Shown piece by piece: positions 1-64,000 of a DNA stretch of 64,000 nt. The notes under the pieces were generated by a model that ran no database searches, was not told the DNA's origin, and worked only from the letters and a program-made list of their open reading frames with translations. The first letter of the stretch is position 1, and each line of letters begins with the position of its first letter. A program made the translations under genes and the position numbers. Source of the DNA: a virus (taxonomy: Duplodnaviria; Heunggongvirae; Uroviricota; Caudoviricetes); IMG/VR virus record IMGVR_UViG_3300036790_000204, positions 42,103 through 106,102 of that record; one strand, 5' to 3'.

Positions 1-1
1 G

Positions 2-2497
2 GCCGGCGACGAAGCCGAAGGCGTCCGCGCGCTCAACGCGGTCAGCCATTCACTCGGCGGTCACGCCTACGCGACAGGCGACGCATCCCGCGAGGCCCGC
101 AGCTACTCCGATCGGATGCAAGGGCGGCACGGAGACCTTGAGCTCGCCGAGAAAGCCGGCAGGCTCGAAGCGGTTCACGCGGCAGCGCTCGGCCACGCCG
201 CACAGGCGAACACGCTGTACGACAACGCCAAGGCTGGCCGCGACGATGGCGACCACGAGTTCTCGCCCGGCTACCTGCGCGGCGAAGGCGCGACCGACGC
301 CGACGTCGCCGAGCTGTCACGGCGATACGAGATCATGCACGGCCGCAAGCCGACCGCCGCCGAGCTCGGTAAGATCCGCCGCGCCAAGCCCGCGGCTCAG
401 CCGGCGGGCAGCGCAGAGGCGGAGCACGCCGCCCGGGCGGGGATGATCGCGAAAGCCGGCGACGACAACGCGCACGCCATGAAGCGCATGATGGCGCTCG
501 CCCACGCCAAGCGAGTCCACGAAGCCGACAAGGCGCAGGGCGGCGGCCACCTGCCGCCCCTGGCGCTGCTCGGCAACGAGAAGCACGCGGACGGCAGCAT
601 GACCGCCAGCGCCGTCGACCACCTCGGCCGCGACTACACGGTCAAGCTCGGCGGCGACCGGAGCGTCACCGTCACCCACGAGGGCCGATCGCTGACCGGC
701 CCCGGGGGCGCCAACCCGACGCAGACGGCCCGCGAGCTGGCAGGGAAGCTGACCACGCCTGCCGCCCCGGCGGCGACCACGGCGGACGCCGACAAGTTCT
801 GGGCTGACGAGCCAGCACCCGCCCCCCCGGCGCCGCCGGCGCCGAAGCCGAAATACGAGCAGGGCGGCATGTTCGCCGAACCCGACAAACTTGGCACCGC
901 GCCGATGTTCGGCGACCAGTTCGGCACCAGCGGCATCACGGAGCCAGCGCCCGGATTGGCCGCGCCGGCCGGTCGCGGCACATCGGCACACGGGGACACC
1001 GCCGCGCACCTTCAGGGGCTCGATCCGCGCTACCGGTTCTCGTCTGCCCTGACAAGGGCTTCCGGCGGTCCCGGCAGCGACGACTACGGGAAAATGGTCA
1101 ATCTCGTCAACGGACTTAAGGAGCGCCCGGAGGACGCGGTGCCGCGCGCTCTCGCCCACGCCGAGACGGGCAGCCCGGCAGCCCTAACGCGCCGCGCGCA
1201 GCAGATCGAAGCGGTCACGGGCGCGCTCAACGGCATGCAGCACGACGCGCCGGCCCACCAGATCAGCGCAATGAACGAATACGCGCGGCAGCTCCGCGCC
1301 TCAGTCGGCGCCAAGGGCGCAGGAAAGACGACAGGCGATCCTGCGCACGCGGCGGAAATCCGTCAGCTCGCCGGCCGGGTCGACGGCGACAGCGCGCTCG
1401 AGCGCCGAACCAGAAGCCACCTTGAGGACGCCGCCACGGCGGTGGAAAAGGGAAACCGCAGCGACGCATACGGTCACCTTGACGCCGCCCGGCACGTCGC
1501 CTCCGGCGCAAACACCGCCAGCCACCCGGAAAGCCACCTGGTGACTGACACGGACGGCCACGGCGTCGTCCCCGCGATCGAAGGTCACATGCGCCGCGTG
1601 CCCTACGCCCCGGCCGATACCGCGGATATCGGGCGCGTCGGGCTGCTCGGCGGCCTCGCCCGCGACACCGAGAGTCTCTCTGGCGCGTCGCGCGCGCACA
1701 GCGAAGAAGGCGCTGCGCACCTGGCGACCGCAGCGGCCCACATGCGCGCCGGACGAGACGCCGAGGCATCTACGTCGCTCCGCGACGCCACAGGCGCGCT
1801 CGAGCGCGATTCGGTCGCCGCAGGAGCCGCCCGTGACGGCCAGAGGGCGGCGGGAAACGCAGCCAAGGCCGCAGGGCTGCGCGATGAGACGTCGGCGATC
1901 CTGAGCCGGCACACCGGCTCGGCCGACCACGCGAAGCACGTCGGCCAGGAGGCGAGCGCGGCCCACGCGGCGACCGCTCGCGGCATCGCCGCCGACGTCC
2001 GGATGGAACGGGGTCTCACGGCCGGGCAGCGGGAAGACGCCGAAACCAGCCTCCACGCGGCCGCCCGGCATCTCGAGGCGGGCAACCATGCGGAGGCGGC
2101 CCGCGAGCTCGACAACGCCACGCACGCCACGTCGCTGCGCGGCGGCGGCGTCATCAAGGGCTCCATTGCCGCTCGCGCCCGCGACCTGGCCAAGCGGATC
2201 CGCTCAGGCGAGCACAAGCATGTCGGCGCGGCCCGCGAGATGAAAGACCTCGGCTCGGCGATCGTGTCCCGCTGCGGACGCGAGCCGGATGTCCGCAGGC
2301 AGCTCGCGACCGCCACTGCGGCGCTCGAGGGCGGGGACCCTGCGGCCGCCTATGGTGCGCTTGACATGGCTCGCCGGTACGCGGTCGGCGAGCTCGGCGG
2401 CGACCCGGCGACCGCGCACCTGCAGGTGCTGCTCGCCGACGGCACCGAGGCATCCAAGGCGATCATCCGGTGGCGGGACGCGGTGCGGCAGGGCTGA
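2..2497 (+). CDS. hypothetical large Ala/His-rich repeat protein; N-terminus lies outside the window (frame open from nt 2)
   Basis: 793-aa ORF from M116, but the same frame is open back to nt 2. SHSLGG (GxSxG-like nucleophile elbow) at the window edge. About 35-aa His/Ala/Asp-rich repeats. A GAKGAGKT P-loop-like string is probably chance in a low-complexity region. Confidence 0.4.
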   Translation, partial: AGDEAEGVRALNAVSHSLGGHAYATGDASREARSYSDRMQGRHGDLELAEKAGRLEAVHAAALGHAAQANTLYDNAKAGRDDGDHEFSPGYLRGEGATDADVAELSRRYEIMHGRKPTAAELGKIRRAKPAAQPAGSAEAEHAARAGMIAKAGDDNAHAMKRMMALAHAKRVHEADKAQGGGHLPPLALLGNEKHADGSMTASAVDHLGRDYTVKLGGDRSVTVTHEGRSLTGPGGANPTQTARELAGKLTTPAAPAATTADADKFWADEPAPAPPAPPAPKPKYEQGGMFAEPDKLGTAPMFGDQFGTSGITEPAPGLAAPAGRGTSAHGDTAAHLQGLDPRYRFSSALTRASGGPGSDDYGKMVNLVNGLKERPEDAVPRALAHAETGSPAALTRRAQQIEAVTGALNGMQHDAPAHQISAMNEYARQLRASVGAKGAGKTTGDPAHAAEIRQLAGRVDGDSALERRTRSHLEDAATAVEKGNRSDAYGHLDAARHVASGANTASHPESHLVTDTDGHGVVPAIEGHMRRVPYAPADTADIGRVGLLGGLARDTESLSGASRAHSEEGAAHLATAAAHMRAGRDAEASTSLRDATGALERDSVAAGAARDGQRAAGNAAKAAGLRDETSAILSRHTGSADHAKHVGQEASAAHAATARGIAADVRMERGLTAGQREDAETSLHAAARHLEAGNHAEAARELDNATHATSLRGGGVIKGSIAARARDLAKRIRSGEHKHVGAAREMKDLGSAIVSRCGREPDVRRQLATATAALEGGDPAAAYGALDMARRYAVGELGGDPATAHLQVLLADGTEASKAIIRWRDAVRQG

Positions 2498-5400
2498 TGC
2501 TCATCAAGGCGGTACGCCGCGACGAGCACGGCGTCAGGCGGGTGGTGGCGTCGTGGAACCCGGACAGGCACCCGCGTGACCGGCACGGCCGGTTCATCAC
2601 GACCGGCCATGAGGTGCACCTGGCCGACGGGTCGACCGGGACAGTGGTGCGGGCGGTCGGCTCGAGCAGCATCGAGGTGCGCCACGCCGACGGGCACCTG
2701 CAGCGGGTCGCGGCGAACACGGTGTCCGTCACCGCGCCGAACGCCGCGGGCGCCCTCGAGGGGATCCGGTTCCCCGCGAACCGGAAACTGACCGTGACCC
2801 ACGGGCCCGGCGACACCCCTGTCATCGGGCACGTCACCAGCCACCGCGACCACCTCGCCGTCCAGCCGGCCCGCGGCGGCCCGGCCGTCTACATACCGCA
2901 CAGCTCCGTGAACCGCATCATGGAGAACCCCGGCCGCGACGGTCGCCCCGGCGCAGTCCGCTACGTGCGCCCCGGCTGGAATCCCGGCCGGCACGCCGAA
3001 CGGGACACGGCCGCGCAGGTCGACCAGGTCAGCGCCCGCGACCTGCAGCCCGGCGACCACGCGATGGTCCCGCACCCGCTGACCGGCGAACCCGCGCCGG
3101 GCACGATCGTCGACAAGCGGCTCGACGGCGACACCATCGAGCTTGACGTGCGCCGCGCCGACGGGTCGGTCGACACCGCGGCGATGGACCGCGACGCCGC
3201 CGTCGACAAGATCACCGGCGCCGGCGCCCCGGATGACTTCCCCGACGAGACCGACACGACCCCCGCCCCGGCCGCGCTCCCACCCGTCGCGGTGAAGCCG
3301 CTCCCAGCGGGCACCACGGTCGCACGGCCGGTGCTCTACACCTACCAGCGCCGGAAGATCACCGCCCTGAACCTCGACCGCGACCGGACACTGCCCGAAG
3401 ACCTCCGGCAGGCCGCCGCGCGGATCAGGCAGCGGCAGCCCCTGTCAGCCGGGCAGTCCGCGGCGCTCTCGGCCGAGCTCCGCGAACGCGCCCAAGCCCA
3501 TCCGTCGCCCGTGCAGACCCGGTCGCTCGAGCGCGCCGCATGGCGGCTCGACGCCGCCGCGGCCGAAGCCCACGGCCAGGTCATCCCCGAGCCCGGCATC
3601 GTCCCCGACCGGGCGGCCGAGGTCATGCCCGACGGCATCACCGAAGGCGACAGCATCGTCCTACCGGGCCCCGACGGCACCCTGACGGCGATGAAGGTCC
3701 GCGGGATCACCAGCATGATGGGCGGCCGGGTCCGCGTCCTCGACGTCGAGCACGACGACGGCACCATCGAGCAGCGCACCATCACCGGCCGCACCCGCGC
3801 GTGGCTGCTGCCCGACCGGCCCGACGACGAGCCCGTTGCCGCGCCCGGCCCGCGGCTCGAGCACATCACCCCCGACCAGCTGCGCCCAGGCGACACGATC
3901 CGCGTCAGCGAGGACCACGACGCCGACACCGACCAGGTGACCGGCGTCGAGCCGCTGGAACCCGGCGAGGCGCGGATCACCCTGGCCAGCGGCCAGACGC
4001 AGCTCTCCCAGTCCTACGACGGCGGCCCGAGCATCGTCCGCACCGCCCGCGGCGACGCCAGCGCCGGCCAGCCGTGGGACAGTCTCATGGCCGCCGAGCA
4101 CCCCGAGACCGGCGTCGGGCCGGCCGAGATCAGGGTCGGAGACCGGATCATCCACGGCACCGGCGCCTACGCCGTCACCGGCGCCGTCGTGGAGGCCGAC
4201 CCGCTCGACATCCCGGGCGCGAAAGAGCTGACGATCCGCGAAGACAACTCGTCCAACACCACCGTGCGGCTCTACCCCGGCGACACCGTGACGCGTCTCG
4301 TCAAGGCCGACGACAACGCAGCCGCGCGCATCGAGGAGGAGAAGCGGCGTCGGCTGGCCGACGCCGCGGTCAGCAGGATCAACTACGCGATCAGCGGCCT
4401 GCTGCAGGCCAGCCGCGACCGCGACCTGCGCATGGCGGGGAACTTCTACGGCCAGAGCCACGACGATCTAGCCGCCTCGATCAGCGCGATCCCGGCCGAA
4501 CGCGCGCTCGCCCGCATGGATTCCCACATCCGCATCCTGCAGAACGCGCTGATGCCGCCCGACGGCACACCCGAGACCGAGAGCGCGGCGGCGGAGGCTG
4601 CGCGTCGTCTCCTGCCCGCGATCGGCGAGCTGGCCGAACGGCAGCGCGCCGACGTGATCGCCTCCTTTAAGAACGCCGAGGACGGAATCGACCCGGCCGC
4701 GCTTGCCGACCGTCACGCGAGGGCCGACCCCGCCGGGCTGCTCGCGAGCGCCCGGTCGCGCGTCATGCGGCAGTGGCACGACACGCCGCCGCCGACCCCG
4801 TCAATGGCGGCCACCCGGGCGATCGCCGAGGCAGCCGCCGCGGTCAGGGGAACCGCCGTCGCCCCAGACGCAGCCGGCGACATCCCGAAGCCGCTCCCCG
4901 ACGGCGGCGCCCTGGCCGCCAGGATCCGCGCCTACCGGGCGCAGCTCCCCGCCGACGCCGCCGGGATCGGCAGGCAGTCCGTCACCCGCGCCGTGTTCGC
5001 GACCCCCCGCCTCGAAGACCTCGAGGCGGGTAAAGCGCCGGCGGTCGAGCTCGCCCAGGTGACCACGCCCGACCGCGCCCCGGACGGCGGACCCGGGGCG
5101 ATCGCGATGCGCCACCTCGACACCGTCATGGCCGCCGGGCGCGACCTTGACGCCGAACTGCAAGCGCGCATCGCCAAAGCGCCCATCCGGATCGAGACGC
5201 CGGAAGCCAAAGCAGAGCGGGACGAGCTTCGGAAAAAGTCAGTTGAAGCGGGCACAGCCGCTTTCCGCGCCTACCGCGCGTCGATGGACTCGTACGCCAA
5301 GGCGCACGGGTACATGTCCGCCATGATGCTGGAGCGGCAAGGGACGTCGGCGCAGTTGGCCGAGGCGCGCGAGCAGGCCACCAAAATCCGGGCCGAACGA

Positions 5401-6120
5401 GACCGAGAGCACGACGAGGCCCGGGCGCTTTACAAGGCGGCGCTCGCGGCCGCGCCCGACCCGAAGCAGTACGCGGACGCGCAGCGGCAGGCGGCGCTCG
5501 ACATCCTCGGCGAGGTGATCCCCGGCGGCATGGGCGGCATCGGCGCGCAGTACGTCGCCAGCGGGAGGAACGGCAAGCCCCTGACCGAGCGCGGCCAGCT
5601 TGTGCAGTCGATGCGGTGGGCCGAGCAGCATTACCCGGCGTCGTGGCTGAAAAAGTACCGGGAGCGCGCCAACTACCGGCTCGGCGACATCCAGCGCGGC
5701 CACTACGCCGACTCGACCAAGGAAATCCGCCTGTCGAAAGACACGGAGAAGGTGACGGGCGGCGGCGACCGCGGGCGCGTTGCGGTCCACGAGGCGGGAC
5801 ACGCTATGGAGTACGGCGTGCCCGGTATCCTCCCCCTCGAGGACGCCTATCTGTGGTCGCGGACGTCATCGGGCGACATCGGGTCGCGGACCCGCGAGAA
5901 GAAAGCGTCACTCGGCGCCGGGATGAGCGGCGAGCGCACTTACCGGGATGAGTTCCCCGAGCCGTACTCCGGCAAGGACTACCCGGGCGGCGGCAAAGAC
6001 GGCCTCTCGAGCGCCTACGAGCTGCTCACGACCGGTATGGAATCGCTGTTCGCCGGATCTGGCTACCTAGATCCTGGCTTCCGGCAGTGGCTTCTCGGTA
6101 CGCTTGCCCTGGTGAACTAG
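2497..6120 (+). CDS. large phage protein (about 1207 aa) with C-terminal HEXXH zincin-like metallopeptidase domain; N-terminal NPDRHPRDRHGRF motif
   Basis: ORF 2470..6120. The ATG at 2497 overlaps the upstream TGA (ATGA coupling). C-terminus has VAVHEAGHAMEYG and a Gly-rich tail. No Walker or portal motifs seen. Confidence 0.5.
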   Translation: MLIKAVRRDEHGVRRVVASWNPDRHPRDRHGRFITTGHEVHLADGSTGTVVRAVGSSSIEVRHADGHLQRVAANTVSVTAPNAAGALEGIRFPANRKLTVTHGPGDTPVIGHVTSHRDHLAVQPARGGPAVYIPHSSVNRIMENPGRDGRPGAVRYVRPGWNPGRHAERDTAAQVDQVSARDLQPGDHAMVPHPLTGEPAPGTIVDKRLDGDTIELDVRRADGSVDTAAMDRDAAVDKITGAGAPDDFPDETDTTPAPAALPPVAVKPLPAGTTVARPVLYTYQRRKITALNLDRDRTLPEDLRQAAARIRQRQPLSAGQSAALSAELRERAQAHPSPVQTRSLERAAWRLDAAAAEAHGQVIPEPGIVPDRAAEVMPDGITEGDSIVLPGPDGTLTAMKVRGITSMMGGRVRVLDVEHDDGTIEQRTITGRTRAWLLPDRPDDEPVAAPGPRLEHITPDQLRPGDTIRVSEDHDADTDQVTGVEPLEPGEARITLASGQTQLSQSYDGGPSIVRTARGDASAGQPWDSLMAAEHPETGVGPAEIRVGDRIIHGTGAYAVTGAVVEADPLDIPGAKELTIREDNSSNTTVRLYPGDTVTRLVKADDNAAARIEEEKRRRLADAAVSRINYAISGLLQASRDRDLRMAGNFYGQSHDDLAASISAIPAERALARMDSHIRILQNALMPPDGTPETESAAAEAARRLLPAIGELAERQRADVIASFKNAEDGIDPAALADRHARADPAGLLASARSRVMRQWHDTPPPTPSMAATRAIAEAAAAVRGTAVAPDAAGDIPKPLPDGGALAARIRAYRAQLPADAAGIGRQSVTRAVFATPRLEDLEAGKAPAVELAQVTTPDRAPDGGPGAIAMRHLDTVMAAGRDLDAELQARIAKAPIRIETPEAKAERDELRKKSVEAGTAAFRAYRASMDSYAKAHGYMSAMMLERQGTSAQLAEAREQATKIRAERDREHDEARALYKAALAAAPDPKQYADAQRQAALDILGEVIPGGMGGIGAQYVASGRNGKPLTERGQLVQSMRWAEQHYPASWLKKYRERANYRLGDIQRGHYADSTKEIRLSKDTEKVTGGGDRGRVAVHEAGHAMEYGVPGILPLEDAYLWSRTSSGDIGSRTREKKASLGAGMSGERTYRDEFPEPYSGKDYPGGGKDGLSSAYELLTTGMESLFAGSGYLDPGFRQWLLGTLALVN

Positions 6121-6137
6121 ACACGGGGGGTGAGCGG

Positions 6138-6437
6138 GTGTTCACGGTAGACGGGTACATCAACGGCGTTTCCTATCATGCCGTCGTCGGCGACGACACA
6201 TCGAACCGGCTCGGCCCGACTGTCGGCTGCGTCGCCGGCGACCCCGGCGTGCTGTCGCTGCTGCAGGAGCAGGAAGGGGAGCCGTGGGCGGCGACCCCGA
6301 CCGGCCCGTTCGGCGTCCTCGACCTGGCCGACCCGGCGTCGGTCCTCGGCGCGCTGAGCGACCACACGGACGTCACGTCCCTGACCGGCGACTACCCGGA
6401 TCTAGCCGGGCAGCCCGTCGCGGGCGTTGTCTACTGA
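6138..6437 (+). CDS. hypothetical protein
   Basis: ORF 6087..6437. A GTG with a GGGGGTGAG RBS lies just after the upstream stop. Confidence 0.3.
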   Translation: MFTVDGYINGVSYHAVVGDDTSNRLGPTVGCVAGDPGVLSLLQEQEGEPWAATPTGPFGVLDLADPASVLGALSDHTDVTSLTGDYPDLAGQPVAGVVY

Positions 6438-6729
6438 CCTGCGGCACCCTCCGCTCATCACCGCCGCGCTGTGGCCGCTCGACCTCAACTATGACCGGGG
6501 CATCGAGTGCGCTGCCTGCGGTGATGTCATCCTCATGGCGGACGGCGACGCCCCTTTCAGGTTCACCCCGGCCGCGCTGCTCGACGCCCTGACTGAGCAC
6601 GCCTGCGAGCGGAACACCGCGACGTTAGGCGCCGCCGGCGGCGACGCTAGCGCACATGCCGTCAGCCCGCGCCCGTTTCCGCGCCGTCCCACGGGCCGAG
6701 CCCGCGCAGGCGCCTGCCGCGGGCGATGA
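6427..6729 (+). CDS. hypothetical protein
   Basis: 100-aa ORF with overlapping stop and start. Confidence 0.25.
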   Translation: MSTDLRHPPLITAALWPLDLNYDRGIECAACGDVILMADGDAPFRFTPAALLDALTEHACERNTATLGAAGGDASAHAVSPRPFPRRPTGRARAGACRGR

Positions 6730-7411
6730 AGCCGACTGGCCGCACCCGCGGACCGGCGAGACCTGGCACGGCACCGTGACCGGCGTTTCGGGTGACGGGG
6801 CGCAGGTGGCGTGGCATTCCTACACCCGGCCCGGCGCCGACAAGACACTGCGGCCGATGCGGCACGCCAGCGCCGTGCCCGCGGCCGAGCTCAGCCGCCG
6901 GCCGGCCGGCCGCCCGGCCGAACGGAAAAGCGGCTACACCGGCCTGACTTCCCAGTCGGGCATGATCTCGCTCGACGTGCCGCCAGGCATCATGACCCCG
7001 GTGCCGGGCGGCGTGGACGAGCCGCCGCACGTCACCGTCGTGTACCTCGGCAAGAACCTCACAGACGACGCATGGGAGCAAGCGTGCGCGCGCGCCTCGC
7101 AGGCCGCCACCACGGCGCCGGGTCCGGTTGACGGGACGATCGGCGGACTCGGCGTGTTCCCGCCTGACGAGACCGGCAGCATGCCCGTGTTCGCCCACGC
7201 GCAGATCCCGGACGCGCACCCGATCCGCAAGCAGCTCGAGGACTTGTCGGCCTCGCAGCACCGTGAATGGCATCCGCACGTGACGATGACGTTCGCCAGC
7301 CCGGGCGACGTGCTGCCCGCCGCCCCGGATCCGACTCCCGTCACGTTCACCCACCTGTCCGCGCACCGCGGCGACGAGGTGCGCCGGTTCAAGCTCGGCG
7401 GCGGCCGGTGA
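6656..7411 (+). CDS. 2H phosphoesterase (LigT / Acb1-like 2',5' RNA ligase or cyclic-nucleotide phosphodiesterase family)
   Basis: Two H-x-T-x motifs (PHVTVVY and HPHVTMTF) about 80 aa apart. The core domain may start at the ATG near 6962 (150 aa), or at 6857. Confidence 0.6.
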   Translation: MPSARARFRAVPRAEPAQAPAAGDEADWPHPRTGETWHGTVTGVSGDGAQVAWHSYTRPGADKTLRPMRHASAVPAAELSRRPAGRPAERKSGYTGLTSQSGMISLDVPPGIMTPVPGGVDEPPHVTVVYLGKNLTDDAWEQACARASQAATTAPGPVDGTIGGLGVFPPDETGSMPVFAHAQIPDAHPIRKQLEDLSASQHREWHPHVTMTFASPGDVLPAAPDPTPVTFTHLSAHRGDEVRRFKLGGGR

Positions 7412-7460
7412 CCAGCCGGCCGGCCACCCGCAAGCCCGACACAGGAAGGCACCACGACCG

Positions 7461-8309
7461 ATGAGCGACATCACCAGCACCCTGCAGGGACTCGGAGACG
7501 GCACGGTGACCACCGATCAGGCGACGGCAATGTTCGCGGCCCGGCAGTGGCCGGTGCGCCTCGCCCACCAGCCGCCGGCGCTGCCCGGCGACGACCTCGC
7601 CGAAGACGTCGCGGACGGCTCGTTCGGCGAGGTGCAGGCCGCCTACGCCGCCGGGTGGATCACCGACGAGCAGTACGCGCAGCTAGCCCAGGCCGCCGCG
7701 TCCGCAGGCGCCGTGACCGGCTTCGGGGGCGGCGACGGGCAGCAGGATGACCTGTTCGCCCCCGAGATGAAGGGAATCCCCCTCGCGAAGGGCTCGTATT
7801 GCGGGATGCCGGGCGGCGGCCGCGGCCGCATCACCGAGGTAGTGACCGAGGGGCAGGCGAAGGGCAGCGACGGCACCACCGCCGACAGCCCGGCCGCGGT
7901 GGTCGCGGTCTGGGAAAAGGGCGACGACGGCTGGTCCGCGACCGGGAAGACAACCGCGGTGAAGCTGTCGGCGCTGAAGGACATGCCGCCGCCGCGCCCG
8001 CTCGCAGGCGCCGGCGGCGAGTCCAAGGCGGCCGGGATACTCGAGGCACTCACCGGCCACGAGCTGCGCACCAGCGGGCAGCCGCCGTGGGCGCGCCCCG
8101 CGGCGTCCGCGGTCACCGCCGTGTACGAGCGCGGGACGGCCGCCTACCCGGGCGAGTCGAAGGCACTCATGCCCGCGCACGACTGGGCGATGGGCCGCGT
8201 CGGCGCGTTCCTCGGCCTCGCGGCCGGCGAGCAGACCGCCGGGTACGCCCGCGACCATGACCTGCTCCCCGAAGGCCACCCGGCCCGCGCCGGGACATGG
8301 GACGCCTGA
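7461..8309 (+). CDS. hypothetical protein
   Basis: 282-aa ORF with coding-like composition. Confidence 0.35.
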   Translation: MSDITSTLQGLGDGTVTTDQATAMFAARQWPVRLAHQPPALPGDDLAEDVADGSFGEVQAAYAAGWITDEQYAQLAQAAASAGAVTGFGGGDGQQDDLFAPEMKGIPLAKGSYCGMPGGGRGRITEVVTEGQAKGSDGTTADSPAAVVAVWEKGDDGWSATGKTTAVKLSALKDMPPPRPLAGAGGESKAAGILEALTGHELRTSGQPPWARPAASAVTAVYERGTAAYPGESKALMPAHDWAMGRVGAFLGLAAGEQTAGYARDHDLLPEGHPARAGTWDA

Positions 8310-8452
8310 TGCCCGTCTTCAACATGCTCGGCTGGCCGCTGATCATCCCCGACCAGCGTCCCCGCCGCCGACCGCAGCCCCTCGAAGGGAAGGGCCGCGG
8401 TATCACCAAGAGCCCCAAGCGCGCTAAGCGCAGAAACCGGAGAAAACCATGA
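8309..8452 (+). CDS. small basic protein (47 aa, MPVFNMLGWPLIIP...KRAKRRNRRKP)
   Basis: ATGA overlaps with both flanking genes. Not in the ORF table because it is under 60 aa. Confidence 0.25.
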   Translation: MPVFNMLGWPLIIPDQRPRRRPQPLEGKGRGITKSPKRAKRRNRRKP

Positions 8453-8856
8453 AGCCGACCCTAGGCGCGACCGTCATCTACAAGCTGTCCGAGCAGGACG
8501 CCGAGGACATCAACCGGCGCCGCGGCGACGCCGACGAGTTCCGCCGCACCCTCCCGCGCACCGAGGCGATCAGGTCCGGCTCGAGGGGCCGCAGCGGGCA
8601 CGTGATGCACTTCGGCAACCCCGCCGCCGCGGGCGACGAGCACCCGGCGCAGGTCGTGCGGCTGCCGTCGCCCGAGTGGGCCGAGCAGACGGCTGTCAAC
8701 CTGCAGGTGCACCTCGACGGCAATGACCTGCACTGGGCGCCGTCCCGCGGCCAGGGCACCGGTCACGGCGAGTGGCAGTGGCCGGCGCAGCCCGAGCAGG
8801 AGAACGCGGACGAGACCGCGTCGCACGTCCCGCATGTCGGTCCGGAGGGCGAGTAG
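8449..8856 (+). CDS. hypothetical protein
   Basis: 135-aa ORF, translationally coupled. Confidence 0.35.
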   Translation: MKPTLGATVIYKLSEQDAEDINRRRGDADEFRRTLPRTEAIRSGSRGRSGHVMHFGNPAAAGDEHPAQVVRLPSPEWAEQTAVNLQVHLDGNDLHWAPSRGQGTGHGEWQWPAQPEQENADETASHVPHVGPEGE

Positions 8857-9419
8857 TGGACCTCGCGGCGCGCGAAAGCGGACTGACGGGACCGAGCCAC
8901 ATGGACCGCCAGCGGGCCGCAGCCGAGGCGCTCGAGCCGCTAAGCCTCGTGCTGGTCGTCATGCCGCCAGGACACCGCGAGAACCGCTATGGCGTCGCAC
9001 CGCGCCCGTACCGAGGCGGCGTCTGCCCGCACGTCTTCGCCGACCTTGAGGCGGTCGAGCAGTTCGTCGCCGCGCAGCCCGGTCCGCCTCACCGCGCACC
9101 GCGCATCAACGACCGGGTGCACTATGTCGCGCACGGCACGCCAGTACGCGAAGACGGGACACAGGCGTACTCGAGCGTCTGCCGGGCAGCGACCATCACC
9201 GAAACCGGCCATGTCGAGGTCAACGAGCAAAAGCCCTTCGGTGACGGAATCTACCGCGCCACCGCCGGCCTGTTCGTGATGAACCCGACCGGCATGTTCT
9301 TCCCGCAAGGCGTGCTCTACGACGCGGGCGAGCCCGACGGCACCGACCTGTGCGGCGGCCGGGCGTTCGCGGGCGGCACCTGGCACTTCGACGACTACGA
9401 CCAGGACGGCGAAGAGTGA
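8856..9419 (+). CDS. hypothetical protein
   Basis: ORF 8772..9419. The GTG at 8856 overlaps the TAG of the upstream gene. Confidence 0.35.
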   Translation: MDLAARESGLTGPSHMDRQRAAAEALEPLSLVLVVMPPGHRENRYGVAPRPYRGGVCPHVFADLEAVEQFVAAQPGPPHRAPRINDRVHYVAHGTPVREDGTQAYSSVCRAATITETGHVEVNEQKPFGDGIYRATAGLFVMNPTGMFFPQGVLYDAGEPDGTDLCGGRAFAGGTWHFDDYDQDGEE

Positions 9420-9676
9420 AGATCATCGTCGCCGAGGCGCGGCAGTGGGACGGCTCCCTCGCGGCGGCCACGGATCTCATCGACTGGATCCTCGCCAGCG
9501 GCGGCACGGCGCGTTACCACGACGAAGGGCCGTCGGCGCTGAGCATCGACGTTCCCGCAGGCATCGCGACCGCAGTACCCGGCGACTGGATCATCATGGA
9601 CGACCAAGGCCAGTTCCGGCCGGTCGACGCGCGGGCCTACGAGCGGATGACGGCCGAGGTGCCCGGCACGCCGTGA
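9416..9676 (+). CDS. hypothetical protein
   Basis: The GTG at 9416 overlaps the upstream TGA. Confidence 0.3.
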   Translation: MKIIVAEARQWDGSLAAATDLIDWILASGGTARYHDEGPSALSIDVPAGIATAVPGDWIIMDDQGQFRPVDARAYERMTAEVPGTP

Positions 9677-9831
9677 CCAAGCAGGAAACCGACACCGACA
9701 CCGAACCGCGGGAAGGCGCCGAGCCGGACGACGACACCGACGGCTACGTCTGCCCGCTGTGCCAGCGCACGAGGCACGAGCGGTGCACCGATCCCGAGTG
9801 CGTGTGCTGCCTCGGCAATCCTGACGAATAA
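9673..9831 (+). CDS. small Cys-rich (zinc-ribbon-like) protein
   Basis: GTG 9673. The 52-aa product has CPLCQ...CTDPECVCC. Confidence 0.3.
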   Translation: MTKQETDTDTEPREGAEPDDDTDGYVCPLCQRTRHERCTDPECVCCLGNPDE

Positions 9832-9844
9832 GGATCAAATCGCA

Positions 9845-10270
9845 ATGCCGACCGTAGGCACTAAAAGACCTTGGAAAGTTGGCATCATGACCGCAACTGA
9901 AAGTTCCGCCAGCTCCCGAACTAACGCGTTGGGCGCCAACCGGGAAGGCGCCCCAGTCGGCAGCGTAAGTGAGCAGGTGGAAGCGGGACGGCGGTACATC
10001 CGCGAGAACTACGGCCGCGCTCTCACACCAGAAGAGGCGTGCCTCTTCGACGAGCCCGACGAGGACCCGGCGAAAATCTTCGCTGCCTTCGACGCGGCTC
10101 CGCACCTGGTCACCGCCCGCCCGGATAAGAGCCGGGTACCGAGGTACGCGGCAGGCGGCGTCGTGCGCCAACCCCCCGGGCCACGCGATGACAGCATCCC
10201 CGGCTTCCTTTCGCAGGACTACGTAGTCCCCAAGCGCACGAGCGATCAACGAGGAGAACCGACGCAGTGA
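9845..10270 (+). CDS. hypothetical protein
   Basis: 141-aa ORF. AT-richer 5' end and leader. Confidence 0.35.
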   Translation: MPTVGTKRPWKVGIMTATESSASSRTNALGANREGAPVGSVSEQVEAGRRYIRENYGRALTPEEACLFDEPDEDPAKIFAAFDAAPHLVTARPDKSRVPRYAAGGVVRQPPGPRDDSIPGFLSQDYVVPKRTSDQRGEPTQ

Positions 10271-10665
10271 GCGACGTTGAAAGCTCGGCCAGGATCCGCG
10301 CTATCGCCCTGGCCGCGATCGACGAGGACAGCCATCCTGACTTGTCCGGCGGCGATGTTGACGGGCTGATCATCGCGCTTCAGCGCGCGCGCCGCGAGGC
10401 GTTCGGGCCGCCGCCGCCGTCGGCCGCGGTGATCGAGATCCTCGAGCCGAATCACGCGACCGAGGACACGATGGGCGGCAGCCTGATCATCCCGCGCGAG
10501 GTGCGGATCAACGGCGTTTCGCTGCTGACGCCGCAGGGCGGCATCAAGGTCCACGAGATGAGCATCGACGCCCCGAAGGAAGCCGTTCAGGTCACGGTGA
10601 CCCTGTTCGCCCGCAGGGTGACGATCGCGGCCGAGGGCGACCTGCAGCCGGCCGAGCATGGCTGA
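10267..10665 (+). CDS. hypothetical protein
   Basis: 132-aa ORF, coupled. Confidence 0.35.
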   Translation: MSDVESSARIRAIALAAIDEDSHPDLSGGDVDGLIIALQRARREAFGPPPPSAAVIEILEPNHATEDTMGGSLIIPREVRINGVSLLTPQGGIKVHEMSIDAPKEAVQVTVTLFARRVTIAAEGDLQPAEHG

Positions 10666-11344
10666 GCAGCCAGACCCCGAGCAGACGCCGCCGCTGTCGG
10701 GGAGGAAGTTGCGCGCCCGCTACGGCGACCAGGTGACGACCGTCGACACCGAGATGGCGCTGCAGCTGCTCGGCCGCCCCGACATCGACCCGGGCTGCGC
10801 GATCGCCTACGAGTACAGCACCCGCGAGGTATTCGACCTGTTCGCCGAAGCGCACCAGCGCGACCACGGGCACGAGACGCTCGGCCCGGTCATCGGCCCG
10901 GGCGGCACGCTATACGGTGTCACCGTCTTCAAGGCACCGCAGACCGTGAACCGCGACTTGCAGGCATCTTCCCCGCGAGCACTCGAGGAAAAGGCCACGG
11001 TATTCGCGAAGCGGCACGGATCGTTCTCGCTGCACTTCGACAGCAGCCGGAACTACGTGCGTCCCGACGACTCGCCTTGGACGCTGATCCTCGACGGCGA
11101 CGATGATCGCGGATGGGGCGGCTTCGACGCGCCTGACGACGATTTGATCCGCACAGCGCAACCCGTGAGCGGGTTCGTTGTCATCAAGGCGCTGACCGAA
11201 GACGGCCAGATCCGCTACCTGACCGGGGCGACCGAGGGGCTGCTGTCGGTCGAGTGCCTCGGGATGGTCGAGTATGCGGCGCTGCGGCTACGCAAGGGGC
11301 TTAAGGACGGCGACACCTGCGAGGTTGACGACGACGAACCGTGA
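10658..11344 (+). CDS. hypothetical protein
   Basis: 228-aa ORF. Confidence 0.35.
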   Translation: MAEQPDPEQTPPLSGRKLRARYGDQVTTVDTEMALQLLGRPDIDPGCAIAYEYSTREVFDLFAEAHQRDHGHETLGPVIGPGGTLYGVTVFKAPQTVNRDLQASSPRALEEKATVFAKRHGSFSLHFDSSRNYVRPDDSPWTLILDGDDDRGWGGFDAPDDDLIRTAQPVSGFVVIKALTEDGQIRYLTGATEGLLSVECLGMVEYAALRLRKGLKDGDTCEVDDDEP

Positions 11345-11388
11345 GGATCGACGCGCGCCAGCAATATCCGAGCCGTGTAGCTGAGTCC

Positions 11389-11820
11389 TTAGGCAGTTGG
11401 TGCCGCTGCCGCGCGGTCGTACGGTGGTGTCCGCACGCCGACAGACAAGACGACGACCGCCTCATCCCAGTCGCCCGACATTCCCACCTCGGTACCTTCA
11501 CCGCCGGGCCGCGACTGCTGGTGGGTGATCGTTTCCGTCGGAAGCGATACCGGCACCCGGCCTTCACTGGTCACCAGGTCAAGCAGCTGATGCCGCATTC
11601 GCTGCCGCAGGCGCTCGATTCCATCCGCGTCTTGCCAGTAGTAGCGCGGCACGGTCTGCCGCAGCTCGACAACCCCGTCGGCGAAGCCGCACGCCGCCTC
11701 GGCGATAAGCTCGGCGTCGCTACCGGAACGGAGGGCAACTCCGCAGTGAGCTGCGGCGATGCGCACCGCATCGGCGGCCGAGCGGGCAGCCTTAAGGCGC
11801 TCCTGAATAGTGGGCGTCAT
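11389..11820 (-). CDS. hypothetical protein (reverse-oriented)
   Basis: 143-aa minus-strand ORF, 9 bp from the next minus gene. Confidence 0.3.
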   Translation of the reverse strand: MTPTIQERLKAARSAADAVRIAAAHCGVALRSGSDAELIAEAACGFADGVVELRQTVPRYYWQDADGIERLRQRMRHQLLDLVTSEGRVPVSLPTETITHQQSRPGGEGTEVGMSGDWDEAVVVLSVGVRTPPYDRAAAAPTA

Positions 11821-11829
11821 CGGGTCAGC

Positions 11830-12183
11830 TTAGCGGCGGCGAGTTTGCGCGTCACTCCACTGCTGCATCTTGGGAATGTCGTCCGGCCCTGGGGCGCCGT
11901 GCTCGATGCCTGCGTCGGTCAGCAGCCCCTGATAGACGCCGTCCAACAGCAGCGGAATGCTGATGTTCTCCCATGGAGTCGCGCCGACGAGCCGAGACAG
12001 CATGATGATGCGGCCGGCGATGTTGTCGCAGGCGATAGACCAGCCGCCCCGGTAGGCGTTGCGCATCGCGTGATCGAGGTCGCACCACAGAATGACCAGC
12101 TCGCCCTCGATCGCCTCGGCCAGGCTCGCGGGGGCCGGTTCTTCGGCGGCCTCAGCGACCGCCCGCTGCCATGGTGAAGTCAT
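11830..12183 (-). CDS. hypothetical protein (reverse-oriented)
   Basis: 117-aa ORF followed by a lower-GC intergenic region. Confidence 0.35.
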   Translation of the reverse strand: MTSPWQRAVAEAAEEPAPASLAEAIEGELVILWCDLDHAMRNAYRGGWSIACDNIAGRIIMLSRLVGATPWENISIPLLLDGVYQGLLTDAGIEHGAPGPDDIPKMQQWSDAQTRRR

Positions 12184-12336
12184 GCACCCAAACTATGCTC
12201 GACGTCTATGCTTGGACGCGCACCGGTGAGCGATCCCAGGGCGGGGCGTGCAGGCACTGGCAGTGTTGATCCGGTGGCTAGCGCCGAGTAGCGCAGTGAA
12301 TTCCTGCAACCTCGTGCACAGGTCGCCGCGCCCTGG

Positions 12337-12729
12337 TCACTCACCTCGCGTCCCGGATATCACTATCCGCGCGCCTGCGATCCTCGTCGCCTCATTGAGC
12401 GAGACAGTCGGTCCTTCCTTGACCTCCATGCCAGGAGGCGCACCGGTGAGAACCGCGCGGTTGAGGATCACAGCCATGGGGTGCCCGGCTGGTGTGGGAA
12501 GCGCGTCTATCTCGATCGTTAGTTGCGCCGATTCGCCGCCCGGGAGCACGGTGGCGCTCCGCAGCGTGCCGGAGACTTCCCCGAAATCGCCCAGCTGTAG
12601 CGGGAAAAGCTTCCCGATCTGATCGGCGAACGCGTCGGCCCCGTATGCGTCGCCGGGCGCTGGCTCGATGCTGACAATGAACTGAAAGCTCATAGCCATC
12701 ATGATGCCGCTGTTGGCGAGCGTATTCAC
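12337..12729 (-). CDS. hypothetical protein (reverse-oriented)
   Basis: 130-aa ORF. The start may be the internal MAMSF. Confidence 0.3.
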   Translation of the reverse strand: MNTLANSGIMMAMSFQFIVSIEPAPGDAYGADAFADQIGKLFPLQLGDFGEVSGTLRSATVLPGGESAQLTIEIDALPTPAGHPMAVILNRAVLTGAPPGMEVKEGPTVSLNEATRIAGARIVISGTRGE

Positions 12730-12819
12730 GCACGCCGGGCGCCAGGGAAGCGCGCGACCTTAGCCGGGCGGCCGGCCTACCGTCCCCCCCGACGGGCTAG
12801 GCGTTCTACGGGGGCAGGC

Positions 12820-15800
12820 GTGGCGGGTAACACGGGCGAGGCGCGGACCGGCATCCCGGAGGGCCTCGAGTGGAAGGGCATAGGGTCGGGCAACGGCGGT
12901 CTGCTCGCCGCTGACGAGGCGACCGGCATCGTTGAGGCGATCGTCTCCGTGACCGGCATCGTGGATGAGGTCAAGGACATCATCGAGCCCGGCGCCTACG
13001 CGGAAACGCTGAGGCAGCGGACCCCCAAGGGCATCTCAGGCCACGACTGGGGGAAGCTCGCGGCCAAGACGCTCGACATCAAGGAGCTGCTGCCGGGCGA
13101 CCCGGCCCTGCCGAGGGAGACGCCGGACGGCAAGCCGTGGCCCGCCGCGGCGGGCGCCCTGTGGGTTAAGGCGCAGTACAACCTTGCCACCCAGATCGGC
13201 CGGGACTGCTTCGCGAACATCCAGTTTTTCGGGCCCGAGACGCAGTGGAGCATCGGATACGACGTCCCGGCCGGCAAGAGCGTAAGAGGACGGGACGGCA
13301 CCAGGCGCATCAAGGGCCTGCGGCTGTTCGAGTACTCCGACGTGCTGTTCGGGGCGGCGCCGCTCACCGGCACCCTGTCCGCGAAAGACGCGAAGCCGTC
13401 CGACGGCGACCCCGATAACGACCTCAACTCGTGGACGACCGACGACCCCGAGGACGCGATCACCCAGGAAGCCGACGCCGACGACCCCGACATGGCCGCG
13501 CTGCACGCCGCGGCGATCTCGGAGATGAACGCTCAGGCGCAGGGCTGGGACGCGATCGACGCCGCGAGCGCGATCAACGCCGGCGAGGAGGAGATCACCG
13601 ACGCGACCGCCGATGATCTGCAGGCCGCCGACCAGCGCCGCCAGGGCGCGACCGCGACGGCCGGGACCAAGGCGGCGGGGGGCGCCACCACGACGCCGGC
13701 CGGCGTGAGCGACACCCCGTGGTCGGACTTCACGGCGGCCGACTACACGCCGGCGCAGTGGCACAAGGCATGCCTGATCCACAACCACGCCCCGGGTGAG
13801 GTCCCCGACGAAAAAGGCGAGTGCCTCGCGCCGTGGACCCCGGTCCTGACTGCACGCGGCTGGCTCCGGGCGGACATGGTGAAGACGGGCGACTCCGTGC
13901 TCACCGCTGAAAAGACCTGGCGGCAAGTGACGCAATGCCACGTGCGCCACTATGCCGGCCCGCTGATGGGGGCAGGGGCAACCTGGCTCACGCCCACGCA
14001 CCCGGTCCTTACGTCAAACGGCTGGCTGCCCTTCGGGGCTGTCGATGCCGCTCAGGACGCCGTTTATGTGCTCCGCGAGATCCCTGACGCTCAGGGATTT
14101 GATGAACTTCTCATCAAGGCGCAGGAGGCGGTAGCCGCGCTTCTCGGCGAAGATCGCGAACTTGCGGTCGCGCTCGACACGTTCGGGCAGCGAATGCCAG
14201 TAGGTTCCGTCGGCCTCAATGGCAAGGGAGTAGGCCGGAACCCAAGCATCGGGGACGTAGCGTCCCATGGTCTTTTGCTTGACGTACTCGACACCAAGGA
14301 GATCGAGCGCGGCGTAGACCGCGACTTCGATGCTCGTCGGGTACTGGATAGCGTGGGTCCGAACGCGGTAGGTGGCACTGCAGCTCTGGGAGCAGAACTT
14401 CTTGCGCTCGGCGAGCGCGGGGATAACGTCGATGTCGACGCCGCATTCGAGGCACTGCCGTACCTCGCTGATCTTCGGACGCCCAAGCGGACGACTCGGG
14501 CCGTAGCAGGCGCTGGAGCAGAAGATGCGCTCGCGGTCGCCCCATGCCAGGGTCATCTCAGTGCCGCAGCCGGGGCAGCTCTTGATGACGGGGGCATGGA
14601 CGCCGCGTTTGCGCCAGACCAAGGCGCTCATGCACGTCTTGGAGCAGGTGCGCGCGTAGGTGCCCGTCACGCGGGCACCACAGACCTCGCAAGCCTTGAG
14701 ATTGGGCTTGGCCGACCCCTTTGCTCGGACTCTGCTGTAACGGCAGTCGGTGGAGCAGTAGACACGCTCCGACCCCACGGCGACCGTGAAGGCACCGCCG
14801 CAGGCGGCGCAAGTCTTGGATATCTCTCGCGAGACCCCTTTGGGACCGCGCCCGCGCTTGTCCCAGGCGAGGCGCACGGTACAGGCGCGCGAACAGGTCT
14901 TGCCCCACATGCCGTTAAAGCAGCGGCTTATGAAATCGGCACCGCAGACGACACAAGTGAAATCGCGTTCCGGCATGATGGAATTATATCCATTGGCTAT
15001 GACGGGCCGGTTTACAACTACGAAGTCGAAACCGACCATTCGTATTTTGCCGGTATTCTCGCCGTCCACAACTGCAAGCTGCCAGTGCGCCAGCCGGACG
15101 GCCGCGTCAACGTCAACGGCGTCCACGCCGCCGCCGGGGTTCTCGCCGGCGCCCGCGGCGGGGTGAACGCGACTGCGGGGCAGAAGCGGATTGCGGCCGC
15201 GCAGCTCCGAGGCCTGTACCGGAAGATCGGCGACACCCCGCCGTCGTCCCTGCAGGCGAAGGTGCTTACCTCGGCCGACGTGACCGGCACCCCGCCGACC
15301 GGGCCGTCGGGCCCGATCCAGCTCCGCGCCCGCCTCGACGGATGGGCCGGGGGCGACCCGGCCGACTACTCGACCGCGCAGTGGCACGACGCGACCCTGA
15401 TCCACAACCACCCCGACGGGATGATGCCGACGGACAAGGGCGACTGCTCGCTGCCCGTGTGCACCCCCGACGGGGCGCTGTCGTCGCAGGGGATGCACGC
15501 CGCCGCGGGGGCGCTCGGCAGCGGCGACCTCGACGCGACCGACGACCAGAAAACGCAGGCCGCCACGGCGCTGCTCATGCTGTTTCGCCGCACCGGTGAG
15601 GCTCCCCCCCCGATTCAGGTCAAGGTCGCCGGGCAGGACGTCACCCCGGCCGACGCGCGCGCCACCCAGCGGCTCAAAGACTGGTACGTGCACGGCGGCG
15701 GCGCCGCGCAGATCGGGTGGGGCGTCGCCGGCGACTTCGACAAGTGCGTTGCGATCGCCGGGAAGCACATGGACCCCGCGAAGGCTAAGGGGTACTGCCA

Positions 15801-16668
15801 GCTGCGCCACAAGGACGCGACCGGGTTCTACGCCGGCCACGCGCCGAGCGAGGAACTAGCCCACGGCGCCGCCGCGGCGATCACCGACGGCACCAAGGCC
15901 GCTGGCATCAACCTCTCCGGCGGGTATAACCCGGCGCTCGAGACCGGCCCCTACGCCGGATGGCGGTCGCCTGAGACGAAAGACATCGGCGACGCCGGCG
16001 ACATGCCCGGGTCGATCGAGGAAACCCTCGACAACGTGTCCGACGCGGTCACCGCGGCGCTCGGCGGCAGCGACACCACCACCGGCGGCCTGCCCAGGTG
16101 GATCGTCACCGTGAACGGCACGTGGCCCGATCATGTGATCGCGACCCGCTACGACACCACCGGCGACCTAGACGACGGCGAGTCGTTCAGCATCGCCTAC
16201 ACCACCGACCCGGACACCGGCGACGTCACCCTAGGCGAGCAGACCCCCGTCACGCTCACCGTCGTGGCCGAGCCCAGCGACGGAACCAAGAGCATCGGCG
16301 ACGGCGAGCGCCTGTCAGCCGTCCCCATCCTCGTCGAGTACGTGGCCGGATTCGTCCGCCGCGGCCTGCAGGTCAAGCAGGGCCGCGTGCTGTCGGAGGT
16401 GAACGGGAAGCTGCTCCGCGGCGCCGTCAGCCAGCTCATCGCCGTGCTGAACGCCGCCGGCATCCCGCTCGACACCCCGCCCGACGACCAGCCCGACCAG
16501 CAGGACCAGGCGCTGGCCACCACCGGCGCCGAGCCGCTGTATCTGCCCGACTCGACCGCGCCGGGCGCGCAGGTCGTGGAAGGCAAGTCGCTGGTCGGCC
16601 CGCGGGACATGGCCCGTCAGCTCCGCATCACCGCAGCCGCGTATGGCGCCGACGGGGATGCCGAGTAG
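12820..16668 (+). CDS. prohead (HK97-family S78) protease fused to a scaffold-like acidic region and a repeat-containing C-terminal polyprotein; contains an intein
   Basis: GTG start. The N-terminal 190 aa match HK97 prohead protease blocks (IVEAIVSVTGIVD..EPGAY, GHDW, WSIGYD, FEYSDVLFGAAP), followed by an acidic region. Tandem repeats AQWH.A.LIHNHP.G..P.[DE]KG[DE]C.LPV. The intein interrupts the first repeat. Confidence 0.6.
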   Translation: MAGNTGEARTGIPEGLEWKGIGSGNGGLLAADEATGIVEAIVSVTGIVDEVKDIIEPGAYAETLRQRTPKGISGHDWGKLAAKTLDIKELLPGDPALPRETPDGKPWPAAAGALWVKAQYNLATQIGRDCFANIQFFGPETQWSIGYDVPAGKSVRGRDGTRRIKGLRLFEYSDVLFGAAPLTGTLSAKDAKPSDGDPDNDLNSWTTDDPEDAITQEADADDPDMAALHAAAISEMNAQAQGWDAIDAASAINAGEEEITDATADDLQAADQRRQGATATAGTKAAGGATTTPAGVSDTPWSDFTAADYTPAQWHKACLIHNHAPGEVPDEKGECLAPWTPVLTARGWLRADMVKTGDSVLTAEKTWRQVTQCHVRHYAGPLMGAGATWLTPTHPVLTSNGWLPFGAVDAAQDAVYVLREIPDAQGFDELLIKAQEAVAALLGEDRELAVALDTFGQRMPVGSVGLNGKGVGRNPSIGDVASHGLLLDVLDTKEIERGVDRDFDARRVLDSVGPNAVGGTAALGAELLALGERGDNVDVDAAFEALPYLADLRTPKRTTRAVAGAGAEDALAVAPCQGHLSAAAGAALDDGGMDAAFAPDQGAHARLGAGARVGARHAGTTDLASLEIGLGRPLCSDSAVTAVGGAVDTLRPHGDREGTAAGGASLGYLSRDPFGTAPALVPGEAHGTGARTGLAPHAVKAAAYEIGTADDTSEIAFRHDGIISIGYDGPVYNYEVETDHSYFAGILAVHNCKLPVRQPDGRVNVNGVHAAAGVLAGARGGVNATAGQKRIAAAQLRGLYRKIGDTPPSSLQAKVLTSADVTGTPPTGPSGPIQLRARLDGWAGGDPADYSTAQWHDATLIHNHPDGMMPTDKGDCSLPVCTPDGALSSQGMHAAAGALGSGDLDATDDQKTQAATALLMLFRRTGEAPPPIQVKVAGQDVTPADARATQRLKDWYVHGGGAAQIGWGVAGDFDKCVAIAGKHMDPAKAKGYCQLRHKDATGFYAGHAPSEELAHGAAAAITDGTKAAGINLSGGYNPALETGPYAGWRSPETKDIGDAGDMPGSIEETLDNVSDAVTAALGGSDTTTGGLPRWIVTVNGTWPDHVIATRYDTTGDLDDGESFSIAYTTDPDTGDVTLGEQTPVTLTVVAEPSDGTKSIGDGERLSAVPILVEYVAGFVRRGLQVKQGRVLSEVNGKLLRGAVSQLIAVLNAAGIPLDTPPDDQPDQQDQALATTGAEPLYLPDSTAPGAQVVEGKSLVGPRDMARQLRITAAAYGADGDAE
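14014..14976 (-). CDS. zinc-ribbon-repeat + Vsr/DUF559-like (PD-(D/E)xK) endonuclease, encoded antisense and entirely inside the intein
   Basis: Part of the 608-aa minus ORF. From M289 (MPERDF) it has five or six CxxC..C..C ribbons, then AIEADGTYWH...ERVERDRKFAIFAEKRGYRLLRLDE (Vsr-like). The upstream 288 aa are an extein-antisense artefact. An alternative ATG lies near 15039. Confidence 0.5.
   Translation of the reverse strand: MPERDFTCVVCGADFISRCFNGMWGKTCSRACTVRLAWDKRGRGPKGVSREISKTCAACGGAFTVAVGSERVYCSTDCRYSRVRAKGSAKPNLKACEVCGARVTGTYARTCSKTCMSALVWRKRGVHAPVIKSCPGCGTEMTLAWGDRERIFCSSACYGPSRPLGRPKISEVRQCLECGVDIDVIPALAERKKFCSQSCSATYRVRTHAIQYPTSIEVAVYAALDLLGVEYVKQKTMGRYVPDAWVPAYSLAIEADGTYWHSLPERVERDRKFAIFAEKRGYRLLRLDEKFIKSLSVRDLAEHINGVLSGIDSPEGQPAV
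14983..14988 (-). promoter_or_regulatory. TATAAT -10 box about 6 nt upstream of the nested endonuclease ATG (candidate leaderless promoter)
   Basis: AT-rich patch ggaattatatcc in an otherwise GC-rich ORF. Its reverse complement gives TATAAT-tccatc-ATG. Confidence 0.25.
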
Positions 16669-16671
16669 GAG

Positions 16672-17118
16672 TTAGCCGACGCGTCCCGTCTTCACCCGCT
16701 CGTCGTCCTGCCACAGTTCCCAGGCATCGGCGGCGAGCTCGGGCAGCACCCATATCTCGCACGTGCCGCGGGGAGACCCAAACAGCCGTTCCCGCAGTTC
16801 GGCGTCAACCTGGTCGGGCAGCCGTTCGGCTTCCGCGTGGCTGAGGGGCAGAGGCGCGTCATGCCACGTGGCGGCGTCCTTCGCGGTGGCCGCCAGGGCG
16901 ATCGCGTGGTAGCCGGCAGGATGCACCAGCAGCTCATACCGGTTCGGCCCGGCGGGCAGTTCCTCGGTGAGCGTGCTGATAAACGCGTCGATGTCCGCGA
17001 TCACGGGGTGCGCCGCGGCGGCCGAGCTCGGCAGCGGGGTCAGCGTCGGAAGGTCATTAGCCATGCCCGCGATTCTCGCAGCCCCAACAGCAAGTAAGGC
17101 AGCGCACCCGGTACGCAC
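16672..17118 (-). CDS. hypothetical protein, reverse-oriented between scaffold and capsid genes
   Basis: 148-aa ORF. The start may be the internal MANDLP (near 17064). Confidence 0.3.
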   Translation of the reverse strand: MRTGCAALLAVGAARIAGMANDLPTLTPLPSSAAAAHPVIADIDAFISTLTEELPAGPNRYELLVHPAGYHAIALAATAKDAATWHDAPLPLSHAEAERLPDQVDAELRERLFGSPRGTCEIWVLPELAADAWELWQDDERVKTGRVG

Positions 17119-17120
17119 CC

Positions 17121-17216
17121 CGCGACGCTACCCGCGTGCCCCTGCTAAATCATCCGTTAGCGCGTGTCGTCCCGGCAGTGGCCGGGCGGACGGCAGACCA
17201 GTCCGACACCCCCGGT
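17121..17216 (+). promoter_or_regulatory. bipartite conserved upstream element (cgcGACGCTAcCC ... GTCCGACACCCCCGG) before the capsid gene
   Basis: Shared with sites before genes at 26567, 43048 and 45627. Partial copies lie before 12820, 21868, 22595 and 37112. Confidence 0.45.
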
Positions 17217-17227
17217 CGTGAGCAGTC

Positions 17228-18568
17228 ATGCCCGGGAGGGGCAACATGCCGAACACCGTAGACCGCGCCCGAATCCGCGAGCTCACCAGCCAGCTCCAGA
17301 CCAAGGCCACCGAGCTCGACCGGCTCGCCGACACCTGGCAGGACGAGACCGGCAACGGGCACCTCGTCATCAGCACCGAGCAGAAGGACGCCTACCAGCG
17401 GGTCCTCGGCGAGGCCGAGGAGATCAAGACCCTGCTGCGTTTCGAGGAAGGCCGCGGGCAGCTCCACGAGTTCCTCAGCGCCCCCGCGGGCAGCCCGCTC
17501 GCCGCGTCGGAGGCCGCCGCGATGGGCGTCGGCTACTCGCAGAAGTCGCTCGGCCAGATGTACATCGAGAGCGCCCAGTACGGGGAGCTCAAGCAGGGCG
17601 GCTTCGACATCCGCCGGCTTCCCGGCGCGTTCGAGAGCGGCATGGGCATCGCCCAGCTCGAGCGCAAGGACGTCTATTCCAACATGGCGGGCAACATCGC
17701 CATCCCGGCGCTCGGTACCCCGCAGAACGTCGGCCTCACCCCGCGGCAGCTGCGCCCCGGCCGGGTGCGTGACCTGTTCCCGCAGGACACCACGACCGCG
17801 AACATGCTCTACGGCATCCGCGAGACCGGGTTCACCAACAACGCCGCCCCGGTCGAGGAGCGCGTCGCGGCGAACGGCGGCCCCGCCACCGGCGGCGCGA
17901 CCGACGTGTACAGCACCAAGCCGCACTCGAACATCAGCATCGTCCCCGTGCAGTACCCGGTCAGCACGATCGCCCACTGGATCAACGTCCACAAGAACAC
18001 CCTCGCCGACGAGCCCCGCATGATGGGCCTGATCGACCGTGACCTCATGGACGGCGTGAAGCTGGCCGAGGACTGGCAGATCATGTACGGCGACGGCCAG
18101 GGCGACCACATCACCGGCATCTGCAACACGCCCGGCCTGCAGGAGTACGCCGGAAGCACCATCTCCGACGACCCGCAGACCGCGCAGATCCGCCGGGCGA
18201 TCACCCGCGTGTTCCTGGCCTACTACCAAGCCAGCGGCGTGGTCGTCCACCCGATGGACTGGGAGTCCCTCGAGCTCGAGCGCGACAATTACGGGCAGTA
18301 CCGGCTCGCGATCTCGGTCGCGATGGGCGCCCAGAAGGTCGTCTGGCGGCTCGACGTCGCCGAGACGGTCGCGATCGCGCAGGGCACGTTCCTGACCGGC
18401 GCGTTCGGGCTCGGCGCGAAGCTGTACGACCGGCAGGCCGTCTCGGTGGCCGTGAGCACGGAGAACGGCTCGAACTTCATCCAGAACGTCTGCACCGTTT
18501 TGGCTGAGGAAAGGGTCGCCCTAGAAGTGTCCCGGCCGGAGTCTTTCGTGCTGGGAACCTTCGCCTAG
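17228..18568 (+). CDS. major capsid protein (HK97 fold)
   Basis: Follows the protease. N-terminal coiled-coil delta-like region. Alternative ATG at 17246 with a GGAGG RBS. The conserved upstream motif lies before it, and strong hairpins follow it. Confidence 0.7.
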   Translation: MPGRGNMPNTVDRARIRELTSQLQTKATELDRLADTWQDETGNGHLVISTEQKDAYQRVLGEAEEIKTLLRFEEGRGQLHEFLSAPAGSPLAASEAAAMGVGYSQKSLGQMYIESAQYGELKQGGFDIRRLPGAFESGMGIAQLERKDVYSNMAGNIAIPALGTPQNVGLTPRQLRPGRVRDLFPQDTTTANMLYGIRETGFTNNAAPVEERVAANGGPATGGATDVYSTKPHSNISIVPVQYPVSTIAHWINVHKNTLADEPRMMGLIDRDLMDGVKLAEDWQIMYGDGQGDHITGICNTPGLQEYAGSTISDDPQTAQIRRAITRVFLAYYQASGVVVHPMDWESLELERDNYGQYRLAISVAMGAQKVVWRLDVAETVAIAQGTFLTGAFGLGAKLYDRQAVSVAVSTENGSNFIQNVCTVLAEERVALEVSRPESFVLGTFA

Positions 18569-18578
18569 CATCTTCACA

Positions 18579-18690
18579 GTGCGTCTGCGTTTACGCACTG
18601 AACTGGTACGATTAAGGGACGCCGACAGTGTGTCGGCGTCCCTTAAGTACATAAAAGTGGCCTGGCAGCCGTTACAGCGGCTGCCAGGCC
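18579..18690. terminator. three consecutive stem-loops after the capsid gene (8-bp, 16-bp and 13-bp stems)
   Basis: cagtgcgt..acgcactg. ttaagggacgccgaca-gtg-tgtcggcgtcccttaa. ggcctggcagccg-ttacag-cggctgccaggcc. No U-tract is visible. Confidence 0.4.
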
Positions 18691-18712
18691 GTCAACCTGT
18701 TCGGAGGCTGAC

Positions 18713-19906
18713 ATGCCAGAGGGTACCTGTCCGTGCGGTAAAGCAGCGGAGGTCGGCCCGCAATGCCGGACCTGCTATCAGCGGGACTATCGCGAGCGGA
18801 AGAAGAACGGCGAGGCGGCGATCACCCAACCCGGGATCGTCGTGGTGTGCGTGCGCGACGGCTGCGGTACTAGCGTCCGCATCACGGGCGCGCGGCGGCG
18901 CAAGTACGAAGAGAACGGCACCGGGGCCTACTGCGGTAATGAGTGCTACATGGCCGACACCCACGTCGAAGTCAAATGCGCCGGCTGTGGGGCACCGCTT
19001 CAGAGGTACAAGAAGCAGGTAGAGGCCAGCAAGACCGGCCACTTCGTCTGCGAGGGATGCCGCACCACGGTCGGCTGCAAGCCGAGGCGCGGGCAAGAGC
19101 ACACCTGCACCGGATGCGGGACCACGTTCTACCGCCGTCCCGGCGATGACAATCCGCGCTTCCACTCGCGCAGATGCCGCCAGCAGTATGAGCGGGCACA
19201 GCGCGTCACAGTCACTTGCGAAGGCTGCGGGATCGATTTCGAGGTCATCAAGGCCATCGCCGAGCGCAGGCGCTTCCACAATCGCGCCTGCAAGAACCTT
19301 GCGCTCACAACCAACCGGGTGCCCGGCCAGTGGCACAACGGGAAGCCTAAGCGGTCCGGGAGCGGCAACGCAGCCGAGTACATCATGATCTGGGAGCCAG
19401 ATCACCCGAAAGCGTTTCAGGGCGGCTGGATCCTAGAGCACCGCTGGGTCGTGGAGCAGCAGATAGGCCGGTACCTCGAGAAAAGCGAGCAGGTCGACCA
19501 CATCAATCAGGTCAAGAACGACAACCGGCCGGAAAACCTGCGGGTGCTAGACCCGCGCGCGCACCAGCTTGTCACTGCCGCTAATGCGAAGGTTAACCGC
19601 GCCGCCGAGCGCGCCGAACTGAAAAGGTACCGGGAGATATTTGGCTCGGCGGCCGAGGCGGCAGAGGCCGCGCTACGGATAGGCGGCCATCGGCCGGTCG
19701 GCGAACTGCTAGATGAAGCACGATCGATTTTCGTGGAGGCAGCCGCTGCCGCGCCCGAGAAGATGGGCGACGGGCAACTGATGGTGCTGCGACAGTTCCT
19801 CGCCCAGCACGGCACCCGTGCCGAGCGGAAGCGGTACGCAGCGCTTTCCCCGGTGGTCACCGGGTCGCCAGCGGCGGAAGGTGAGACCAAGGACGTGCTG
19901 TTCTAG
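18713..19906 (+). CDS. HNH homing endonuclease with N-terminal zinc-ribbon repeat array
   Basis: HNH core EHRWVVEQQIGRYLEKSEQVDHINQVKNDNRPENLRVL. Four C..C....C..C ribbons. GGAGG RBS. Confidence 0.75.
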   Translation: MPEGTCPCGKAAEVGPQCRTCYQRDYRERKKNGEAAITQPGIVVVCVRDGCGTSVRITGARRRKYEENGTGAYCGNECYMADTHVEVKCAGCGAPLQRYKKQVEASKTGHFVCEGCRTTVGCKPRRGQEHTCTGCGTTFYRRPGDDNPRFHSRRCRQQYERAQRVTVTCEGCGIDFEVIKAIAERRRFHNRACKNLALTTNRVPGQWHNGKPKRSGSGNAAEYIMIWEPDHPKAFQGGWILEHRWVVEQQIGRYLEKSEQVDHINQVKNDNRPENLRVLDPRAHQLVTAANAKVNRAAERAELKRYREIFGSAAEAAEAALRIGGHRPVGELLDEARSIFVEAAAAAPEKMGDGQLMVLRQFLAQHGTRAERKRYAALSPVVTGSPAAEGETKDVLF

Positions 19907-19945
19907 CCGTCCATCTGCGCGGATCGTAAGCGAGCGCCGTCCCGC

Positions 19946-20260
19946 CTACGTGGGGCGGCGCTCGCCGTTTCCCCTGCGGCGCTGGCCGGGCTTCGGCACG
20001 CCGATGACGGTGCGGCGTATCCGGTCGAGCTCGAGCAGCGCCCACGTTCCGTCGTCGGTGGCGGCGAGGCGTCCGATCGCGGCGCCGGTGCGGGGCTGGC
20101 TGGTGAGGTGCCACAGCCCGCAGCCTGGTTTGCACTCGTACGGGTGCAGCGGCCGGGGGTGGTGCTCGGCGATGATCTCGGCGCCCGTGACGGCGCTGGT
20201 GATGTCGGGGTATGCCCCTTTGGCCGGCGTGGGGCAGTGGTCCCTGTCCGGCGTCGTCAT
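19946..20260 (-). CDS. hypothetical protein (reverse-oriented)
   Basis: Part of ORF 19946..20368. ATG MTTPDRDH. Confidence 0.3.
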   Translation of the reverse strand: MTTPDRDHCPTPAKGAYPDITSAVTGAEIIAEHHPRPLHPYECKPGCGLWHLTSQPRTGAAIGRLAATDDGTWALLELDRIRRTVIGVPKPGQRRRGNGERRPT

Positions 20261-20317
20261 GCACGCAACGTAGCCGGGCGCCGGGCGTAGGGACACGGAC
20301 AGCCACAAGTGATGCGT

Positions 20318-20352
20318 GTTTAAGTTGACAAGGTTACGCGGCGTCACTAACT
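20318..20352 (+). promoter_or_regulatory. sigma70-like promoter candidate TTGACA-N17-TAACTT in an AT-richer island
   Basis: gttgacaaggttacgcggcgtcactaacttt about 40 nt upstream of GTG 20389. Confidence 0.3.
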
Positions 20353-20388
20353 TTGACCCTGTAAGCATCCAACACTTACGGGGGCGCC

Positions 20389-20892
20389 GTGAACGTCATC
20401 AACCGCGAGATAGCAGAAGTGGTTCTCTACCACGGCAGCCAGCGGCGGTCGCACGGTGAGTGGCTGCTCGCCGGGGCGTGCATCTGCAACCCGTGCGCCG
20501 CCCGCGTCCTCTCCGGTGGCGAAGGCCGGTGGGAGCTCGCCGACGTGCGCGGGCCGAACCGCATCACGTGCGTGCGCCGCGAGTCGTTCACCCCGTACAG
20601 CGAGCTTCCGCAGGCCGCGCCCGCGCCAGTTCACAAGACCACGACGACGCCGCCATCCGGCTACGTCGAGAACGGCGACGGGACGCGCCGTTTTGACAAG
20701 CGCGGCCGGGTGATGCGCGACCGTTTCTCATTCGCCCGCTGCACTTGCGGATGGGTGTCGGGCGGAGCCGACCGCGCAGAGGCGCGCGCCAACGCGAGGC
20801 GGCACCGTGATGAGCAGGCCGCGCTTCAGCAGGCCGAGACAGACGCCGCGCTCGCCGCGCTCCGCGCCAAGCTGGAAGGGCCGACATCATGA
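20389..20892 (+). CDS. hypothetical protein
   Basis: 167-aa ORF with a GTG start. Confidence 0.35.
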   Translation: MNVINREIAEVVLYHGSQRRSHGEWLLAGACICNPCAARVLSGGEGRWELADVRGPNRITCVRRESFTPYSELPQAAPAPVHKTTTTPPSGYVENGDGTRRFDKRGRVMRDRFSFARCTCGWVSGGADRAEARANARRHRDEQAALQQAETDAALAALRAKLEGPTS

Positions 20893-21803
20893 GCGCGTAT
20901 AAGCCAGACTTGTCGCTGCCGACGTTCTACCTCGGCACCCACCGCCCCAACTGGCTGTGGGACGGGTCGATGCCCTTCCCGCTCATGGCGTCCGACCGGA
21001 CACTCCGCGAGGTGGTCAACCTGCGCCCGGCCACCGCGCCCGAATGGTCGCTCGACTCGGGCGGCTTCACGGAGCTTTCCTCCTACGGCCGGTGGACCGT
21101 CAGCCCGCGAGAGTACGTCGAGCGCGTAGCCCGCTACGACCGCGAGATCGGCGGACTGGCGTGGGCCGCGCCGCAGGACTGGATGTGCGAGCCCGCGATC
21201 ATCAGCGGCGGCCGCGTCAGCACCACCGTGACCGCGCCGGGCACCGGCCTGTCGGTCGCCGGGCACCAGCGGCGCACCGTCGCGAACTACCTCGAGCTGA
21301 CCGCGCTGTGGGGGCAATACAGCGATACAGAAAGCCCGTTCATCCCCGTGCTGCAGGGCTATAAGGCGGCCGACTACGAGGCGTGCCACGCGCTGTACGG
21401 GGCGGCTGGCGTCGACCTCGGCGCGGTCCCGCTGGTGGGAGTCGGGTCGGTGTGCCGCCGTCAGGCAGAAACGGAAATCCGCGACATCGTGTCCGTGGTC
21501 GCCGCGATGCCACTCGTGTCGCACTGGTTCGGCATGAAGCTGACCGGCATCCGGCTCGCTGGCGTCCGCACCGGTGAGATCTGGGAGAATGGCGAACTGA
21601 CCGAGAACGGCCCGGCGTCGCTTGACTCGCTCGCATGGTCGTACGAAGCGCGCCGCTCGGCCCGGCTGTCCGACTGCACCCACAGGGCGCAGAAGTGCTC
21701 AGGCTGCCGTGTGTGGGCGACTGCATGGCGGGACAAGGCGATCAAGGCGCTGCGCGACGCCGCCACCGCACCGGTTCAGGACATGCTGCCTTTCGCCGCC
21801 TAG
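20889..21803 (+). CDS. TGT/DpdA-like transglycosylase (candidate 7-deazaguanine DNA-modification enzyme)
   Basis: LDSGGF motif (compare TGT LTDSGGFQ). C-terminal C-x6-C-x2-C cluster. About 300 aa, like phage DpdA. Confidence 0.4.
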   Translation: MSAYKPDLSLPTFYLGTHRPNWLWDGSMPFPLMASDRTLREVVNLRPATAPEWSLDSGGFTELSSYGRWTVSPREYVERVARYDREIGGLAWAAPQDWMCEPAIISGGRVSTTVTAPGTGLSVAGHQRRTVANYLELTALWGQYSDTESPFIPVLQGYKAADYEACHALYGAAGVDLGAVPLVGVGSVCRRQAETEIRDIVSVVAAMPLVSHWFGMKLTGIRLAGVRTGEIWENGELTENGPASLDSLAWSYEARRSARLSDCTHRAQKCSGCRVWATAWRDKAIKALRDAATAPVQDMLPFAA

Positions 21804-21867
21804 GCACCCTGCAGCCCGCGACGCTACCCGCACGCGTCGCTAGCCTCCCTCATCAGCACACCAGCAC

Positions 21868-22440
21868 ATGACGAGGGGCGGGAATCGCATGCCACCCAAG
21901 GCCAGCAGCGCGAGCACGGACGGCACGGACACCACGCAGCCCGACGATCCCGCCGCCCCGCCGACCCCGGACGCCGCGCCGCCGGCCCCGCCGGCCCCGC
22001 CGGTCGCCGACCCTCCGCCCGCGCCTGACGCCCCCGCGCCGCCCGGAGCGCCCACGCCGCCTGACGCGGCCCCGCTGACGCCCCCGAAGCAGGGCGCCAA
22101 GTCGCAGACGCCGCCCGCTGCGGCCGGCGCGGCGAACGCCGTGGTCAGCGTCCAGGCGCCCGGCGAGCACCTCGGCATCGTCGACCACGACGGCAACCCA
22201 CTCGGCCCGGACGCCCTGTTCCAAGACGAGGGCGACCACTTCACGTGGGTCACGGCCGTCCGGCGCATCTACCAGCATTTCCGCTACGCGGGAATCCACA
22301 AGGAGGGCGCGGCACCCGGCCGTCGCCTGTTGTACCCGGCCGGCGCGAAGGTGCCCCGGAACGAGGCCGCGCAGGTGAGGGACCTCGCCGGGCAGGGCGC
22401 GGCCGCGCCCGAACCGCAGCAGGAGAACCCCGAGCAGTAG
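21868..22440 (+). CDS. Pro/Ala-rich hypothetical protein
   Basis: 190-aa ORF. Long PAPP tracts, then a structured C-terminus. Confidence 0.3.
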   Translation: MTRGGNRMPPKASSASTDGTDTTQPDDPAAPPTPDAAPPAPPAPPVADPPPAPDAPAPPGAPTPPDAAPLTPPKQGAKSQTPPAAAGAANAVVSVQAPGEHLGIVDHDGNPLGPDALFQDEGDHFTWVTAVRRIYQHFRYAGIHKEGAAPGRRLLYPAGAKVPRNEAAQVRDLAGQGAAAPEPQQENPEQ

Positions 22441-22594
22441 CGCGAAGAACCCGCGCCGCCCCACCCTGGCGGCGCGCTCAGACGGGCGCGGTCAGCTGGT
22501 GTTTTCACGGGGGTGGGCGCCGGCTGACCGCGCTCTTTATCGTTATCGCAGAGTCCGTCGGCGGGACGCTAAGCGACGCCCGGGCCGATGATCG

Positions 22595-23413
22595 GTGACT
22601 ATGACCACGCAATTCCCCGAGTTCTACGGCCCCCCGCAGCTCCCCACCGAGGCAGTCAGGGACGAGCGCGCCGACCCGATCCCGGCCCCCGCTCCGGCGT
22701 TCGACACAGGGACGCCGAGGGACTACGCGCAGGTCGTCACCGCCGACCAGGTCGCCCGCACCCTGATGCTTCCCCTCCCGCTGAGCACCGAGGCGCTCGG
22801 CGCGATCACCGAGGCGATCATGGCCGCGCAGTCCGACGTCGAGGCGTACCTCGGCCGGCCGGCCGTGCCGCTCACCTACACCGACACCGGGCGGTGGCCC
22901 GACCCGCGCGGCTGGTACCTCGAGAACTACCCGGTGCACTCGATCACGTCGACCACCGCGGAAACCGACGGGCAGGGCATCCCGACCGGCCGTTACACCG
23001 TCGTCTACGTCGCCGGCCTCGACTCGATAAACGACCCGGAGCTGTTCCCGATCCCCCGGTTCATCAAGCTGCACGCCTGCTACGACCCGTTCGTTCAGAT
23101 CATTTTCCGGCAGCTCCGCGCCGACATCGCGACCCGCGTCACGTCGGGCAGCACCGAGGGGCAGTCGGCGACGATCACCGACTCGCTGCCCGTCCCCGCC
23201 ACCTCGAGGACGAGCACCCCCGCCGCGGTCAACGCGCAGATGTCGCTCCCCGGGTCGCCTCCGACCCTGCAGACGCTCGACCGGTGGCGGATCGGGAAGC
23301 GCCGCGTGTACCAGCGGCCGACGCTGCTCGGCGAGGCCGCCCCGTGGCCGTACGACCTGCCGCTGCCGGGCACGTGGGACGCGTGGGCCGGAAGGTGGCA
23401 GACATGGTGGTGA
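22595..23413 (+). CDS. head-tail connector / adaptor-like protein
   Basis: Position and weak resemblance (LSTEALGAITEAI...AYLGRP). Confidence 0.35.
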   Translation: MTMTTQFPEFYGPPQLPTEAVRDERADPIPAPAPAFDTGTPRDYAQVVTADQVARTLMLPLPLSTEALGAITEAIMAAQSDVEAYLGRPAVPLTYTDTGRWPDPRGWYLENYPVHSITSTTAETDGQGIPTGRYTVVYVAGLDSINDPELFPIPRFIKLHACYDPFVQIIFRQLRADIATRVTSGSTEGQSATITDSLPVPATSRTSTPAAVNAQMSLPGSPPTLQTLDRWRIGKRRVYQRPTLLGEAAPWPYDLPLPGTWDAWAGRWQTWW

Positions 23414-23751
23414 TCATGGCGAACCGGCAGCTCGCCGTCCGCGCCCGGATCGTTCGGAATGACAGCCACGGGGACCGGGTCGCGGCCGGGTTCGGCGACC
23501 CGGGCCAGGCGTACCCGGGGCTCGCGCAGGAGCAGGGCGACACGCCGCTGGGCACCCCCGGTGACCGGACGTGGGTGCTCGACCTCGACCCGGCGGTGTG
23601 GCCGGTCGCGCAGCAGGACATGGTCGTTGACACGGTCAGCGGGCAGCAGTGGAACGTGACCAGCGCGCAGCTGATGACCAACGTGCTGATGCCGTTCATC
23701 AACCACGTCCGCTGCGAGGCGCGGCTCTACGCCGGCGGGTCGGGCGCCTGA
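23410..23751 (+). CDS. head closure-like protein
   Basis: Overlapping start. Small protein in the connector block. Confidence 0.3.
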   Translation: MIMANRQLAVRARIVRNDSHGDRVAAGFGDPGQAYPGLAQEQGDTPLGTPGDRTWVLDLDPAVWPVAQQDMVVDTVSGQQWNVTSAQLMTNVLMPFINHVRCEARLYAGGSGA

Positions 23752-24356
23752 TGGCCGGGTCGGACATCAACGCGGACCTCGAGATCGCGGTTGCCAGCGG
23801 GCCGCTGCGCGGGCTGATCGACCGGTTCGGCGCCGAGCTCGAGCTGGCCGCGCAGAAGGAAGCGCCCCCGGCCCGCATATGGCGCACCGTCGGCGACGAG
23901 AGGGTCCGCGAGACGCACCGCCAGGCCGACGGGCAGGCCATCCCGACCAACCTCAAGTTCATCCTGAACAAGCCCGAGCGCGGTCCGACGGCGCGCGGGC
24001 AGGCCGAGCGGGCGGCGCACCACGCCGAGGGGCACGGCGGCGGCAGCTCGGGCGACATCCTGGCCAAGCCGGAGTCTTACGGGACGGAGTCGGCCCGCTA
24101 CCCGCGCGACGAAACTCTCAGTCCGGGCAACCGTTACAACTGTCGTTGTCACGATGAAACGGACACGGAGATGATCGCGCGGACCGTCCACGCCGACCCG
24201 TCGACAGTGCAGGGCACCCGCGTGAGCGTCACCGTGTCAACCCGCTTCCCGCGCGCCGCCGAGTCCGAGTTCGGCGACGGCGACGGATCGCCCGGCCTGC
24301 GGTGGATGGGCCGCGCCCTCAACGAGACCAGCGCGAAACTCGCCGGCAGCCCGTGA
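23751..24356 (+). CDS. MuF-like (SPP1 gp7 family) minor capsid domain protein
   Basis: ERVRETHRQADGQ and NCRCH, hallmarks of the Phage_Mu_F domain. ATGA-coupled start. Confidence 0.5.
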   Translation: MAGSDINADLEIAVASGPLRGLIDRFGAELELAAQKEAPPARIWRTVGDERVRETHRQADGQAIPTNLKFILNKPERGPTARGQAERAAHHAEGHGGGSSGDILAKPESYGTESARYPRDETLSPGNRYNCRCHDETDTEMIARTVHADPSTVQGTRVSVTVSTRFPRAAESEFGDGDGSPGLRWMGRALNETSAKLAGSP

Positions 24357-24414
24357 CGCAAACCAGCCGCGCCCGCGATGCTCGACCCCACCGACCCGGA
24401 AGGCAGGTGCCCGC

Positions 24415-24894
24415 ATGGGCGAAATGATCGAGGTTCCGCTGGCCCACCACATCTCGGAGAAGATCGCCGGGAAGGTCGGCGCGGCCGACGTCCGCGCGTA
24501 CATCCCCGAAGAGAAGATCATGGTTCCGCGCGCCGGCGCCGTGATGCTGATCAACATGGGCCGAGCCAAGGCCGACCCGAACGTCCGCGAGCAGGTCGAC
24601 GCGATCCTGTCCCCGAAGCCGCCCGCGCCCCCGGCCCCGGCCGCCCCAGTCGAGCAGCAGCCCGACCCGAGCGCGCACGCCAACGTCGGCCAGCGCCCGG
24701 CCGAGCACGCCCCGCAGGCCGCGACGCAGGCCGTCCAGACCGCCGCGCCCGCGTCCCCGGCGCCCGCGCCCGCGGTCACGCCTGCGCCCCCGGCCGCGAC
24801 GCCCGCCCCGACTCCGGCCGCGCCCGCGCACACGGCGCCCGCCGCGACGATGCCCCCGACGGCCGCCGCGGCGCTCATCCCCCCGCGCGCCTAA
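24415..24894 (+). CDS. hypothetical protein with Pro/Ala-rich tail
   Basis: 159-aa ORF. Confidence 0.3.
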   Translation: MGEMIEVPLAHHISEKIAGKVGAADVRAYIPEEKIMVPRAGAVMLINMGRAKADPNVREQVDAILSPKPPAPPAPAAPVEQQPDPSAHANVGQRPAEHAPQAATQAVQTAAPASPAPAPAVTPAPPAATPAPTPAAPAHTAPAATMPPTAAAALIPPRA

Positions 24895-25352
24895 TGACCG
24901 CCGGGCCGCCGCCGTCCGCGGCGCTGCCCGCAGGCGACGTCGTCCCGCTGGTCAACTGGTGGCTCGGCCAGCACCAGGCCGTCGCCGCGGCGATCACGCC
25001 GGGGCACGTCAGCATGTGGAACGAGCCGCCGTGGCCCGACCTGGTCGTCACCGACACCACCGCCGGCGCGGACGGCGACCTGATCTGGCTGACCAGCCCC
25101 GAGATCCAGCTCGAGGCGTACGGCGACCTTGACGGCAACCCCGGCAAGGCCGCGCTCCGTAAACTCGTATACACCGCGCTCGGCGCCCTCATGGAACTGT
25201 GCTCGGCGCCTTACCCGTACGAGGGCGCCCCGGACGGGTCGCCGGTCGTGACGTGGGTTCAGTCGTCCCGCGCAGGCGGCTACGTGCCCCTGCCGTCCGG
25301 GCAGCCCCGCTACGTCGCGGCCGTGCGCCTGTTCGTCCACCCGCCCAACTGA
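24894..25352 (+). CDS. hypothetical protein
   Basis: The ATG overlaps the upstream TAA. 152 aa. Confidence 0.3.
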   Translation: MTAGPPPSAALPAGDVVPLVNWWLGQHQAVAAAITPGHVSMWNEPPWPDLVVTDTTAGADGDLIWLTSPEIQLEAYGDLDGNPGKAALRKLVYTALGALMELCSAPYPYEGAPDGSPVVTWVQSSRAGGYVPLPSGQPRYVAAVRLFVHPPN

Positions 25353-25373
25353 CCGATCCCGCGAGAGGCAGCG

Positions 25374-25814
25374 ATGACCATCCCCGAAGCCCGGAAGACC
25401 GAGTACCGCAAATGGCTGATCGAGTTCATCAACGCGCGGCTAGCCGAGGAGGAGGCGACCGCCAGAGCCGCAGGCGGCGGCACATGGCGCACCGGGTGCT
25501 ACTGCGAAGGCCCGTGCACCGGATGGGGAGGAGGTTGCTGCCGCGTTGAGGGCGACGACATCAAGATCTACGACGAGGGCGGCCACGACGCCAGCCAGGC
25601 TGATCACATAGCGCGCCATGATCCCGCCCGGGTACTCCGCGAGATCGAGGCCAAGCGGGCGATCCTGGCCCGGTACGAGGACTGTCTGGACCGCATGGAA
25701 AACCTGGAGTTCAGCGCCATGGCGGCGCGCGAGGGGCTCGCCGAGTACGAGGATTCCGTTCTGCCCAACATGGCCGGCGCCTGGTCCGATCACGCGGACT
25801 ACCGGCAGGAATGA
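25374..25814 (+). CDS. Cys-rich hypothetical protein (CYCEGPCTGWGGGCC)
   Basis: 146-aa ORF. Confidence 0.3.
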   Translation: MTIPEARKTEYRKWLIEFINARLAEEEATARAAGGGTWRTGCYCEGPCTGWGGGCCRVEGDDIKIYDEGGHDASQADHIARHDPARVLREIEAKRAILARYEDCLDRMENLEFSAMAAREGLAEYEDSVLPNMAGAWSDHADYRQE

Positions 25815-26062
25815 GCGATCACATGAGCAGAAACCCCGGCCGAGGCCGCGAGACGAGCGCCGATACGGGCCTGGCCGGCATCATCGCGGCCGACCTCGAC
25901 GCCGAGTACGCCGTGCAGCTCGACCAGGCGCTCGACCGCGAGCTCGGCTACGCCGACGGCGGCACCGGCCCGCACTTCACCGGCCTCATGCCGCCGGCGA
26001 CGCCGATCATCAACGCGCCGGAGAAAGGAGACGGCGATGAGCGAGACGACGACCGCCGCTGA
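25811..26062 (+). CDS. hypothetical protein
   Basis: 83-aa ORF, coupled. Confidence 0.25.
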   Translation: MSDHMSRNPGRGRETSADTGLAGIIAADLDAEYAVQLDQALDRELGYADGGTGPHFTGLMPPATPIINAPEKGDGDERDDDRR

Positions 26063-26261
26063 CGGGGAGCGCACCGACTGGCGCGTGACGTTCTGGTTCC
26101 TGAACGGAATAGGCTGGGTCCAGCTGGGGTTCGCGTTCGTCACGGCCAAGAGCGAGCAGATGGCCCTGATGCTGTGCACGCAGCGCGCGTCGAAGCTCGG
26201 CTTCATCGTGAACAATGACACGCAGGCGGAAGTCAGGCGCGAGACAGACGGGCACCTGTGA
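26037..26261 (+). CDS. hypothetical protein
   Basis: 74-aa ORF. Confidence 0.25.
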   Translation: MSETTTAADGERTDWRVTFWFLNGIGWVQLGFAFVTAKSEQMALMLCTQRASKLGFIVNNDTQAEVRRETDGHL

Positions 26262-26527
26262 CCGATCCGGGCCGCGTCCGCGTCCGCGTTGTGAGCTACA
26301 GCTTGTCCGAGTTCGTCGCCAGCTATCTAGGCGACCTCCCAGACCTCCGGCTCGCCGACGAACTGAAGGCGATAGACGAGCAGGCGCGGGTGCACGCGGG
26401 GCGGTGGCCGACACCGCGCGCCGAGATCCCGCCCGCGTTCCGCCGCAGGCCGCCCGCTGCGGCCGCACCGTGCCCGGCCGGCGTCTGCCAGCGCGTGACG
26501 CTAGCCGGAACCCGGTCCTACCTTTAG
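26258..26527 (+). CDS. hypothetical protein
   Basis: 89-aa ORF. Confidence 0.25.
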   Translation: MTDPGRVRVRVVSYSLSEFVASYLGDLPDLRLADELKAIDEQARVHAGRWPTPRAEIPPAFRRRPPAAAAPCPAGVCQRVTLAGTRSYL

Positions 26528-26550
26528 GCCGTCCGACACCCCCGGTCAGC
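26491..26550 (+). promoter_or_regulatory. conserved upstream element before the major tail gene
   Basis: gcgtGACGCTAgCCgg...CCTACCTTTAGGCCGTCCGACACCCCCGGTCAGCAC. Its 36 bp are identical to the copy at 43005..43040. Confidence 0.45.
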
Positions 26551-26566
26551 ACGTGGGGGCTGGGCA

Positions 26567-27145
26567 ATGACTAATCCTGCGGCGATCCTTGTCCCAGGTA
26601 TGGCGCGAGTGTGGCTCGCGCCCGTGGGGACCACCGCCCCGGCGGACCCGGTGACCGACATGCCGGACGGGTGGCTTGACGTCGGCTACTTCGACCCCGC
26701 GTCGCTGCAGTGGCAGACGTCGCCGAGCTTCCAGACCGTCACCTCGCACCAGTCGGCCTACCCGACGCGCCGGTTCGTCGACTCCGACGCGGCGACCGTG
26801 ACGTGCAACCTGCAGGAATGGAACGCGATCAACCTGCAGACGGTCTACGGCGGCGGCGAGATCACCACCATGCACGGCACGGCCCCGGAGCCGACGACCT
26901 GGTACAAGTACGAGCCGCCGGCGATCACCGACCGCACGCAGACCGCGTGCTGCATCGAGATCATCGACGGCTCGAAGCACTACCGGCAGATCATCCCGAT
27001 CACCGAGCAGGACTCCGGGGCGACGGTCAGCTACCACCGCACCGCCGAGTCGACGCTGCCCCTGTCCCTCGCGGTCATCGGGACGGACGTCGGAGACCCC
27101 TGGTATTCGCTTTCGGACGACCCGGCAATGGCTCCAGTGTCCTGA
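26567..27145 (+). CDS. major tail protein
   Basis: 192 aa. Sits upstream of the chaperone and tape-measure genes and is preceded by the conserved upstream motif. Confidence 0.55.
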   Translation: MTNPAAILVPGMARVWLAPVGTTAPADPVTDMPDGWLDVGYFDPASLQWQTSPSFQTVTSHQSAYPTRRFVDSDAATVTCNLQEWNAINLQTVYGGGEITTMHGTAPEPTTWYKYEPPAITDRTQTACCIEIIDGSKHYRQIIPITEQDSGATVSYHRTAESTLPLSLAVIGTDVGDPWYSLSDDPAMAPVS

Positions 27146-27173
27146 CCTGCTTTTTTGCTGGTATCATGACTTT

Positions 27174-28466
27174 ATGGCCGTACCCCCGAAGCCAATCCTC
27201 GCGTCCCTGACCGCCGAGCAGGCAGCTCACGCTCTGGCCATGCTCGACCAGCTGACGGACCGGTCATCCGGCCCGGACGAGTGCTGGCCGTGGACGGGCG
27301 GATCGCTCGTTGGCGGCTACGGCGTGCTCTACACGCTGGGCACCGCGAAAACTCGCCGCATGGTCAAAGCTCACCGGCTGGCGTATGAGATCGCCCACGA
27401 CGGCGAATGTCCGCCTACGATCGACCACACCTGCCACGACGGCGCCGAATGCAAACTTGCCAGCCTGTGCCCGCATCGCCGTTGCTGCAACCCGGCGCAC
27501 CTCAAGGCGGAAACCGCCGCCGGCAACGCGTCTCGCGCTCAGGCGGGTATCTACGAGGAAACGTGCCGCGCCGGGCATCGAATGAACGGCGATAACGCCT
27601 ATGAAGCGCCAGACGGCTCGCGATACTGCCGCAAGTGCGCGGCGGCTCGCGCCCGCAATGCCAGGAGCGACGCCAAGCGGGGCCGCGAAAAAGCGGCAAC
27701 CGAGATTCAGCGCCCGCGAGGGCTTCCAGCCGCCGAGGCGGTGGCATGGGCGCTGGATGGCCAAGACTCGCAGGGCTGCATGCGGTGGCCCGGCTCGACG
27801 CCAAACGGGAGCGGCTACGTCTACGTTGGGGTAGGCGGCAAGACGATCGCGGCACACCGGCTTGTATACGCCGTTCGCGTCGCCCCCATACCAGACGGCT
27901 ACATGGTGGACCACACGTGCCACGACCCGAAGATATGCCCTGGCGGGATGGAGTGCGCGCATCGCGCGTGCATCAACCCGGAGCACCTCACTGCCGTCAC
28001 GCACGCGGAGAATTCATCGGTGCCCCGTTCGGTGCGGCGCAGGCCCGACGAGTGCATCGCCGGCCACCTGTTCACCGAGGAAAACACTTACACCGACAAG
28101 CAGGGATCACGGCACTGCCTAGCCTGCCAGCGAGACCACGCGCAAGCGGCCGCAGGGAAGGCCAGAGAATCATCCGGCTGGACGGATGCCCGGTTCCGGG
28201 ACGGGAATCTGTGTAGGAACGGCCACGACGTGACCGTGACCGGGCTTAACGCAGAAGGTAAGTGCGCCGAGTGCAGCCGGACGCGAAAGCGAGAATGGAA
28301 GGCGCGGGAGGCCGCCAAGCCCAAGCCGGATCGGGTTGACAAGCGCAAGCGGCAGGGGGATCTGTGCGGCAACGGGCTGCACGACGTGACGGTGACCGGG
28401 CTGACCAAGGCTGGCCGGTGCGCCGAGTGCAAGCGCGCCAGCCAGCGCCTGGCGCCTGTTAGCTAA
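27174..28466 (+). CDS. homing endonuclease with tandem HNH domains and C-terminal zinc ribbons
   Basis: Two copies of CWPW(T)G..GYG....HR..Y....G......DH.C....C.NP.HL, plus several CxxC ribbons. Confidence 0.7.
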   Translation: MAVPPKPILASLTAEQAAHALAMLDQLTDRSSGPDECWPWTGGSLVGGYGVLYTLGTAKTRRMVKAHRLAYEIAHDGECPPTIDHTCHDGAECKLASLCPHRRCCNPAHLKAETAAGNASRAQAGIYEETCRAGHRMNGDNAYEAPDGSRYCRKCAAARARNARSDAKRGREKAATEIQRPRGLPAAEAVAWALDGQDSQGCMRWPGSTPNGSGYVYVGVGGKTIAAHRLVYAVRVAPIPDGYMVDHTCHDPKICPGGMECAHRACINPEHLTAVTHAENSSVPRSVRRRPDECIAGHLFTEENTYTDKQGSRHCLACQRDHAQAAAGKARESSGWTDARFRDGNLCRNGHDVTVTGLNAEGKCAECSRTRKREWKAREAAKPKPDRVDKRKRQGDLCGNGLHDVTVTGLTKAGRCAECKRASQRLAPVS

Positions 28467-28474
28467 CCCGCGCG

Positions 28475-28849
28475 TCAACCGCACCATTTGCGGATAGCGC
28501 TGATGTCCTTGTCCCACAAGCCCTGATCCGGCACGTTCTGCGCGCCGTCGTTCAGCTCGTTGCCGAGGATGCCGCCGGTGATCGCGGCGGCCGCGGCGAG
28601 GATGCCCGCACGGGTCGACTTCTCGGCGTGCGCCGCCCTGGCCATCGCGTGGCCGTCGGCGGTCGCGGCCGAGGCGGTGTTCGGGCTGCCCGCAGGGATC
28701 GCGGCGAGCACAGTCGAGCAGCCCGGGTGGGCGCCCACAGCGTCGGACAGGCGCGCAGGGGCGCTCGAGGCGCAGCCGGACACCACGACGGCGCCCAGGG
28801 CGACGCTGAAGGCGGCGGCGCAGGCTGCGCGGGCATGACGATGTTTCAC
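28475..28849 (-). CDS. small lipoprotein (reverse-oriented), candidate exclusion or moron gene
   Basis: GTG with a GGAG RBS. Signal peptide with a VVSGC lipobox. 124 aa. Confidence 0.45.
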   Translation of the reverse strand: MKHRHARAACAAAFSVALGAVVVSGCASSAPARLSDAVGAHPGCSTVLAAIPAGSPNTASAATADGHAMARAAHAEKSTRAGILAAAAAITGGILGNELNDGAQNVPDQGLWDKDISAIRKWCG

Positions 28850-28976
28850 GAGTGCTCCATTCTCGGTCGAGAGACAGTCCGCGGGAGAATCTAGCTGCCG
28901 TGGCGCACAGCGAGCAGGTGAACGCGGATCGTGAGACCGCGACGTTAGCGGACCGCCGCCCCTACGTTGCCCGGCT

Positions 28977-29600
28977 ATGACCACTCCCAACGGAAGTCTC
29001 GACCTCGACGCCGCCCGGGCCGACCGCGCACGGGCCCGCGCCGCACGGCAGGAAGGCCGCGGCGAAACCCTCCCCATCGTGATCGAGGGTGCCACCATCA
29101 CGGAACTGCCGTCCGAGTTCCCGCTGACGGTCCTCGAGCCGCTCACCGGCGTGGACGTCGACCTCGCGCTCATCATCCGGAGCGTCATCCAGGCTGCGAA
29201 GGCGAACGCCCGCGATCAGCAGCTCGCCGCGGCCGAGCTGCTCGTCAACGTGCTGGCGGCCAACCCGCAGCTATTCGCCCAGATCATCGAGGCGGCCAAG
29301 GAGATGGGCCGCCGGCTGCTCGGCGCGGACGGCTACGCTGCGCTGGTCGCATGGGGGCCGTCCTGGTGGGACGTCGCCGACCTAGCCAAGGGCCTCATGG
29401 CCTGGTACGGGATGAGCCTGGGGGAATCGTCGCCCTCCACACGGCCGTCAGCGGAGGGCAGTGGGGAGACATCAGCGCCGATTTCCAGTCCCGTTACGGG
29501 CTCGACGCCCGCGGATGCTGGAAACGCCCTGGCGAGCCCGGTTTCATCGGCGCCCGACGGTTCCTCGAGCTTCTCACCCGGCTACCCGACGACAGCCTGA
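28977..29600 (+). CDS. tail assembly chaperone (G-like)
   Basis: Lies between the major tail and tape-measure genes. The C-terminal tail of the ORF looks low-complexity after about 29425. Confidence 0.55.
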   Translation: MTTPNGSLDLDAARADRARARAARQEGRGETLPIVIEGATITELPSEFPLTVLEPLTGVDVDLALIIRSVIQAAKANARDQQLAAAELLVNVLAANPQLFAQIIEAAKEMGRRLLGADGYAALVAWGPSWWDVADLAKGLMAWYGMSLGESSPSTRPSAEGSGETSAPISSPVTGSTPADAGNALASPVSSAPDGSSSFSPGYPTTA

Positions 29601-29836
29601 CCCGCACCACCCCCGAAGCGCGGGAAGCCGCGTTGCAGGCCGCGGCGTGGGACATCCGGACGGAGCTGCTCGCCCAGCTCGTCGACATCACCAGGATCAA
29701 GGTCCACGGGCTGCAGCTGCAGGGCGAACCGCACCAGACCGAACGGCCGGCGTTCCTCACCGCGGCGAAGGACACAGACCGGCGCGCGGGGCTCGCCCAC
29801 GCGCTGAGCGTCCTGCAGAACGCCCCCCGCGGCTGA
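28977..29836 (+). CDS. tail assembly chaperone -1 frameshift product (GT-like)
   Basis: The -1 frame carries protein-like sequence from about 29420 to 29836 (GDISADFQSRYGLD...). GGGGGAA at about 29420-29426 is a possible slip site. Confidence 0.4.
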
Positions 29837-29943
29837 CCGGCGCCCCGGACACGGCGACCTAAGCGGCGGCCGGCCCGTACTTTCAAGCCACGCATTCACC
29901 CCCGTGAGCGCGAGCGCGCGCGTGAACGGGGGAGGGCCGGGCG

Positions 29944-32900
29944 GTGAGCGAGGACGTTTCCGCCGGGCGCCTCGTACTCGAGGTCGTCGGCGACACCAGC
30001 GGCCTCCGCGCCGACCTCAAGGCCAAGGTCGACGCCATCTCGGCCCAGATCAGGGCCGAGATAAAAGCCGACCTCAAGCTCGACGCAGCGCAGGCGCAGG
30101 CCGAAATCCAGAAAGCGGCCCGCGACCGGGTCGTCACCCTCCTGGCCAAGGCCGACACCACCACGGCCGACGCCGACCTAGACAAGACGGCCGCGGACCG
30201 CACCGCGAAGATCACGGCGAAGGCCGACACCACCACGGCGCGGACCGACCTCGACACCGCCGCCAAAGACCGCACGACCACCATCAAGGCGAAGACCGAC
30301 AAGGCGTCGCTCGACACGGTGGCCAGCGACATCGGCGAGAAACTGACCTCAGTCTCGATCCCGGTGTTCATCGGGTCCGGGCTGATCACCGCGGTAGGCG
30401 CCGCGGGGAACCTGGCCGGGGCGCTCGTCGCCGTGGCGGCGGCGGCGTCGCAGGCGGTCGGGGTCATCGGGGCGATCCCGGGGCTTCTCCTCGCCGCGGC
30501 GCAGGCCGGCGGCGCGGCCGAGCTCGGGTTCCACGGCATCGCCGCGGCCGTCTCCGCCAGCGAGGCGGCCCAGAATTCCGCGAAGACGAGCGCGACCCAG
30601 TACGCGCAGGCGCAGCAGTCGGCGGCCGACGCGGTCCGCACCAGCCTGCAGGCGCTGACCAACGCGCAGATCACCGGGCCGCAGCAGGCAGCGGCGGCTC
30701 AGCACGCCCTGCAGCAGGCGATCACCGCCGTGGCAGACGCCCAGTACAACGCCGCGCAGTCGATCGCCACGAGCAGCCACGCGCAGCAGCAGGCCGTCAT
30801 CGCGCTGTCCGACGCCCGCTACAACGCCTCCCAGTCCGTCACGACCAGCGAGCACACCCTCACCGACGCCCTCTATTCCGAGCAGCAGGCTCAGCTCGCC
30901 GTCACCCAGGCGCGGCAGGCCGCTGTCCAGAACCTCATACAAACCTCGTTCGACCTGCGCGGGGCGGTCATCGGCGAGGCGCAGGCCGCGCTGAACCTGC
31001 AGGAAGCCCGCACCAAGCTCACCGAGACCGACCAGTCCGCCGCGAGCACCGCGCAGCAGAAGCAGCAGGCGCAACTCGACCTGCAGCAGGCGAAGCTCGC
31101 CTACGCCGAGTCGGTCAACACCACCAGCCAGGCGGCCAAGGCCAAGAAAACCGCCGACCAGCAGGGCGTAAGCGGCTCGCAGACCGTCATACAGGCCCAG
31201 CACGCCCAGCAGGACGCCGCGTTCAGCCTGCAGCAGGCCGAGCAGGCGGTCGCCCGCGCCCGCGTCGAGGCGACCCGGTCCATTCAGGAAGCCCAGTACG
31301 AGCTCACCCAGTCGGTGCAGGCGGCCGCCCGGGCGCAGGTCACCGCGTCGGAGTCGGTGAAAGACGCCGAGTACTCCGAGGCGCAGGCCGCGCAGTCCCT
31401 CGCGAACACCCGCCGCACCGACGCGCAGCAGCTCGAGAACGCCCAGATCGCCTACCGGGAGGCGGTCAAGGCGGCGGCGCAGCCGACCCTAGGCCTGTCA
31501 TCCCAGACGACCGCCCTGCAGCAGGCCATGGCCAGCCTCACCCCGGCCGGCCGGAAGTTCGTCGACTTCATCACCAGCACCCTCCTGCCCGCCTACAAGA
31601 AAGCCCAGCAGGCCACCCAGACGGCGCTCCTGCCCGGCGTGCAGCAGGGACTCCAGTCGGCGCTCCCGCTGCTCGGCACCCTCCGCGGCGGCCTCACCGG
31701 CACCGCGAGCGTCCTCGGCGCCGTCGCCCGCAAGACCGGGCAGTGGCTCGGCAGCGCCGGCGTCAACGCCGACCTGTCCGGCATCCTCAAAACTAACGAA
31801 GGGGTCATCCGCAATTTCGGCGACGCCGCCCTGCACGTCGCCGACGCTATCCGGAACGTGGTCGTCGCCGCCGAGCCCCTCGTCGTCAAGATCAGCGAGT
31901 TCGCCGACAAGCTCGCCAAGGGCGCCGACTCCCTGTCCAAGACCGGCCGCAGCTCCGGTGACCTCGCCGGGTTCTTCGACCGCGCGTGGAAATCCGCGTC
32001 ACAGCTGGCCAGGATCGTCGGGAACCTGGTCGGCTTCATCGGGCACCTGTTCGGCGCAGCCGCGCCGGCCGGGTCGTCGCTGCTCGGGTCGCTGGTCGAC
32101 GCGACGGGGAAACTCGACAAGTGGGCTGGCAGCGGCGGCGGCCAGGCCAAGATGCAGGCGTTCTTCCAGAACACCATTCCCGTCGCCCGGCAGTTCGGCG
32201 ACCTGCTCGTGCACGCGGCGAGCGTCATCGGGAAGCTGGTCGGCGGGTTCGGCGGCGGCGAGCTCAACGGCCTGTTCAGCGTCCTTAACCTGGCGCTGAG
32301 CATCTTGTCGACGCTGACGAAGCTGCCCGGGTTCGGGCAGGTCGTCCAGTGGGTGCTCGTGCTGTCCGGGGTCGGCGCCGGGCTCGGCATGGTCGCCGGG
32401 AAGATCGGGGCGATCGGCAAGGGACTGTCGGCGCTCACGAAGATCAGCGGCCTCGACGCGCTGGCCAAGAAACTCGGGCTCGGCGACTCGGTCGGCGGGG
32501 CACTCGGCGGCGGCCTGAAGAAACTCGGCGGGAAGATCCTCGGAAAGCCGGGTGGCATCCCCGATGAGCTCACGCCGGCGGCCGGCGCCGAACGCGTATT
32601 CGCCGTGTCCGGCGCGGGCGAGGCGGAAGAATTCACGGCGGCCGGGGCGACCGGCCTGTACGCGGTCCCTCAAAAGCTGAAAGGACTCTGGACCGCTGCC
32701 GGGTCGGCGGCCAGCGGGTTCGCGTCCAATTTGCAGACGTGGCTCAGCTCCGCAGGGCAGGCGGCAGCAGGGTTCGCGTCGAGTGTGGGGTCTGCGCTTT
32801 CGAAAGCGGGCGGCTACCTGGCTGACGCCGCGAGGGGCGCGGGCACGTGGGCCGCCGGGGTCGGCTCGAGTATCGGGCAGGCTGCGGCGTCGTTCGGGGC

Positions 32901-34770
32901 GTTCGTCGCCGGGCTGGCGAGGCAGGCGGCTGAGGCGGCGGTGACCCTGGCCACGTGGGTGGCCGAGCACACGGTCGCAGCGGCGACCTACATCGCCGAG
33001 AACGTGGCCATGGCGGCGTCGGCGACCGCGGCGTTCATAGCGGAGAACGCGGCCACCCTCGGGATCATCGCGGCGGTGATCGGGATCGTCGCCGCGATCG
33101 TTTACGTGGCGACGCATTGGTCGCAGGTCTGGGGCGATATCAAGAAATGGGCGTCGGACGCCTGGAATTTCATTTACAACGGAATCGGGAAATACCTCCT
33201 GGTATTGCTCGGTCCGGCCGGTCTGATCATCCTCGGGATCATCGAGGTATCCCAGCATTGGCAGACAATATGGGGCGACATCAAGAAATGGGCGAAAGAC
33301 GCCTGGGATTTCATTTACAACGGAATAGGTCAGTACCTCCTGCCGCTGCTCGGAACGACCGGCCTAATCATCGCCGGTATAACGGCAGTATCGAAAAGCT
33401 GGTCGACAATCTGGGGCGCGATCACGTCCGTGGTGGCCAGCGCCTACACGGCGATCAAAAAGGGAACGACCGACGCGGTAGGCGGCCTGAAAACCGCGTG
33501 GGCGAAAATACGCGCCGCATTCGAAGACCCCGTGAAATTCGTCGTCAACACCGTCTACGACGACGGAATCGCGAAACTCTGGAACTGGGTCGCCGACAAG
33601 CTCGACTTCCCCAAGCTCAAGATCCTGCACCTCGCGCAGGGCGGCCGGGTGCCCGGGACCGGCACCGGCGACCACGTGCCCGCCCTGCTCGAGCCGCGCG
33701 AGCGCGTTCTGTCGCGGGAGCAGGTCTCTAAGTTCGGCGGCGGCAGCCTCGACGCCGGCCACGACGCCCTCGACCGGCTGGTCGGCCGCGGCGGCGGCCA
33801 GTGGCCCGCCTACCAGGACGGCGGCATCCTCCCCTGGCTGAAGGGGCTGCCGGGCGACGTCAGCCACGCAGTCCTCGCCGGCACCGACAGCCTGCTCGAC
33901 GGCGCGAAATTCCTCGCCTCCGCCCTGTCCAACCCGGTCGGCACCGTGGAGAAGCTGCTGGCGGGGCCGCTCGCCGAGGTCTCCAAGATCAACTCGACCC
34001 CGGTCGGGAAGATGATCGGCGCCATCCCCAAGTACATCGTCAGCCAGGCGGGCAAGGCAGTCGAGCAGTTCCTCGGCATCGGGGGCGGCGGCGGCGTCGG
34101 CAACGTCCACATGACCCCGCCGACCGTCACCGGCACCGTGCAGCAGTGGTTCGCCAAGGCCATGCAGCTGACCGGCTCCCCGGCGTCGTGGCTCGCGCCG
34201 CTCGAGACGATCGGCTACCACGAGAGCACCGACAACCCCTACGCGATCAACAACTCGGACAGCAACGCCGCGGCCGGCGACCCGGCGCGGGGCATCATGC
34301 AGGAAATCATGACGACATTCCTCGCGTGGCACCTGCCCGGCACGTCGACCAACATCTACGACCCGGTCGCCAACATAGCCAGCGCGATCCGCTACATAGC
34401 CAGCCGCTACGGGACGCCCTTCAACACCCCCGGCATCAGGGCGCTGTCCGAAGGGCGCTCCTACGTCGGGTACGACGCCGGAGGCCCCCTCAAGCCGGGC
34501 GCGACCACCGTCCTGAACGGCACCGGCGAGAACGAGTGGGTGCTGACCCCTGGCGCGGTCGACCTGCTCGGCGGCGCCCCCGCGATCGCCCGCATGAACA
34601 TGGCCGGGAACCTCTACCGCTCCACTGGCAGCGCCGGCGCCGCGTCGGCCGTGTCCGAGGCCCGGCCGGCCGCGGGCACGGCGACCGTCAACGTGTACCC
34701 GCAGCCCGGCATGAGCGAGCAGACCATCGGCGACGCCGCCGCCCGCAAACTCGGTTTCCTGCTGAACTGA
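29944..34770 (+). CDS. tape measure protein with C-terminal lytic transglycosylase (SLT-like) domain
   Basis: 1608 aa. Coiled-coil Ala/Gln-rich N-terminal half. TM segments. C-terminus has GYHES...GIMQ...YDP. Confidence 0.8.
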   Translation: MSEDVSAGRLVLEVVGDTSGLRADLKAKVDAISAQIRAEIKADLKLDAAQAQAEIQKAARDRVVTLLAKADTTTADADLDKTAADRTAKITAKADTTTARTDLDTAAKDRTTTIKAKTDKASLDTVASDIGEKLTSVSIPVFIGSGLITAVGAAGNLAGALVAVAAAASQAVGVIGAIPGLLLAAAQAGGAAELGFHGIAAAVSASEAAQNSAKTSATQYAQAQQSAADAVRTSLQALTNAQITGPQQAAAAQHALQQAITAVADAQYNAAQSIATSSHAQQQAVIALSDARYNASQSVTTSEHTLTDALYSEQQAQLAVTQARQAAVQNLIQTSFDLRGAVIGEAQAALNLQEARTKLTETDQSAASTAQQKQQAQLDLQQAKLAYAESVNTTSQAAKAKKTADQQGVSGSQTVIQAQHAQQDAAFSLQQAEQAVARARVEATRSIQEAQYELTQSVQAAARAQVTASESVKDAEYSEAQAAQSLANTRRTDAQQLENAQIAYREAVKAAAQPTLGLSSQTTALQQAMASLTPAGRKFVDFITSTLLPAYKKAQQATQTALLPGVQQGLQSALPLLGTLRGGLTGTASVLGAVARKTGQWLGSAGVNADLSGILKTNEGVIRNFGDAALHVADAIRNVVVAAEPLVVKISEFADKLAKGADSLSKTGRSSGDLAGFFDRAWKSASQLARIVGNLVGFIGHLFGAAAPAGSSLLGSLVDATGKLDKWAGSGGGQAKMQAFFQNTIPVARQFGDLLVHAASVIGKLVGGFGGGELNGLFSVLNLALSILSTLTKLPGFGQVVQWVLVLSGVGAGLGMVAGKIGAIGKGLSALTKISGLDALAKKLGLGDSVGGALGGGLKKLGGKILGKPGGIPDELTPAAGAERVFAVSGAGEAEEFTAAGATGLYAVPQKLKGLWTAAGSAASGFASNLQTWLSSAGQAAAGFASSVGSALSKAGGYLADAARGAGTWAAGVGSSIGQAAASFGAFVAGLARQAAEAAVTLATWVAEHTVAAATYIAENVAMAASATAAFIAENAATLGIIAAVIGIVAAIVYVATHWSQVWGDIKKWASDAWNFIYNGIGKYLLVLLGPAGLIILGIIEVSQHWQTIWGDIKKWAKDAWDFIYNGIGQYLLPLLGTTGLIIAGITAVSKSWSTIWGAITSVVASAYTAIKKGTTDAVGGLKTAWAKIRAAFEDPVKFVVNTVYDDGIAKLWNWVADKLDFPKLKILHLAQGGRVPGTGTGDHVPALLEPRERVLSREQVSKFGGGSLDAGHDALDRLVGRGGGQWPAYQDGGILPWLKGLPGDVSHAVLAGTDSLLDGAKFLASALSNPVGTVEKLLAGPLAEVSKINSTPVGKMIGAIPKYIVSQAGKAVEQFLGIGGGGGVGNVHMTPPTVTGTVQQWFAKAMQLTGSPASWLAPLETIGYHESTDNPYAINNSDSNAAAGDPARGIMQEIMTTFLAWHLPGTSTNIYDPVANIASAIRYIASRYGTPFNTPGIRALSEGRSYVGYDAGGPLKPGATTVLNGTGENEWVLTPGAVDLLGGAPAIARMNMAGNLYRSTGSAGAASAVSEARPAAGTATVNVYPQPGMSEQTIGDAAARKLGFLLN
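33100..33430 (+). repeat. three tandem repeats of about 40 aa within the tape measure protein (W..WGDIKKWA.DAW.FIYNGIG.YLL)
   Basis: Read directly from the translation. Confidence 0.5.
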
Positions 34771-34781
34771 ACGGAGGAACC

Positions 34782-35372
34782 ATGACCAGCCCGATACCGC
34801 TGTGGATCGCCGAGCCGACCGGCGCCTGCCGACTGTCGCTGCGCCGCTTCCGCTACCGGGAGAGCGACGACGGCCACTGGCACAACGCTGCCACCGTCAT
34901 CGACGAGGACGCGCCCGTGACCGCGCCCGGACCCGATGGGTCGAAACCCGCCGCAGACGGCCGGATCCCGCACGACGACCCGCGCTGGCCTAGTCACTGC
35001 GCCTGCGGCGAGGCGTTCGCCGGCGACGACCGCTGGCAGGTCAACGAGCTCGACTGGCACCAGGGGAGCGGCGGCCGGTTCGCATGGGGGACCGGCTCGT
35101 GGGAAGGGCTGCCCGGGGCGATGATCCGCGCGCCATGGGCCGACCGCGAGCCCGACAACGGCTGCCCCGCCTACGTCATCTTCCTGCCGAACGGGTCGAC
35201 GTGGTGCACGCGGGACCGCGCCGCCACGCCCGGTGCCGGCCTCGGCCCGCAGTGGACAGTCACCGGCGTGCCTCCGCTGATCACCGTAAGCCCGAGCATC
35301 GATGACCGCGACCCGTCGCGCCCGTGGCACGGATGGATCCGGGCCGGGGAGCTTGTGACGGTGGGGTCGTGA
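34782..35372 (+). CDS. hypothetical protein (Cys/His-containing)
   Basis: ATG with a GGAGG RBS inside the longer table ORF. 196 aa. Confidence 0.35.
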   Translation: MTSPIPLWIAEPTGACRLSLRRFRYRESDDGHWHNAATVIDEDAPVTAPGPDGSKPAADGRIPHDDPRWPSHCACGEAFAGDDRWQVNELDWHQGSGGRFAWGTGSWEGLPGAMIRAPWADREPDNGCPAYVIFLPNGSTWCTRDRAATPGAGLGPQWTVTGVPPLITVSPSIDDRDPSRPWHGWIRAGELVTVGS

Positions 35373-35797
35373 GCGAAATCGGGAAGGTGCGCGAGGTTAC
35401 GCAGTCGATCCTCTACAGCCGCGAGCTGAACGAACGCGGCGTCTACGGCAACTGCCTTCAGGCCGCGATCGCCAGCGCGCTTGACCTCGACCTTGATGCG
35501 GTACCCCACTTCGGGGCGTTCGAGTCGTGGGATGTCGCCGCGCGCCTGTGGCTGCGCGGCATCGGCCTCGACTGGCGGATGGTCCCGGGCATCCCGGCCG
35601 GCCGCGCGATCGTCGTTGGGCCGACCGTCCGCAAGTCGGGCGATCACGCCGTAGTTGGCGACGACTGCAAGGTGACGTGGGATCCGCACCCGACCCGAGC
35701 TGGGCTCACTAGCGTCAAACACTCCTACCTGCTGGTCAAGTGGCCCGGCATCACGGCAAGCGCCTGCGTCTGCTGCGGAAGGGCTGACGGAAATTGA
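35369..35797 (+). CDS. hypothetical protein
   Basis: GTG start overlapping the upstream stop. Contains R-x4-H (RKSGDH). Confidence 0.3.
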   Translation: MSEIGKVREVTQSILYSRELNERGVYGNCLQAAIASALDLDLDAVPHFGAFESWDVAARLWLRGIGLDWRMVPGIPAGRAIVVGPTVRKSGDHAVVGDDCKVTWDPHPTRAGLTSVKHSYLLVKWPGITASACVCCGRADGN

Positions 35798-36198
35798 CCA
35801 CGAACAAAGTCCGATCCGACCTGCTGGCCACGACGCAGATCTACAACCTTGACCAGGCGTGCGAGATCATCACCCGGGCGTTCGGCGAGCACCCTTACCT
35901 AGTCGGTACTGCAGGCTACGGCGGCACCGAGCGGTACCGCGACGTCGATGTCCGGCTCATGCTCTCCGACGACGAGTTCGCGAAGGCGTTCCCGACGCGG
36001 GAGCGGTGGGAACTGCTCTGCCTGTCGATCAGCGTTTACCTGAGCGAGCGCACCGGGCTGCCCGTGGATTTTCAAATCCAGTCGGCCAGCGTGGCGAATG
36101 AGGTCCACAGCAAGCCGCGAAACCCGCTCGGCATGGGCCGGCGGCTCTTTGCGGGCGGCGGCGACGGCACGCCAGATTGGGGCGCCGCTACGCCATGA
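35794..36198 (+). CDS. minimal nucleotidyltransferase-fold protein
   Basis: LVGTAGYGGTERYRDVDVRLML (G[GS]...D.D motif). The TTG start overlaps the upstream TGA. Confidence 0.4.
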   Translation: MTTNKVRSDLLATTQIYNLDQACEIITRAFGEHPYLVGTAGYGGTERYRDVDVRLMLSDDEFAKAFPTRERWELLCLSISVYLSERTGLPVDFQIQSASVANEVHSKPRNPLGMGRRLFAGGGDGTPDWGAATP

Positions 36199-37070
36199 TC
36201 CAGCTCAACAGCCCGCTTTACACGATCGGGCCCGGCACGAGCACCGAGTGGAACGGCAACGCCCTCGACGACACGGGCTGTTCTTGGATCGTGACGGCCG
36301 AGGCCGGTTGGAGCAGCTCGCCGCCGGCCCGGCCGTCGCAGGCCGACAAGACGATCGGCGACGGCACGTTCTCCGGCCCCGGCTTCTACGCCGGCCGGCT
36401 CGTCACCCTCACCGGGACGTGCGTGGCGCCGAACCAGACGGCGATGCTGTGGGCCAAGGAGGCGATCAAGGCGGCGTTCGGCCCGTGGGACCTGGTGACG
36501 CTGCAGGTCGACGAGCTGCACCTTTCCCGGGTCGCGCAGGTGACCCTGAACGACGACGTTCAGATACAGGACAAGACGACGGTCGTGTTCACCTGGCAGA
36601 TGGGGTTGTTCGCGGCCGACCCGCGCCGCTACCTCGTCACGCCGACCACGCTCACCGCCGAGCTGCCGGCGACAGCGCCGGGCGTCGGCCGGAGCTACCC
36701 GCGGTCCTACCCGAGGACGTACGCCGCCGGGGGCACCGGCGCGCAGGTGACGTTCACCCAGGCGGGCAACTACAAGCTCACCCCCGCCGTGATCACGATC
36801 GCCGGGCCCGTGACGTCGCCGACGGTCGAGCACGACCGGTCGGGGTCGCACATCACGCTCGACATGACGATTCCCGCGGGGGAGTCCGTCGTCCTCGACC
36901 TGGCCGCGGAGACGGCTCTGCTCGGCGGCTCGAGCGTCGCCGAGTACATGACGAGCGACTCGGCGTGGTTCCTGCTCGAGCGGGGGGCGAACGTCGTGCG
37001 GTTCCGCGGGTCTCCCGGCGCCGGCAGCACCCCGGTCATGACGATGGTCGCGTCGTCGGCGTGGGTTTAG
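36177..37070 (+). CDS. distal tail protein (Dit-like) / minor tail protein
   Basis: Position after the tape-measure block. 297 aa. Confidence 0.45.
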   Translation: MGRRYAMIQLNSPLYTIGPGTSTEWNGNALDDTGCSWIVTAEAGWSSSPPARPSQADKTIGDGTFSGPGFYAGRLVTLTGTCVAPNQTAMLWAKEAIKAAFGPWDLVTLQVDELHLSRVAQVTLNDDVQIQDKTTVVFTWQMGLFAADPRRYLVTPTTLTAELPATAPGVGRSYPRSYPRTYAAGGTGAQVTFTQAGNYKLTPAVITIAGPVTSPTVEHDRSGSHITLDMTIPAGESVVLDLAAETALLGGSSVAEYMTSDSAWFLLERGANVVRFRGSPGAGSTPVMTMVASSAWV

Positions 37071-37111
37071 GGGCGCGACGCTAGGCGCCCGGCCGGCCTA
37101 CGGTCCGGCGC

Positions 37112-38185
37112 ATGGCAGAAGTCAATCCGCCCGCGTACGAGCAGGCCGGCACCTACTCGGCTGATCAGGACCGCATGGCCTACATGGCGATGATGACCCC
37201 CGACCTGTCGTCGGGGCCGTTCGTGCCGCTCGGCGGGGTGCGCCCGGGCGGCTCCATGATGGTGACGGCGCAGTCGTCGCCGAACATGAGCGTTTCCGTC
37301 GCGTCGGGCACCGCGTTCGTCCCCGCGTCGATCGAGGGGAACGCCGGGTGGACGTGCCACAACAACGGCGCCCGCTCGGTGACGATCGCCCCCGCGTCGG
37401 CCGCCAACCCGCGGATCGACCTGATCATCGCCCACGTGTACGACGCGACCGACGACACCGGGTCGCTGAGCGAGTGGCAGCTCGAGGCGGTGGAGGGCAC
37501 CCCGGCGTCGTCGCCGGCGGTGCCGCCGCTGCCGACCAACGCGATCCTCCTCGCCGAGGTGCTGGTGCCGCAGGCGGCCAGCTCCATCACTTCGGGTGAC
37601 ATCGCGGAGAAGACCAGCGCGACGGTCGCGCTCGGTGGCGTCCTCCCGGCCACCTCGCAGACGCTGCCGGGCAACCCCTACCCGGGGATGGCGGTCTACT
37701 GCGCGGACACCGGCGAGACCGTCGTCTGGCAGGGGGCGATCGCCCCGTCGCCGAATACCTGGCAGGCGGCGTCGACCGGGCAGGGCCCGTGGATCTCGAG
37801 GCAGGCGGCGGCCGAGACGTTCGCGATCGGCGGCGGCTGGCAGGACTACTCGGCGGGGAACTGGGAGCCGGTGTTCTTCACCGCGCCGCGGTCAGGGGCG
37901 GTGTTCATCTCGGTCACCGGCGGCGTCGGCAACTCGGGCGGCAGCGACGTCGCCCGGATCGGGTGGAAGCTGATCGGCCCGCACAGCGGCACCCCGGTCG
38001 TCGACTACGCGAACCGGAACTCGGTCGCGTCTCAGGACGGGCTGCTCATCCGGGCGACCGTCCGCACGCTGACCACCGGGCTCAACCCGGGTGACGCGAT
38101 GGCGCTCTACGCGGGGAAGTACGCGACGACCGGCACGCCGATCGACGACAACTACGGCGAGCTTCTAGTCGAAGCGGTCCTGTAG
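37112..38185 (+). CDS. minor tail protein
   Basis: 357 aa. Preceded by a partial copy of the upstream motif. Confidence 0.4.
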   Translation: MAEVNPPAYEQAGTYSADQDRMAYMAMMTPDLSSGPFVPLGGVRPGGSMMVTAQSSPNMSVSVASGTAFVPASIEGNAGWTCHNNGARSVTIAPASAANPRIDLIIAHVYDATDDTGSLSEWQLEAVEGTPASSPAVPPLPTNAILLAEVLVPQAASSITSGDIAEKTSATVALGGVLPATSQTLPGNPYPGMAVYCADTGETVVWQGAIAPSPNTWQAASTGQGPWISRQAAAETFAIGGGWQDYSAGNWEPVFFTAPRSGAVFISVTGGVGNSGGSDVARIGWKLIGPHSGTPVVDYANRNSVASQDGLLIRATVRTLTTGLNPGDAMALYAGKYATTGTPIDDNYGELLVEAVL

Positions 38186-38189
38186 TCCC

Positions 38190-39314
38190 GTGGCCGCGTG
38201 GCGGTACCTGTTCTGGGACTGGAGTCTGACCAGGCAGATCGACCAGCTTCCGCTCCAGTCGCCGAACATGTCGTGGGAGGTCGACGCGGCGGGCACGATC
38301 ACCGCGCAGGTTCCCCTGTTCGACCGGGCGCTGTCATCGTCCCGGGTGCTGGCCGCGACGGCGCCGCTGAAAACCCGCGTCTACTGCGAGAGGAACGGCA
38401 AGCTCGTCTGGGGCGGCCGGCTGATCGAGCCGCGCGCCTACGACTCGAGCACCGGCATGCTGACGATCAACGGTGAGGAAACCGTCGGGTACTTCGCCGA
38501 CCGGTTCGTTCCCACCCTGAACCTCTACGGGCAGGATCAGATAGCGATCGCCGAGCAGGTCGTAACGTCGATGCAGTCGGTGTCGGGCGGCGATGCGAAA
38601 CTCGCGGTGACGGCGCTCAACGGGATGAGCGGCGTCCTCCGCGACGGCGTCTACTCGAAATGGGATTTCACCCCCGGGTTGCAGGCGCTCACCGACATCA
38701 CCGAGATGGAATCAGGGTTCGAGTTCGCGTCGCGCGTCTCCTGGGACGCGTTCGGCGTCCCCTACGACGAGCTCCTGCTCGCCTACCCCTACCTTGGCCG
38801 GCGCCGCACCGCGTCGCCGGCGGTCATCGAGTACAACTGGCGCGGCGGCGGGAACTGCCAGTCCTACCAGTGGCCCGACGGCCCCGGCCTGTTCGTGCGG
38901 ACCTACACCGGGGCGACGACGCCCGACGGGGTGCAGCTGGTGGCGTGGGCCGACACGACGCCGCTGCTCGACGAGGGGTACCCGCTGCTCGAGCAGAAAG
39001 TCGACGTCACCTCGAGCAAGCCGACGACGCAGGCCGCGTTGCAGGGGTACGCGAACCGGGCAGCGGGATGGGCGTCGGGGGAGCGGGTCGCCGCGCAGTT
39101 CACCATGAAGCCGAACCCGTCGCTCGATATCAGCACGTTCGGCCTCGGAGACGACGTGCTAGTGCGGATCACCGACCACCGGTTCCCCGCCGGCCCCGGC
39201 GGCCGGCCGGGGTTCGCCGGGTGGATGCGCGTCGGGCAGATCCAGTGCATCCCCGACCAGAACGGCCTCGAGCAGTACGTGGTGACCACCCTCGACTACA
39301 CCGAGCCCGTCTAG
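38190..39314 (+). CDS. minor tail protein
   Basis: 374 aa. Confidence 0.35.
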   Translation: MAAWRYLFWDWSLTRQIDQLPLQSPNMSWEVDAAGTITAQVPLFDRALSSSRVLAATAPLKTRVYCERNGKLVWGGRLIEPRAYDSSTGMLTINGEETVGYFADRFVPTLNLYGQDQIAIAEQVVTSMQSVSGGDAKLAVTALNGMSGVLRDGVYSKWDFTPGLQALTDITEMESGFEFASRVSWDAFGVPYDELLLAYPYLGRRRTASPAVIEYNWRGGGNCQSYQWPDGPGLFVRTYTGATTPDGVQLVAWADTTPLLDEGYPLLEQKVDVTSSKPTTQAALQGYANRAAGWASGERVAAQFTMKPNPSLDISTFGLGDDVLVRITDHRFPAGPGGRPGFAGWMRVGQIQCIPDQNGLEQYVVTTLDYTEPV

Positions 39315-39327
39315 GAGGGCCGACGCC

Positions 39328-39813
39328 ATGCTGAGCAAGCTTCCCGAGCCGCTCGTCAGGCAGGCCGGATCACGGCTGTTCCCCCACCCGCCGCACGTCG
39401 CCCGGGCGGTCAGGGCGCTGCAGCGGACCGCCGCCGACAACCGCTGGCAGATGCCGCCGTCCGCCCTCAACCCGGTCCCGGCCAGCGTCACCTCGGGCGA
39501 GCCGTGCACCGCCTCGACGATGACCGACGTCTACCGCATGTACGTCTACCGGGCCGGCGCCGCGGTCTACGCCGACGTCGCCGCCGGCTGCGGCACCTCG
39601 AGCGTCGTGTCAGCGCAGCTAGCCTGCTCGGACTTCGGCCTGACCGGCACGGCGGTCACGAGCGTCACCGGCGGCGAGCAGCTCCTGCGGCTGCAGCTCG
39701 ACATGCCCGACGAATGGCCGCCAGGCGAAGCCCACTACGTGACCGTGCAGGCGATGCGCGTGTCCGGCGCCGACGCGACCACCCTGCAGGTCGCCCGCGG
39801 GTGGCAGCGATGA
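39328..39813 (+). CDS. hypothetical protein
   Basis: 161 aa. Confidence 0.3.
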   Translation: MLSKLPEPLVRQAGSRLFPHPPHVARAVRALQRTAADNRWQMPPSALNPVPASVTSGEPCTASTMTDVYRMYVYRAGAAVYADVAAGCGTSSVVSAQLACSDFGLTGTAVTSVTGGEQLLRLQLDMPDEWPPGEAHYVTVQAMRVSGADATTLQVARGWQR

Positions 39814-40094
39814 CCTGGTGGCACGCGCTGATGCACGCCCTCGGCATCGACAACGTCTCGGGACCGCAGTACGGGTTCTGGTCGGGTTTCGGCTCGGACC
39901 TCGGCGAGCTCGCGATCGTCGGCGGCCTGCTCGGCATGTACCGGCGGCACAACTGCGAGGTGAAAGGATGCTGGCGCCTCGGCCGGCACCGCACCGCGGC
40001 CGGCCACAGCGTCTGCCGCCGCCACCACCCTGACGACCACCTCACGGCCGAGCAGGTTGAGGCGGCCCACTACGCAGCAAGGCAAGGCGAATGA
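39810..40094 (+). CDS. small membrane protein (holin-like?)
   Basis: The ATG overlaps the upstream TGA. Hydrophobic segment. Confidence 0.3.
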   Translation: MTWWHALMHALGIDNVSGPQYGFWSGFGSDLGELAIVGGLLGMYRRHNCEVKGCWRLGRHRTAAGHSVCRRHHPDDHLTAEQVEAAHYAARQGE

Positions 40095-40960
40095 CGCCAG
40101 GCGCACAGCCCGCGACGTTAGCCGAATGCCGGTGCGACTCTCGCCGCATGACGGCCATCCCCACCAAGATGTTCGACTCGGACAACCCGGCGACGCTGCC
40201 CCCGTGGGACGGGGAATGCGCGTACGCCGGGTATGTCGACGAATCGGATGACTACAGCGCGATCCGGGCTGCGTACCCGGGGGCGGTGGTGCTGTCGATC
40301 ACCGGGCACGGCGCGGACGCCGACATCGCCGACATCGAGACCCGTCTCATGGCCGACGCGGACGCCCCGGGCTGGTTCGAACGGCAGATCGCCCGCGGCC
40401 TCGCCCGGCCGATGCTGTACCGGCAGGCGTCGTCGGCGCAGGGGCTGATCGACGTCATGACGGCCGCGGGGATCGGCCGGCCCCGCTACTGCCTCTGGAC
40501 GGCGCACTACGACGAGCGGCTGGGCGAGCACATCTGCGGACCGGATACCTGCGGCTACCCGCAGGCCGACGGCACGCAGTGGACTAGCGCCGCGCTCGGC
40601 CGGAGTCTCGACCAGTCCATGCTCGGCCCGTCGTTCTTCGCAGTCACGGTCGCACCGACCCCGCAGCAGCAGGAGGCAGACGTGTACTCAGGCACCCTCG
40701 GCATGAAGGCGGCCAGCGTCCCGGTGGCGCCGGGCACCGTCGGCAAGGTCAGCGTCTACGCCGATTTCACCAGCGCGGCCGAGCCGCTCGAGGTCCGCGT
40801 CGCCGTCCACTCGGCCGCCAAGGGCTACCGGGTGGTCAAGCTCGTGCTGGACGACAGCAAGCCGCATCTGGTCGACCTGACCGAGGCCGACGTCGACGCG
40901 GTGTCGTTCCTCCGCGAGGACAAGGACGGCGGCCGCACCGCCGGCTACGTCATCTACTAG
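40091..40960 (+). CDS. putative hydrolase / lysin-like protein (uncertain)
   Basis: 289 aa. Position is next to small membrane proteins. No firm motif. Confidence 0.25.
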   Translation: MTPGAQPATLAECRCDSRRMTAIPTKMFDSDNPATLPPWDGECAYAGYVDESDDYSAIRAAYPGAVVLSITGHGADADIADIETRLMADADAPGWFERQIARGLARPMLYRQASSAQGLIDVMTAAGIGRPRYCLWTAHYDERLGEHICGPDTCGYPQADGTQWTSAALGRSLDQSMLGPSFFAVTVAPTPQQQEADVYSGTLGMKAASVPVAPGTVGKVSVYADFTSAAEPLEVRVAVHSAAKGYRVVKLVLDDSKPHLVDLTEADVDAVSFLREDKDGGRTAGYVIY

Positions 40961-40973
40961 CCAACCCCCCGCA

Positions 40974-41396
40974 ATGAACAACGAAACGAAAAGGAGAATC
41001 ATCATGATTCTGGCAAGCGCGCTGTCCGCGGTCCTGGCCATCGGCCGTGAGATCATCGACGACCCGGACGTCAAGAAGGCCATCGGCGCCGACCTCCTGG
41101 CGATCGAGCAGAAGGTCGCGGGGCTCGAGGTGAAGGGCGCCGAGGGCGTCGATGACATCGAGGCGCACATCGCCGGGTGGCTCAGCGACCACTACCAGAT
41201 CACCGTCCCGGCCGCGCCGCAGCCCGCGCCCGCGGCGCCCGTCACCCCGTCCTACCCCGCCGACCAGCCGCCCGCGGACGGCGCCGTCAGCGCGCCGCCG
41301 GAGGCGGCCGGCGTCGCCGACGACGCGCCCGCCACCGACGCGTCGCCGATCGCCGACACCTACCCGGCGCCGGACAGCGCGGCGCCGCTGGCCTGA
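40974..41396 (+). CDS. membrane protein with Pro/Ala-rich tail
   Basis: N-terminal TM helix. Confidence 0.3.
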   Translation: MNNETKRRIIMILASALSAVLAIGREIIDDPDVKKAIGADLLAIEQKVAGLEVKGAEGVDDIEAHIAGWLSDHYQITVPAAPQPAPAAPVTPSYPADQPPADGAVSAPPEAAGVADDAPATDASPIADTYPAPDSAAPLA

Positions 41397-41442
41397 TCTC
41401 TGCGCAGGGGGGATCGGGAAGGCTACTAGCAGGGGGATCAGG

Positions 41443-41757
41443 GTGCCGGACACCAGCCTGGTTACCGGCATCCTCGGCAGTGCCGGAGCCGGCACCGCGA
41501 TCATGGTGATCCTGTTCCTCAGCGGCCTTATCTGGACCAAGCCATCGGTCGACGAGATCAAGCGACAGCGCGACCAGGCCAACGCAGATAAGAAAACCGC
41601 CGAGGCGCAGCGGGATGACGCGATAGCGATCGCGCAGACGCAGATCATCCCCATGCTTGGCAGCTTCACCGCCGCCAGCGGCGCCCTGATCCCCCTGCTG
41701 CAGGCCCTCGTAGCACGCCAGGAAGCCGAGCAGTCACGGCGAAGGGACACCAGGTGA
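41443..41757 (+). CDS. small membrane protein (holin-like)
   Basis: GTG with an AGGGGGA RBS. TM segment, then a charged tail. Confidence 0.3.
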   Translation: MPDTSLVTGILGSAGAGTAIMVILFLSGLIWTKPSVDEIKRQRDQANADKKTAEAQRDDAIAIAQTQIIPMLGSFTAASGALIPLLQALVARQEAEQSRRRDTR

Positions 41758-42014
41758 CCGACGGCACCCCGGCCGACGTGACAACGGAGGCGGAACGGGT
41801 GATAACCGCCGCGCAGGCCCTTCCCGATCTAGGAACGATCAAAGAGCTTGCCGAGGAGGCCATCCGCCATGGGCCGGTCGACCACATGAGCCGGGAGCAG
41901 GTTCAGGAGCTGGCCAAGCGGGCCGTCGCCCAGGCCGAGCAGCTCGCCGCTCTCCTGCAGCAGCTTTCCGGGCTGCTCGGCGCCGGCGACACCCCCGGCG
42001 GGGTGACCCCGTGA
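41754..42014 (+). CDS. hypothetical protein
   Basis: 86 aa. Confidence 0.3.
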   Translation: MTDGTPADVTTEAERVITAAQALPDLGTIKELAEEAIRHGPVDHMSREQVQELAKRAVAQAEQLAALLQQLSGLLGAGDTPGGVTP

Positions 42015-42128
42015 GCAGGGAAAAGGAAATAGCCGACGTCACCGCCGAGGCAGACGCCCTGCTCGGCAAGCTACGCGCCAACGTCGCCGCCCTCAACGCC
42101 ATCCTCGCAACAGACCCGGAGGTCACTG

Positions 42129-42674
42129 GTGACCAGCCCGCTACAGCCTGACGAGCCCGGCAGCGCGCCCGACGCGGTCGAAGCCGCCCGCGACCTCACC
42201 GGCGCCCTGAACGGCCTCTCCCAGCGCCTCGATGACGCTAAGACGGCCAGCGAGGAACGCGATCAGCAACTGTCCGAGTACGGGCGACGCAACAGGCAGC
42301 TAATCCGCCGCAGCCGGCGCCTGATCGCGGTCGACATCGTGCTCACGATCGCGCTGGCTCTCGTCGGGCTAAACAGCGCGCGGTCGAACGACCGGGCGGA
42401 CACCGCCGTCGCGACCGCCGCCGTGGCGAAGGCGCGAGCAGCGGCGGCGAACACCGCGGCCGTCGCCGAGCACCAGTCGCTGATCGCCGGGTGCGAGGCC
42501 GGCAACGTGAACCGCAAGAACGAGCTCGGCGTCTGGGACTACCTGCTTGACAACACCACGCCGACGTCGAAGGCGCAGGCCAAGGCGCTCGCCAAGTTCG
42601 GCCAGAAGATCGACCAGGCATATGCGCCCCGAAACTGCGTCAAGGTCTACCCGCTTCCCGCGCCGAAGGGATGA
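42129..42674 (+). CDS. membrane protein
   Basis: 181 aa with an internal TM helix. Confidence 0.3.
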   Translation: MTSPLQPDEPGSAPDAVEAARDLTGALNGLSQRLDDAKTASEERDQQLSEYGRRNRQLIRRSRRLIAVDIVLTIALALVGLNSARSNDRADTAVATAAVAKARAAAANTAAVAEHQSLIAGCEAGNVNRKNELGVWDYLLDNTTPTSKAQAKALAKFGQKIDQAYAPRNCVKVYPLPAPKG

Positions 42675-42973
42675 CGACTAGCGCCGAGCTCTATGACGCC
42701 TGCGCCGAGGCGGCGCAGGCCGGCCCGTCATGGCGGCACTCGCGCCCGGTCCTGTGGCTCACCAGCCCGGTTGTCACCGTCGGCGGCCGGAGCTGGCGGG
42801 CGCGCGCCGCGAAGCCGTCCGCGGGCAGTCCCGCGGTGACGGTCCACGGGTACTCGGCACGTCAGTGCGGGCAGATCACCGCGGCGCTGATCCCGGTGAT
42901 GGGCGCGCAAGCGAGCGCGGCCGAGGCGCACGCCGCAGCGCTGCTGCGGCTCGGCGCCCCCCCGGCCCCGTGA
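42671..42973 (+). CDS. hypothetical protein
   Basis: 100 aa. Confidence 0.25.
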   Translation: MTTSAELYDACAEAAQAGPSWRHSRPVLWLTSPVVTVGGRSWRARAAKPSAGSPAVTVHGYSARQCGQITAALIPVMGAQASAAEAHAAALLRLGAPPAP

Positions 42974-42980
42974 CGCGCAC

Positions 42981-43040
42981 CGGGTGACGCTACCCGGGCG
43001 GGCTGCCTACCTTTAGGCCGTCCGACACCCCCGGTCAGCA
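42981..43040 (+). promoter_or_regulatory. conserved upstream element before tailspike 1
   Basis: gggtGACGCTAcCCggg...CCTACCTTTAGGCCGTCCGACACCCCCGGTCAGCAC. Confidence 0.45.
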
Positions 43041-43047
43041 CTGGGAG

Positions 43048-45549
43048 ATGGCCGGAGCCATGAGCAGCACCATCGAGATCATCCTGAGCATCATCGACGG
43101 CACCGGCGCCGCAGTGACCGAAGGGTCAGCGGTTTTCACCGCGACATCCCCGGTGATCAGCGCTGACGGCACGACGGAAATCATCCCGGCCCCCGTCACG
43201 ATCCAGCTCGGCGACGGGCCGCCCCCCGTCTCAGCGACGCTTCTCCCGACTGACGTCGCAGGCGACCTGCCGATCGGGTGGGCGTGGCAGGTCTCGTTCC
43301 CCGATGTCCCGGGCGACCTCGAGTCGTTCACGTTCGCCGCCCCCGCAGGCCCCGCCTCTTTCGCCGCGGCGGCCGGCACGCCGGGCGTCATCACGTGGAC
43401 CGCGACCGCGGCGCTGACCGCACTGCCGAACGGGACCGGCGTGAAGCTGACCGGCGGGTCGCTGCCCACCGGGATCACGGCGGGCACCACCTATTTCGTG
43501 GTCGGCACGTCGGGGCAGACGATTCAGCTCGCCGCGACCCCGGGAGGATCGCCGCTGACGCTGACCTCGAGCGGCTCGGGTCAGCTCACCGTCGTCTCCT
43601 ACTACCTCGCCAGCGTCACCAGGGTCACCACGGGCGCCGCCCTCAGCCCGCTGGCGTCCTACTTCGACGAGCTCGGCGCCGCGGCGGCAGCCCAGGCGGC
43701 GGCCGAGGCCGCGAGCATGCCCACCCTGGCGCAGGTCGCCGTCAGCACCGCCGGCACCCTCGCGGTCAACAAGGTCACCACGGTCACCGCCGCGGCCGCC
43801 CTGACGATGACGCTCCCGACGCCGGTCACGGGCGCGTGGATCGTGTGCGAGCGGGCGTCGGCCAGCACCGCGGCCGTGACGATCACCGGGAACGTCCGCG
43901 GCGCCGCGGGCACCTCGGTCACGCTGCAACTCGGCTCGGAATCCGAAATGTTCTTCGCGACCGGCGGCAGCTGGTGGCCGATTGCCGGCCACAAGACCCT
44001 CGGCTCGCTCGACACCCGGTACACGGCGTGGCTCAACGTCAAGGGCGCCGCGTTCGGCGCGAAGGGCGACGGCACCACCGACGACACAGCCGCGATCAAC
44101 CTCGCGCTCAGCACCGCGACGCCCGGGCAGGTCGTCTACCTCCCGGCCGGAACCTACGTGACGTCGGCTCCGCTCGTCGTCCCGTCGGGTGTCATCCTGC
44201 GGGGCGACAGCGGCGGTCTCGGCATCCCGATCGGCAACTACTCGATCGGCGGCCTTCCCGTCGGCGGCACCATCATCAAGCCCGCAGCGGGATTCACGGG
44301 CATCGCCGTGATCTCGATGACACAGGCAAGCGGGCAGGGGGGCCAGCAGCAGTTCTACGCGTTCAGCGTCGACGGCTCCAACGTGACCGGCACGAACACC
44401 ATCCACGGCATCGAGGCGACCAGCGCCGTCGCAGCCGTGAAGATGCGCGACGTGCTGGTTTACGGCGGCAACGGGGCGCTCGGCGGCGACGGCCTCCACG
44501 TGGCGGCAGGATCGAACGGGCTTCCCGACTTCTGGGACGTCGCGCACTGCAAGTTCTCCGGTTTCAAGGGCAACGGCGTCAGCCTCAACGGGCTCGCGGA
44601 CTCGTTTTTCTTCGCGTGCGAGTCGACCGGGAACACCGGGTGGGGATGGACGATCACCAACGGCAACAACAGCCGGTTCGTCGGCTGCAAAGCCGAGGGC
44701 GCGGGCACGAACGGCGGGTGGCAGCTGACCGCGGCGTCCGGGTTCACCGGGCAGCTCACTTTCTCGGCGTGCACGTCGGGGAGCAACCACCAGGACGGAT
44801 GGCAGGTCAACGGGCCCGGCGCCGGCGTCTACTCCATTTCCGGCTGCCGGTCGACCAATGACGGGCTCACGTCCGGCGCCGGGTTCACCGTGCAGGCCGG
44901 CTACGCGGGGACCGTGCAGCTGACCGGCGTCGACACAGTGCCGGCGACGAGCACCCCCGCCTACGGGCTGAAGGTCAGCGCGGTCGCCGGCACCGCCGTG
45001 ATACAGGTGGCCAACTCGACGCTTTGGGGCGTCACTGGCGGCGTCAGCAACGACGCGTCGACCCCCAACGTCCTCTACGACGGCAACTGCGTTCTCACCT
45101 CGGGCGCCCTCGCATCCCCGGCGCCCGTGCCGCAGCCGCAGTCGATCTCGCAGGGCGGCACCAGCGCGACGACGGCAGCCGCGGCGCTGACCGCCCTCGG
45201 CGCGCTGCGCCCCCTCGCGGCCACCGCAGCCGGCGGCTACACGCAGGTGAACGGCACCGGCACCGTCCTGACGTGGACCGCCCCAAACGACGGGCAGCTG
45301 CACCGTGTGATCCTGCTCGCCGACCTGCACGTCACCACCACCCAAGTCGGCGGTGCCATCACGATGAACTGCGATTTTCCCGATGGGTTCGCGAACGCCC
45401 CATCGGTGTTCGCCGGCGCGGCCAGCCCGGGCGGCTACGGCGCCTTCGTCGGCCGGGTGGTCGAGGCCGGGGCCACCGTCACGATCACCCAGTCGTCGGC
45501 CCTCACTTCCGGGGCGGCGGTCATGTGGGCTGAGCTGTGGGGATGCTAG
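43048..45549 (+). CDS. tailspike/tail fibre 1 with pectate-lyase-like right-handed beta-helix domain
   Basis: GDGTTDDTAAINLAL..VYLPAGTY motif. N- and C-terminal domains are paralogous to the next gene. The likely start is the second ATG (about 43060), by alignment with the paralog. Confidence 0.6.
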   Translation: MAGAMSSTIEIILSIIDGTGAAVTEGSAVFTATSPVISADGTTEIIPAPVTIQLGDGPPPVSATLLPTDVAGDLPIGWAWQVSFPDVPGDLESFTFAAPAGPASFAAAAGTPGVITWTATAALTALPNGTGVKLTGGSLPTGITAGTTYFVVGTSGQTIQLAATPGGSPLTLTSSGSGQLTVVSYYLASVTRVTTGAALSPLASYFDELGAAAAAQAAAEAASMPTLAQVAVSTAGTLAVNKVTTVTAAAALTMTLPTPVTGAWIVCERASASTAAVTITGNVRGAAGTSVTLQLGSESEMFFATGGSWWPIAGHKTLGSLDTRYTAWLNVKGAAFGAKGDGTTDDTAAINLALSTATPGQVVYLPAGTYVTSAPLVVPSGVILRGDSGGLGIPIGNYSIGGLPVGGTIIKPAAGFTGIAVISMTQASGQGGQQQFYAFSVDGSNVTGTNTIHGIEATSAVAAVKMRDVLVYGGNGALGGDGLHVAAGSNGLPDFWDVAHCKFSGFKGNGVSLNGLADSFFFACESTGNTGWGWTITNGNNSRFVGCKAEGAGTNGGWQLTAASGFTGQLTFSACTSGSNHQDGWQVNGPGAGVYSISGCRSTNDGLTSGAGFTVQAGYAGTVQLTGVDTVPATSTPAYGLKVSAVAGTAVIQVANSTLWGVTGGVSNDASTPNVLYDGNCVLTSGALASPAPVPQPQSISQGGTSATTAAAALTALGALRPLAATAAGGYTQVNGTGTVLTWTAPNDGQLHRVILLADLHVTTTQVGGAITMNCDFPDGFANAPSVFAGAASPGGYGAFVGRVVEAGATVTITQSSALTSGAAVMWAELWGC

Positions 45550-45604
45550 CGGGTGACGCTCCCTAGCGGAGTTGCCTAGTATTCGGGCTGTCCGACACCC
45601 CCGG
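45550..45604 (+). promoter_or_regulatory. conserved upstream element before tailspike 2
   Basis: gggtGACGCTcCCtag...GTCCGACACCCCCGG. Confidence 0.4.
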
Positions 45605-45626
45605 AAACCTGGGGACGGCCGCCGCG

Positions 45627-47864
45627 ATGGGCAATGTCGAGATCATCCTGGGCCTGTTCGACGGCACCGGGGCGCTCGTCACCGAGGGCTCGGCGGTGTT
45701 CACCGCCAACTCGCTGGTGATCAGCCCGGATGACACTGAGGAGATCATCCCGGCGCCGATCTCCATCCCGCTGGCAACCGGGTCGCCCGCCACGGTGCAG
45801 CTCGCCCCGACTGACGGCGGCCAGGTGCCGGCCGGCTGGGCGTGGCAGGTCGCCTTCCCTGGCGTCCCCGGGAATCTCGAGCCGTTCAGCTTCGCCCTCC
45901 CGGCCGGGCCCGCGTCGTTCACCGCAACGCACGCTTCCCCGGCGGTTTTCACGTGGACACCGACCGCGGCGCTGACGGTGCTCCCGAACGGCACCGGCGT
46001 GAAGCTCGCCGGCGGGTCGCTGCCGGCCGGGTTCACCGCCGGAACCCTCTACTACGTGGTCGGCGCTTCGGGGCAGACGTTCCAGCTCTCGGCGACCGTG
46101 GACGGGTCGGCGATCGCGTCGACCGGAACCGGGTCCGGCACGCTGACCGTGTCGCAGATGTACCTAAGCGCGGTCGACCACGTGATCACCCCGCCGGCGT
46201 CGGCGTCGTACCTCCCGGAGCCCGCGGGCACCCCCCCGGCCGGGTGGGTGCCCACCGCGACCGGCGTCGGGCAGGCGTCAGCGTGGGCGCCGCCGGCCGC
46301 TGGCTCGGCCGGCGTGATCCTGGTGGCCGCGTCGAACGCGCCGGCCAGGATCGCGAACGCCGCCGACTACCTGTGCACCGGGACCAACGACCAGGTGACG
46401 ATCAACGAGGCGATAGCGGCGCTGCCGTCCGGCGGCGGCACCGTCCTGCTGTCGTCCGGCGTCTTCCAGATCGCCGCGCCGATCACGATCACCAGCAGCA
46501 ACGTCAGCCTCGAGGGACAGGGCGTCGGCACGCAGCTGCAGGTGCCGTCCGGCTCGAACCTGAACTGGGTCATCGCGCTGACGGGGCAGTACACGGTCGA
46601 GTGCAAGCTGCGCCGGTTCTTCATCCAGGGCAGCTACGGGGACACGAACGGCCACGGCATCTACATCAGCACCCCGTGGGGGTCGACCGACACCCAGCAC
46701 GTCCTCGAGGACATCTATGTAACCAACTGCCCGGGCCACGGTGTGTACGTGCCCGCGGCGGCCGACACGCGCGTTTTGTTGTTCAACAGGGTGCACGTCA
46801 AGAACGTGAAGGGCAGCGGCTTCTACTTCGCGTACCCGTCGCAGACCGACTCGGTGTTCACCGACTGCATCGCCGACACCTGCGGGCAGCACGGGTTCTT
46901 CTGCGGCGGCGCCAACAACTGGTTCCAGAACTGCAAGACGTTCTACTGCGGCTCGTCGGGGTCGCTGTACTTCGGGTTCTTCATCCTCGGCTACAACCAG
47001 TATTTCGAGTCGTGCCAGGCGCAGGACAACTACAACCACGGCTTCTACGGCTCCAACTCGGGTGACGCCACCTACGGGGCGTTCGGCTGCGTGTTCGTCA
47101 ACTGCTCCGGCGACGCCAACGGGCAGAGCACCCCCGCTTCCGGGCTCGTCGGCAACGGCGTGCAGGAATGGCAGGTCATCGGCGGCGTGTGGATGACGCG
47201 CCCCTACGAGACGTCGTGGCAGCAGGAATACGGCATCACCTGGCAGGACGCGGTGACCGGCCCGACCGGGCTGCGGGCCTCGAATAACAACACCGTAATC
47301 GGGGCGCTGTTCCGCAACAACAGCGCCGGCGACATCCTCGACACCTCGAGCGGGGTCAACTACCCGCTGGGGAACGTCAGCGACTCGAACGCCTCGCCGA
47401 GCAGGCTTCAGGGGAAGCTGACGGTCCCGTCGCTGCAGGTGACAGGCGGGGCGGCAGCCGGGAAGGTACTCACCTCGGACGCCTCGGGAAACGGCACCTG
47501 GCAGGTGCCGGCGATCCCGATGACCCGCGTGGCCGGCACCGCGATCGGCGGCTACTCGCTCACGAACGGCACCGGGCAGATGGCCGCGTGGACCGCGCCG
47601 AACGACGGCCAGAACCACCGGGCGCTGATCATCGCCAGCCTGCACGTCACCTCGGCGCAGAGCGGGGGCGCGGTCGAGGTGTTCGCCGACTTCCCCGACG
47701 GCTTCAACGCTGCGCCGCCCTTGTTCGCGGGCGGCCTCGGCGCCGGCGACCACAGCGCGACGACGAGCTGCGTCATCGAGCCCGGCAGCACCGTCAGCGT
47801 CGATCAGATCTCCGCGCAGACGGCGGGCGCCGCGGTGCTGTGGTGCGAGATCTTCGGCTACTGA
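45627..47864 (+). CDS. tailspike/tail fibre 2 (paralog) with a different beta-helix enzymatic core
   Basis: N-terminal 190 aa and C-terminal about 90 aa are similar to the upstream gene. The central GTNDQVTINEAIAAL...beta-helix repeats differ. Confidence 0.6.
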   Translation: MGNVEIILGLFDGTGALVTEGSAVFTANSLVISPDDTEEIIPAPISIPLATGSPATVQLAPTDGGQVPAGWAWQVAFPGVPGNLEPFSFALPAGPASFTATHASPAVFTWTPTAALTVLPNGTGVKLAGGSLPAGFTAGTLYYVVGASGQTFQLSATVDGSAIASTGTGSGTLTVSQMYLSAVDHVITPPASASYLPEPAGTPPAGWVPTATGVGQASAWAPPAAGSAGVILVAASNAPARIANAADYLCTGTNDQVTINEAIAALPSGGGTVLLSSGVFQIAAPITITSSNVSLEGQGVGTQLQVPSGSNLNWVIALTGQYTVECKLRRFFIQGSYGDTNGHGIYISTPWGSTDTQHVLEDIYVTNCPGHGVYVPAAADTRVLLFNRVHVKNVKGSGFYFAYPSQTDSVFTDCIADTCGQHGFFCGGANNWFQNCKTFYCGSSGSLYFGFFILGYNQYFESCQAQDNYNHGFYGSNSGDATYGAFGCVFVNCSGDANGQSTPASGLVGNGVQEWQVIGGVWMTRPYETSWQQEYGITWQDAVTGPTGLRASNNNTVIGALFRNNSAGDILDTSSGVNYPLGNVSDSNASPSRLQGKLTVPSLQVTGGAAAGKVLTSDASGNGTWQVPAIPMTRVAGTAIGGYSLTNGTGQMAAWTAPNDGQNHRALIIASLHVTSAQSGGAVEVFADFPDGFNAAPPLFAGGLGAGDHSATTSCVIEPGSTVSVDQISAQTAGAAVLWCEIFGY

Positions 47865-47950
47865 CCGCTTCGCCCTCAGCGCCATCCTGCGCCGGTGACA
47901 CGCCGTACCCGGCTGTCGCGTTGTGTAACAGAGCCGCCGTCGCTACTCTC

Positions 47951-47985
47951 GTCACACGGAAACACACGCGAACACATCGCGTGAC
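47951..47985. other. candidate attP core: GTCAC-N25-GTGAC imperfect palindrome in lower-GC noncoding DNA next to the integrase 3' end
   Basis: gtcacacggaaacacacgcgaacacatcgcgtgac. Confidence 0.25.
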
Positions 47986-48218
47986 TGTGCTGAGATGGGA
48001 GGCGGTGTGACGGCGGTCCTAGCGGGGTCGAGGCGCCCAGTCGCCCCAACCGACGCCGAGGTCTGCCGCAAAAGGGATCGTCTCGCGGCCCTCGGGCTCC
48101 CCGAGCTGCCGCTTGAGCTCCTGCGCGCCGCCATGAGCATCCCCCCGCCCGGCCCCGAGCTGGCCGCCCAGCTGCGCGGCTGGCTTCCCCCGGCGCCCGC
48201 GCCCGCTCGGCTGACCGC

Positions 48219-49868
48219 CTAGTCCTCCCCGATCCGGATGCGCCTCGCCGCCGGCAGCCTGTTGCCCTTCCCGCACCGCATCAGCCGCAGCGTCCCCGCC
48301 ATCCCCGGCGAGAACACCGCCCGCAAGACGCGCCGCCTCGCTGCGAGCCCGGCCGCCTTCCACCGGGCCGCCACCTCTTCCTCCGGCCCGAGCCAGTCAG
48401 CCAGCTCCGGCGGTGCCGACAGCCGACGGGCCGTCTCCTCGAGTTGCTGTATGGCGGCGACGATCCCCGGCTCGATCTTCGCGAACGACGCCGCTGACAC
48501 CTCCCGGCGCGCGGCCCGCTCCTGCCAGTCCGCGAGATCGGCGCCGGCGGCCGCGAGGTCCGCGCGGACTCGCCGTAGCTCGGGCGCCGCGTCCTCTGAC
48601 GGGGCCAGGGCCTTGGCGGTCGCCGGCTCTGACAGCCATGCGATTAGGATCACGGCCGCCACCGCGTCCATGTCGTCGGCTGCGATCCGGACGTGCGACC
48701 CGTCCCGGCAGGTGTACATCCGGCGGTCGCCCCGGTAGTCGGCCGTCAGCGGCCCCGCGCACGCCCCGCACACCGCGATCATCGACAGCAGGTGCTTCGC
48801 CCCGCCCGGGCGCCTCGAATGCCGCTGCGGGTTGGTCACCAGCGCGTGCACCTCGTGGAACAGCTCCGCGTCGACCAGCGGCGGCCAGGTGCCGGGGACC
48901 GCCCCCGCGAGGGTGCCGCGCCTCGCCCGGCGGCCGCCTTTCTCCTGCGGCTGGTGGACGCGCAGCCCCGCGTAGGTGGGGCTGGCGGCCATGTCCCGCA
49001 GCACGGTGGCGCTGAACGGCAGCGGGGGTTGTTTGGCGGTCCCACGGGTCTTGATGCCCCGGGCGGCGAAGTCGATGGCGATCGCCCGGATCGATTCCCC
49101 GGCCCGCACCCGTTCGAATAGCTCCACCACGATCGGCGCCTCGTGGGGGTGGAGCTCCTGCGCGATCAGCCGGCGGGTAAGCGGGTCGTACACCCGGCGG
49201 TAGCCGTAGGGGACGCGCCCGTGAGGCTCGCCCCGCGCCGCGCACTGCGCTAGAGCCCCCGACACCCGCAGTGAGATCTTCCCCGACTCGTACTCGGAGT
49301 CGGTCGCGTCCTCCATCAGCGAGCGGCGGTCGCGCGGGTTCGACGGGTCGTACAGCCTGCCGTGGGTTGTGACGTAGATGCGGACCCCGGCGTCCTCGCA
49401 GGCGTCCGCCAGTGCCGCCCACTCGCCGACGCGCCGCGAGCCGCGCGACGACTCGTGCAGGATGAGGATCTCCGCGCCGAACGCCCCGCCCTCGAGGTCG
49501 GCGATGAGCCGGTCGTATTCGGCCCGCGCCCGGTCGGTGTACCTCGAGGCGGAGACGGCGTCGGCCTCCCGGTAAAGCTCGCCGAGCGCCCAGCCATTGC
49601 GGGCGGCGTGGGCCGAATTCTCGTCGTGCTGCTTCTCCGGCGACGCCATGCGGCCGGTCTTGTCACGGGAAACCCGAAGGTACTCGCGGGCGCGCTGCAA
49701 CGCGGCGGGGATAAAGTCGCCGGTTGTCTCGGTGCGGGTGGTCACGGAAACAGGATAGGTCACTAAGGAGTGATGAGCCAGGAGATTCCCGCTTAGTGAC
49801 CCTTTGGCCGCCGGGGGCGACCGAGCGCGGCGACGGGTGGAAGAATGCCGGTCATGGCCGACGACCAC
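48219..49868 (-). CDS. int: large serine recombinase (integrase)
   Basis: YLRVSRDK catalytic Ser region, recombinase domain, Zn ribbon C.AC....YTCRDG. The true start is probably the GTG near 49745. Confidence 0.8.
   Translation of the reverse strand: MVVGHDRHSSTRRRARSPPAAKGSLSGNLLAHHSLVTYPVSVTTRTETTGDFIPAALQRAREYLRVSRDKTGRMASPEKQHDENSAHAARNGWALGELYREADAVSASRYTDRARAEYDRLIADLEGGAFGAEILILHESSRGSRRVGEWAALADACEDAGVRIYVTTHGRLYDPSNPRDRRSLMEDATDSEYESGKISLRVSGALAQCAARGEPHGRVPYGYRRVYDPLTRRLIAQELHPHEAPIVVELFERVRAGESIRAIAIDFAARGIKTRGTAKQPPLPFSATVLRDMAASPTYAGLRVHQPQEKGGRRARRGTLAGAVPGTWPPLVDAELFHEVHALVTNPQRHSRRPGGAKHLLSMIAVCGACAGPLTADYRGDRRMYTCRDGSHVRIAADDMDAVAAVILIAWLSEPATAKALAPSEDAAPELRRVRADLAAAGADLADWQERAARREVSAASFAKIEPGIVAAIQQLEETARRLSAPPELADWLGPEEEVAARWKAAGLAARRRVLRAVFSPGMAGTLRLMRCGKGNRLPAARRIRIGED
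49759..49802. promoter_or_regulatory. perfect 10-bp inverted repeat GGTCACTAAG-N24-CTTAGTGACC just upstream of the integrase start
   Basis: Seen directly in the sequence. An extra GGTCAC direct repeat lies nearby. Confidence 0.35.
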
Positions 49869-50185
49869 CCGCAGATAATCTGCGTACTCGAGGTCGACGG
49901 TGTGCCAGTGGACCCTTCGGTACCGCGCTGGTTCACCGCCGAGCCGTACACCGCCGAACCGGGCGCACCGCAGGACTGGTCAGGATGGACCGACCTCGGC
50001 GCGACGACCGACGAGATCCCGCCGGCATTCCGGCGCCGAACTAGCCACCGGGGATAGTCGCCGCGGTGGCCGCCGCCGACGCCTTCCCGTAGGCGACGGG
50101 TACGCTGAGTACACGCTAGTGGGTAATCGTCAGGGTATGTTTCGCGAGTCGCGGTGCTTCATCGTCCGGTGGGAGACTGCTGGTC

Positions 50186-51004
50186 ATGTCCAGTGACACC
50201 ACCGCCCTAGGCGACCGGATGAAGGGCTACGAGAGCGCCGCGCGCCTTACGCTGCCCCGCCGCACGTATACGATCGTCCGCGCTGACATGCGCGGCGCCC
50301 ACAGCTACCTGCGGCGCGCCCAGCGGCCGTTCGACGAGGCGTTCATGAGCGTCATGGACAAGACCGCCGCCGCGCTGTGCGCCGAGATGATGGGGGCGGT
50401 CCTGGCCTACGTGCAGTCCGACGAGATCTCGGTCCTGCTCGCCGACTTCGGGTCGGTCCACGCGGAGCCGTGGTTCGGCGGCGTCGTCCAAAAGATGGCG
50501 TCACTGGCCGCGGCCGCCGCGACGGCCGAGTTTAACGACGAGGCGCGCGACGCGTCGGGCGCCGGCTTCGAGCCGCCGAACTACCGCGCCATGTTCGACG
50601 CCCGGGTCTTCACCATCCCCGACCCGGTCGAGGTCGCCAACTACTTCGTGTGGCGCCAGCGGGACTGCCTCCGCAACTCGGTGTCGATGGCCGCTCAGGC
50701 GCACTTCTCCCACAAGCGGCTGCACGGCCTCAATGGCGGGCAGATGCAGGAGCTGCTGTGGTCGGAGAAGGGCGTCAACTGGAACGACTACCCCGACGGG
50801 GCCAGGCGCGGGCGGATCCTACGGCGGGTGACCGGCGAAGAACCCGTGACCTACACCGACAAGCGGACGCAGCAGGAGCAGACGACGATCGCGATGCGGT
50901 CGCGGTGGGTTGCGTCCGCAGCCCCCTCGTTCACCGCCGCGGCGGCGTCGTTCCTGGCCGAGGCCATTCCGCCGCTGCCGGATCTCCGGACTGTAGCGGC
51001 GTAA
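50186..51004 (+). CDS. Thg1-like protein (tRNA-His guanylyltransferase / 3'-5' polymerase family)
   Basis: TIVRADMRGAHSY, AYVQSDEISVLL, FDARVF...ANYFVWRQRDCLRNSVSM match the Thg1 blocks (RIDGKKF, GESDEYSF, YLSWRYVDTHINNLYN). Confidence 0.65.
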   Translation: MSSDTTALGDRMKGYESAARLTLPRRTYTIVRADMRGAHSYLRRAQRPFDEAFMSVMDKTAAALCAEMMGAVLAYVQSDEISVLLADFGSVHAEPWFGGVVQKMASLAAAAATAEFNDEARDASGAGFEPPNYRAMFDARVFTIPDPVEVANYFVWRQRDCLRNSVSMAAQAHFSHKRLHGLNGGQMQELLWSEKGVNWNDYPDGARRGRILRRVTGEEPVTYTDKRTQQEQTTIAMRSRWVASAAPSFTAAAASFLAEAIPPLPDLRTVAA

Positions 51005-51169
51005 GCTGGACGAGCTGAAGGGGTTCCTAGGTCATACAAGCGACATCGTTCAACTAGACGATCTCTCAAGAGCAGGACGCCGGGCGTTTCGCGAGATCCC
51101 GAGCGGGGGGAATCATCGGCCGCCCCGGTACGCGGCGTGGAGAATCGGGAGTGGCCGCTGCCGCTTGCA

Positions 51170-51406
51170 TCACGCCGTCCCGGTCGCCCCGGCCGCCGCC
51201 GCCAGGGCCTTCCCGTAGGCCAGGGCGTTCCGCTCGCTCGGCACCCGCTGCCCGGTTTCCCACGCGCTGACCGCGGCGCGGGTGACCTTGGCCGCCCGGG
51301 CGACCTCGGCCGCCGAGACCCCGGCCGCCTCGCGGCGCCGTCGCGCCTCGCCCGAACGCAGCTCGGCCCGGATCCGGGCGATGGCGGCGAGATCGGCGGG
51401 GCGCAC
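51170..51406 (-). CDS. HTH XRE-family regulator (Cro/repressor-like)
   Basis: C-terminal 78 aa of ORF 51170..51760: GVSAAEVARAAKVTRAAVSAWETGQRVPS. GTG start near 51406. Its upstream region is lower-GC. Confidence 0.45.
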   Translation of the reverse strand: MRPADLAAIARIRAELRSGEARRRREAAGVSAAEVARAAKVTRAAVSAWETGQRVPSERNALAYGKALAAAAGATGTA

Positions 51407-51608
51407 AACTCGACGGTACGACTGTTGCGGCAGCCGCTTAGTGAGGCGCGCGCGTGGGTGATTCCGGAGCGTCAACGGAACGTCAACAGCCGAGCTGATT
51501 CGCTGCTCTACTAGTGCTCTCGCTGAACGGGCTGCCGACGCTCCGTAGTCGGGCTGATACGCTAGTGCTTCCGAGCAGTAGCAATACTGGACCTGATGGG
51601 AGACCGTT

Positions 51609-52340
51609 TTGACCAGTTCGTTCGACGGTCCGCGCCGGATCGCCCCTCCGCCGGGCACCCCGTCGCCCAACTTCTGGCGCACCTTTCCGCCGGAACTACT
51701 CACGCCCGAAGAGGTGGCGGCCATCATCGGCGGCTGCTCGACTGGCTCGAGGACCGGCATCCGGAACCGCGCTCTCCTGACGCTGTTCTACCGGAGCGGC
51801 ATCCGGATCAGCGAGGCGCTCGGCGCGCCGGCCCGGCCAGAGCAGCGCTACAGGAAGCGCGACGGCGGCGAGGGCATCCAAGCGCCCCGGGCGGCCATCC
51901 CGCCGCTGCGCGCCTCCGGCGTCAACTTCGCCACTCACAGCATCCGGGTACTGCACGGCAAGGGAAACAAGGCGACCACCCGAGGGTTCCACCACACCGC
52001 AGATGACACCCTGGCGCGGTGGATAGACACCCGGAAGGGGATAGGGCCGACCGGCCCGCTGTTTTGCACGCTCGAGGGCGACCCGCTCCGGGCAGCATAC
52101 GTGCGCGAGTTGCTCAAGCGGCTGGCCGAGAACGCCGGGATTGACAAGCGCGTTCACCCGCACGGTTTCCGGCACACCTTCGCCGTCGAACTCCGGCAGG
52201 CCGGTATGGACGTCGGAGCCATCTCCAAGCTGCTCGGACACTCCTCGATCGCGGTCACCACCCGCTACCTTGACCATCTGACCAACGACCAGGCGATCAG
52301 CGCCCTGACCGCCATCGAACTGCCGGACGTGGGCGCGTAG
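51609..52340 (+). CDS. short tyrosine recombinase (catalytic domain only)
   Basis: R..H..R/HxxR, LLGHSSIAVTTRYLD (catalytic Tyr). Confidence 0.55.
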   Translation: MTSSFDGPRRIAPPPGTPSPNFWRTFPPELLTPEEVAAIIGGCSTGSRTGIRNRALLTLFYRSGIRISEALGAPARPEQRYRKRDGGEGIQAPRAAIPPLRASGVNFATHSIRVLHGKGNKATTRGFHHTADDTLARWIDTRKGIGPTGPLFCTLEGDPLRAAYVRELLKRLAENAGIDKRVHPHGFRHTFAVELRQAGMDVGAISKLLGHSSIAVTTRYLDHLTNDQAISALTAIELPDVGA

Positions 52341-52342
52341 CC

Positions 52343-52948
52343 ATGTCGCTCTGCGGGGAGCCCACCGCGAAGGGCAGACCGTGCCGAAGCCCACGTATGG
52401 CAGTTGAGTCGCGGGAATGGTCGGCGTGCAGCCGTCATGCGAGCGCGGCGGAGCGCGACGAATGCCTCATTGCCACAGCAGAGTTTCACGCGAGAGAGGA
52501 AGGCCGGTTCTGGGAGATCCAGCGCGCTCTCCCTGTTGAATGCTGGTCATGGCCCGTCACCGCTGAGCACCGACAGCTAGCGGTGGCCGCGCAGTCGTGC
52601 CCGGATGAGCGCGAAGCGCGCGACATGGCGTGGAAGCTGCTTAGCGGCTGGCAGATGCGTCGTTGCGCAATCTGCGCCGACCAGAGCCGGTTCTTGGATC
52701 ACTCTCACGAAACGGGTCTCGTTCGAGGCTGGCTGTGCCGCTCATGCAACGTCAGCGAAGGATTCGCCGATGTCCCGGGAGGCAGGTTCGAGCGGTACCG
52801 CGCGAAGAACCCAGCCAGCATCCTCGGTCTGCGGATCCGCTACTACTCGACTTTCACCGGATGGGCGGTGCCGGCGATCGAGGCCGCTCCCGACGCGGAC
52901 CGGTCGCCCGGGTACACGCTCGCCAGCTACCTGGCGGGAAGCGACTAG
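52343..52948 (+). CDS. endonuclease VII-family (T4 gp49-like) junction-resolving nuclease
   Basis: RCAICADQSRFLDHSHETGLVRGWLCRSCN. Confidence 0.6.
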   Translation: MSLCGEPTAKGRPCRSPRMAVESREWSACSRHASAAERDECLIATAEFHAREEGRFWEIQRALPVECWSWPVTAEHRQLAVAAQSCPDEREARDMAWKLLSGWQMRRCAICADQSRFLDHSHETGLVRGWLCRSCNVSEGFADVPGGRFERYRAKNPASILGLRIRYYSTFTGWAVPAIEAAPDADRSPGYTLASYLAGSD

Positions 52949-53340
52949 CCGCGCCGGCGCGCCCGGACGATCGCCGCCCTGCCCGACCGCCACCGCCACG
53001 GCGGCGCGATCGGCGCAGGCCACATCAACCGCCGGTCGGCCACGTACTCGCCAGTCCACGTCGACTCGCCGTCACTCCACTCGAGCTGAGCGACCGTGCG
53101 CCGGCCGTCGATATGCCCCATCCACGCCCGCACCCGCACGTGCAGCCGCGACCCGTCGCCGAGCCGAATCGTCCATGGCGCGTTCCGGCCGTCCGACCAG
53201 GTGCCGGGGGCGATGACAGCGGATCCGGCGCGCTCGAGCGCGAGGCGGGACATGGGCGCCCTTAACGGGTGCGACCTGCGGCAACATGGAAAGATATGCG
53301 GATATGCGCGGTCACGGCATCTGGCCGAACGACTCGCCAA
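52945..53340 (-). CDS. hypothetical protein
   Basis: 131 aa. Confidence 0.25.
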   Translation of the reverse strand: MASRSARCRDRAYPHIFPCCRRSHPLRAPMSRLALERAGSAVIAPGTWSDGRNAPWTIRLGDGSRLHVRVRAWMGHIDGRRTVAQLEWSDGESTWTGEYVADRRLMWPAPIAPPWRWRSGRAAIVRARRRG

Positions 53341-53731
53341 GCTCGGCCGCCGCGCGCACCAGGTCGGCCCACTGCCCGGGTGTCAGCACGAACGGCACAT
53401 CGTAAGACGACGTGCTGAGCGCGACCGTGTACGTGCTGCCGGATTCCGCGGTGAAAGGCGCCACCCGCTCGACGTCGAGATCGCTCGGGCCTTCCCAGCG
53501 CGCCGGCAGTGCGGGCACCGTGCGCAGCTGATCCCGCAGCGCGGCCGCCATGCGCAGCTCAGCCCGCAGAGACGCCGCGGCGCGGTTCTTGGCCCGCTTC
53601 TGGCCGCCGATGCGGCGAACGAACTCTGTGGCCACCATTCCGGTTGGCGTGTGGGTGAGCTTGACCAATGCAAGGCTTCCCGCGGTGAGCACCTCAACGC
53701 GGACGTCCGGGGATTCAAGCAGCGGGTCCAT
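53312..53731 (-). CDS. hypothetical protein
   Basis: 139 aa. Confidence 0.3.
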   Translation of the reverse strand: MDPLLESPDVRVEVLTAGSLALVKLTHTPTGMVATEFVRRIGGQKRAKNRAAASLRAELRMAAALRDQLRTVPALPARWEGPSDLDVERVAPFTAESGSTYTVALSTSSYDVPFVLTPGQWADLVRAAAELGESFGQMP

Positions 53732-54400
53732 GCGCCGAGCCTACGGCGCGGCCCGTCGCAGCCGCGATGAGAACCCGGCCGACGTCGGCTCGGCCCCCAT
53801 CGTGAGAACCTCCTGCAGCGCTTCGGTAAGCGCCCGGTTGCCGAGCTGCTCGAGGTCTTCCAGCGTCAGGCCTGTCACGTCGATAAGCGGCGTGGCCAGG
53901 GCGGCAGTGTCAAGGCTCATAAGGCGAGCGTAGCCGGAAACGGCGAAGCCCGGTCATGTCCGCGCCAACGCGCAGTTCCTGACCGGGCTTCCCCTTCACA
54001 TGGCTAGGCCGCCGCGCTTCCCGCGAGGCTCGCGCCCCAATCCACCGCGGCCACTCCAGCGTCCCAGAGCGATCATTAGCCCAAGCGTAGCGCCTTCAGA
54101 ACACGTTGTGCTGCACGCCGCCGTCGCCAATCTGCACGCCGTCCGCCGCGATCCGCCGGGATTCCTCGGCAGTAGGGGGTAGCGATGTCAGCGGCGGAAA
54201 CGACTTCGGAGCGGTGCACCTGAGCGCCACCGAAGGCAGCGCGAAACCGGGCGGCAGCCCCACCTCGGGCGCGAGCAGCACGCCGTTCCGGATCGTCCCG
54301 TACCGATAGTTTCGGATGCGCTCACGGCGGGGCCGGCAGATCAGCGCCAGCATCACCCGGCCGATCCCGATGCCGACGGCGCGGGGGCCGACGCTGACGA

Positions 54401-54994
54401 TCAAGGGATCTCCCTGGAAGGGCTGATCTGGTCGGCTACCGCCGAGAGCCTGACGGCTTCCGGGTCGGGGTGGGGCAGGTCAAGGGCCGGCGCCAGTGCG
54501 CTGCGGAGGCTGTCGGCGATCTCCGCTAGCCAGTGCTCATCGGGCATGCGGCTGGCGGAAAGCTCGCGGACGCGCTCAGGGCTGTCCCAGTCGGGATGAA
54601 CGGCCGCGCGGATCGCCGATGCGAACACCTCGCAGCGGGCCGACACGGAGTCGAGCTCGTCGGCGGCCAGCGGGTTGACGCGCCCCAGATGCGCGGTGCT
54701 CTGCCCGGCAGCGGTCAGGCGCGCGCTCTCGGCGGCTAGCAGGGTCTGGCGGCCGAGCGGCGCCAGCCGGCGCATTATCTCGTGCAGCAGGTCGAGATTG
54801 CGCATCTCCCGTTCGGCCACTGTCGGATCTTCTGTTAGCGCCGCTGCGACCGTCCCAATCGCGTCTAGAGCTCTTTGCCGCGCCGCGGCGACAGCTGATG
54901 GCCCGTCGGCCTGTATCCGGTCGGCGAGCGAGCGGAGGGCCGCGGTGCGCCGCTCGGGGGTGTCATCAGGTCGCAGGATCATCAGAGCCGCCAT
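54401..54994 (-). CDS. hypothetical protein
   Basis: 197 aa. Confidence 0.3.
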   Translation of the reverse strand: MAALMILRPDDTPERRTAALRSLADRIQADGPSAVAAARQRALDAIGTVAAALTEDPTVAEREMRNLDLLHEIMRRLAPLGRQTLLAAESARLTAAGQSTAHLGRVNPLAADELDSVSARCEVFASAIRAAVHPDWDSPERVRELSASRMPDEHWLAEIADSLRSALAPALDLPHPDPEAVRLSAVADQISPSREIP

Positions 54995-55637
54995 TCACGG
55001 TTTCGGCCGCCTGGCAGGGCACCCGCTGGTCGCACGGGTTTCCGGTCGGGTGCCCCGGAATCCAGCCGTACAGGCCGCACGCCTTGCACCGGACGCTCTG
55101 CCAGCCCTTCGCCAGACGGCTTGCCGCCATCTCGTGAGCGTCCGCGTAGCCGTTAGGGAGCGGGTAGTCGTGCAGCTCGTCGGGGCAGTCGTCGCGTTTC
55201 CCGCTTCGGAAGTCGCCGCCGCAGACGAAGATCGCGGGCGTCTTGGGCGGCCGGCCTCGCTTGGCTGCGGGCGGCAGTTCGGCCGGCTCGCCGTCGCCGT
55301 CGCCGACGACGACCGCGATCCGCAGGCCGGCCGCCGCGGCGATCCGGTCGAGCATCTCCGGGCTGCCGCTGACCTTCCCGTTCAGTATCTGGCTCATGTG
55401 CTTCGGTGTGATGCCGAGATGGGCGGCGAGTGCCTGCTGGGTTGATCGCTGGGCGCGGATCCGGCGGCGCACCTCGGTCCGGAGCTGGTCGAGCCAAGGG
55501 CTGGTCACGGCTTCCACGTCTGGTCGTAGGCCGGGTGGTTCCTCCAGATCGAAACGACCAGGCGCGTCGTCCGGCACGGGTACCACGCTGCCGCGTCGTC
55601 CATATCCGGGGTTGCCGGGTCGCACCGGCGGCACCAT
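54966..55637 (-). CDS. HTH XRE-family regulator with C-terminal Cys-rich domain (repressor candidate)
   Basis: LAAHLGITPKHMSQILNGK. The N-terminal extension is probably not translated. Confidence 0.45.
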   Translation of the reverse strand: MVPPVRPGNPGYGRRGSVVPVPDDAPGRFDLEEPPGLRPDVEAVTSPWLDQLRTEVRRRIRAQRSTQQALAAHLGITPKHMSQILNGKVSGSPEMLDRIAAAAGLRIAVVVGDGDGEPAELPPAAKRGRPPKTPAIFVCGGDFRSGKRDDCPDELHDYPLPNGYADAHEMAASRLAKGWQSVRCKACGLYGWIPGHPTGNPCDQRVPCQAAETVNGGSDDPAT

Positions 55638-56044
55638 ATCGAGTCGCCGCCGGCATGCCGGTGGTCATCGAGGACCGCCCGCAGAACGGTGACGAGTATG
55701 AGGGTGCTGGCCGGGTCGTGGAGGGCCATATGACGGAACTGCGGTTCCGGTACCCAGGCGTCCCGGTCGGCCAGATCCCGGTTCCACGAGACGACCGAGC
55801 CCCAGTAGCCGTGTTTGACCTCGGGCGGCCGCGGCAGGCCGGGGCGCAGGGCGACCAGGATCTCGAGGTCGCCGTCGCGCCCGAAGTCGGTTTCATACAG
55901 GTCGGTGCCCACCTCCCATTCGTCGCCGCCAGGCGCGGGCTTCCAGTCGCCGGGAACGCCGATCACGGTGCCACCGGACGCGGCCCGCGCCGTCTCTTCC
56001 CACTCGGCCAGCCGCGCCTCGGCGAACTCGCTCAGATCAGTCAC
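55505..56044 (-). CDS. hypothetical protein
   Basis: 179 aa. Confidence 0.3.
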   Translation of the reverse strand: MTDLSEFAEARLAEWEETARAASGGTVIGVPGDWKPAPGGDEWEVGTDLYETDFGRDGDLEILVALRPGLPRPPEVKHGYWGSVVSWNRDLADRDAWVPEPQFRHMALHDPASTLILVTVLRAVLDDHRHAGGDSIWCRRCDPATPDMDDAAAWYPCRTTRLVVSIWRNHPAYDQTWKP

Positions 56045-56310
56045 TTTCTCCCCCTGCTGTCGATTCTGCTATCGAACGATTGACGTAATCCGACCCAGCC
56101 GCACGGCGGGTCCGGGTGGACGATCCACCAGTCGCCGCTCTCCGGGTCCATGTCCCAGTCGAGCTCAGCCCCGCAGTTGGGACACGGGTCGCCGCCGATG
56201 GGCTTTTCGCCCGTCACCGCTTGCGTCTCGGCTCGCAGCAGCGGATGCCGATCCGCCGGCGCAGCCAGCACCAGAGCCGGCCGACCTTGACGTACAGCCG
56301 CCAGTCGCAA
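56041..56310 (-). CDS. small zinc-ribbon protein
   Basis: CPNCGAELDW...PPCGW. Confidence 0.3.
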   Translation of the reverse strand: MRLAAVRQGRPALVLAAPADRHPLLRAETQAVTGEKPIGGDPCPNCGAELDWDMDPESGDWWIVHPDPPCGWVGLRQSFDSRIDSRGRK

Positions 56311-56487
56311 CAGCAGCCGCCGACCGGCCGGCGCATCACCCGAATACCGCGAGCGCCCTCTGCCACCAGCTCGTGAGCGCGGCTCACGGCGTCAAGGCGC
56401 GTCCAGTCCTCGGACGACTCCCGGCAGGTGGTGCCGCGGTGACGCCAGCGGACCTCGAATTCCGCCGGGATCCTGATCACACTCGGC

Positions 56488-56778
56488 TCAGACATGCTCG
56501 CCCTCCCTGTCTGCCGCTTCCCGTTCGAACCTCGCTGCGTCGGCCATGTCCCTGATCCCGTCGGCGTGGCCCTCGGCCCATCCCGCGGCGTGCTCGGCCT
56601 GCAGCGCCTTACGGACGGTGAGGATCACACTCAGCGGGTCGACACCCGCCTGCCAGGCGATGCCGAGCAGTGCCTGTAGGTATTCGCGGACTGTCGCGGC
56701 TTGCGCGTCGTTCTCGGGCAGCTCGAGGTCGAGCAGGCGCGCGACCAGCTCGGGGGATGGCTCTTGCGTGTCGGTCAT
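56488..56778 (-). CDS. hypothetical protein
   Basis: 96 aa. Confidence 0.3.
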   Translation of the reverse strand: MTDTQEPSPELVARLLDLELPENDAQAATVREYLQALLGIAWQAGVDPLSVILTVRKALQAEHAAGWAEGHADGIRDMADAARFEREAADREGEHV

Positions 56779-57377
56779 CAGAAAAGCCCCGTTTCCTCGG
56801 TGTAGGTGTCGGTGTCGGTCTCTGCTGCCGCCGTGGCCGCCTGCGGCCCGGCGAGGTCGAGCAGGGCGGTGCGGAGCTTCTCGGCGGTCTCCATGCTCAG
56901 GAGACGCCCGGAAGGGATCGAGCGGGCGATCTTGGCGATCCCCTCGTTCTTCAGCCGGGTCTCGGCCATAGCGGCGGCGAGCTCGGGCGCGACGCGCGGG
57001 CCGGTCGCTTCCCCCGGCTGCGGCTTGAGTCCGTAGACGTCGCCGATGCCGAGGCGGATAGCCAGCTCGTAGTTGCGGGCCGCCTCGCCGGGTTCGACCG
57101 CGCTATCCAGGGGCACGCCGTCCCGCCTGCAGAGCGCCTCAAGGATGCCGCGTTCCTGCACGGCCGCCGCCTCGGCCAGGGCGCCGAGGAACTCGATCTC
57201 GGCGACAGGCCCGGGCGTCGCCCTCACTGGCCTGGCAACCGGCTTGCCGCTGAGGTCGATGCCGGCGCCCTTAAGCACCTGCAGCGCGGCCCGGCGGCGG
57301 ATGCCGTCAGTCTGGCCGCCGCGCGTAAGCTCGCATGTCACATCCGCGATCACCTGCCACGGGTCCGGGGCGCTCAA
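56778..57377 (-). CDS. hypothetical protein
   Basis: 199 aa. Confidence 0.3.
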   Translation of the reverse strand: MSAPDPWQVIADVTCELTRGGQTDGIRRRAALQVLKGAGIDLSGKPVARPVRATPGPVAEIEFLGALAEAAAVQERGILEALCRRDGVPLDSAVEPGEAARNYELAIRLGIGDVYGLKPQPGEATGPRVAPELAAAMAETRLKNEGIAKIARSIPSGRLLSMETAEKLRTALLDLAGPQAATAAAETDTDTYTEETGLF

Positions 57378-58183
57378 TGCGCACCGTCCAGCAGGTCGCG
57401 GATCATGGCCGCAATGTTGCGCTTGGCCAGCGAGACAGCCGACCGGCTTCCCTTGGCCGACATCCGGTCGAGCCCCCCGGCGAACTCGGCCAGCCTCCGG
57501 CGAAGCTCGGGGTCGGCCTTCGGCTCCGGCGCGTCGAGCAAGCCAAGCCCGGCGAGCGCCCGCGCCCCGATGTCACGCAGGCCGACGTCACTGTCTGAGC
57601 TGGCGCACATGCGGGTGATGTCAGACAGGGCGTCTTGCGCCAGCCGGGCAGCCTCGGACAGTTCGGGCGCGGGCGGTTCCGCGTCCGGCTGCCAGCCCTT
57701 CACGGCCGCCACGTCGGCGACCGCGATGACTCTCAGCCCCGACGCGTGATGCAGGTTGTGCGACACCTCGGCGACGCGCTCGGGCGGCACGTCTGCGGCG
57801 AACGCGATGATCAGCGCCTCGCCGGAGTCCGGGCGCATGACGATGCCACCCCCAGCGGGCACCTCGAGCGGAGGCTCGGGCGCCGGCAGCTGAAGCCTTT
57901 CGGCGTCGGCGAGGGCGGCAGCGGCGACAGGCGTAATCGCGTAGGGGGCGTCGTTTCTCTCGCATGCCCGCTGAACTTCGCGCAGGCCCTCCGATAGTCG
58001 GGCGATGGCCGACAGGCACAGCGCGGCAGTCGGTTCGAGCGCGAGCTTGTGCATGCCGCCGGCGAACGCGTCGGCCATGTCGTCCCAGTCGTACTCGGTG
58101 CCGGTGTGCGTGTGGCCCCGGGCTTCCATCCACCCGGCGAACTCGGCCCGGCCGCGGTCGGCCTGCGGGCCGCGGGCGGTCAC
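57374..58183 (-). CDS. hypothetical protein
   Basis: 269 aa. Confidence 0.3.
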   Translation of the reverse strand: MTARGPQADRGRAEFAGWMEARGHTHTGTEYDWDDMADAFAGGMHKLALEPTAALCLSAIARLSEGLREVQRACERNDAPYAITPVAAAALADAERLQLPAPEPPLEVPAGGGIVMRPDSGEALIIAFAADVPPERVAEVSHNLHHASGLRVIAVADVAAVKGWQPDAEPPAPELSEAARLAQDALSDITRMCASSDSDVGLRDIGARALAGLGLLDAPEPKADPELRRRLAEFAGGLDRMSAKGSRSAVSLAKRNIAAMIRDLLDGAH

Positions 58184-58731
58184 TGCCGTGCCCCTTGCGC
58201 CCTGGCGAGCGCCTCGAGGACGAGCGCACGCAGTTTCTCGTCACCGGACAGGGCCACCGCCTGCAGGGCGTCAACGCACACCTCGAGGGACTCCTGCGCG
58301 CGGTGCAGCTCGGCGCGGACCGGCGCGGCCCCGGCTTCCTGCGCGGCTCTCCACGCTTTGCGGGCATGCTCGGTGAGTGCGGCGTGATCCCACGGGGTCG
58401 GGGTCGCGTCGGGGAACCGCTCGCGGTGGAACGCGAGGAACGACAGGCGGCCGTCGCCGTCGTCGGGGTTCTCGGGCGCGGCGTCGCCGTCGAGGCGCCC
58501 GTACCAGATGAGCGTCCCGTCTTCCTCCCGGGCGGTGGCGTGCTCGGGGCGGCTGATCTTGCGTGACCAGGCGAGGATCAGGCCGGCGACCGCCGCCGAA
58601 TCGCCAGCCTGCGCCGCCTCGCGGAGAGCGCGGGCGCCCGACGCGGAGTGAACGCCGATCATCGTCCTACCGCAGGCGATCAGGGGCGACCCGGGTTTGG
58701 TGCCGCCGCCGCTCACGACTTCGATCTGCAT
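58180..58731 (-). CDS. hypothetical protein
   Basis: 183 aa. Confidence 0.3.
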   Translation of the reverse strand: MQIEVVSGGGTKPGSPLIACGRTMIGVHSASGARALREAAQAGDSAAVAGLILAWSRKISRPEHATAREEDGTLIWYGRLDGDAAPENPDDGDGRLSFLAFHRERFPDATPTPWDHAALTEHARKAWRAAQEAGAAPVRAELHRAQESLEVCVDALQAVALSGDEKLRALVLEALARAQGARQ

Positions 58732-59123
58732 CAGAGAGTCACCCCTCCGCGCATCACGGGCCCGGCCTCGGAGTTGTCTCGGATGGCGGCGCGAGCGGTG
58801 CGGGCGCAGTGGCGGAGCGCCAGCGCGTAGGCTGCCGCCGGCGTGAGGTCATTGAGGTACTGCTGGGCATGCTCCGCTTGGCGCTCCCACTGGCCGATCT
58901 CGGCTTCCAGCGCCGGCATTGGCGCAGGCGCGCTGTCAGTTCGCGTCGGCTCGCCGAGCGAGAGCACCGCGTGCGCGACAGCGCAGACGCCGTGCAGCAG
59001 AGCGATCAGCGGCTCGTCGCTCGGGTGCGCCGTCGCGAGGTGGATTGCCTCGGTGGCAAGCTCGCGGTTGGTCATCTCGGCCGAGCCGAGGACCGGGTTT
59101 CCGCTCCGGTCGGTCATTGTCAT
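58731..59123 (-). CDS. hypothetical protein
   Basis: 130 aa. Confidence 0.3.
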   Translation of the reverse strand: MTMTDRSGNPVLGSAEMTNRELATEAIHLATAHPSDEPLIALLHGVCAVAHAVLSLGEPTRTDSAPAPMPALEAEIGQWERQAEHAQQYLNDLTPAAAYALALRHCARTARAAIRDNSEAGPVMRGGVTL

Positions 59124-59527
59124 GGCTTTGTTCCGTTTGGTGTGTCGGCGATCGTCTGGTTGATCTCGTCAAGGACGGCGCGGGCTTCGGCCAGCAGCTT
59201 GCGGAGGTCGCTGCGCCCTGTTGTGCCTCCGTTGGCGGCCTCGTCGAGCAAGGCGTCGGCAACGGTGAGCGGCTGTGTTGCGACGGCCCGTTGCGCGCGC
59301 TGGTGGCCGGTGCCCATGTGCTTGCGGATCTCGATGGAAAGCGCGTGGGCGCGGGCCGCCTCGGGGCCGATGGTGAACGACCACGGGGATTGGTCAGGCG
59401 AGTCGGTGTAGGGCTCTTTGAGGTACGGTGAGACGGCCAGCAGTCGCAGTGAGATGCTGCGGAGCGCGTTCTGCGCCTCGTCGAGCAGGCGCAGCGTTTC
59501 GGCCTGCCGGTCTGGTTGCTCGGTCAA
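59120..59527 (-). CDS. hypothetical protein
   Basis: 135 aa. Confidence 0.3.
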   Translation of the reverse strand: MTEQPDRQAETLRLLDEAQNALRSISLRLLAVSPYLKEPYTDSPDQSPWSFTIGPEAARAHALSIEIRKHMGTGHQRAQRAVATQPLTVADALLDEAANGGTTGRSDLRKLLAEARAVLDEINQTIADTPNGTKP

Positions 59528-59591
59528 GGTCTTGTTCCGTTCGCTGTTGGTCGGGCCGCCCCGCGCCCGGGTTGGGCGCGGGGCGGCGGGG

Positions 59592-60485
59592 CTACTTGGA
59601 TGACAGGGCGAGTCCGGAGCTGGAGCCGGGGAAGCAGCTGAACCCGGCTGGCAGCGTCGCGTCGGCCTTGACGTCGGTCAGGCACTGCGCGACGAGGGCG
59701 TTCATGCTCGGGGCGCCGAGCTTCTGGTACGCCGCCGCGTTCTCCTCGTTGACCTTCACGTCTTCCTGTGCGATCGCGTAGTCGGCGTATGCCTGCTGGA
59801 TCGCCTGCAGCTTCGTCTCAACCTGCGGGCTGTAGCTGATCAGCGGCATCAGCACGGTCAGGACGTCGATCCGGTTGCCGATGTCGTGTTGCATGTCGGC
59901 GAGGACAGTCGGGCCGAACGTGGAGAACTGGCTGGTCGAGCTGTTGGTATTGGTGACGGTCTCCACGTCGGTGATCGGGTTGTAATCCCCGACGACGTTG
60001 TTAACGACCTGCTTGAGCTCACGGACCACCACCGCGTTCGTGACGGTGGACATCAGGTCGCCGGAGTTGGCGTAGTCGCTGAACAGGGCACTCGCGGCGG
60101 CTGGCAGGATCTTCCACTGAATAGTGATGTCGGCACACGCCTGCTGCTGGCCGCCTATCCGCACCTTGAGGCAGTCGTTGTCTTCGAAGGTGGTCGTCTG
60201 CACGGTCTCGTCGATGTCGGTCAGGTGCAACCACGGCGTCCACGTCTCGTGAATGCCCGGCTCGTAGACGCTGCTGCCGACGGCGCCGAAGGACTGCGGT
60301 ACGCCGATGTTCTTGACGGGCACACTTTTTAGGCCGGCCAGGGCGAACAGGCCGAAGCCGAGCACCACCGCGACGCCCCCGGCGATGACCGGGAGGATCT
60401 TGACTTCCTTGTCCACGAATGGTGTCGAGGCGAACGCGATGAGCGCGCCCACCCAGACGATGATCGTGAGGATAAACCATCCCAT
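59592..60485 (-). CDS. SPFH / band-7 (stomatin-prohibitin-HflK/C-like) membrane protein
   Basis: N-terminal TM helix, then VKNIGVPQSFGAV...YEPGIH...V...VRE... SPFH-like periodicity. GC content is lower than its neighbours. GAGGGAG RBS. Confidence 0.5.
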   Translation of the reverse strand: MGWFILTIIVWVGALIAFASTPFVDKEVKILPVIAGGVAVVLGFGLFALAGLKSVPVKNIGVPQSFGAVGSSVYEPGIHETWTPWLHLTDIDETVQTTTFEDNDCLKVRIGGQQQACADITIQWKILPAAASALFSDYANSGDLMSTVTNAVVVRELKQVVNNVVGDYNPITDVETVTNTNSSTSQFSTFGPTVLADMQHDIGNRIDVLTVLMPLISYSPQVETKLQAIQQAYADYAIAQEDVKVNEENAAAYQKLGAPSMNALVAQCLTDVKADATLPAGFSCFPGSSSGLALSSK

Positions 60486-60715
60486 TTTTGTTGCTCCCTC
60501 TCGTTTTCCAGGCGGTCTAGGTCTTCATCCGCCGTCGCCCGGTTGACCCGGCGGATGTAGTCATTGAGTTGCGCCTGCTCCCGTCCGAGCCGGGCCGGGC
60601 GCTCGCGCTCGGCGAGCGCCCTCCGCTGGCGCCCGGCGCGGACCGTGAGGCCAACGACGATCGCCCCGGCTAGCACGATCAGCGCGCAGAGCAGCAGCGC
60701 CAGCACGTCGGCCAC
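60329..60715 (-). CDS. small TM + coiled-coil protein (3' end uncertain, overlaps the SPFH gene)
   Basis: MADVLALLLCALIVLAGAIVVGL. Confidence 0.25.
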   Translation of the reverse strand: MADVLALLLCALIVLAGAIVVGLTVRAGRQRRALAERERPARLGREQAQLNDYIRRVNRATADEDLDRLENEREQQKWDGLSSRSSSGWARSSRSPRHHSWTRKSRSSRSSPGASRWCSASACSPWPA

Positions 60716-60719
60716 CGGG

Positions 60720-61787
60720 TCACATCCCGGTGGGCTCGGTCCGTTCCCGCTCGGGTGCCGTCTCGGGTGTGGCCTTGACCTCGTCGTGGGCCTTGCACGG
60801 GCCGCCGTCGAGCTTCGCGCCGCAGATGTCCTCGCTATCAGGCGTCGGGACCGCGCATATCACGTCCGCGCTGGTCGGGCACGGCAGTAGCACGCCGATG
60901 ACGGTGTTGATCGGCTCACCGGGCCGGGAGACGATCCGAACCGGCTGATCGTCGTTGAAGCAGCGCGCGGCGTCGGTCCGGTCCCACCAGGCCTGCGCGC
61001 TCTCGCTGCCGTCCCATTCGGTGCCCGGGTCGCCGTCCCAGACGGTCGGGATGCTGTGCAGAATCCAGTCCATCGCCTTGGCGGGGACGTTCTGACGCAG
61101 TTCGATCCGAGCCGTGTACATGGTGTCGGCCTGCTGCGACACCACCTTGCCGAGCGTGATGCACGCCTGCTGCAGCCGGTCGGCCCGCGCGGCGCTGGTC
61201 TCGCCTGCCTGTCCGGCGACCGTCAGCTTCCGGTACTCGCCGGCCTCGTCCTCGGTGATGACGTCCCCTGCCTCGGCCCGGTCGGTGAGAGAGGAAAGCG
61301 CCGCGCGCAGGTCGGCGATCACGTCGGTCAGCGTCACGCAGACGGCTTCGGCGTTGGCGGCGCGCTCGGCGTCGCCCGGCCCTGTCTGCTCGCGCTCGAG
61401 CCTCGCCTCTGCGTCGGCTAGCCGCCCGATTTCCTCGGGGTCGAGGTGGAGCGCCTTGCCGTGCTCCCACAGGCGCTCGCCGACGCCGCCGTCCTCCCAT
61501 GCGTTCATGATCTGAACGGCCAGTCGGTCGGCCTCGTTCGGGTCGTAGGCGGCGAGGCGGGTCAGGGTATGGAGCGCGGCGAACTGCGCGCACGTGAGCA
61601 GGATCTCGCGGTGGTCGAACTCAGCGTGCGGGCTGACCGACCGCGCGAACCCGCGCTGGGCGGAGAGCGCGAGGTGGCGGGACAGTTCGAGTGCGGGCAG
61701 CGGCATGCTCGATGTCGGTCGCGGGGCGATCTGGTGGTAGCGCTCGCGGATCTCAGCGACGGTCTCAGGCGTCTCGGTGGTGGTCAT
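60720..61787 (-). CDS. hypothetical protein
   Basis: 355 aa. Confidence 0.3.
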   Translation of the reverse strand: MTTTETPETVAEIRERYHQIAPRPTSSMPLPALELSRHLALSAQRGFARSVSPHAEFDHREILLTCAQFAALHTLTRLAAYDPNEADRLAVQIMNAWEDGGVGERLWEHGKALHLDPEEIGRLADAEARLEREQTGPGDAERAANAEAVCVTLTDVIADLRAALSSLTDRAEAGDVITEDEAGEYRKLTVAGQAGETSAARADRLQQACITLGKVVSQQADTMYTARIELRQNVPAKAMDWILHSIPTVWDGDPGTEWDGSESAQAWWDRTDAARCFNDDQPVRIVSRPGEPINTVIGVLLPCPTSADVICAVPTPDSEDICGAKLDGGPCKAHDEVKATPETAPERERTEPTGM

Positions 61788-61823
61788 GCGTTCCCCCCTG
61801 GCTGCTAGTTTCGGTTCGGGTTA

Positions 61824-62720
61824 CTACTCGGCGGCCGTATCGGCGTCGGCCACGGCGTCGGCCGGGTCGCTGTCGGGCACCCGGTCGGCCATGACCTCGG
61901 GCTCGGGCTGCTTCTCGTCTAGCCCCCACTGCCGGTAGCGGCGGATGACGGCCCTGATCGCGTCCTGCGCCCTCGGCGTGAAGTCGGCGGGCACGAGCCG
62001 CATCCAGTCGGTGTTCGGCAGCGTCCGGCCGAGCGCCTCGACCGCGGCCATCGCGTTGTCTTTCTCGTCCCAGCCCTGCGCGAGCCGCCAGCCGGAGCCG
62101 GTGACGATCGCCCAGTCCTCGCCGAAGAAACCGTTGCCGGTCATCCGCAGGAACAGGCCCGGAACCGGGGTTACGTAGGCGAGCTGCCAGCGCAGGCGCG
62201 GGCCCGGCTCGTCGGGCTCGTGGCAGACCATCAGGATCGGCACCGCGCCCTGCCCGTCGGGGTCGAGGGTGACGCGGAGAATCGCGGAGATCGCCGCGAT
62301 CTCGACTCGCGCCCGCTCGCGGCCTTGCTCCGGGTTGGCGTTGGCCTTGATCTCTTCGAGGGTTCGGCGGGGCGGCAGCTCGTCGTAGGGCTTGCCGTAG
62401 AAGATCCGCGAGAGTGGGTCGTGCAGCGGCTCGGTGGGCAGCAGCCGGTCTGTGGTGGCCAGCGGCGAGTGACGCCACGGCCGGTAGCCGGGCGGCAGGT
62501 CGTCGTCCTCGTGGACTTCCTGCGCGTCCGTCCATGACCTGTAGCCGGCCGAGATCCTCTTGTACTCGGCGTCAGAGACGATGTGGGCGACGGTGCCGCT
62601 CTCGAGCTGCTCACCTTCGGCGATCCACCGCCCGATGCGGTGCCCGTTGTACTGGTCGCCGTCAAGGAACTCGTCGAGAGCCTTGTGCGCGTCGGCGCGG
62701 CTGAATCCGATCTGCGTCAT
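61824..62720 (-). CDS. hypothetical protein
   Basis: 298 aa. Confidence 0.3.
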   Translation of the reverse strand: MTQIGFSRADAHKALDEFLDGDQYNGHRIGRWIAEGEQLESGTVAHIVSDAEYKRISAGYRSWTDAQEVHEDDDLPPGYRPWRHSPLATTDRLLPTEPLHDPLSRIFYGKPYDELPPRRTLEEIKANANPEQGRERARVEIAAISAILRVTLDPDGQGAVPILMVCHEPDEPGPRLRWQLAYVTPVPGLFLRMTGNGFFGEDWAIVTGSGWRLAQGWDEKDNAMAAVEALGRTLPNTDWMRLVPADFTPRAQDAIRAVIRRYRQWGLDEKQPEPEVMADRVPDSDPADAVADADTAAE

Positions 62721-62775
62721 TGCGTTCCCTCTGCTGGTTGGTTTCGGCTGGTGCGGTTGCGGGATAAGCGGGCGG

Positions 62776-63795
62776 TCAGTCGCGCGCGTCGATGAGCAGC
62801 GGGGTCAGCGACCCGCCGTCGAAGCCGGCTGTCGGCGGCGCCTCGGTCCAGACGCGGCCTTTCTGGTCGAGCCACCCGACCCGGCGCAGCGACACGGCGG
62901 TCACCTGCTGGCCGGTGTGGGCGTCCCGCTCGAACTTCGTGAAGAACTTCAGGTCCGGGTTGTCGTCGTCTTCCTCGCGGCCGGGGCGCATGTCGGGGCG
63001 CACGGTCCAGTCCTCGCCGGCGTGCAGGCGCATCGCCGTCTGGGCGCCCTGCGGGTTCGTCTCGGCCTCAGTCGGCGGCGGCGCGTCCGGGTCATCGGTC
63101 TTGGCTTGCGGTGCGGCGTATCGGTCGGCGAGGCTCGCGAGGATGCGGGCGGCCATCGCCCGGTCGATCTGGTCGAGCCACCCGGCGGTCCGCTTCTCGA
63201 TGGACAGCTCAAGGGCGGCGGCGCGGATGCCGGTCCGGACGGCGCGGCCGGGGTTGGACACGAAGCCGGTCACGGGTTCGCGCCCGGCCTTGAGGTCGTG
63301 CGTCGGCCGGAGCACGACCGTCTGCCCGCTGAACGCGCTCTCCACGATCTCGGCTAGGCGCTCGATGTCCATCGCGGGCAGCTTCTCCGGCGGGGCGGTC
63401 GGCTTGCCGGGCAGCTCGGGGGCGTCGGCGCGGTCGCTGGCGATCCACCGCAGGCACGCGGTCGCGAGCCGGTCAGGGTGCGCCGGGTAGCCGGTGCCTT
63501 CAGTTGCGCCGTTGTCGCCGTACACGGTCATCCAGCAGCCGCGCAGCGCCGCTGTGAGCGTCGACTCGGACACGTCGGGCCACGGGTCGTCCCAGCCGCG
63601 CGCGGATGCGGGCGACGTCTCGCCGATGGCGTCGAGCAGCGCCCGGGACTCCGCTTCCGGGTTTTTCACGCGGCCTCGCGTCAGCTTCACCCGGCCGCCA
63701 ATGGCGTTGCAAAGAGCCATGTCGTCTGGGATCTCGAACAACATCTCGCGCGCCTCGAGCGCCTTTGCCAGCTGGCTCGCGGATACGTCAGTCAT
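62776..63795 (-). CDS. hypothetical protein
   Basis: 339 aa. Confidence 0.3.
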   Translation of the reverse strand: MTDVSASQLAKALEAREMLFEIPDDMALCNAIGGRVKLTRGRVKNPEAESRALLDAIGETSPASARGWDDPWPDVSESTLTAALRGCWMTVYGDNGATEGTGYPAHPDRLATACLRWIASDRADAPELPGKPTAPPEKLPAMDIERLAEIVESAFSGQTVVLRPTHDLKAGREPVTGFVSNPGRAVRTGIRAAALELSIEKRTAGWLDQIDRAMAARILASLADRYAAPQAKTDDPDAPPPTEAETNPQGAQTAMRLHAGEDWTVRPDMRPGREEDDDNPDLKFFTKFERDAHTGQQVTAVSLRRVGWLDQKGRVWTEAPPTAGFDGGSLTPLLIDARD

Positions 63796-64000
63796 CTGCG
63801 TCCTCTCGTTGACCTGTTTCGGGTTGGTCGACCGGGCCCTGCTCGGGCTCGGAAGTCTCTTCGGCGTGGGTGGCCGCGTAAGCGGCCCGGTAGTCGCCCG
63901 CCTTCAGGGCGGCGATCACGTCGGCGTTCGGCGCGCCCCTCGGCGCGGGGCGCCGCCAGTCCGCCTCCGCCGGGGTCACGCACACCGGCCGCCAGCCGAA
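63788..64000 (-). CDS. hypothetical protein (may extend beyond the window)
   Basis: Minus ORF overlapping the downstream start. Confidence 0.2.
   Translation of the reverse strand, partial: FGWRPVCVTPAEADWRRPAPRGAPNADVIAALKAGDYRAAYAATHAEETSEPEQGPVDQPETGQREDADD

Follow-up and report, generated by a model that had tools for sequence, protein, structure and literature searches.

Among described Thg1-like proteins (TLPs), the closest to the protein studied here is the bacterial enzyme BtTLP. Enzymes of the BtTLP type use ATP or GTP to activate a 5'-monophosphate, after which they carry out 3'-5' nucleotide addition with Watson-Crick templating. For BtTLP itself, N+1 addition to tRNAs of several identities that are truncated at the 5' end is preferred over the addition of G-1 (PMC3061083). 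The same publication describes addition of G-1 opposite C73 by BtTLP in vitro and weak complementation of yeast thg1, and gives G-1 as genome-encoded in most bacteria. Bacterial TLPs are without an established in vivo role (PMC6471195). Phage TLPs were the subject of an earlier account by Anantharaman et al., and repair of tRNA 5' ends against host defenses has already been proposed for phage Thg1 on comparative grounds (PMC2904730 and PMC7824862), with Thg1 counted among the RNA-repair nucleotidyltransferases of jumbo phages (Iyer et al. 2021, PMC7824862). A search of the literature returned no published experiment on a phage TLP.

The stretch of viral DNA analyzed here (64,000 nucleotides, referred to as the window) carries a TLP gene, which the initial annotation had described as encoding a phage-borne Thg1-like 3'-5' nucleotidyltransferase. 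The HMM search proposed there as a check upheld this assignment. Both Pfam models of the Thg1/TLP superfamily scored above their curated cut-offs, Thg1 (PF04446) with 80.1 bits (cut-off 29.2) over residues 10–145 and Thg1C (PF14413) with 29.9 bits (cut-off 26.3) over residues 150–234. PHROG 4717, named "tRNA-His guanylyltransferase," matched at 1.6e-74 and no NCBIfam model matched. In a search of solved structures the top match was BtTLP (PDB code 4kgk, E = 1.8e-51); the Thg1 proteins of Candida, human, and yeast followed far behind, with E values between 1.7e-12 and 3.9e-08, and the TLP chain 5axk gave 2.3e-4. By sequence, the protein is a bacterial-type TLP, its similarity to BtTLP-like proteins exceeding that to eukaryotic Thg1 and to TLPs of archaea. 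It is laid out as a catalytic palm domain (approximately residues 7–145), the Thg1 C-terminal domain (residues 150–234), and a clade-conserved tail (residues 235–272). The GC content at third codon positions (GC3) is 0.93, and that of the other genes of the element lies between 0.82 and 0.96.

The chain indices of 4kgk match the residue numbers used by Hyde et al. 2013 (PMC3701042), which allowed the BtTLP residues to be mapped onto the phage protein. The carboxylates binding two Mg2+ ions in that work are Asp30, Asp75, and Glu76 of BtTLP (Asp29, Asp76, and Glu77 of hTHG1), and their counterparts here are Asp34, Asp79, and Glu80, so the catalytic Asp/Glu residues expected from the initial annotation are all present on alignment. 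None of the three varies in any of the 119 close homologues, or in any viral homologue with a residue aligned there. The nucleotidyl-transfer site (Arg28, Lys99, and Arg131 in BtTLP) is represented by Arg32, Lys103, and Arg140, the activation-step residues Ser74 and Asn154 by Ser78 and Asn164, and the structural residues Glu12, Arg16, and Arg147 by Glu16, Arg20, and Arg157. The sole change at a functional position concerns the activation-step lysine, where Lys43 of BtTLP is replaced by Arg47. This column holds lysine in 63 and arginine in 56 of the 119 closest homologues, and the replacement is evidently tolerated because the two residues interchange freely within the clade.

An AlphaFold2 model of the TLP, built with 30 homologues, had a mean pLDDT of 85 and a pTM of 0.82, and showed the RRM-like palm fold together with the Thg1-specific C-terminal domain. 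When this model was compared with the PDB using Foldseek, the best 32 matches were all Thg1 or TLP structures, the first being BtTLP (PDB code 4kgm, E = 1.2e-18, 44% identity), and the next fold after these appeared only at E = 4e-3. Taken together, the mapped residues and the fold show this to be a TLP of the bacterial type whose active site is intact, and enzymatic activity is probable.

Table 1. Features at and around the TLP gene, in window coordinates
Feature	Position	Strand	Details
2H phosphoesterase ("2'-5' RNA ligase" superfamily)	6656..7411	+	251 aa; PF13563 31.7 bits (cut-off 27)
Large serine recombinase (phage integrase)	48219..49745 (longest ORF to 49868)	-	508 aa as called; Pfam Resolvase and Recombinase
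Inserted segment	49697..51195	.	~1.5 kb interval (~1.4 kb net); ~100 nt in the TLP-less relative L171
Vestigial HTH 3' end	50041..50115	-	24 codons plus stop (RVLSVPVAYGKASAAATAATIPGG, then stop); left copy of the repeat
Likely ribosome-binding site, GGGAG	50171..50175	+	Read from the sequence; 10 nt upstream of the TLP ATG
Thg1-like protein (TLP) gene	50186..51004	+	ATG-started ORF, 272 aa
HTH_31/HTH_3 (XRE-type) regulator, intact	51170..51406	-	78 aa; HTH_31 40.8 bits, HTH_3 40 bits; gene call in L001
Small tyrosine-recombinase-like protein	51609..52340	+	243 aa; Pfam Phage_integrase 109 bits

The gene is indeed phage-borne. The window belongs to a tailed phage, with genes for a major head (capsid) protein, a protease-containing giant protein, a 1608-aa tape-measure protein, and tail-fiber/pectate-lyase proteins, all on the + strand, in addition to the serine integrase. 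An identical TLP is encoded on contig DASXEI010000513.1 (106,116 bp), which is assigned at NCBI to a metagenome-assembled genome of Trebonia, a member of the Streptosporangiales. The window matches this contig with 100% identity and spans the junction of its two ends, window positions 40186–61004 corresponding to record positions 21486–668 and window positions 61531–64000 to record positions 106116–103647. From the two mappings it follows that the record begins and ends with the same 141 nt, which is a signature of circular assembly, and the replicon is therefore complete at ~105,975 bp. Moreover, the integrase is flanked by phage genes on both sides, which identifies this as the unintegrated form. 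The host element is thus a ~106 kb temperate actinobacterial (Trebonia) phage. An unusually small TLP-carrying phage was also considered and rejected, the genome being a ~106 kb circle. Megablast against deposited phages found no near-identical phage.

A collection of deposited phages contained 160 records with a TLP homologue, all at most 47% identical to the protein described here and mostly annotated as tRNA-His guanylyltransferase. The genomes concerned measure 88–550 kb, and the ~106 kb genome of the present phage fits this pattern of TLP carriers being large. At least 231 confirmed viral homologues were found in IMG/VR, where retrieval was by six peptide patterns alone. The nearest relatives (60–79% identity) belong to uncultured actinobacterial phages and prophages, and relatives at 55–61% occur sporadically in genomes of Streptomyces, Nonomuraea, Sphaerisporangium, Actinocorallia, Micromonospora, Dactylosporangium, Planomonospora, Nocardiopsis, and Yinghuangia. 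The contexts of the relatives sampled were mostly phage- or prophage-like, with one plainly chromosomal case, in Actinomadura, among metabolic genes. The statement in the initial annotation that phage Thg1 homologues are little described is accurate for experiments but not for annotation, in view of PHROG 4717, the 160 phage genomes, and the viral contigs. Its novelty was overstated, because the exact protein already bears the name Thg1 family protein at NCBI and an equivalent name at JGI. Phage TLPs are not new as a kind, and the annotation of this one is sound but ordinary. What is specific here is modest, namely a well-populated uncultured actinobacterial clade of ~270-aa TLPs and a single-gene insertion that can be traced within a lysogeny module.

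The neighbors of the TLP gene in this phage are the integrase, the HTH regulator, the tyrosine recombinase, and endonuclease VII. The serine integrase and the TLP gene are divergently oriented, the former starting 318–441 nt from the latter, with only a doubtful 70-aa ORF in between, in agreement with the earlier placement of the gene next to the integrase. Relatives of the integrase, 420 homologues in all, came from the protein database, and scans of viral and metagenome contigs returned none. On the other side, the HTH regulator gene is convergent with the TLP gene, and its 3' end forms the right copy of a direct repeat (D18; 50057–50099 versus 51183–51225, 81% over 43 nt). The left copy is a vestige of the HTH C terminus, and its translation (RVLSVPVAYGKASAAATAATIPGG, ending in a stop) resembles the C termini of the HTH proteins of the window (ALAYGKALAAAAGATGTA, stop) and of the related phage L171 (ALAYAKALAAVTAPVTH, stop). 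The duplicated gene end to which attention had first been drawn is thus real. The tyrosine-recombinase-like protein, which is 48–51% identical to its equivalents in L170 and L171, is part of a conserved module together with the HTH regulator and the serine integrase.

Comparison with L171 revealed how the TLP gene came to lie in this module. L171 has the order tyrosine-recombinase-like gene, HTH regulator, and serine integrase with no TLP gene, and the HTH stop is ~50 nt from the integrase start; its integrase is 56% identical to that of the window and its HTH protein 67% identical over 57 aa. In blastn, window positions 49500–49696 and 51196–51444 map to positions 2027–2223 and 2327–2572 of the reverse complement of L171. 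The distance between these blocks is ~100 nt in L171 but ~1,500 nt in the window, and the TLP gene consequently lies in an insertion of ~1.4 kb. Besides this gene, the inserted segment contains the doubtful 70-aa ORF, the vestige of the HTH gene, and a spacer of 165 nt. The vestige is a recombination scar at the left side of the insertion. Single-gene mobility of the TLP is also consistent with the lack of a conserved neighbor among the close high-GC relatives, with the sporadic distribution of the 55–61% identical relatives, and with the mostly phage- or prophage-like contexts sampled.

Arrival by insertion and the lack of a local partner are what would be expected of an inactive or decaying passenger gene. 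Against such decay stand the full-length ORF, the intact state of every catalytic residue, and a GC3 that matches the phage. Moreover, two phage variants with differences elsewhere, L001 and L002, encode a 100% identical protein, and 66 columns of the clade alignment are invariant. Decay is accordingly regarded as extremely unlikely.

The same insertion, inside the integrase/HTH module, also suggests lysogen-benefit cargo (a "moron"), in which expression of the TLP in the prophage state would shield the tRNAs of the lysogen from tRNase toxins of competing bacteria or superinfecting phages. The TLP gene is on its own strand and therefore needs its own promoter, the clade as a whole has no conserved partner gene, and the close relatives are scattered through Actinomycetes genomes, often in prophage-like stretches, all of which favors cargo of this sort. 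Recombinases adjoin other TLP genes as well, a serine recombinase in three lineages and a tyrosine integrase in L006. A scan for sigma-70-type promoters and terminators at the TLP gene, which is weakly informative in an actinobacterium of 70% GC, detected none, and no PADLOC defense model matches the protein, both of which weigh against it. We regard lysogen cargo as an unlikely, if credible, explanation. It differs from the repair of tRNAs discussed below in timing and beneficiary, the biochemistry being the same.

The initial annotation had offered two roles for the protein, repair of tRNAs as a counter-measure to a defense toxin acting on acceptor ends and maturation of tRNA-His, and these fared differently. 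For tRNA-His maturation, G-1 would be added to a phage or host tRNA-His in which it is not encoded. The family name, the database annotations, and the in vitro and yeast data on BtTLP cited above (PMC3061083) agree with this role, as does the relative L111, where a 24-tRNA array that includes tRNA-His ends 36 nt before the TLP gene. In the window, however, ARAGORN found no tRNA gene, nor did it in the 2.8 kb beyond. (Twelve overlapping tRNA calls within 2 kb of coding DNA, obtained at a relaxed ARAGORN threshold, were rejected as noise.) Nor was there a tRNA-His within 8–10 kb of the TLP gene in 60 viral and metagenomic loci, only five of which had any tRNA at all. The tRNA-His of L111 itself encodes G-1 opposite C73, and no addition would be needed. 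A tRNA-His without an encoded G-1 was therefore absent from the window, from the 60 loci, and from L111. Encoded G-1 is in any case the rule in most bacteria (PMC3061083), and the sequence is far nearer to the repair-type BtTLP than to eukaryotic Thg1. Maturation of tRNA-His is thus very unlikely to be the function of this gene.

Arrays of tRNA genes also offered a view of possible editing substrates. Besides the array in L111, an array of 18 tRNAs adjoins the TLP gene of L096, and the acceptor stems of tRNAs beside TLP genes in relatives are fully paired in 62 of 65 cases. These therefore provide no editing-type substrate, and 5'-editing of phage tRNAs in the mitochondrial style is unsupported.

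Repair of tRNA 5' ends was the better supported of the two roles, on account of the homology to BtTLP and of the genes that surround TLPs elsewhere. For the latter, a set of 169 loci with a TLP gene, drawn from metagenomic, viral, and genome contigs, was grouped into 70 lineages at 70% TLP identity, the ORFs within 5 kb of the TLP gene were clustered and annotated with Pfam, and lineages were counted by tblastn. Clustering was carried out per lineage, since a single gut-phage lineage and antisense ORFs prevail when all loci are pooled. At least one RNA-repair neighbor was found in 29 of the 70 lineages. Calcineurin-type phosphoesterases were present in 12 lineages, RlaP (PF10127) in 10, an RNA ligase (PF09414) in six, a PNK-like P-loop kinase, typically ~110 nt away, in four, a CCA-adding enzyme and Tpt1/KptA in three each, and HIT in two. 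RlaP adds nucleotides to damaged RNA 3' ends (bioRxiv 10.64898/2025.12.29.696909). In the clade of the present TLP (at least 50% identity), RlaP, RNA ligase, or HIT occurred in five of 16 lineages, and no conserved partner gene was seen within the high-GC clade of close relatives. The recurrent neighbors of TLPs thus form an RNA-repair toolkit, which strengthens the published prediction for phage TLPs.

The TLP gene of the window stands outside any such cluster. BLAST found no homologue of PNK, RlaP, or HIT in the 64 kb, and Pfam no RNA ligase. The only other candidate RNA-end-processing enzyme in the window is the distant 2H phosphoesterase (Table 1), which matches PHROG 2659, "RNA ligase," at 4.5e-6 and has both H-x-T motifs (HVTV and HVTM) in its translation; it could be functionally linked to the TLP.

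Neighbors and flanks bear equally on a substrate other than tRNA, whereby the enzyme would extend or adenylylate the 5' end of another RNA, such as a phage transcript or a small RNA, or serve in ligation of App-RNA. Such substrates, and a role of the ligation type, have been put forward for TLPs (PMC6471195 and PMC2904730). In L010, moreover, the start of the TLP gene is overlapped by a gene for a HIT protein, of a family able to remove 5'-AMP, and L103 has such a gene as well. Against this, the flanks of the TLP gene contain no structured RNA or Rfam family, the Rfam search there having given one sub-threshold chance match only and the 165-nt spacer folding no better than shuffled sequence (z = 0.61), and the neighbor set as a whole (CCA-adding enzyme, tRNA arrays, and Tpt1) points to tRNA. 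To our knowledge, every characterized TLP works on tRNA-like acceptor stems. A substrate other than tRNA is accordingly considered most improbable.

The homology to BtTLP and the RNA-repair neighbors together make tRNA 5'-end repair the best supported reading. The tRNA arrays abutting the TLP genes of L111 and L096, the repair genes near the TLPs of the actinophages KashFlow and Weasels2, and the 2H phosphoesterase of the window agree with it. The protein is probably a catalytically competent bacterial-type TLP, encoded by a stand-alone accessory gene and most likely keeping the tRNA pool usable when 5' ends are damaged. The gene arrived with the ~1.4 kb insertion that separates the HTH regulator from the serine integrase. 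Its product is expected to use ATP or GTP to activate RNA ends bearing a 5'-monophosphate and to add nucleotides in the 3'-5' direction, templated by the 3' strand of the acceptor stem and independently of the tRNA-His anticodon, such that 5'-truncated tRNAs would be rebuilt, be it during infection or in the lysogen. Against repair stand the absence of a repair partner at the TLP locus and of PNK, RNA ligase, and RlaP from the 64 kb window, the restriction of documented acceptor-end attacks to the 3' strand or CCA, and the arginine in place of Lys43, although the two residues alternate in the clade.

As to the source of such damage, PADLOC gave no model matching the TLP and only weak generic matches for the HTH regulator. 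The TLP as a known defense component was accordingly rejected. Counter-defense as proposed in the initial annotation is a reasonable idea, but it has a gap. The agents described as attacking acceptor ends, namely retron Eco2, which nicks tRNA 6–7 nt upstream of CCA, HEPN-MNT, Cas12a3, MenT, and CapRel, all damage the 3' strand or the CCA tail. The TLP cannot rebuild the 3' strand because that strand is its template, and no defense or toxin producing 5'-truncated tRNAs was found in the literature. It is conceivable, and in our estimation decidedly unlikely, that the TLP is a self-sufficient and horizontally mobile "tRNA 5'-end insurance" gene expressed from the lysogeny module, countering undiscovered defense or interbacterial toxins in Actinomycetes that trim or otherwise damage the 5' strand of the acceptor stem. 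Were this so, the clade of ~270-aa TLPs of phages and prophages would mark where such toxins operate, and bacterial TLPs would gain their first in vivo role.

The chemistry of bacterial and phage TLPs is well described, and the present case, already annotated and with a repair function already published as an idea, adds little to the catalogue. Its value lies in offering a clean genetic handle, in the form of a lone intact TLP in a recent single-gene insertion of a temperate actinophage with TLP-less relatives for comparison, and in the gap that the neighbor survey exposes, documented acceptor-end defenses attacking the 3' strand.

Compared with known systems, the protein most resembles BtTLP (PDB codes 4KGK and 4KGM; PMC3061083 and PMC3701042), with which it shares ~44% identity over ~207–210 residues, the two-domain architecture, and identical carboxylates, nucleotidyl-transfer residues, and activation serine and asparagine. 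It differs from BtTLP in the replacement of Lys43 by Arg47 and of Thr38 by Leu42, in a clade-specific C-terminal tail of ~38 residues, and in being encoded by a phage, whereas BtTLP is encoded on a chromosome. Eukaryotic Thg1 (yeast, human, and Candida) and Dictyostelium TLP3, which acts in mitochondrial tRNA 5'-editing, have the same fold and the same two-metal 3'-5' chemistry but only 22–26% identity to the phage protein. The phages of PHROG 4717 include Bacillus Bastille-like and Caulobacter phiCbK-like phages, jumbo phages such as 201phi2-1 and XacN1, Omegavirus mycobacteriophages, and Rhodococcus phage Weasels2. The Omegavirus phages (~111 kb) are similar in size to the present phage and carry their TLP near an endonuclease VII gene, as here. 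In one of them, KashFlow (111 kb), a polynucleotide kinase lies 860 nt from the TLP, whereas the TLP of the window is alone in its lysogeny module, and in Weasels2 a 2H "2'-5' RNA ligase" lies 430 nt from the TLP, accompanied by a phosphoesterase, which is not so at the present locus. The phage and bacterial RNA-repair sets described by Burroughs and Aravind and by Iyer et al. 2021 (PMC7824862) comprise Pnkp/Hen1, RtcB, Rnl, RlaP, the CCA-adding enzyme, Tpt1/KptA, and 2H proteins; in contrast to these, the window TLP lies outside a cluster of this kind, with its 2H gene 43 kb away.

The genes surrounding the relatives of the Thg1-like protein (TLP) include tRNA arrays and HIT-domain proteins, with the end of the array and the start of the TLP gene separated by 36 nt in the Armatimonadota contig (L111). 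A HIT enzyme might act on the 5'-adenylylated RNA intermediate produced by TLPs. A HIT-domain protein is also found near the TLP in a further relative locus, L103.

Features of the window, of loci of TLP relatives (L010, L096, L111) and of related integrase-module loci (L170, L171)
Feature	Locus	Position	Strand	Remarks
tRNA array, 24 genes	L111	3152-5965		Armatimonadota MAG contig; directly adjoins TLP gene
tRNA array, 18 genes	L096	8810-12752		Micromonospora genome; directly adjoins TLP gene
HIT-domain protein	L010	7595-8011		Overlaps TLP start codon
HIT-domain protein	L171	2425-2955		In TLP-less integrase relative
Short tyrosine-recombinase-like protein	Window	51609-52340	+	Conserved beside HTH and large serine integrase
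Same	L170	872-1366		As above
Same	L171	4869-5372		As above
Tail-fibre or pectate-lyase gene, first	Window	43048-45549	+	Adjoins second; N-terminal repeats D1, D2
Tail-fibre or pectate-lyase gene, second	Window	45627-47864	+	Adjoins first; N-terminal repeats D1, D2
DpdA homologue	Window	20889-21803	+	Pfam PF23859, 271 bits; PHROG 'queuine tRNA-ribosyltransferase'
59-aa ORF	Window	53741-53920	-	Precomputed Pfam match, FxSxx-COOH (PF27839)
793-aa ORF, very large	Window	116-2497	+	Good coding statistics
1216-aa ORF, very large	Window	2470-6120	+	Good coding statistics
2H phosphoesterase-domain protein, 251 aa	Window	6656-7411	+	Pfam PF13563, 31.7 bits

The tyrosine-recombinase-like protein (164-243 aa) adjoins the HTH and large serine integrase genes in three related phages and consists of only the catalytic domain. 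Its conservation beside the serine integrase thus places two different recombinases in the lysogeny module, where dimer resolution and control of integration direction are candidate roles for the smaller protein. The first and last 141 nt of the identical NCBI MAG contig, DASXEI010000513.1, are the same, and the window covers the junction (61531-61671); hence the replicon is complete and circular, with a length of ~105,975 bp. It is probably not an integrated prophage but a phage genome that was free or replicating. This circle was binned into a Trebonia MAG.

The N-terminal segments of the two tail-fibre or pectate-lyase genes are 73-76% identical, and L002, a variant of the window phage, differs from it mainly in the first of these genes, which suggests a swap of a host-range module. 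The DpdA homologue, located amid the head genes, suggests 7-deazaguanine modification of the phage DNA. The 59-aa ORF, whose Pfam match is to a family named after its C-terminal FxSxx motif, lies in the early region. The two very large ORFs had no matches in Pfam, PHROG or PADLOC, and neither a terminase nor a portal was recognized within the 64-kb window.

The 2H domain forms the C-terminal half of its protein, with both H-x-T motifs present (HVTV and HVTM); the N-terminal extension of ~100 residues is without a match, and a comparison of the protein with PDB sequences produced no hits. The protein could be an RNA-end healing enzyme or, alternatively, could resemble Acb1 and degrade cyclic-nucleotide signals.
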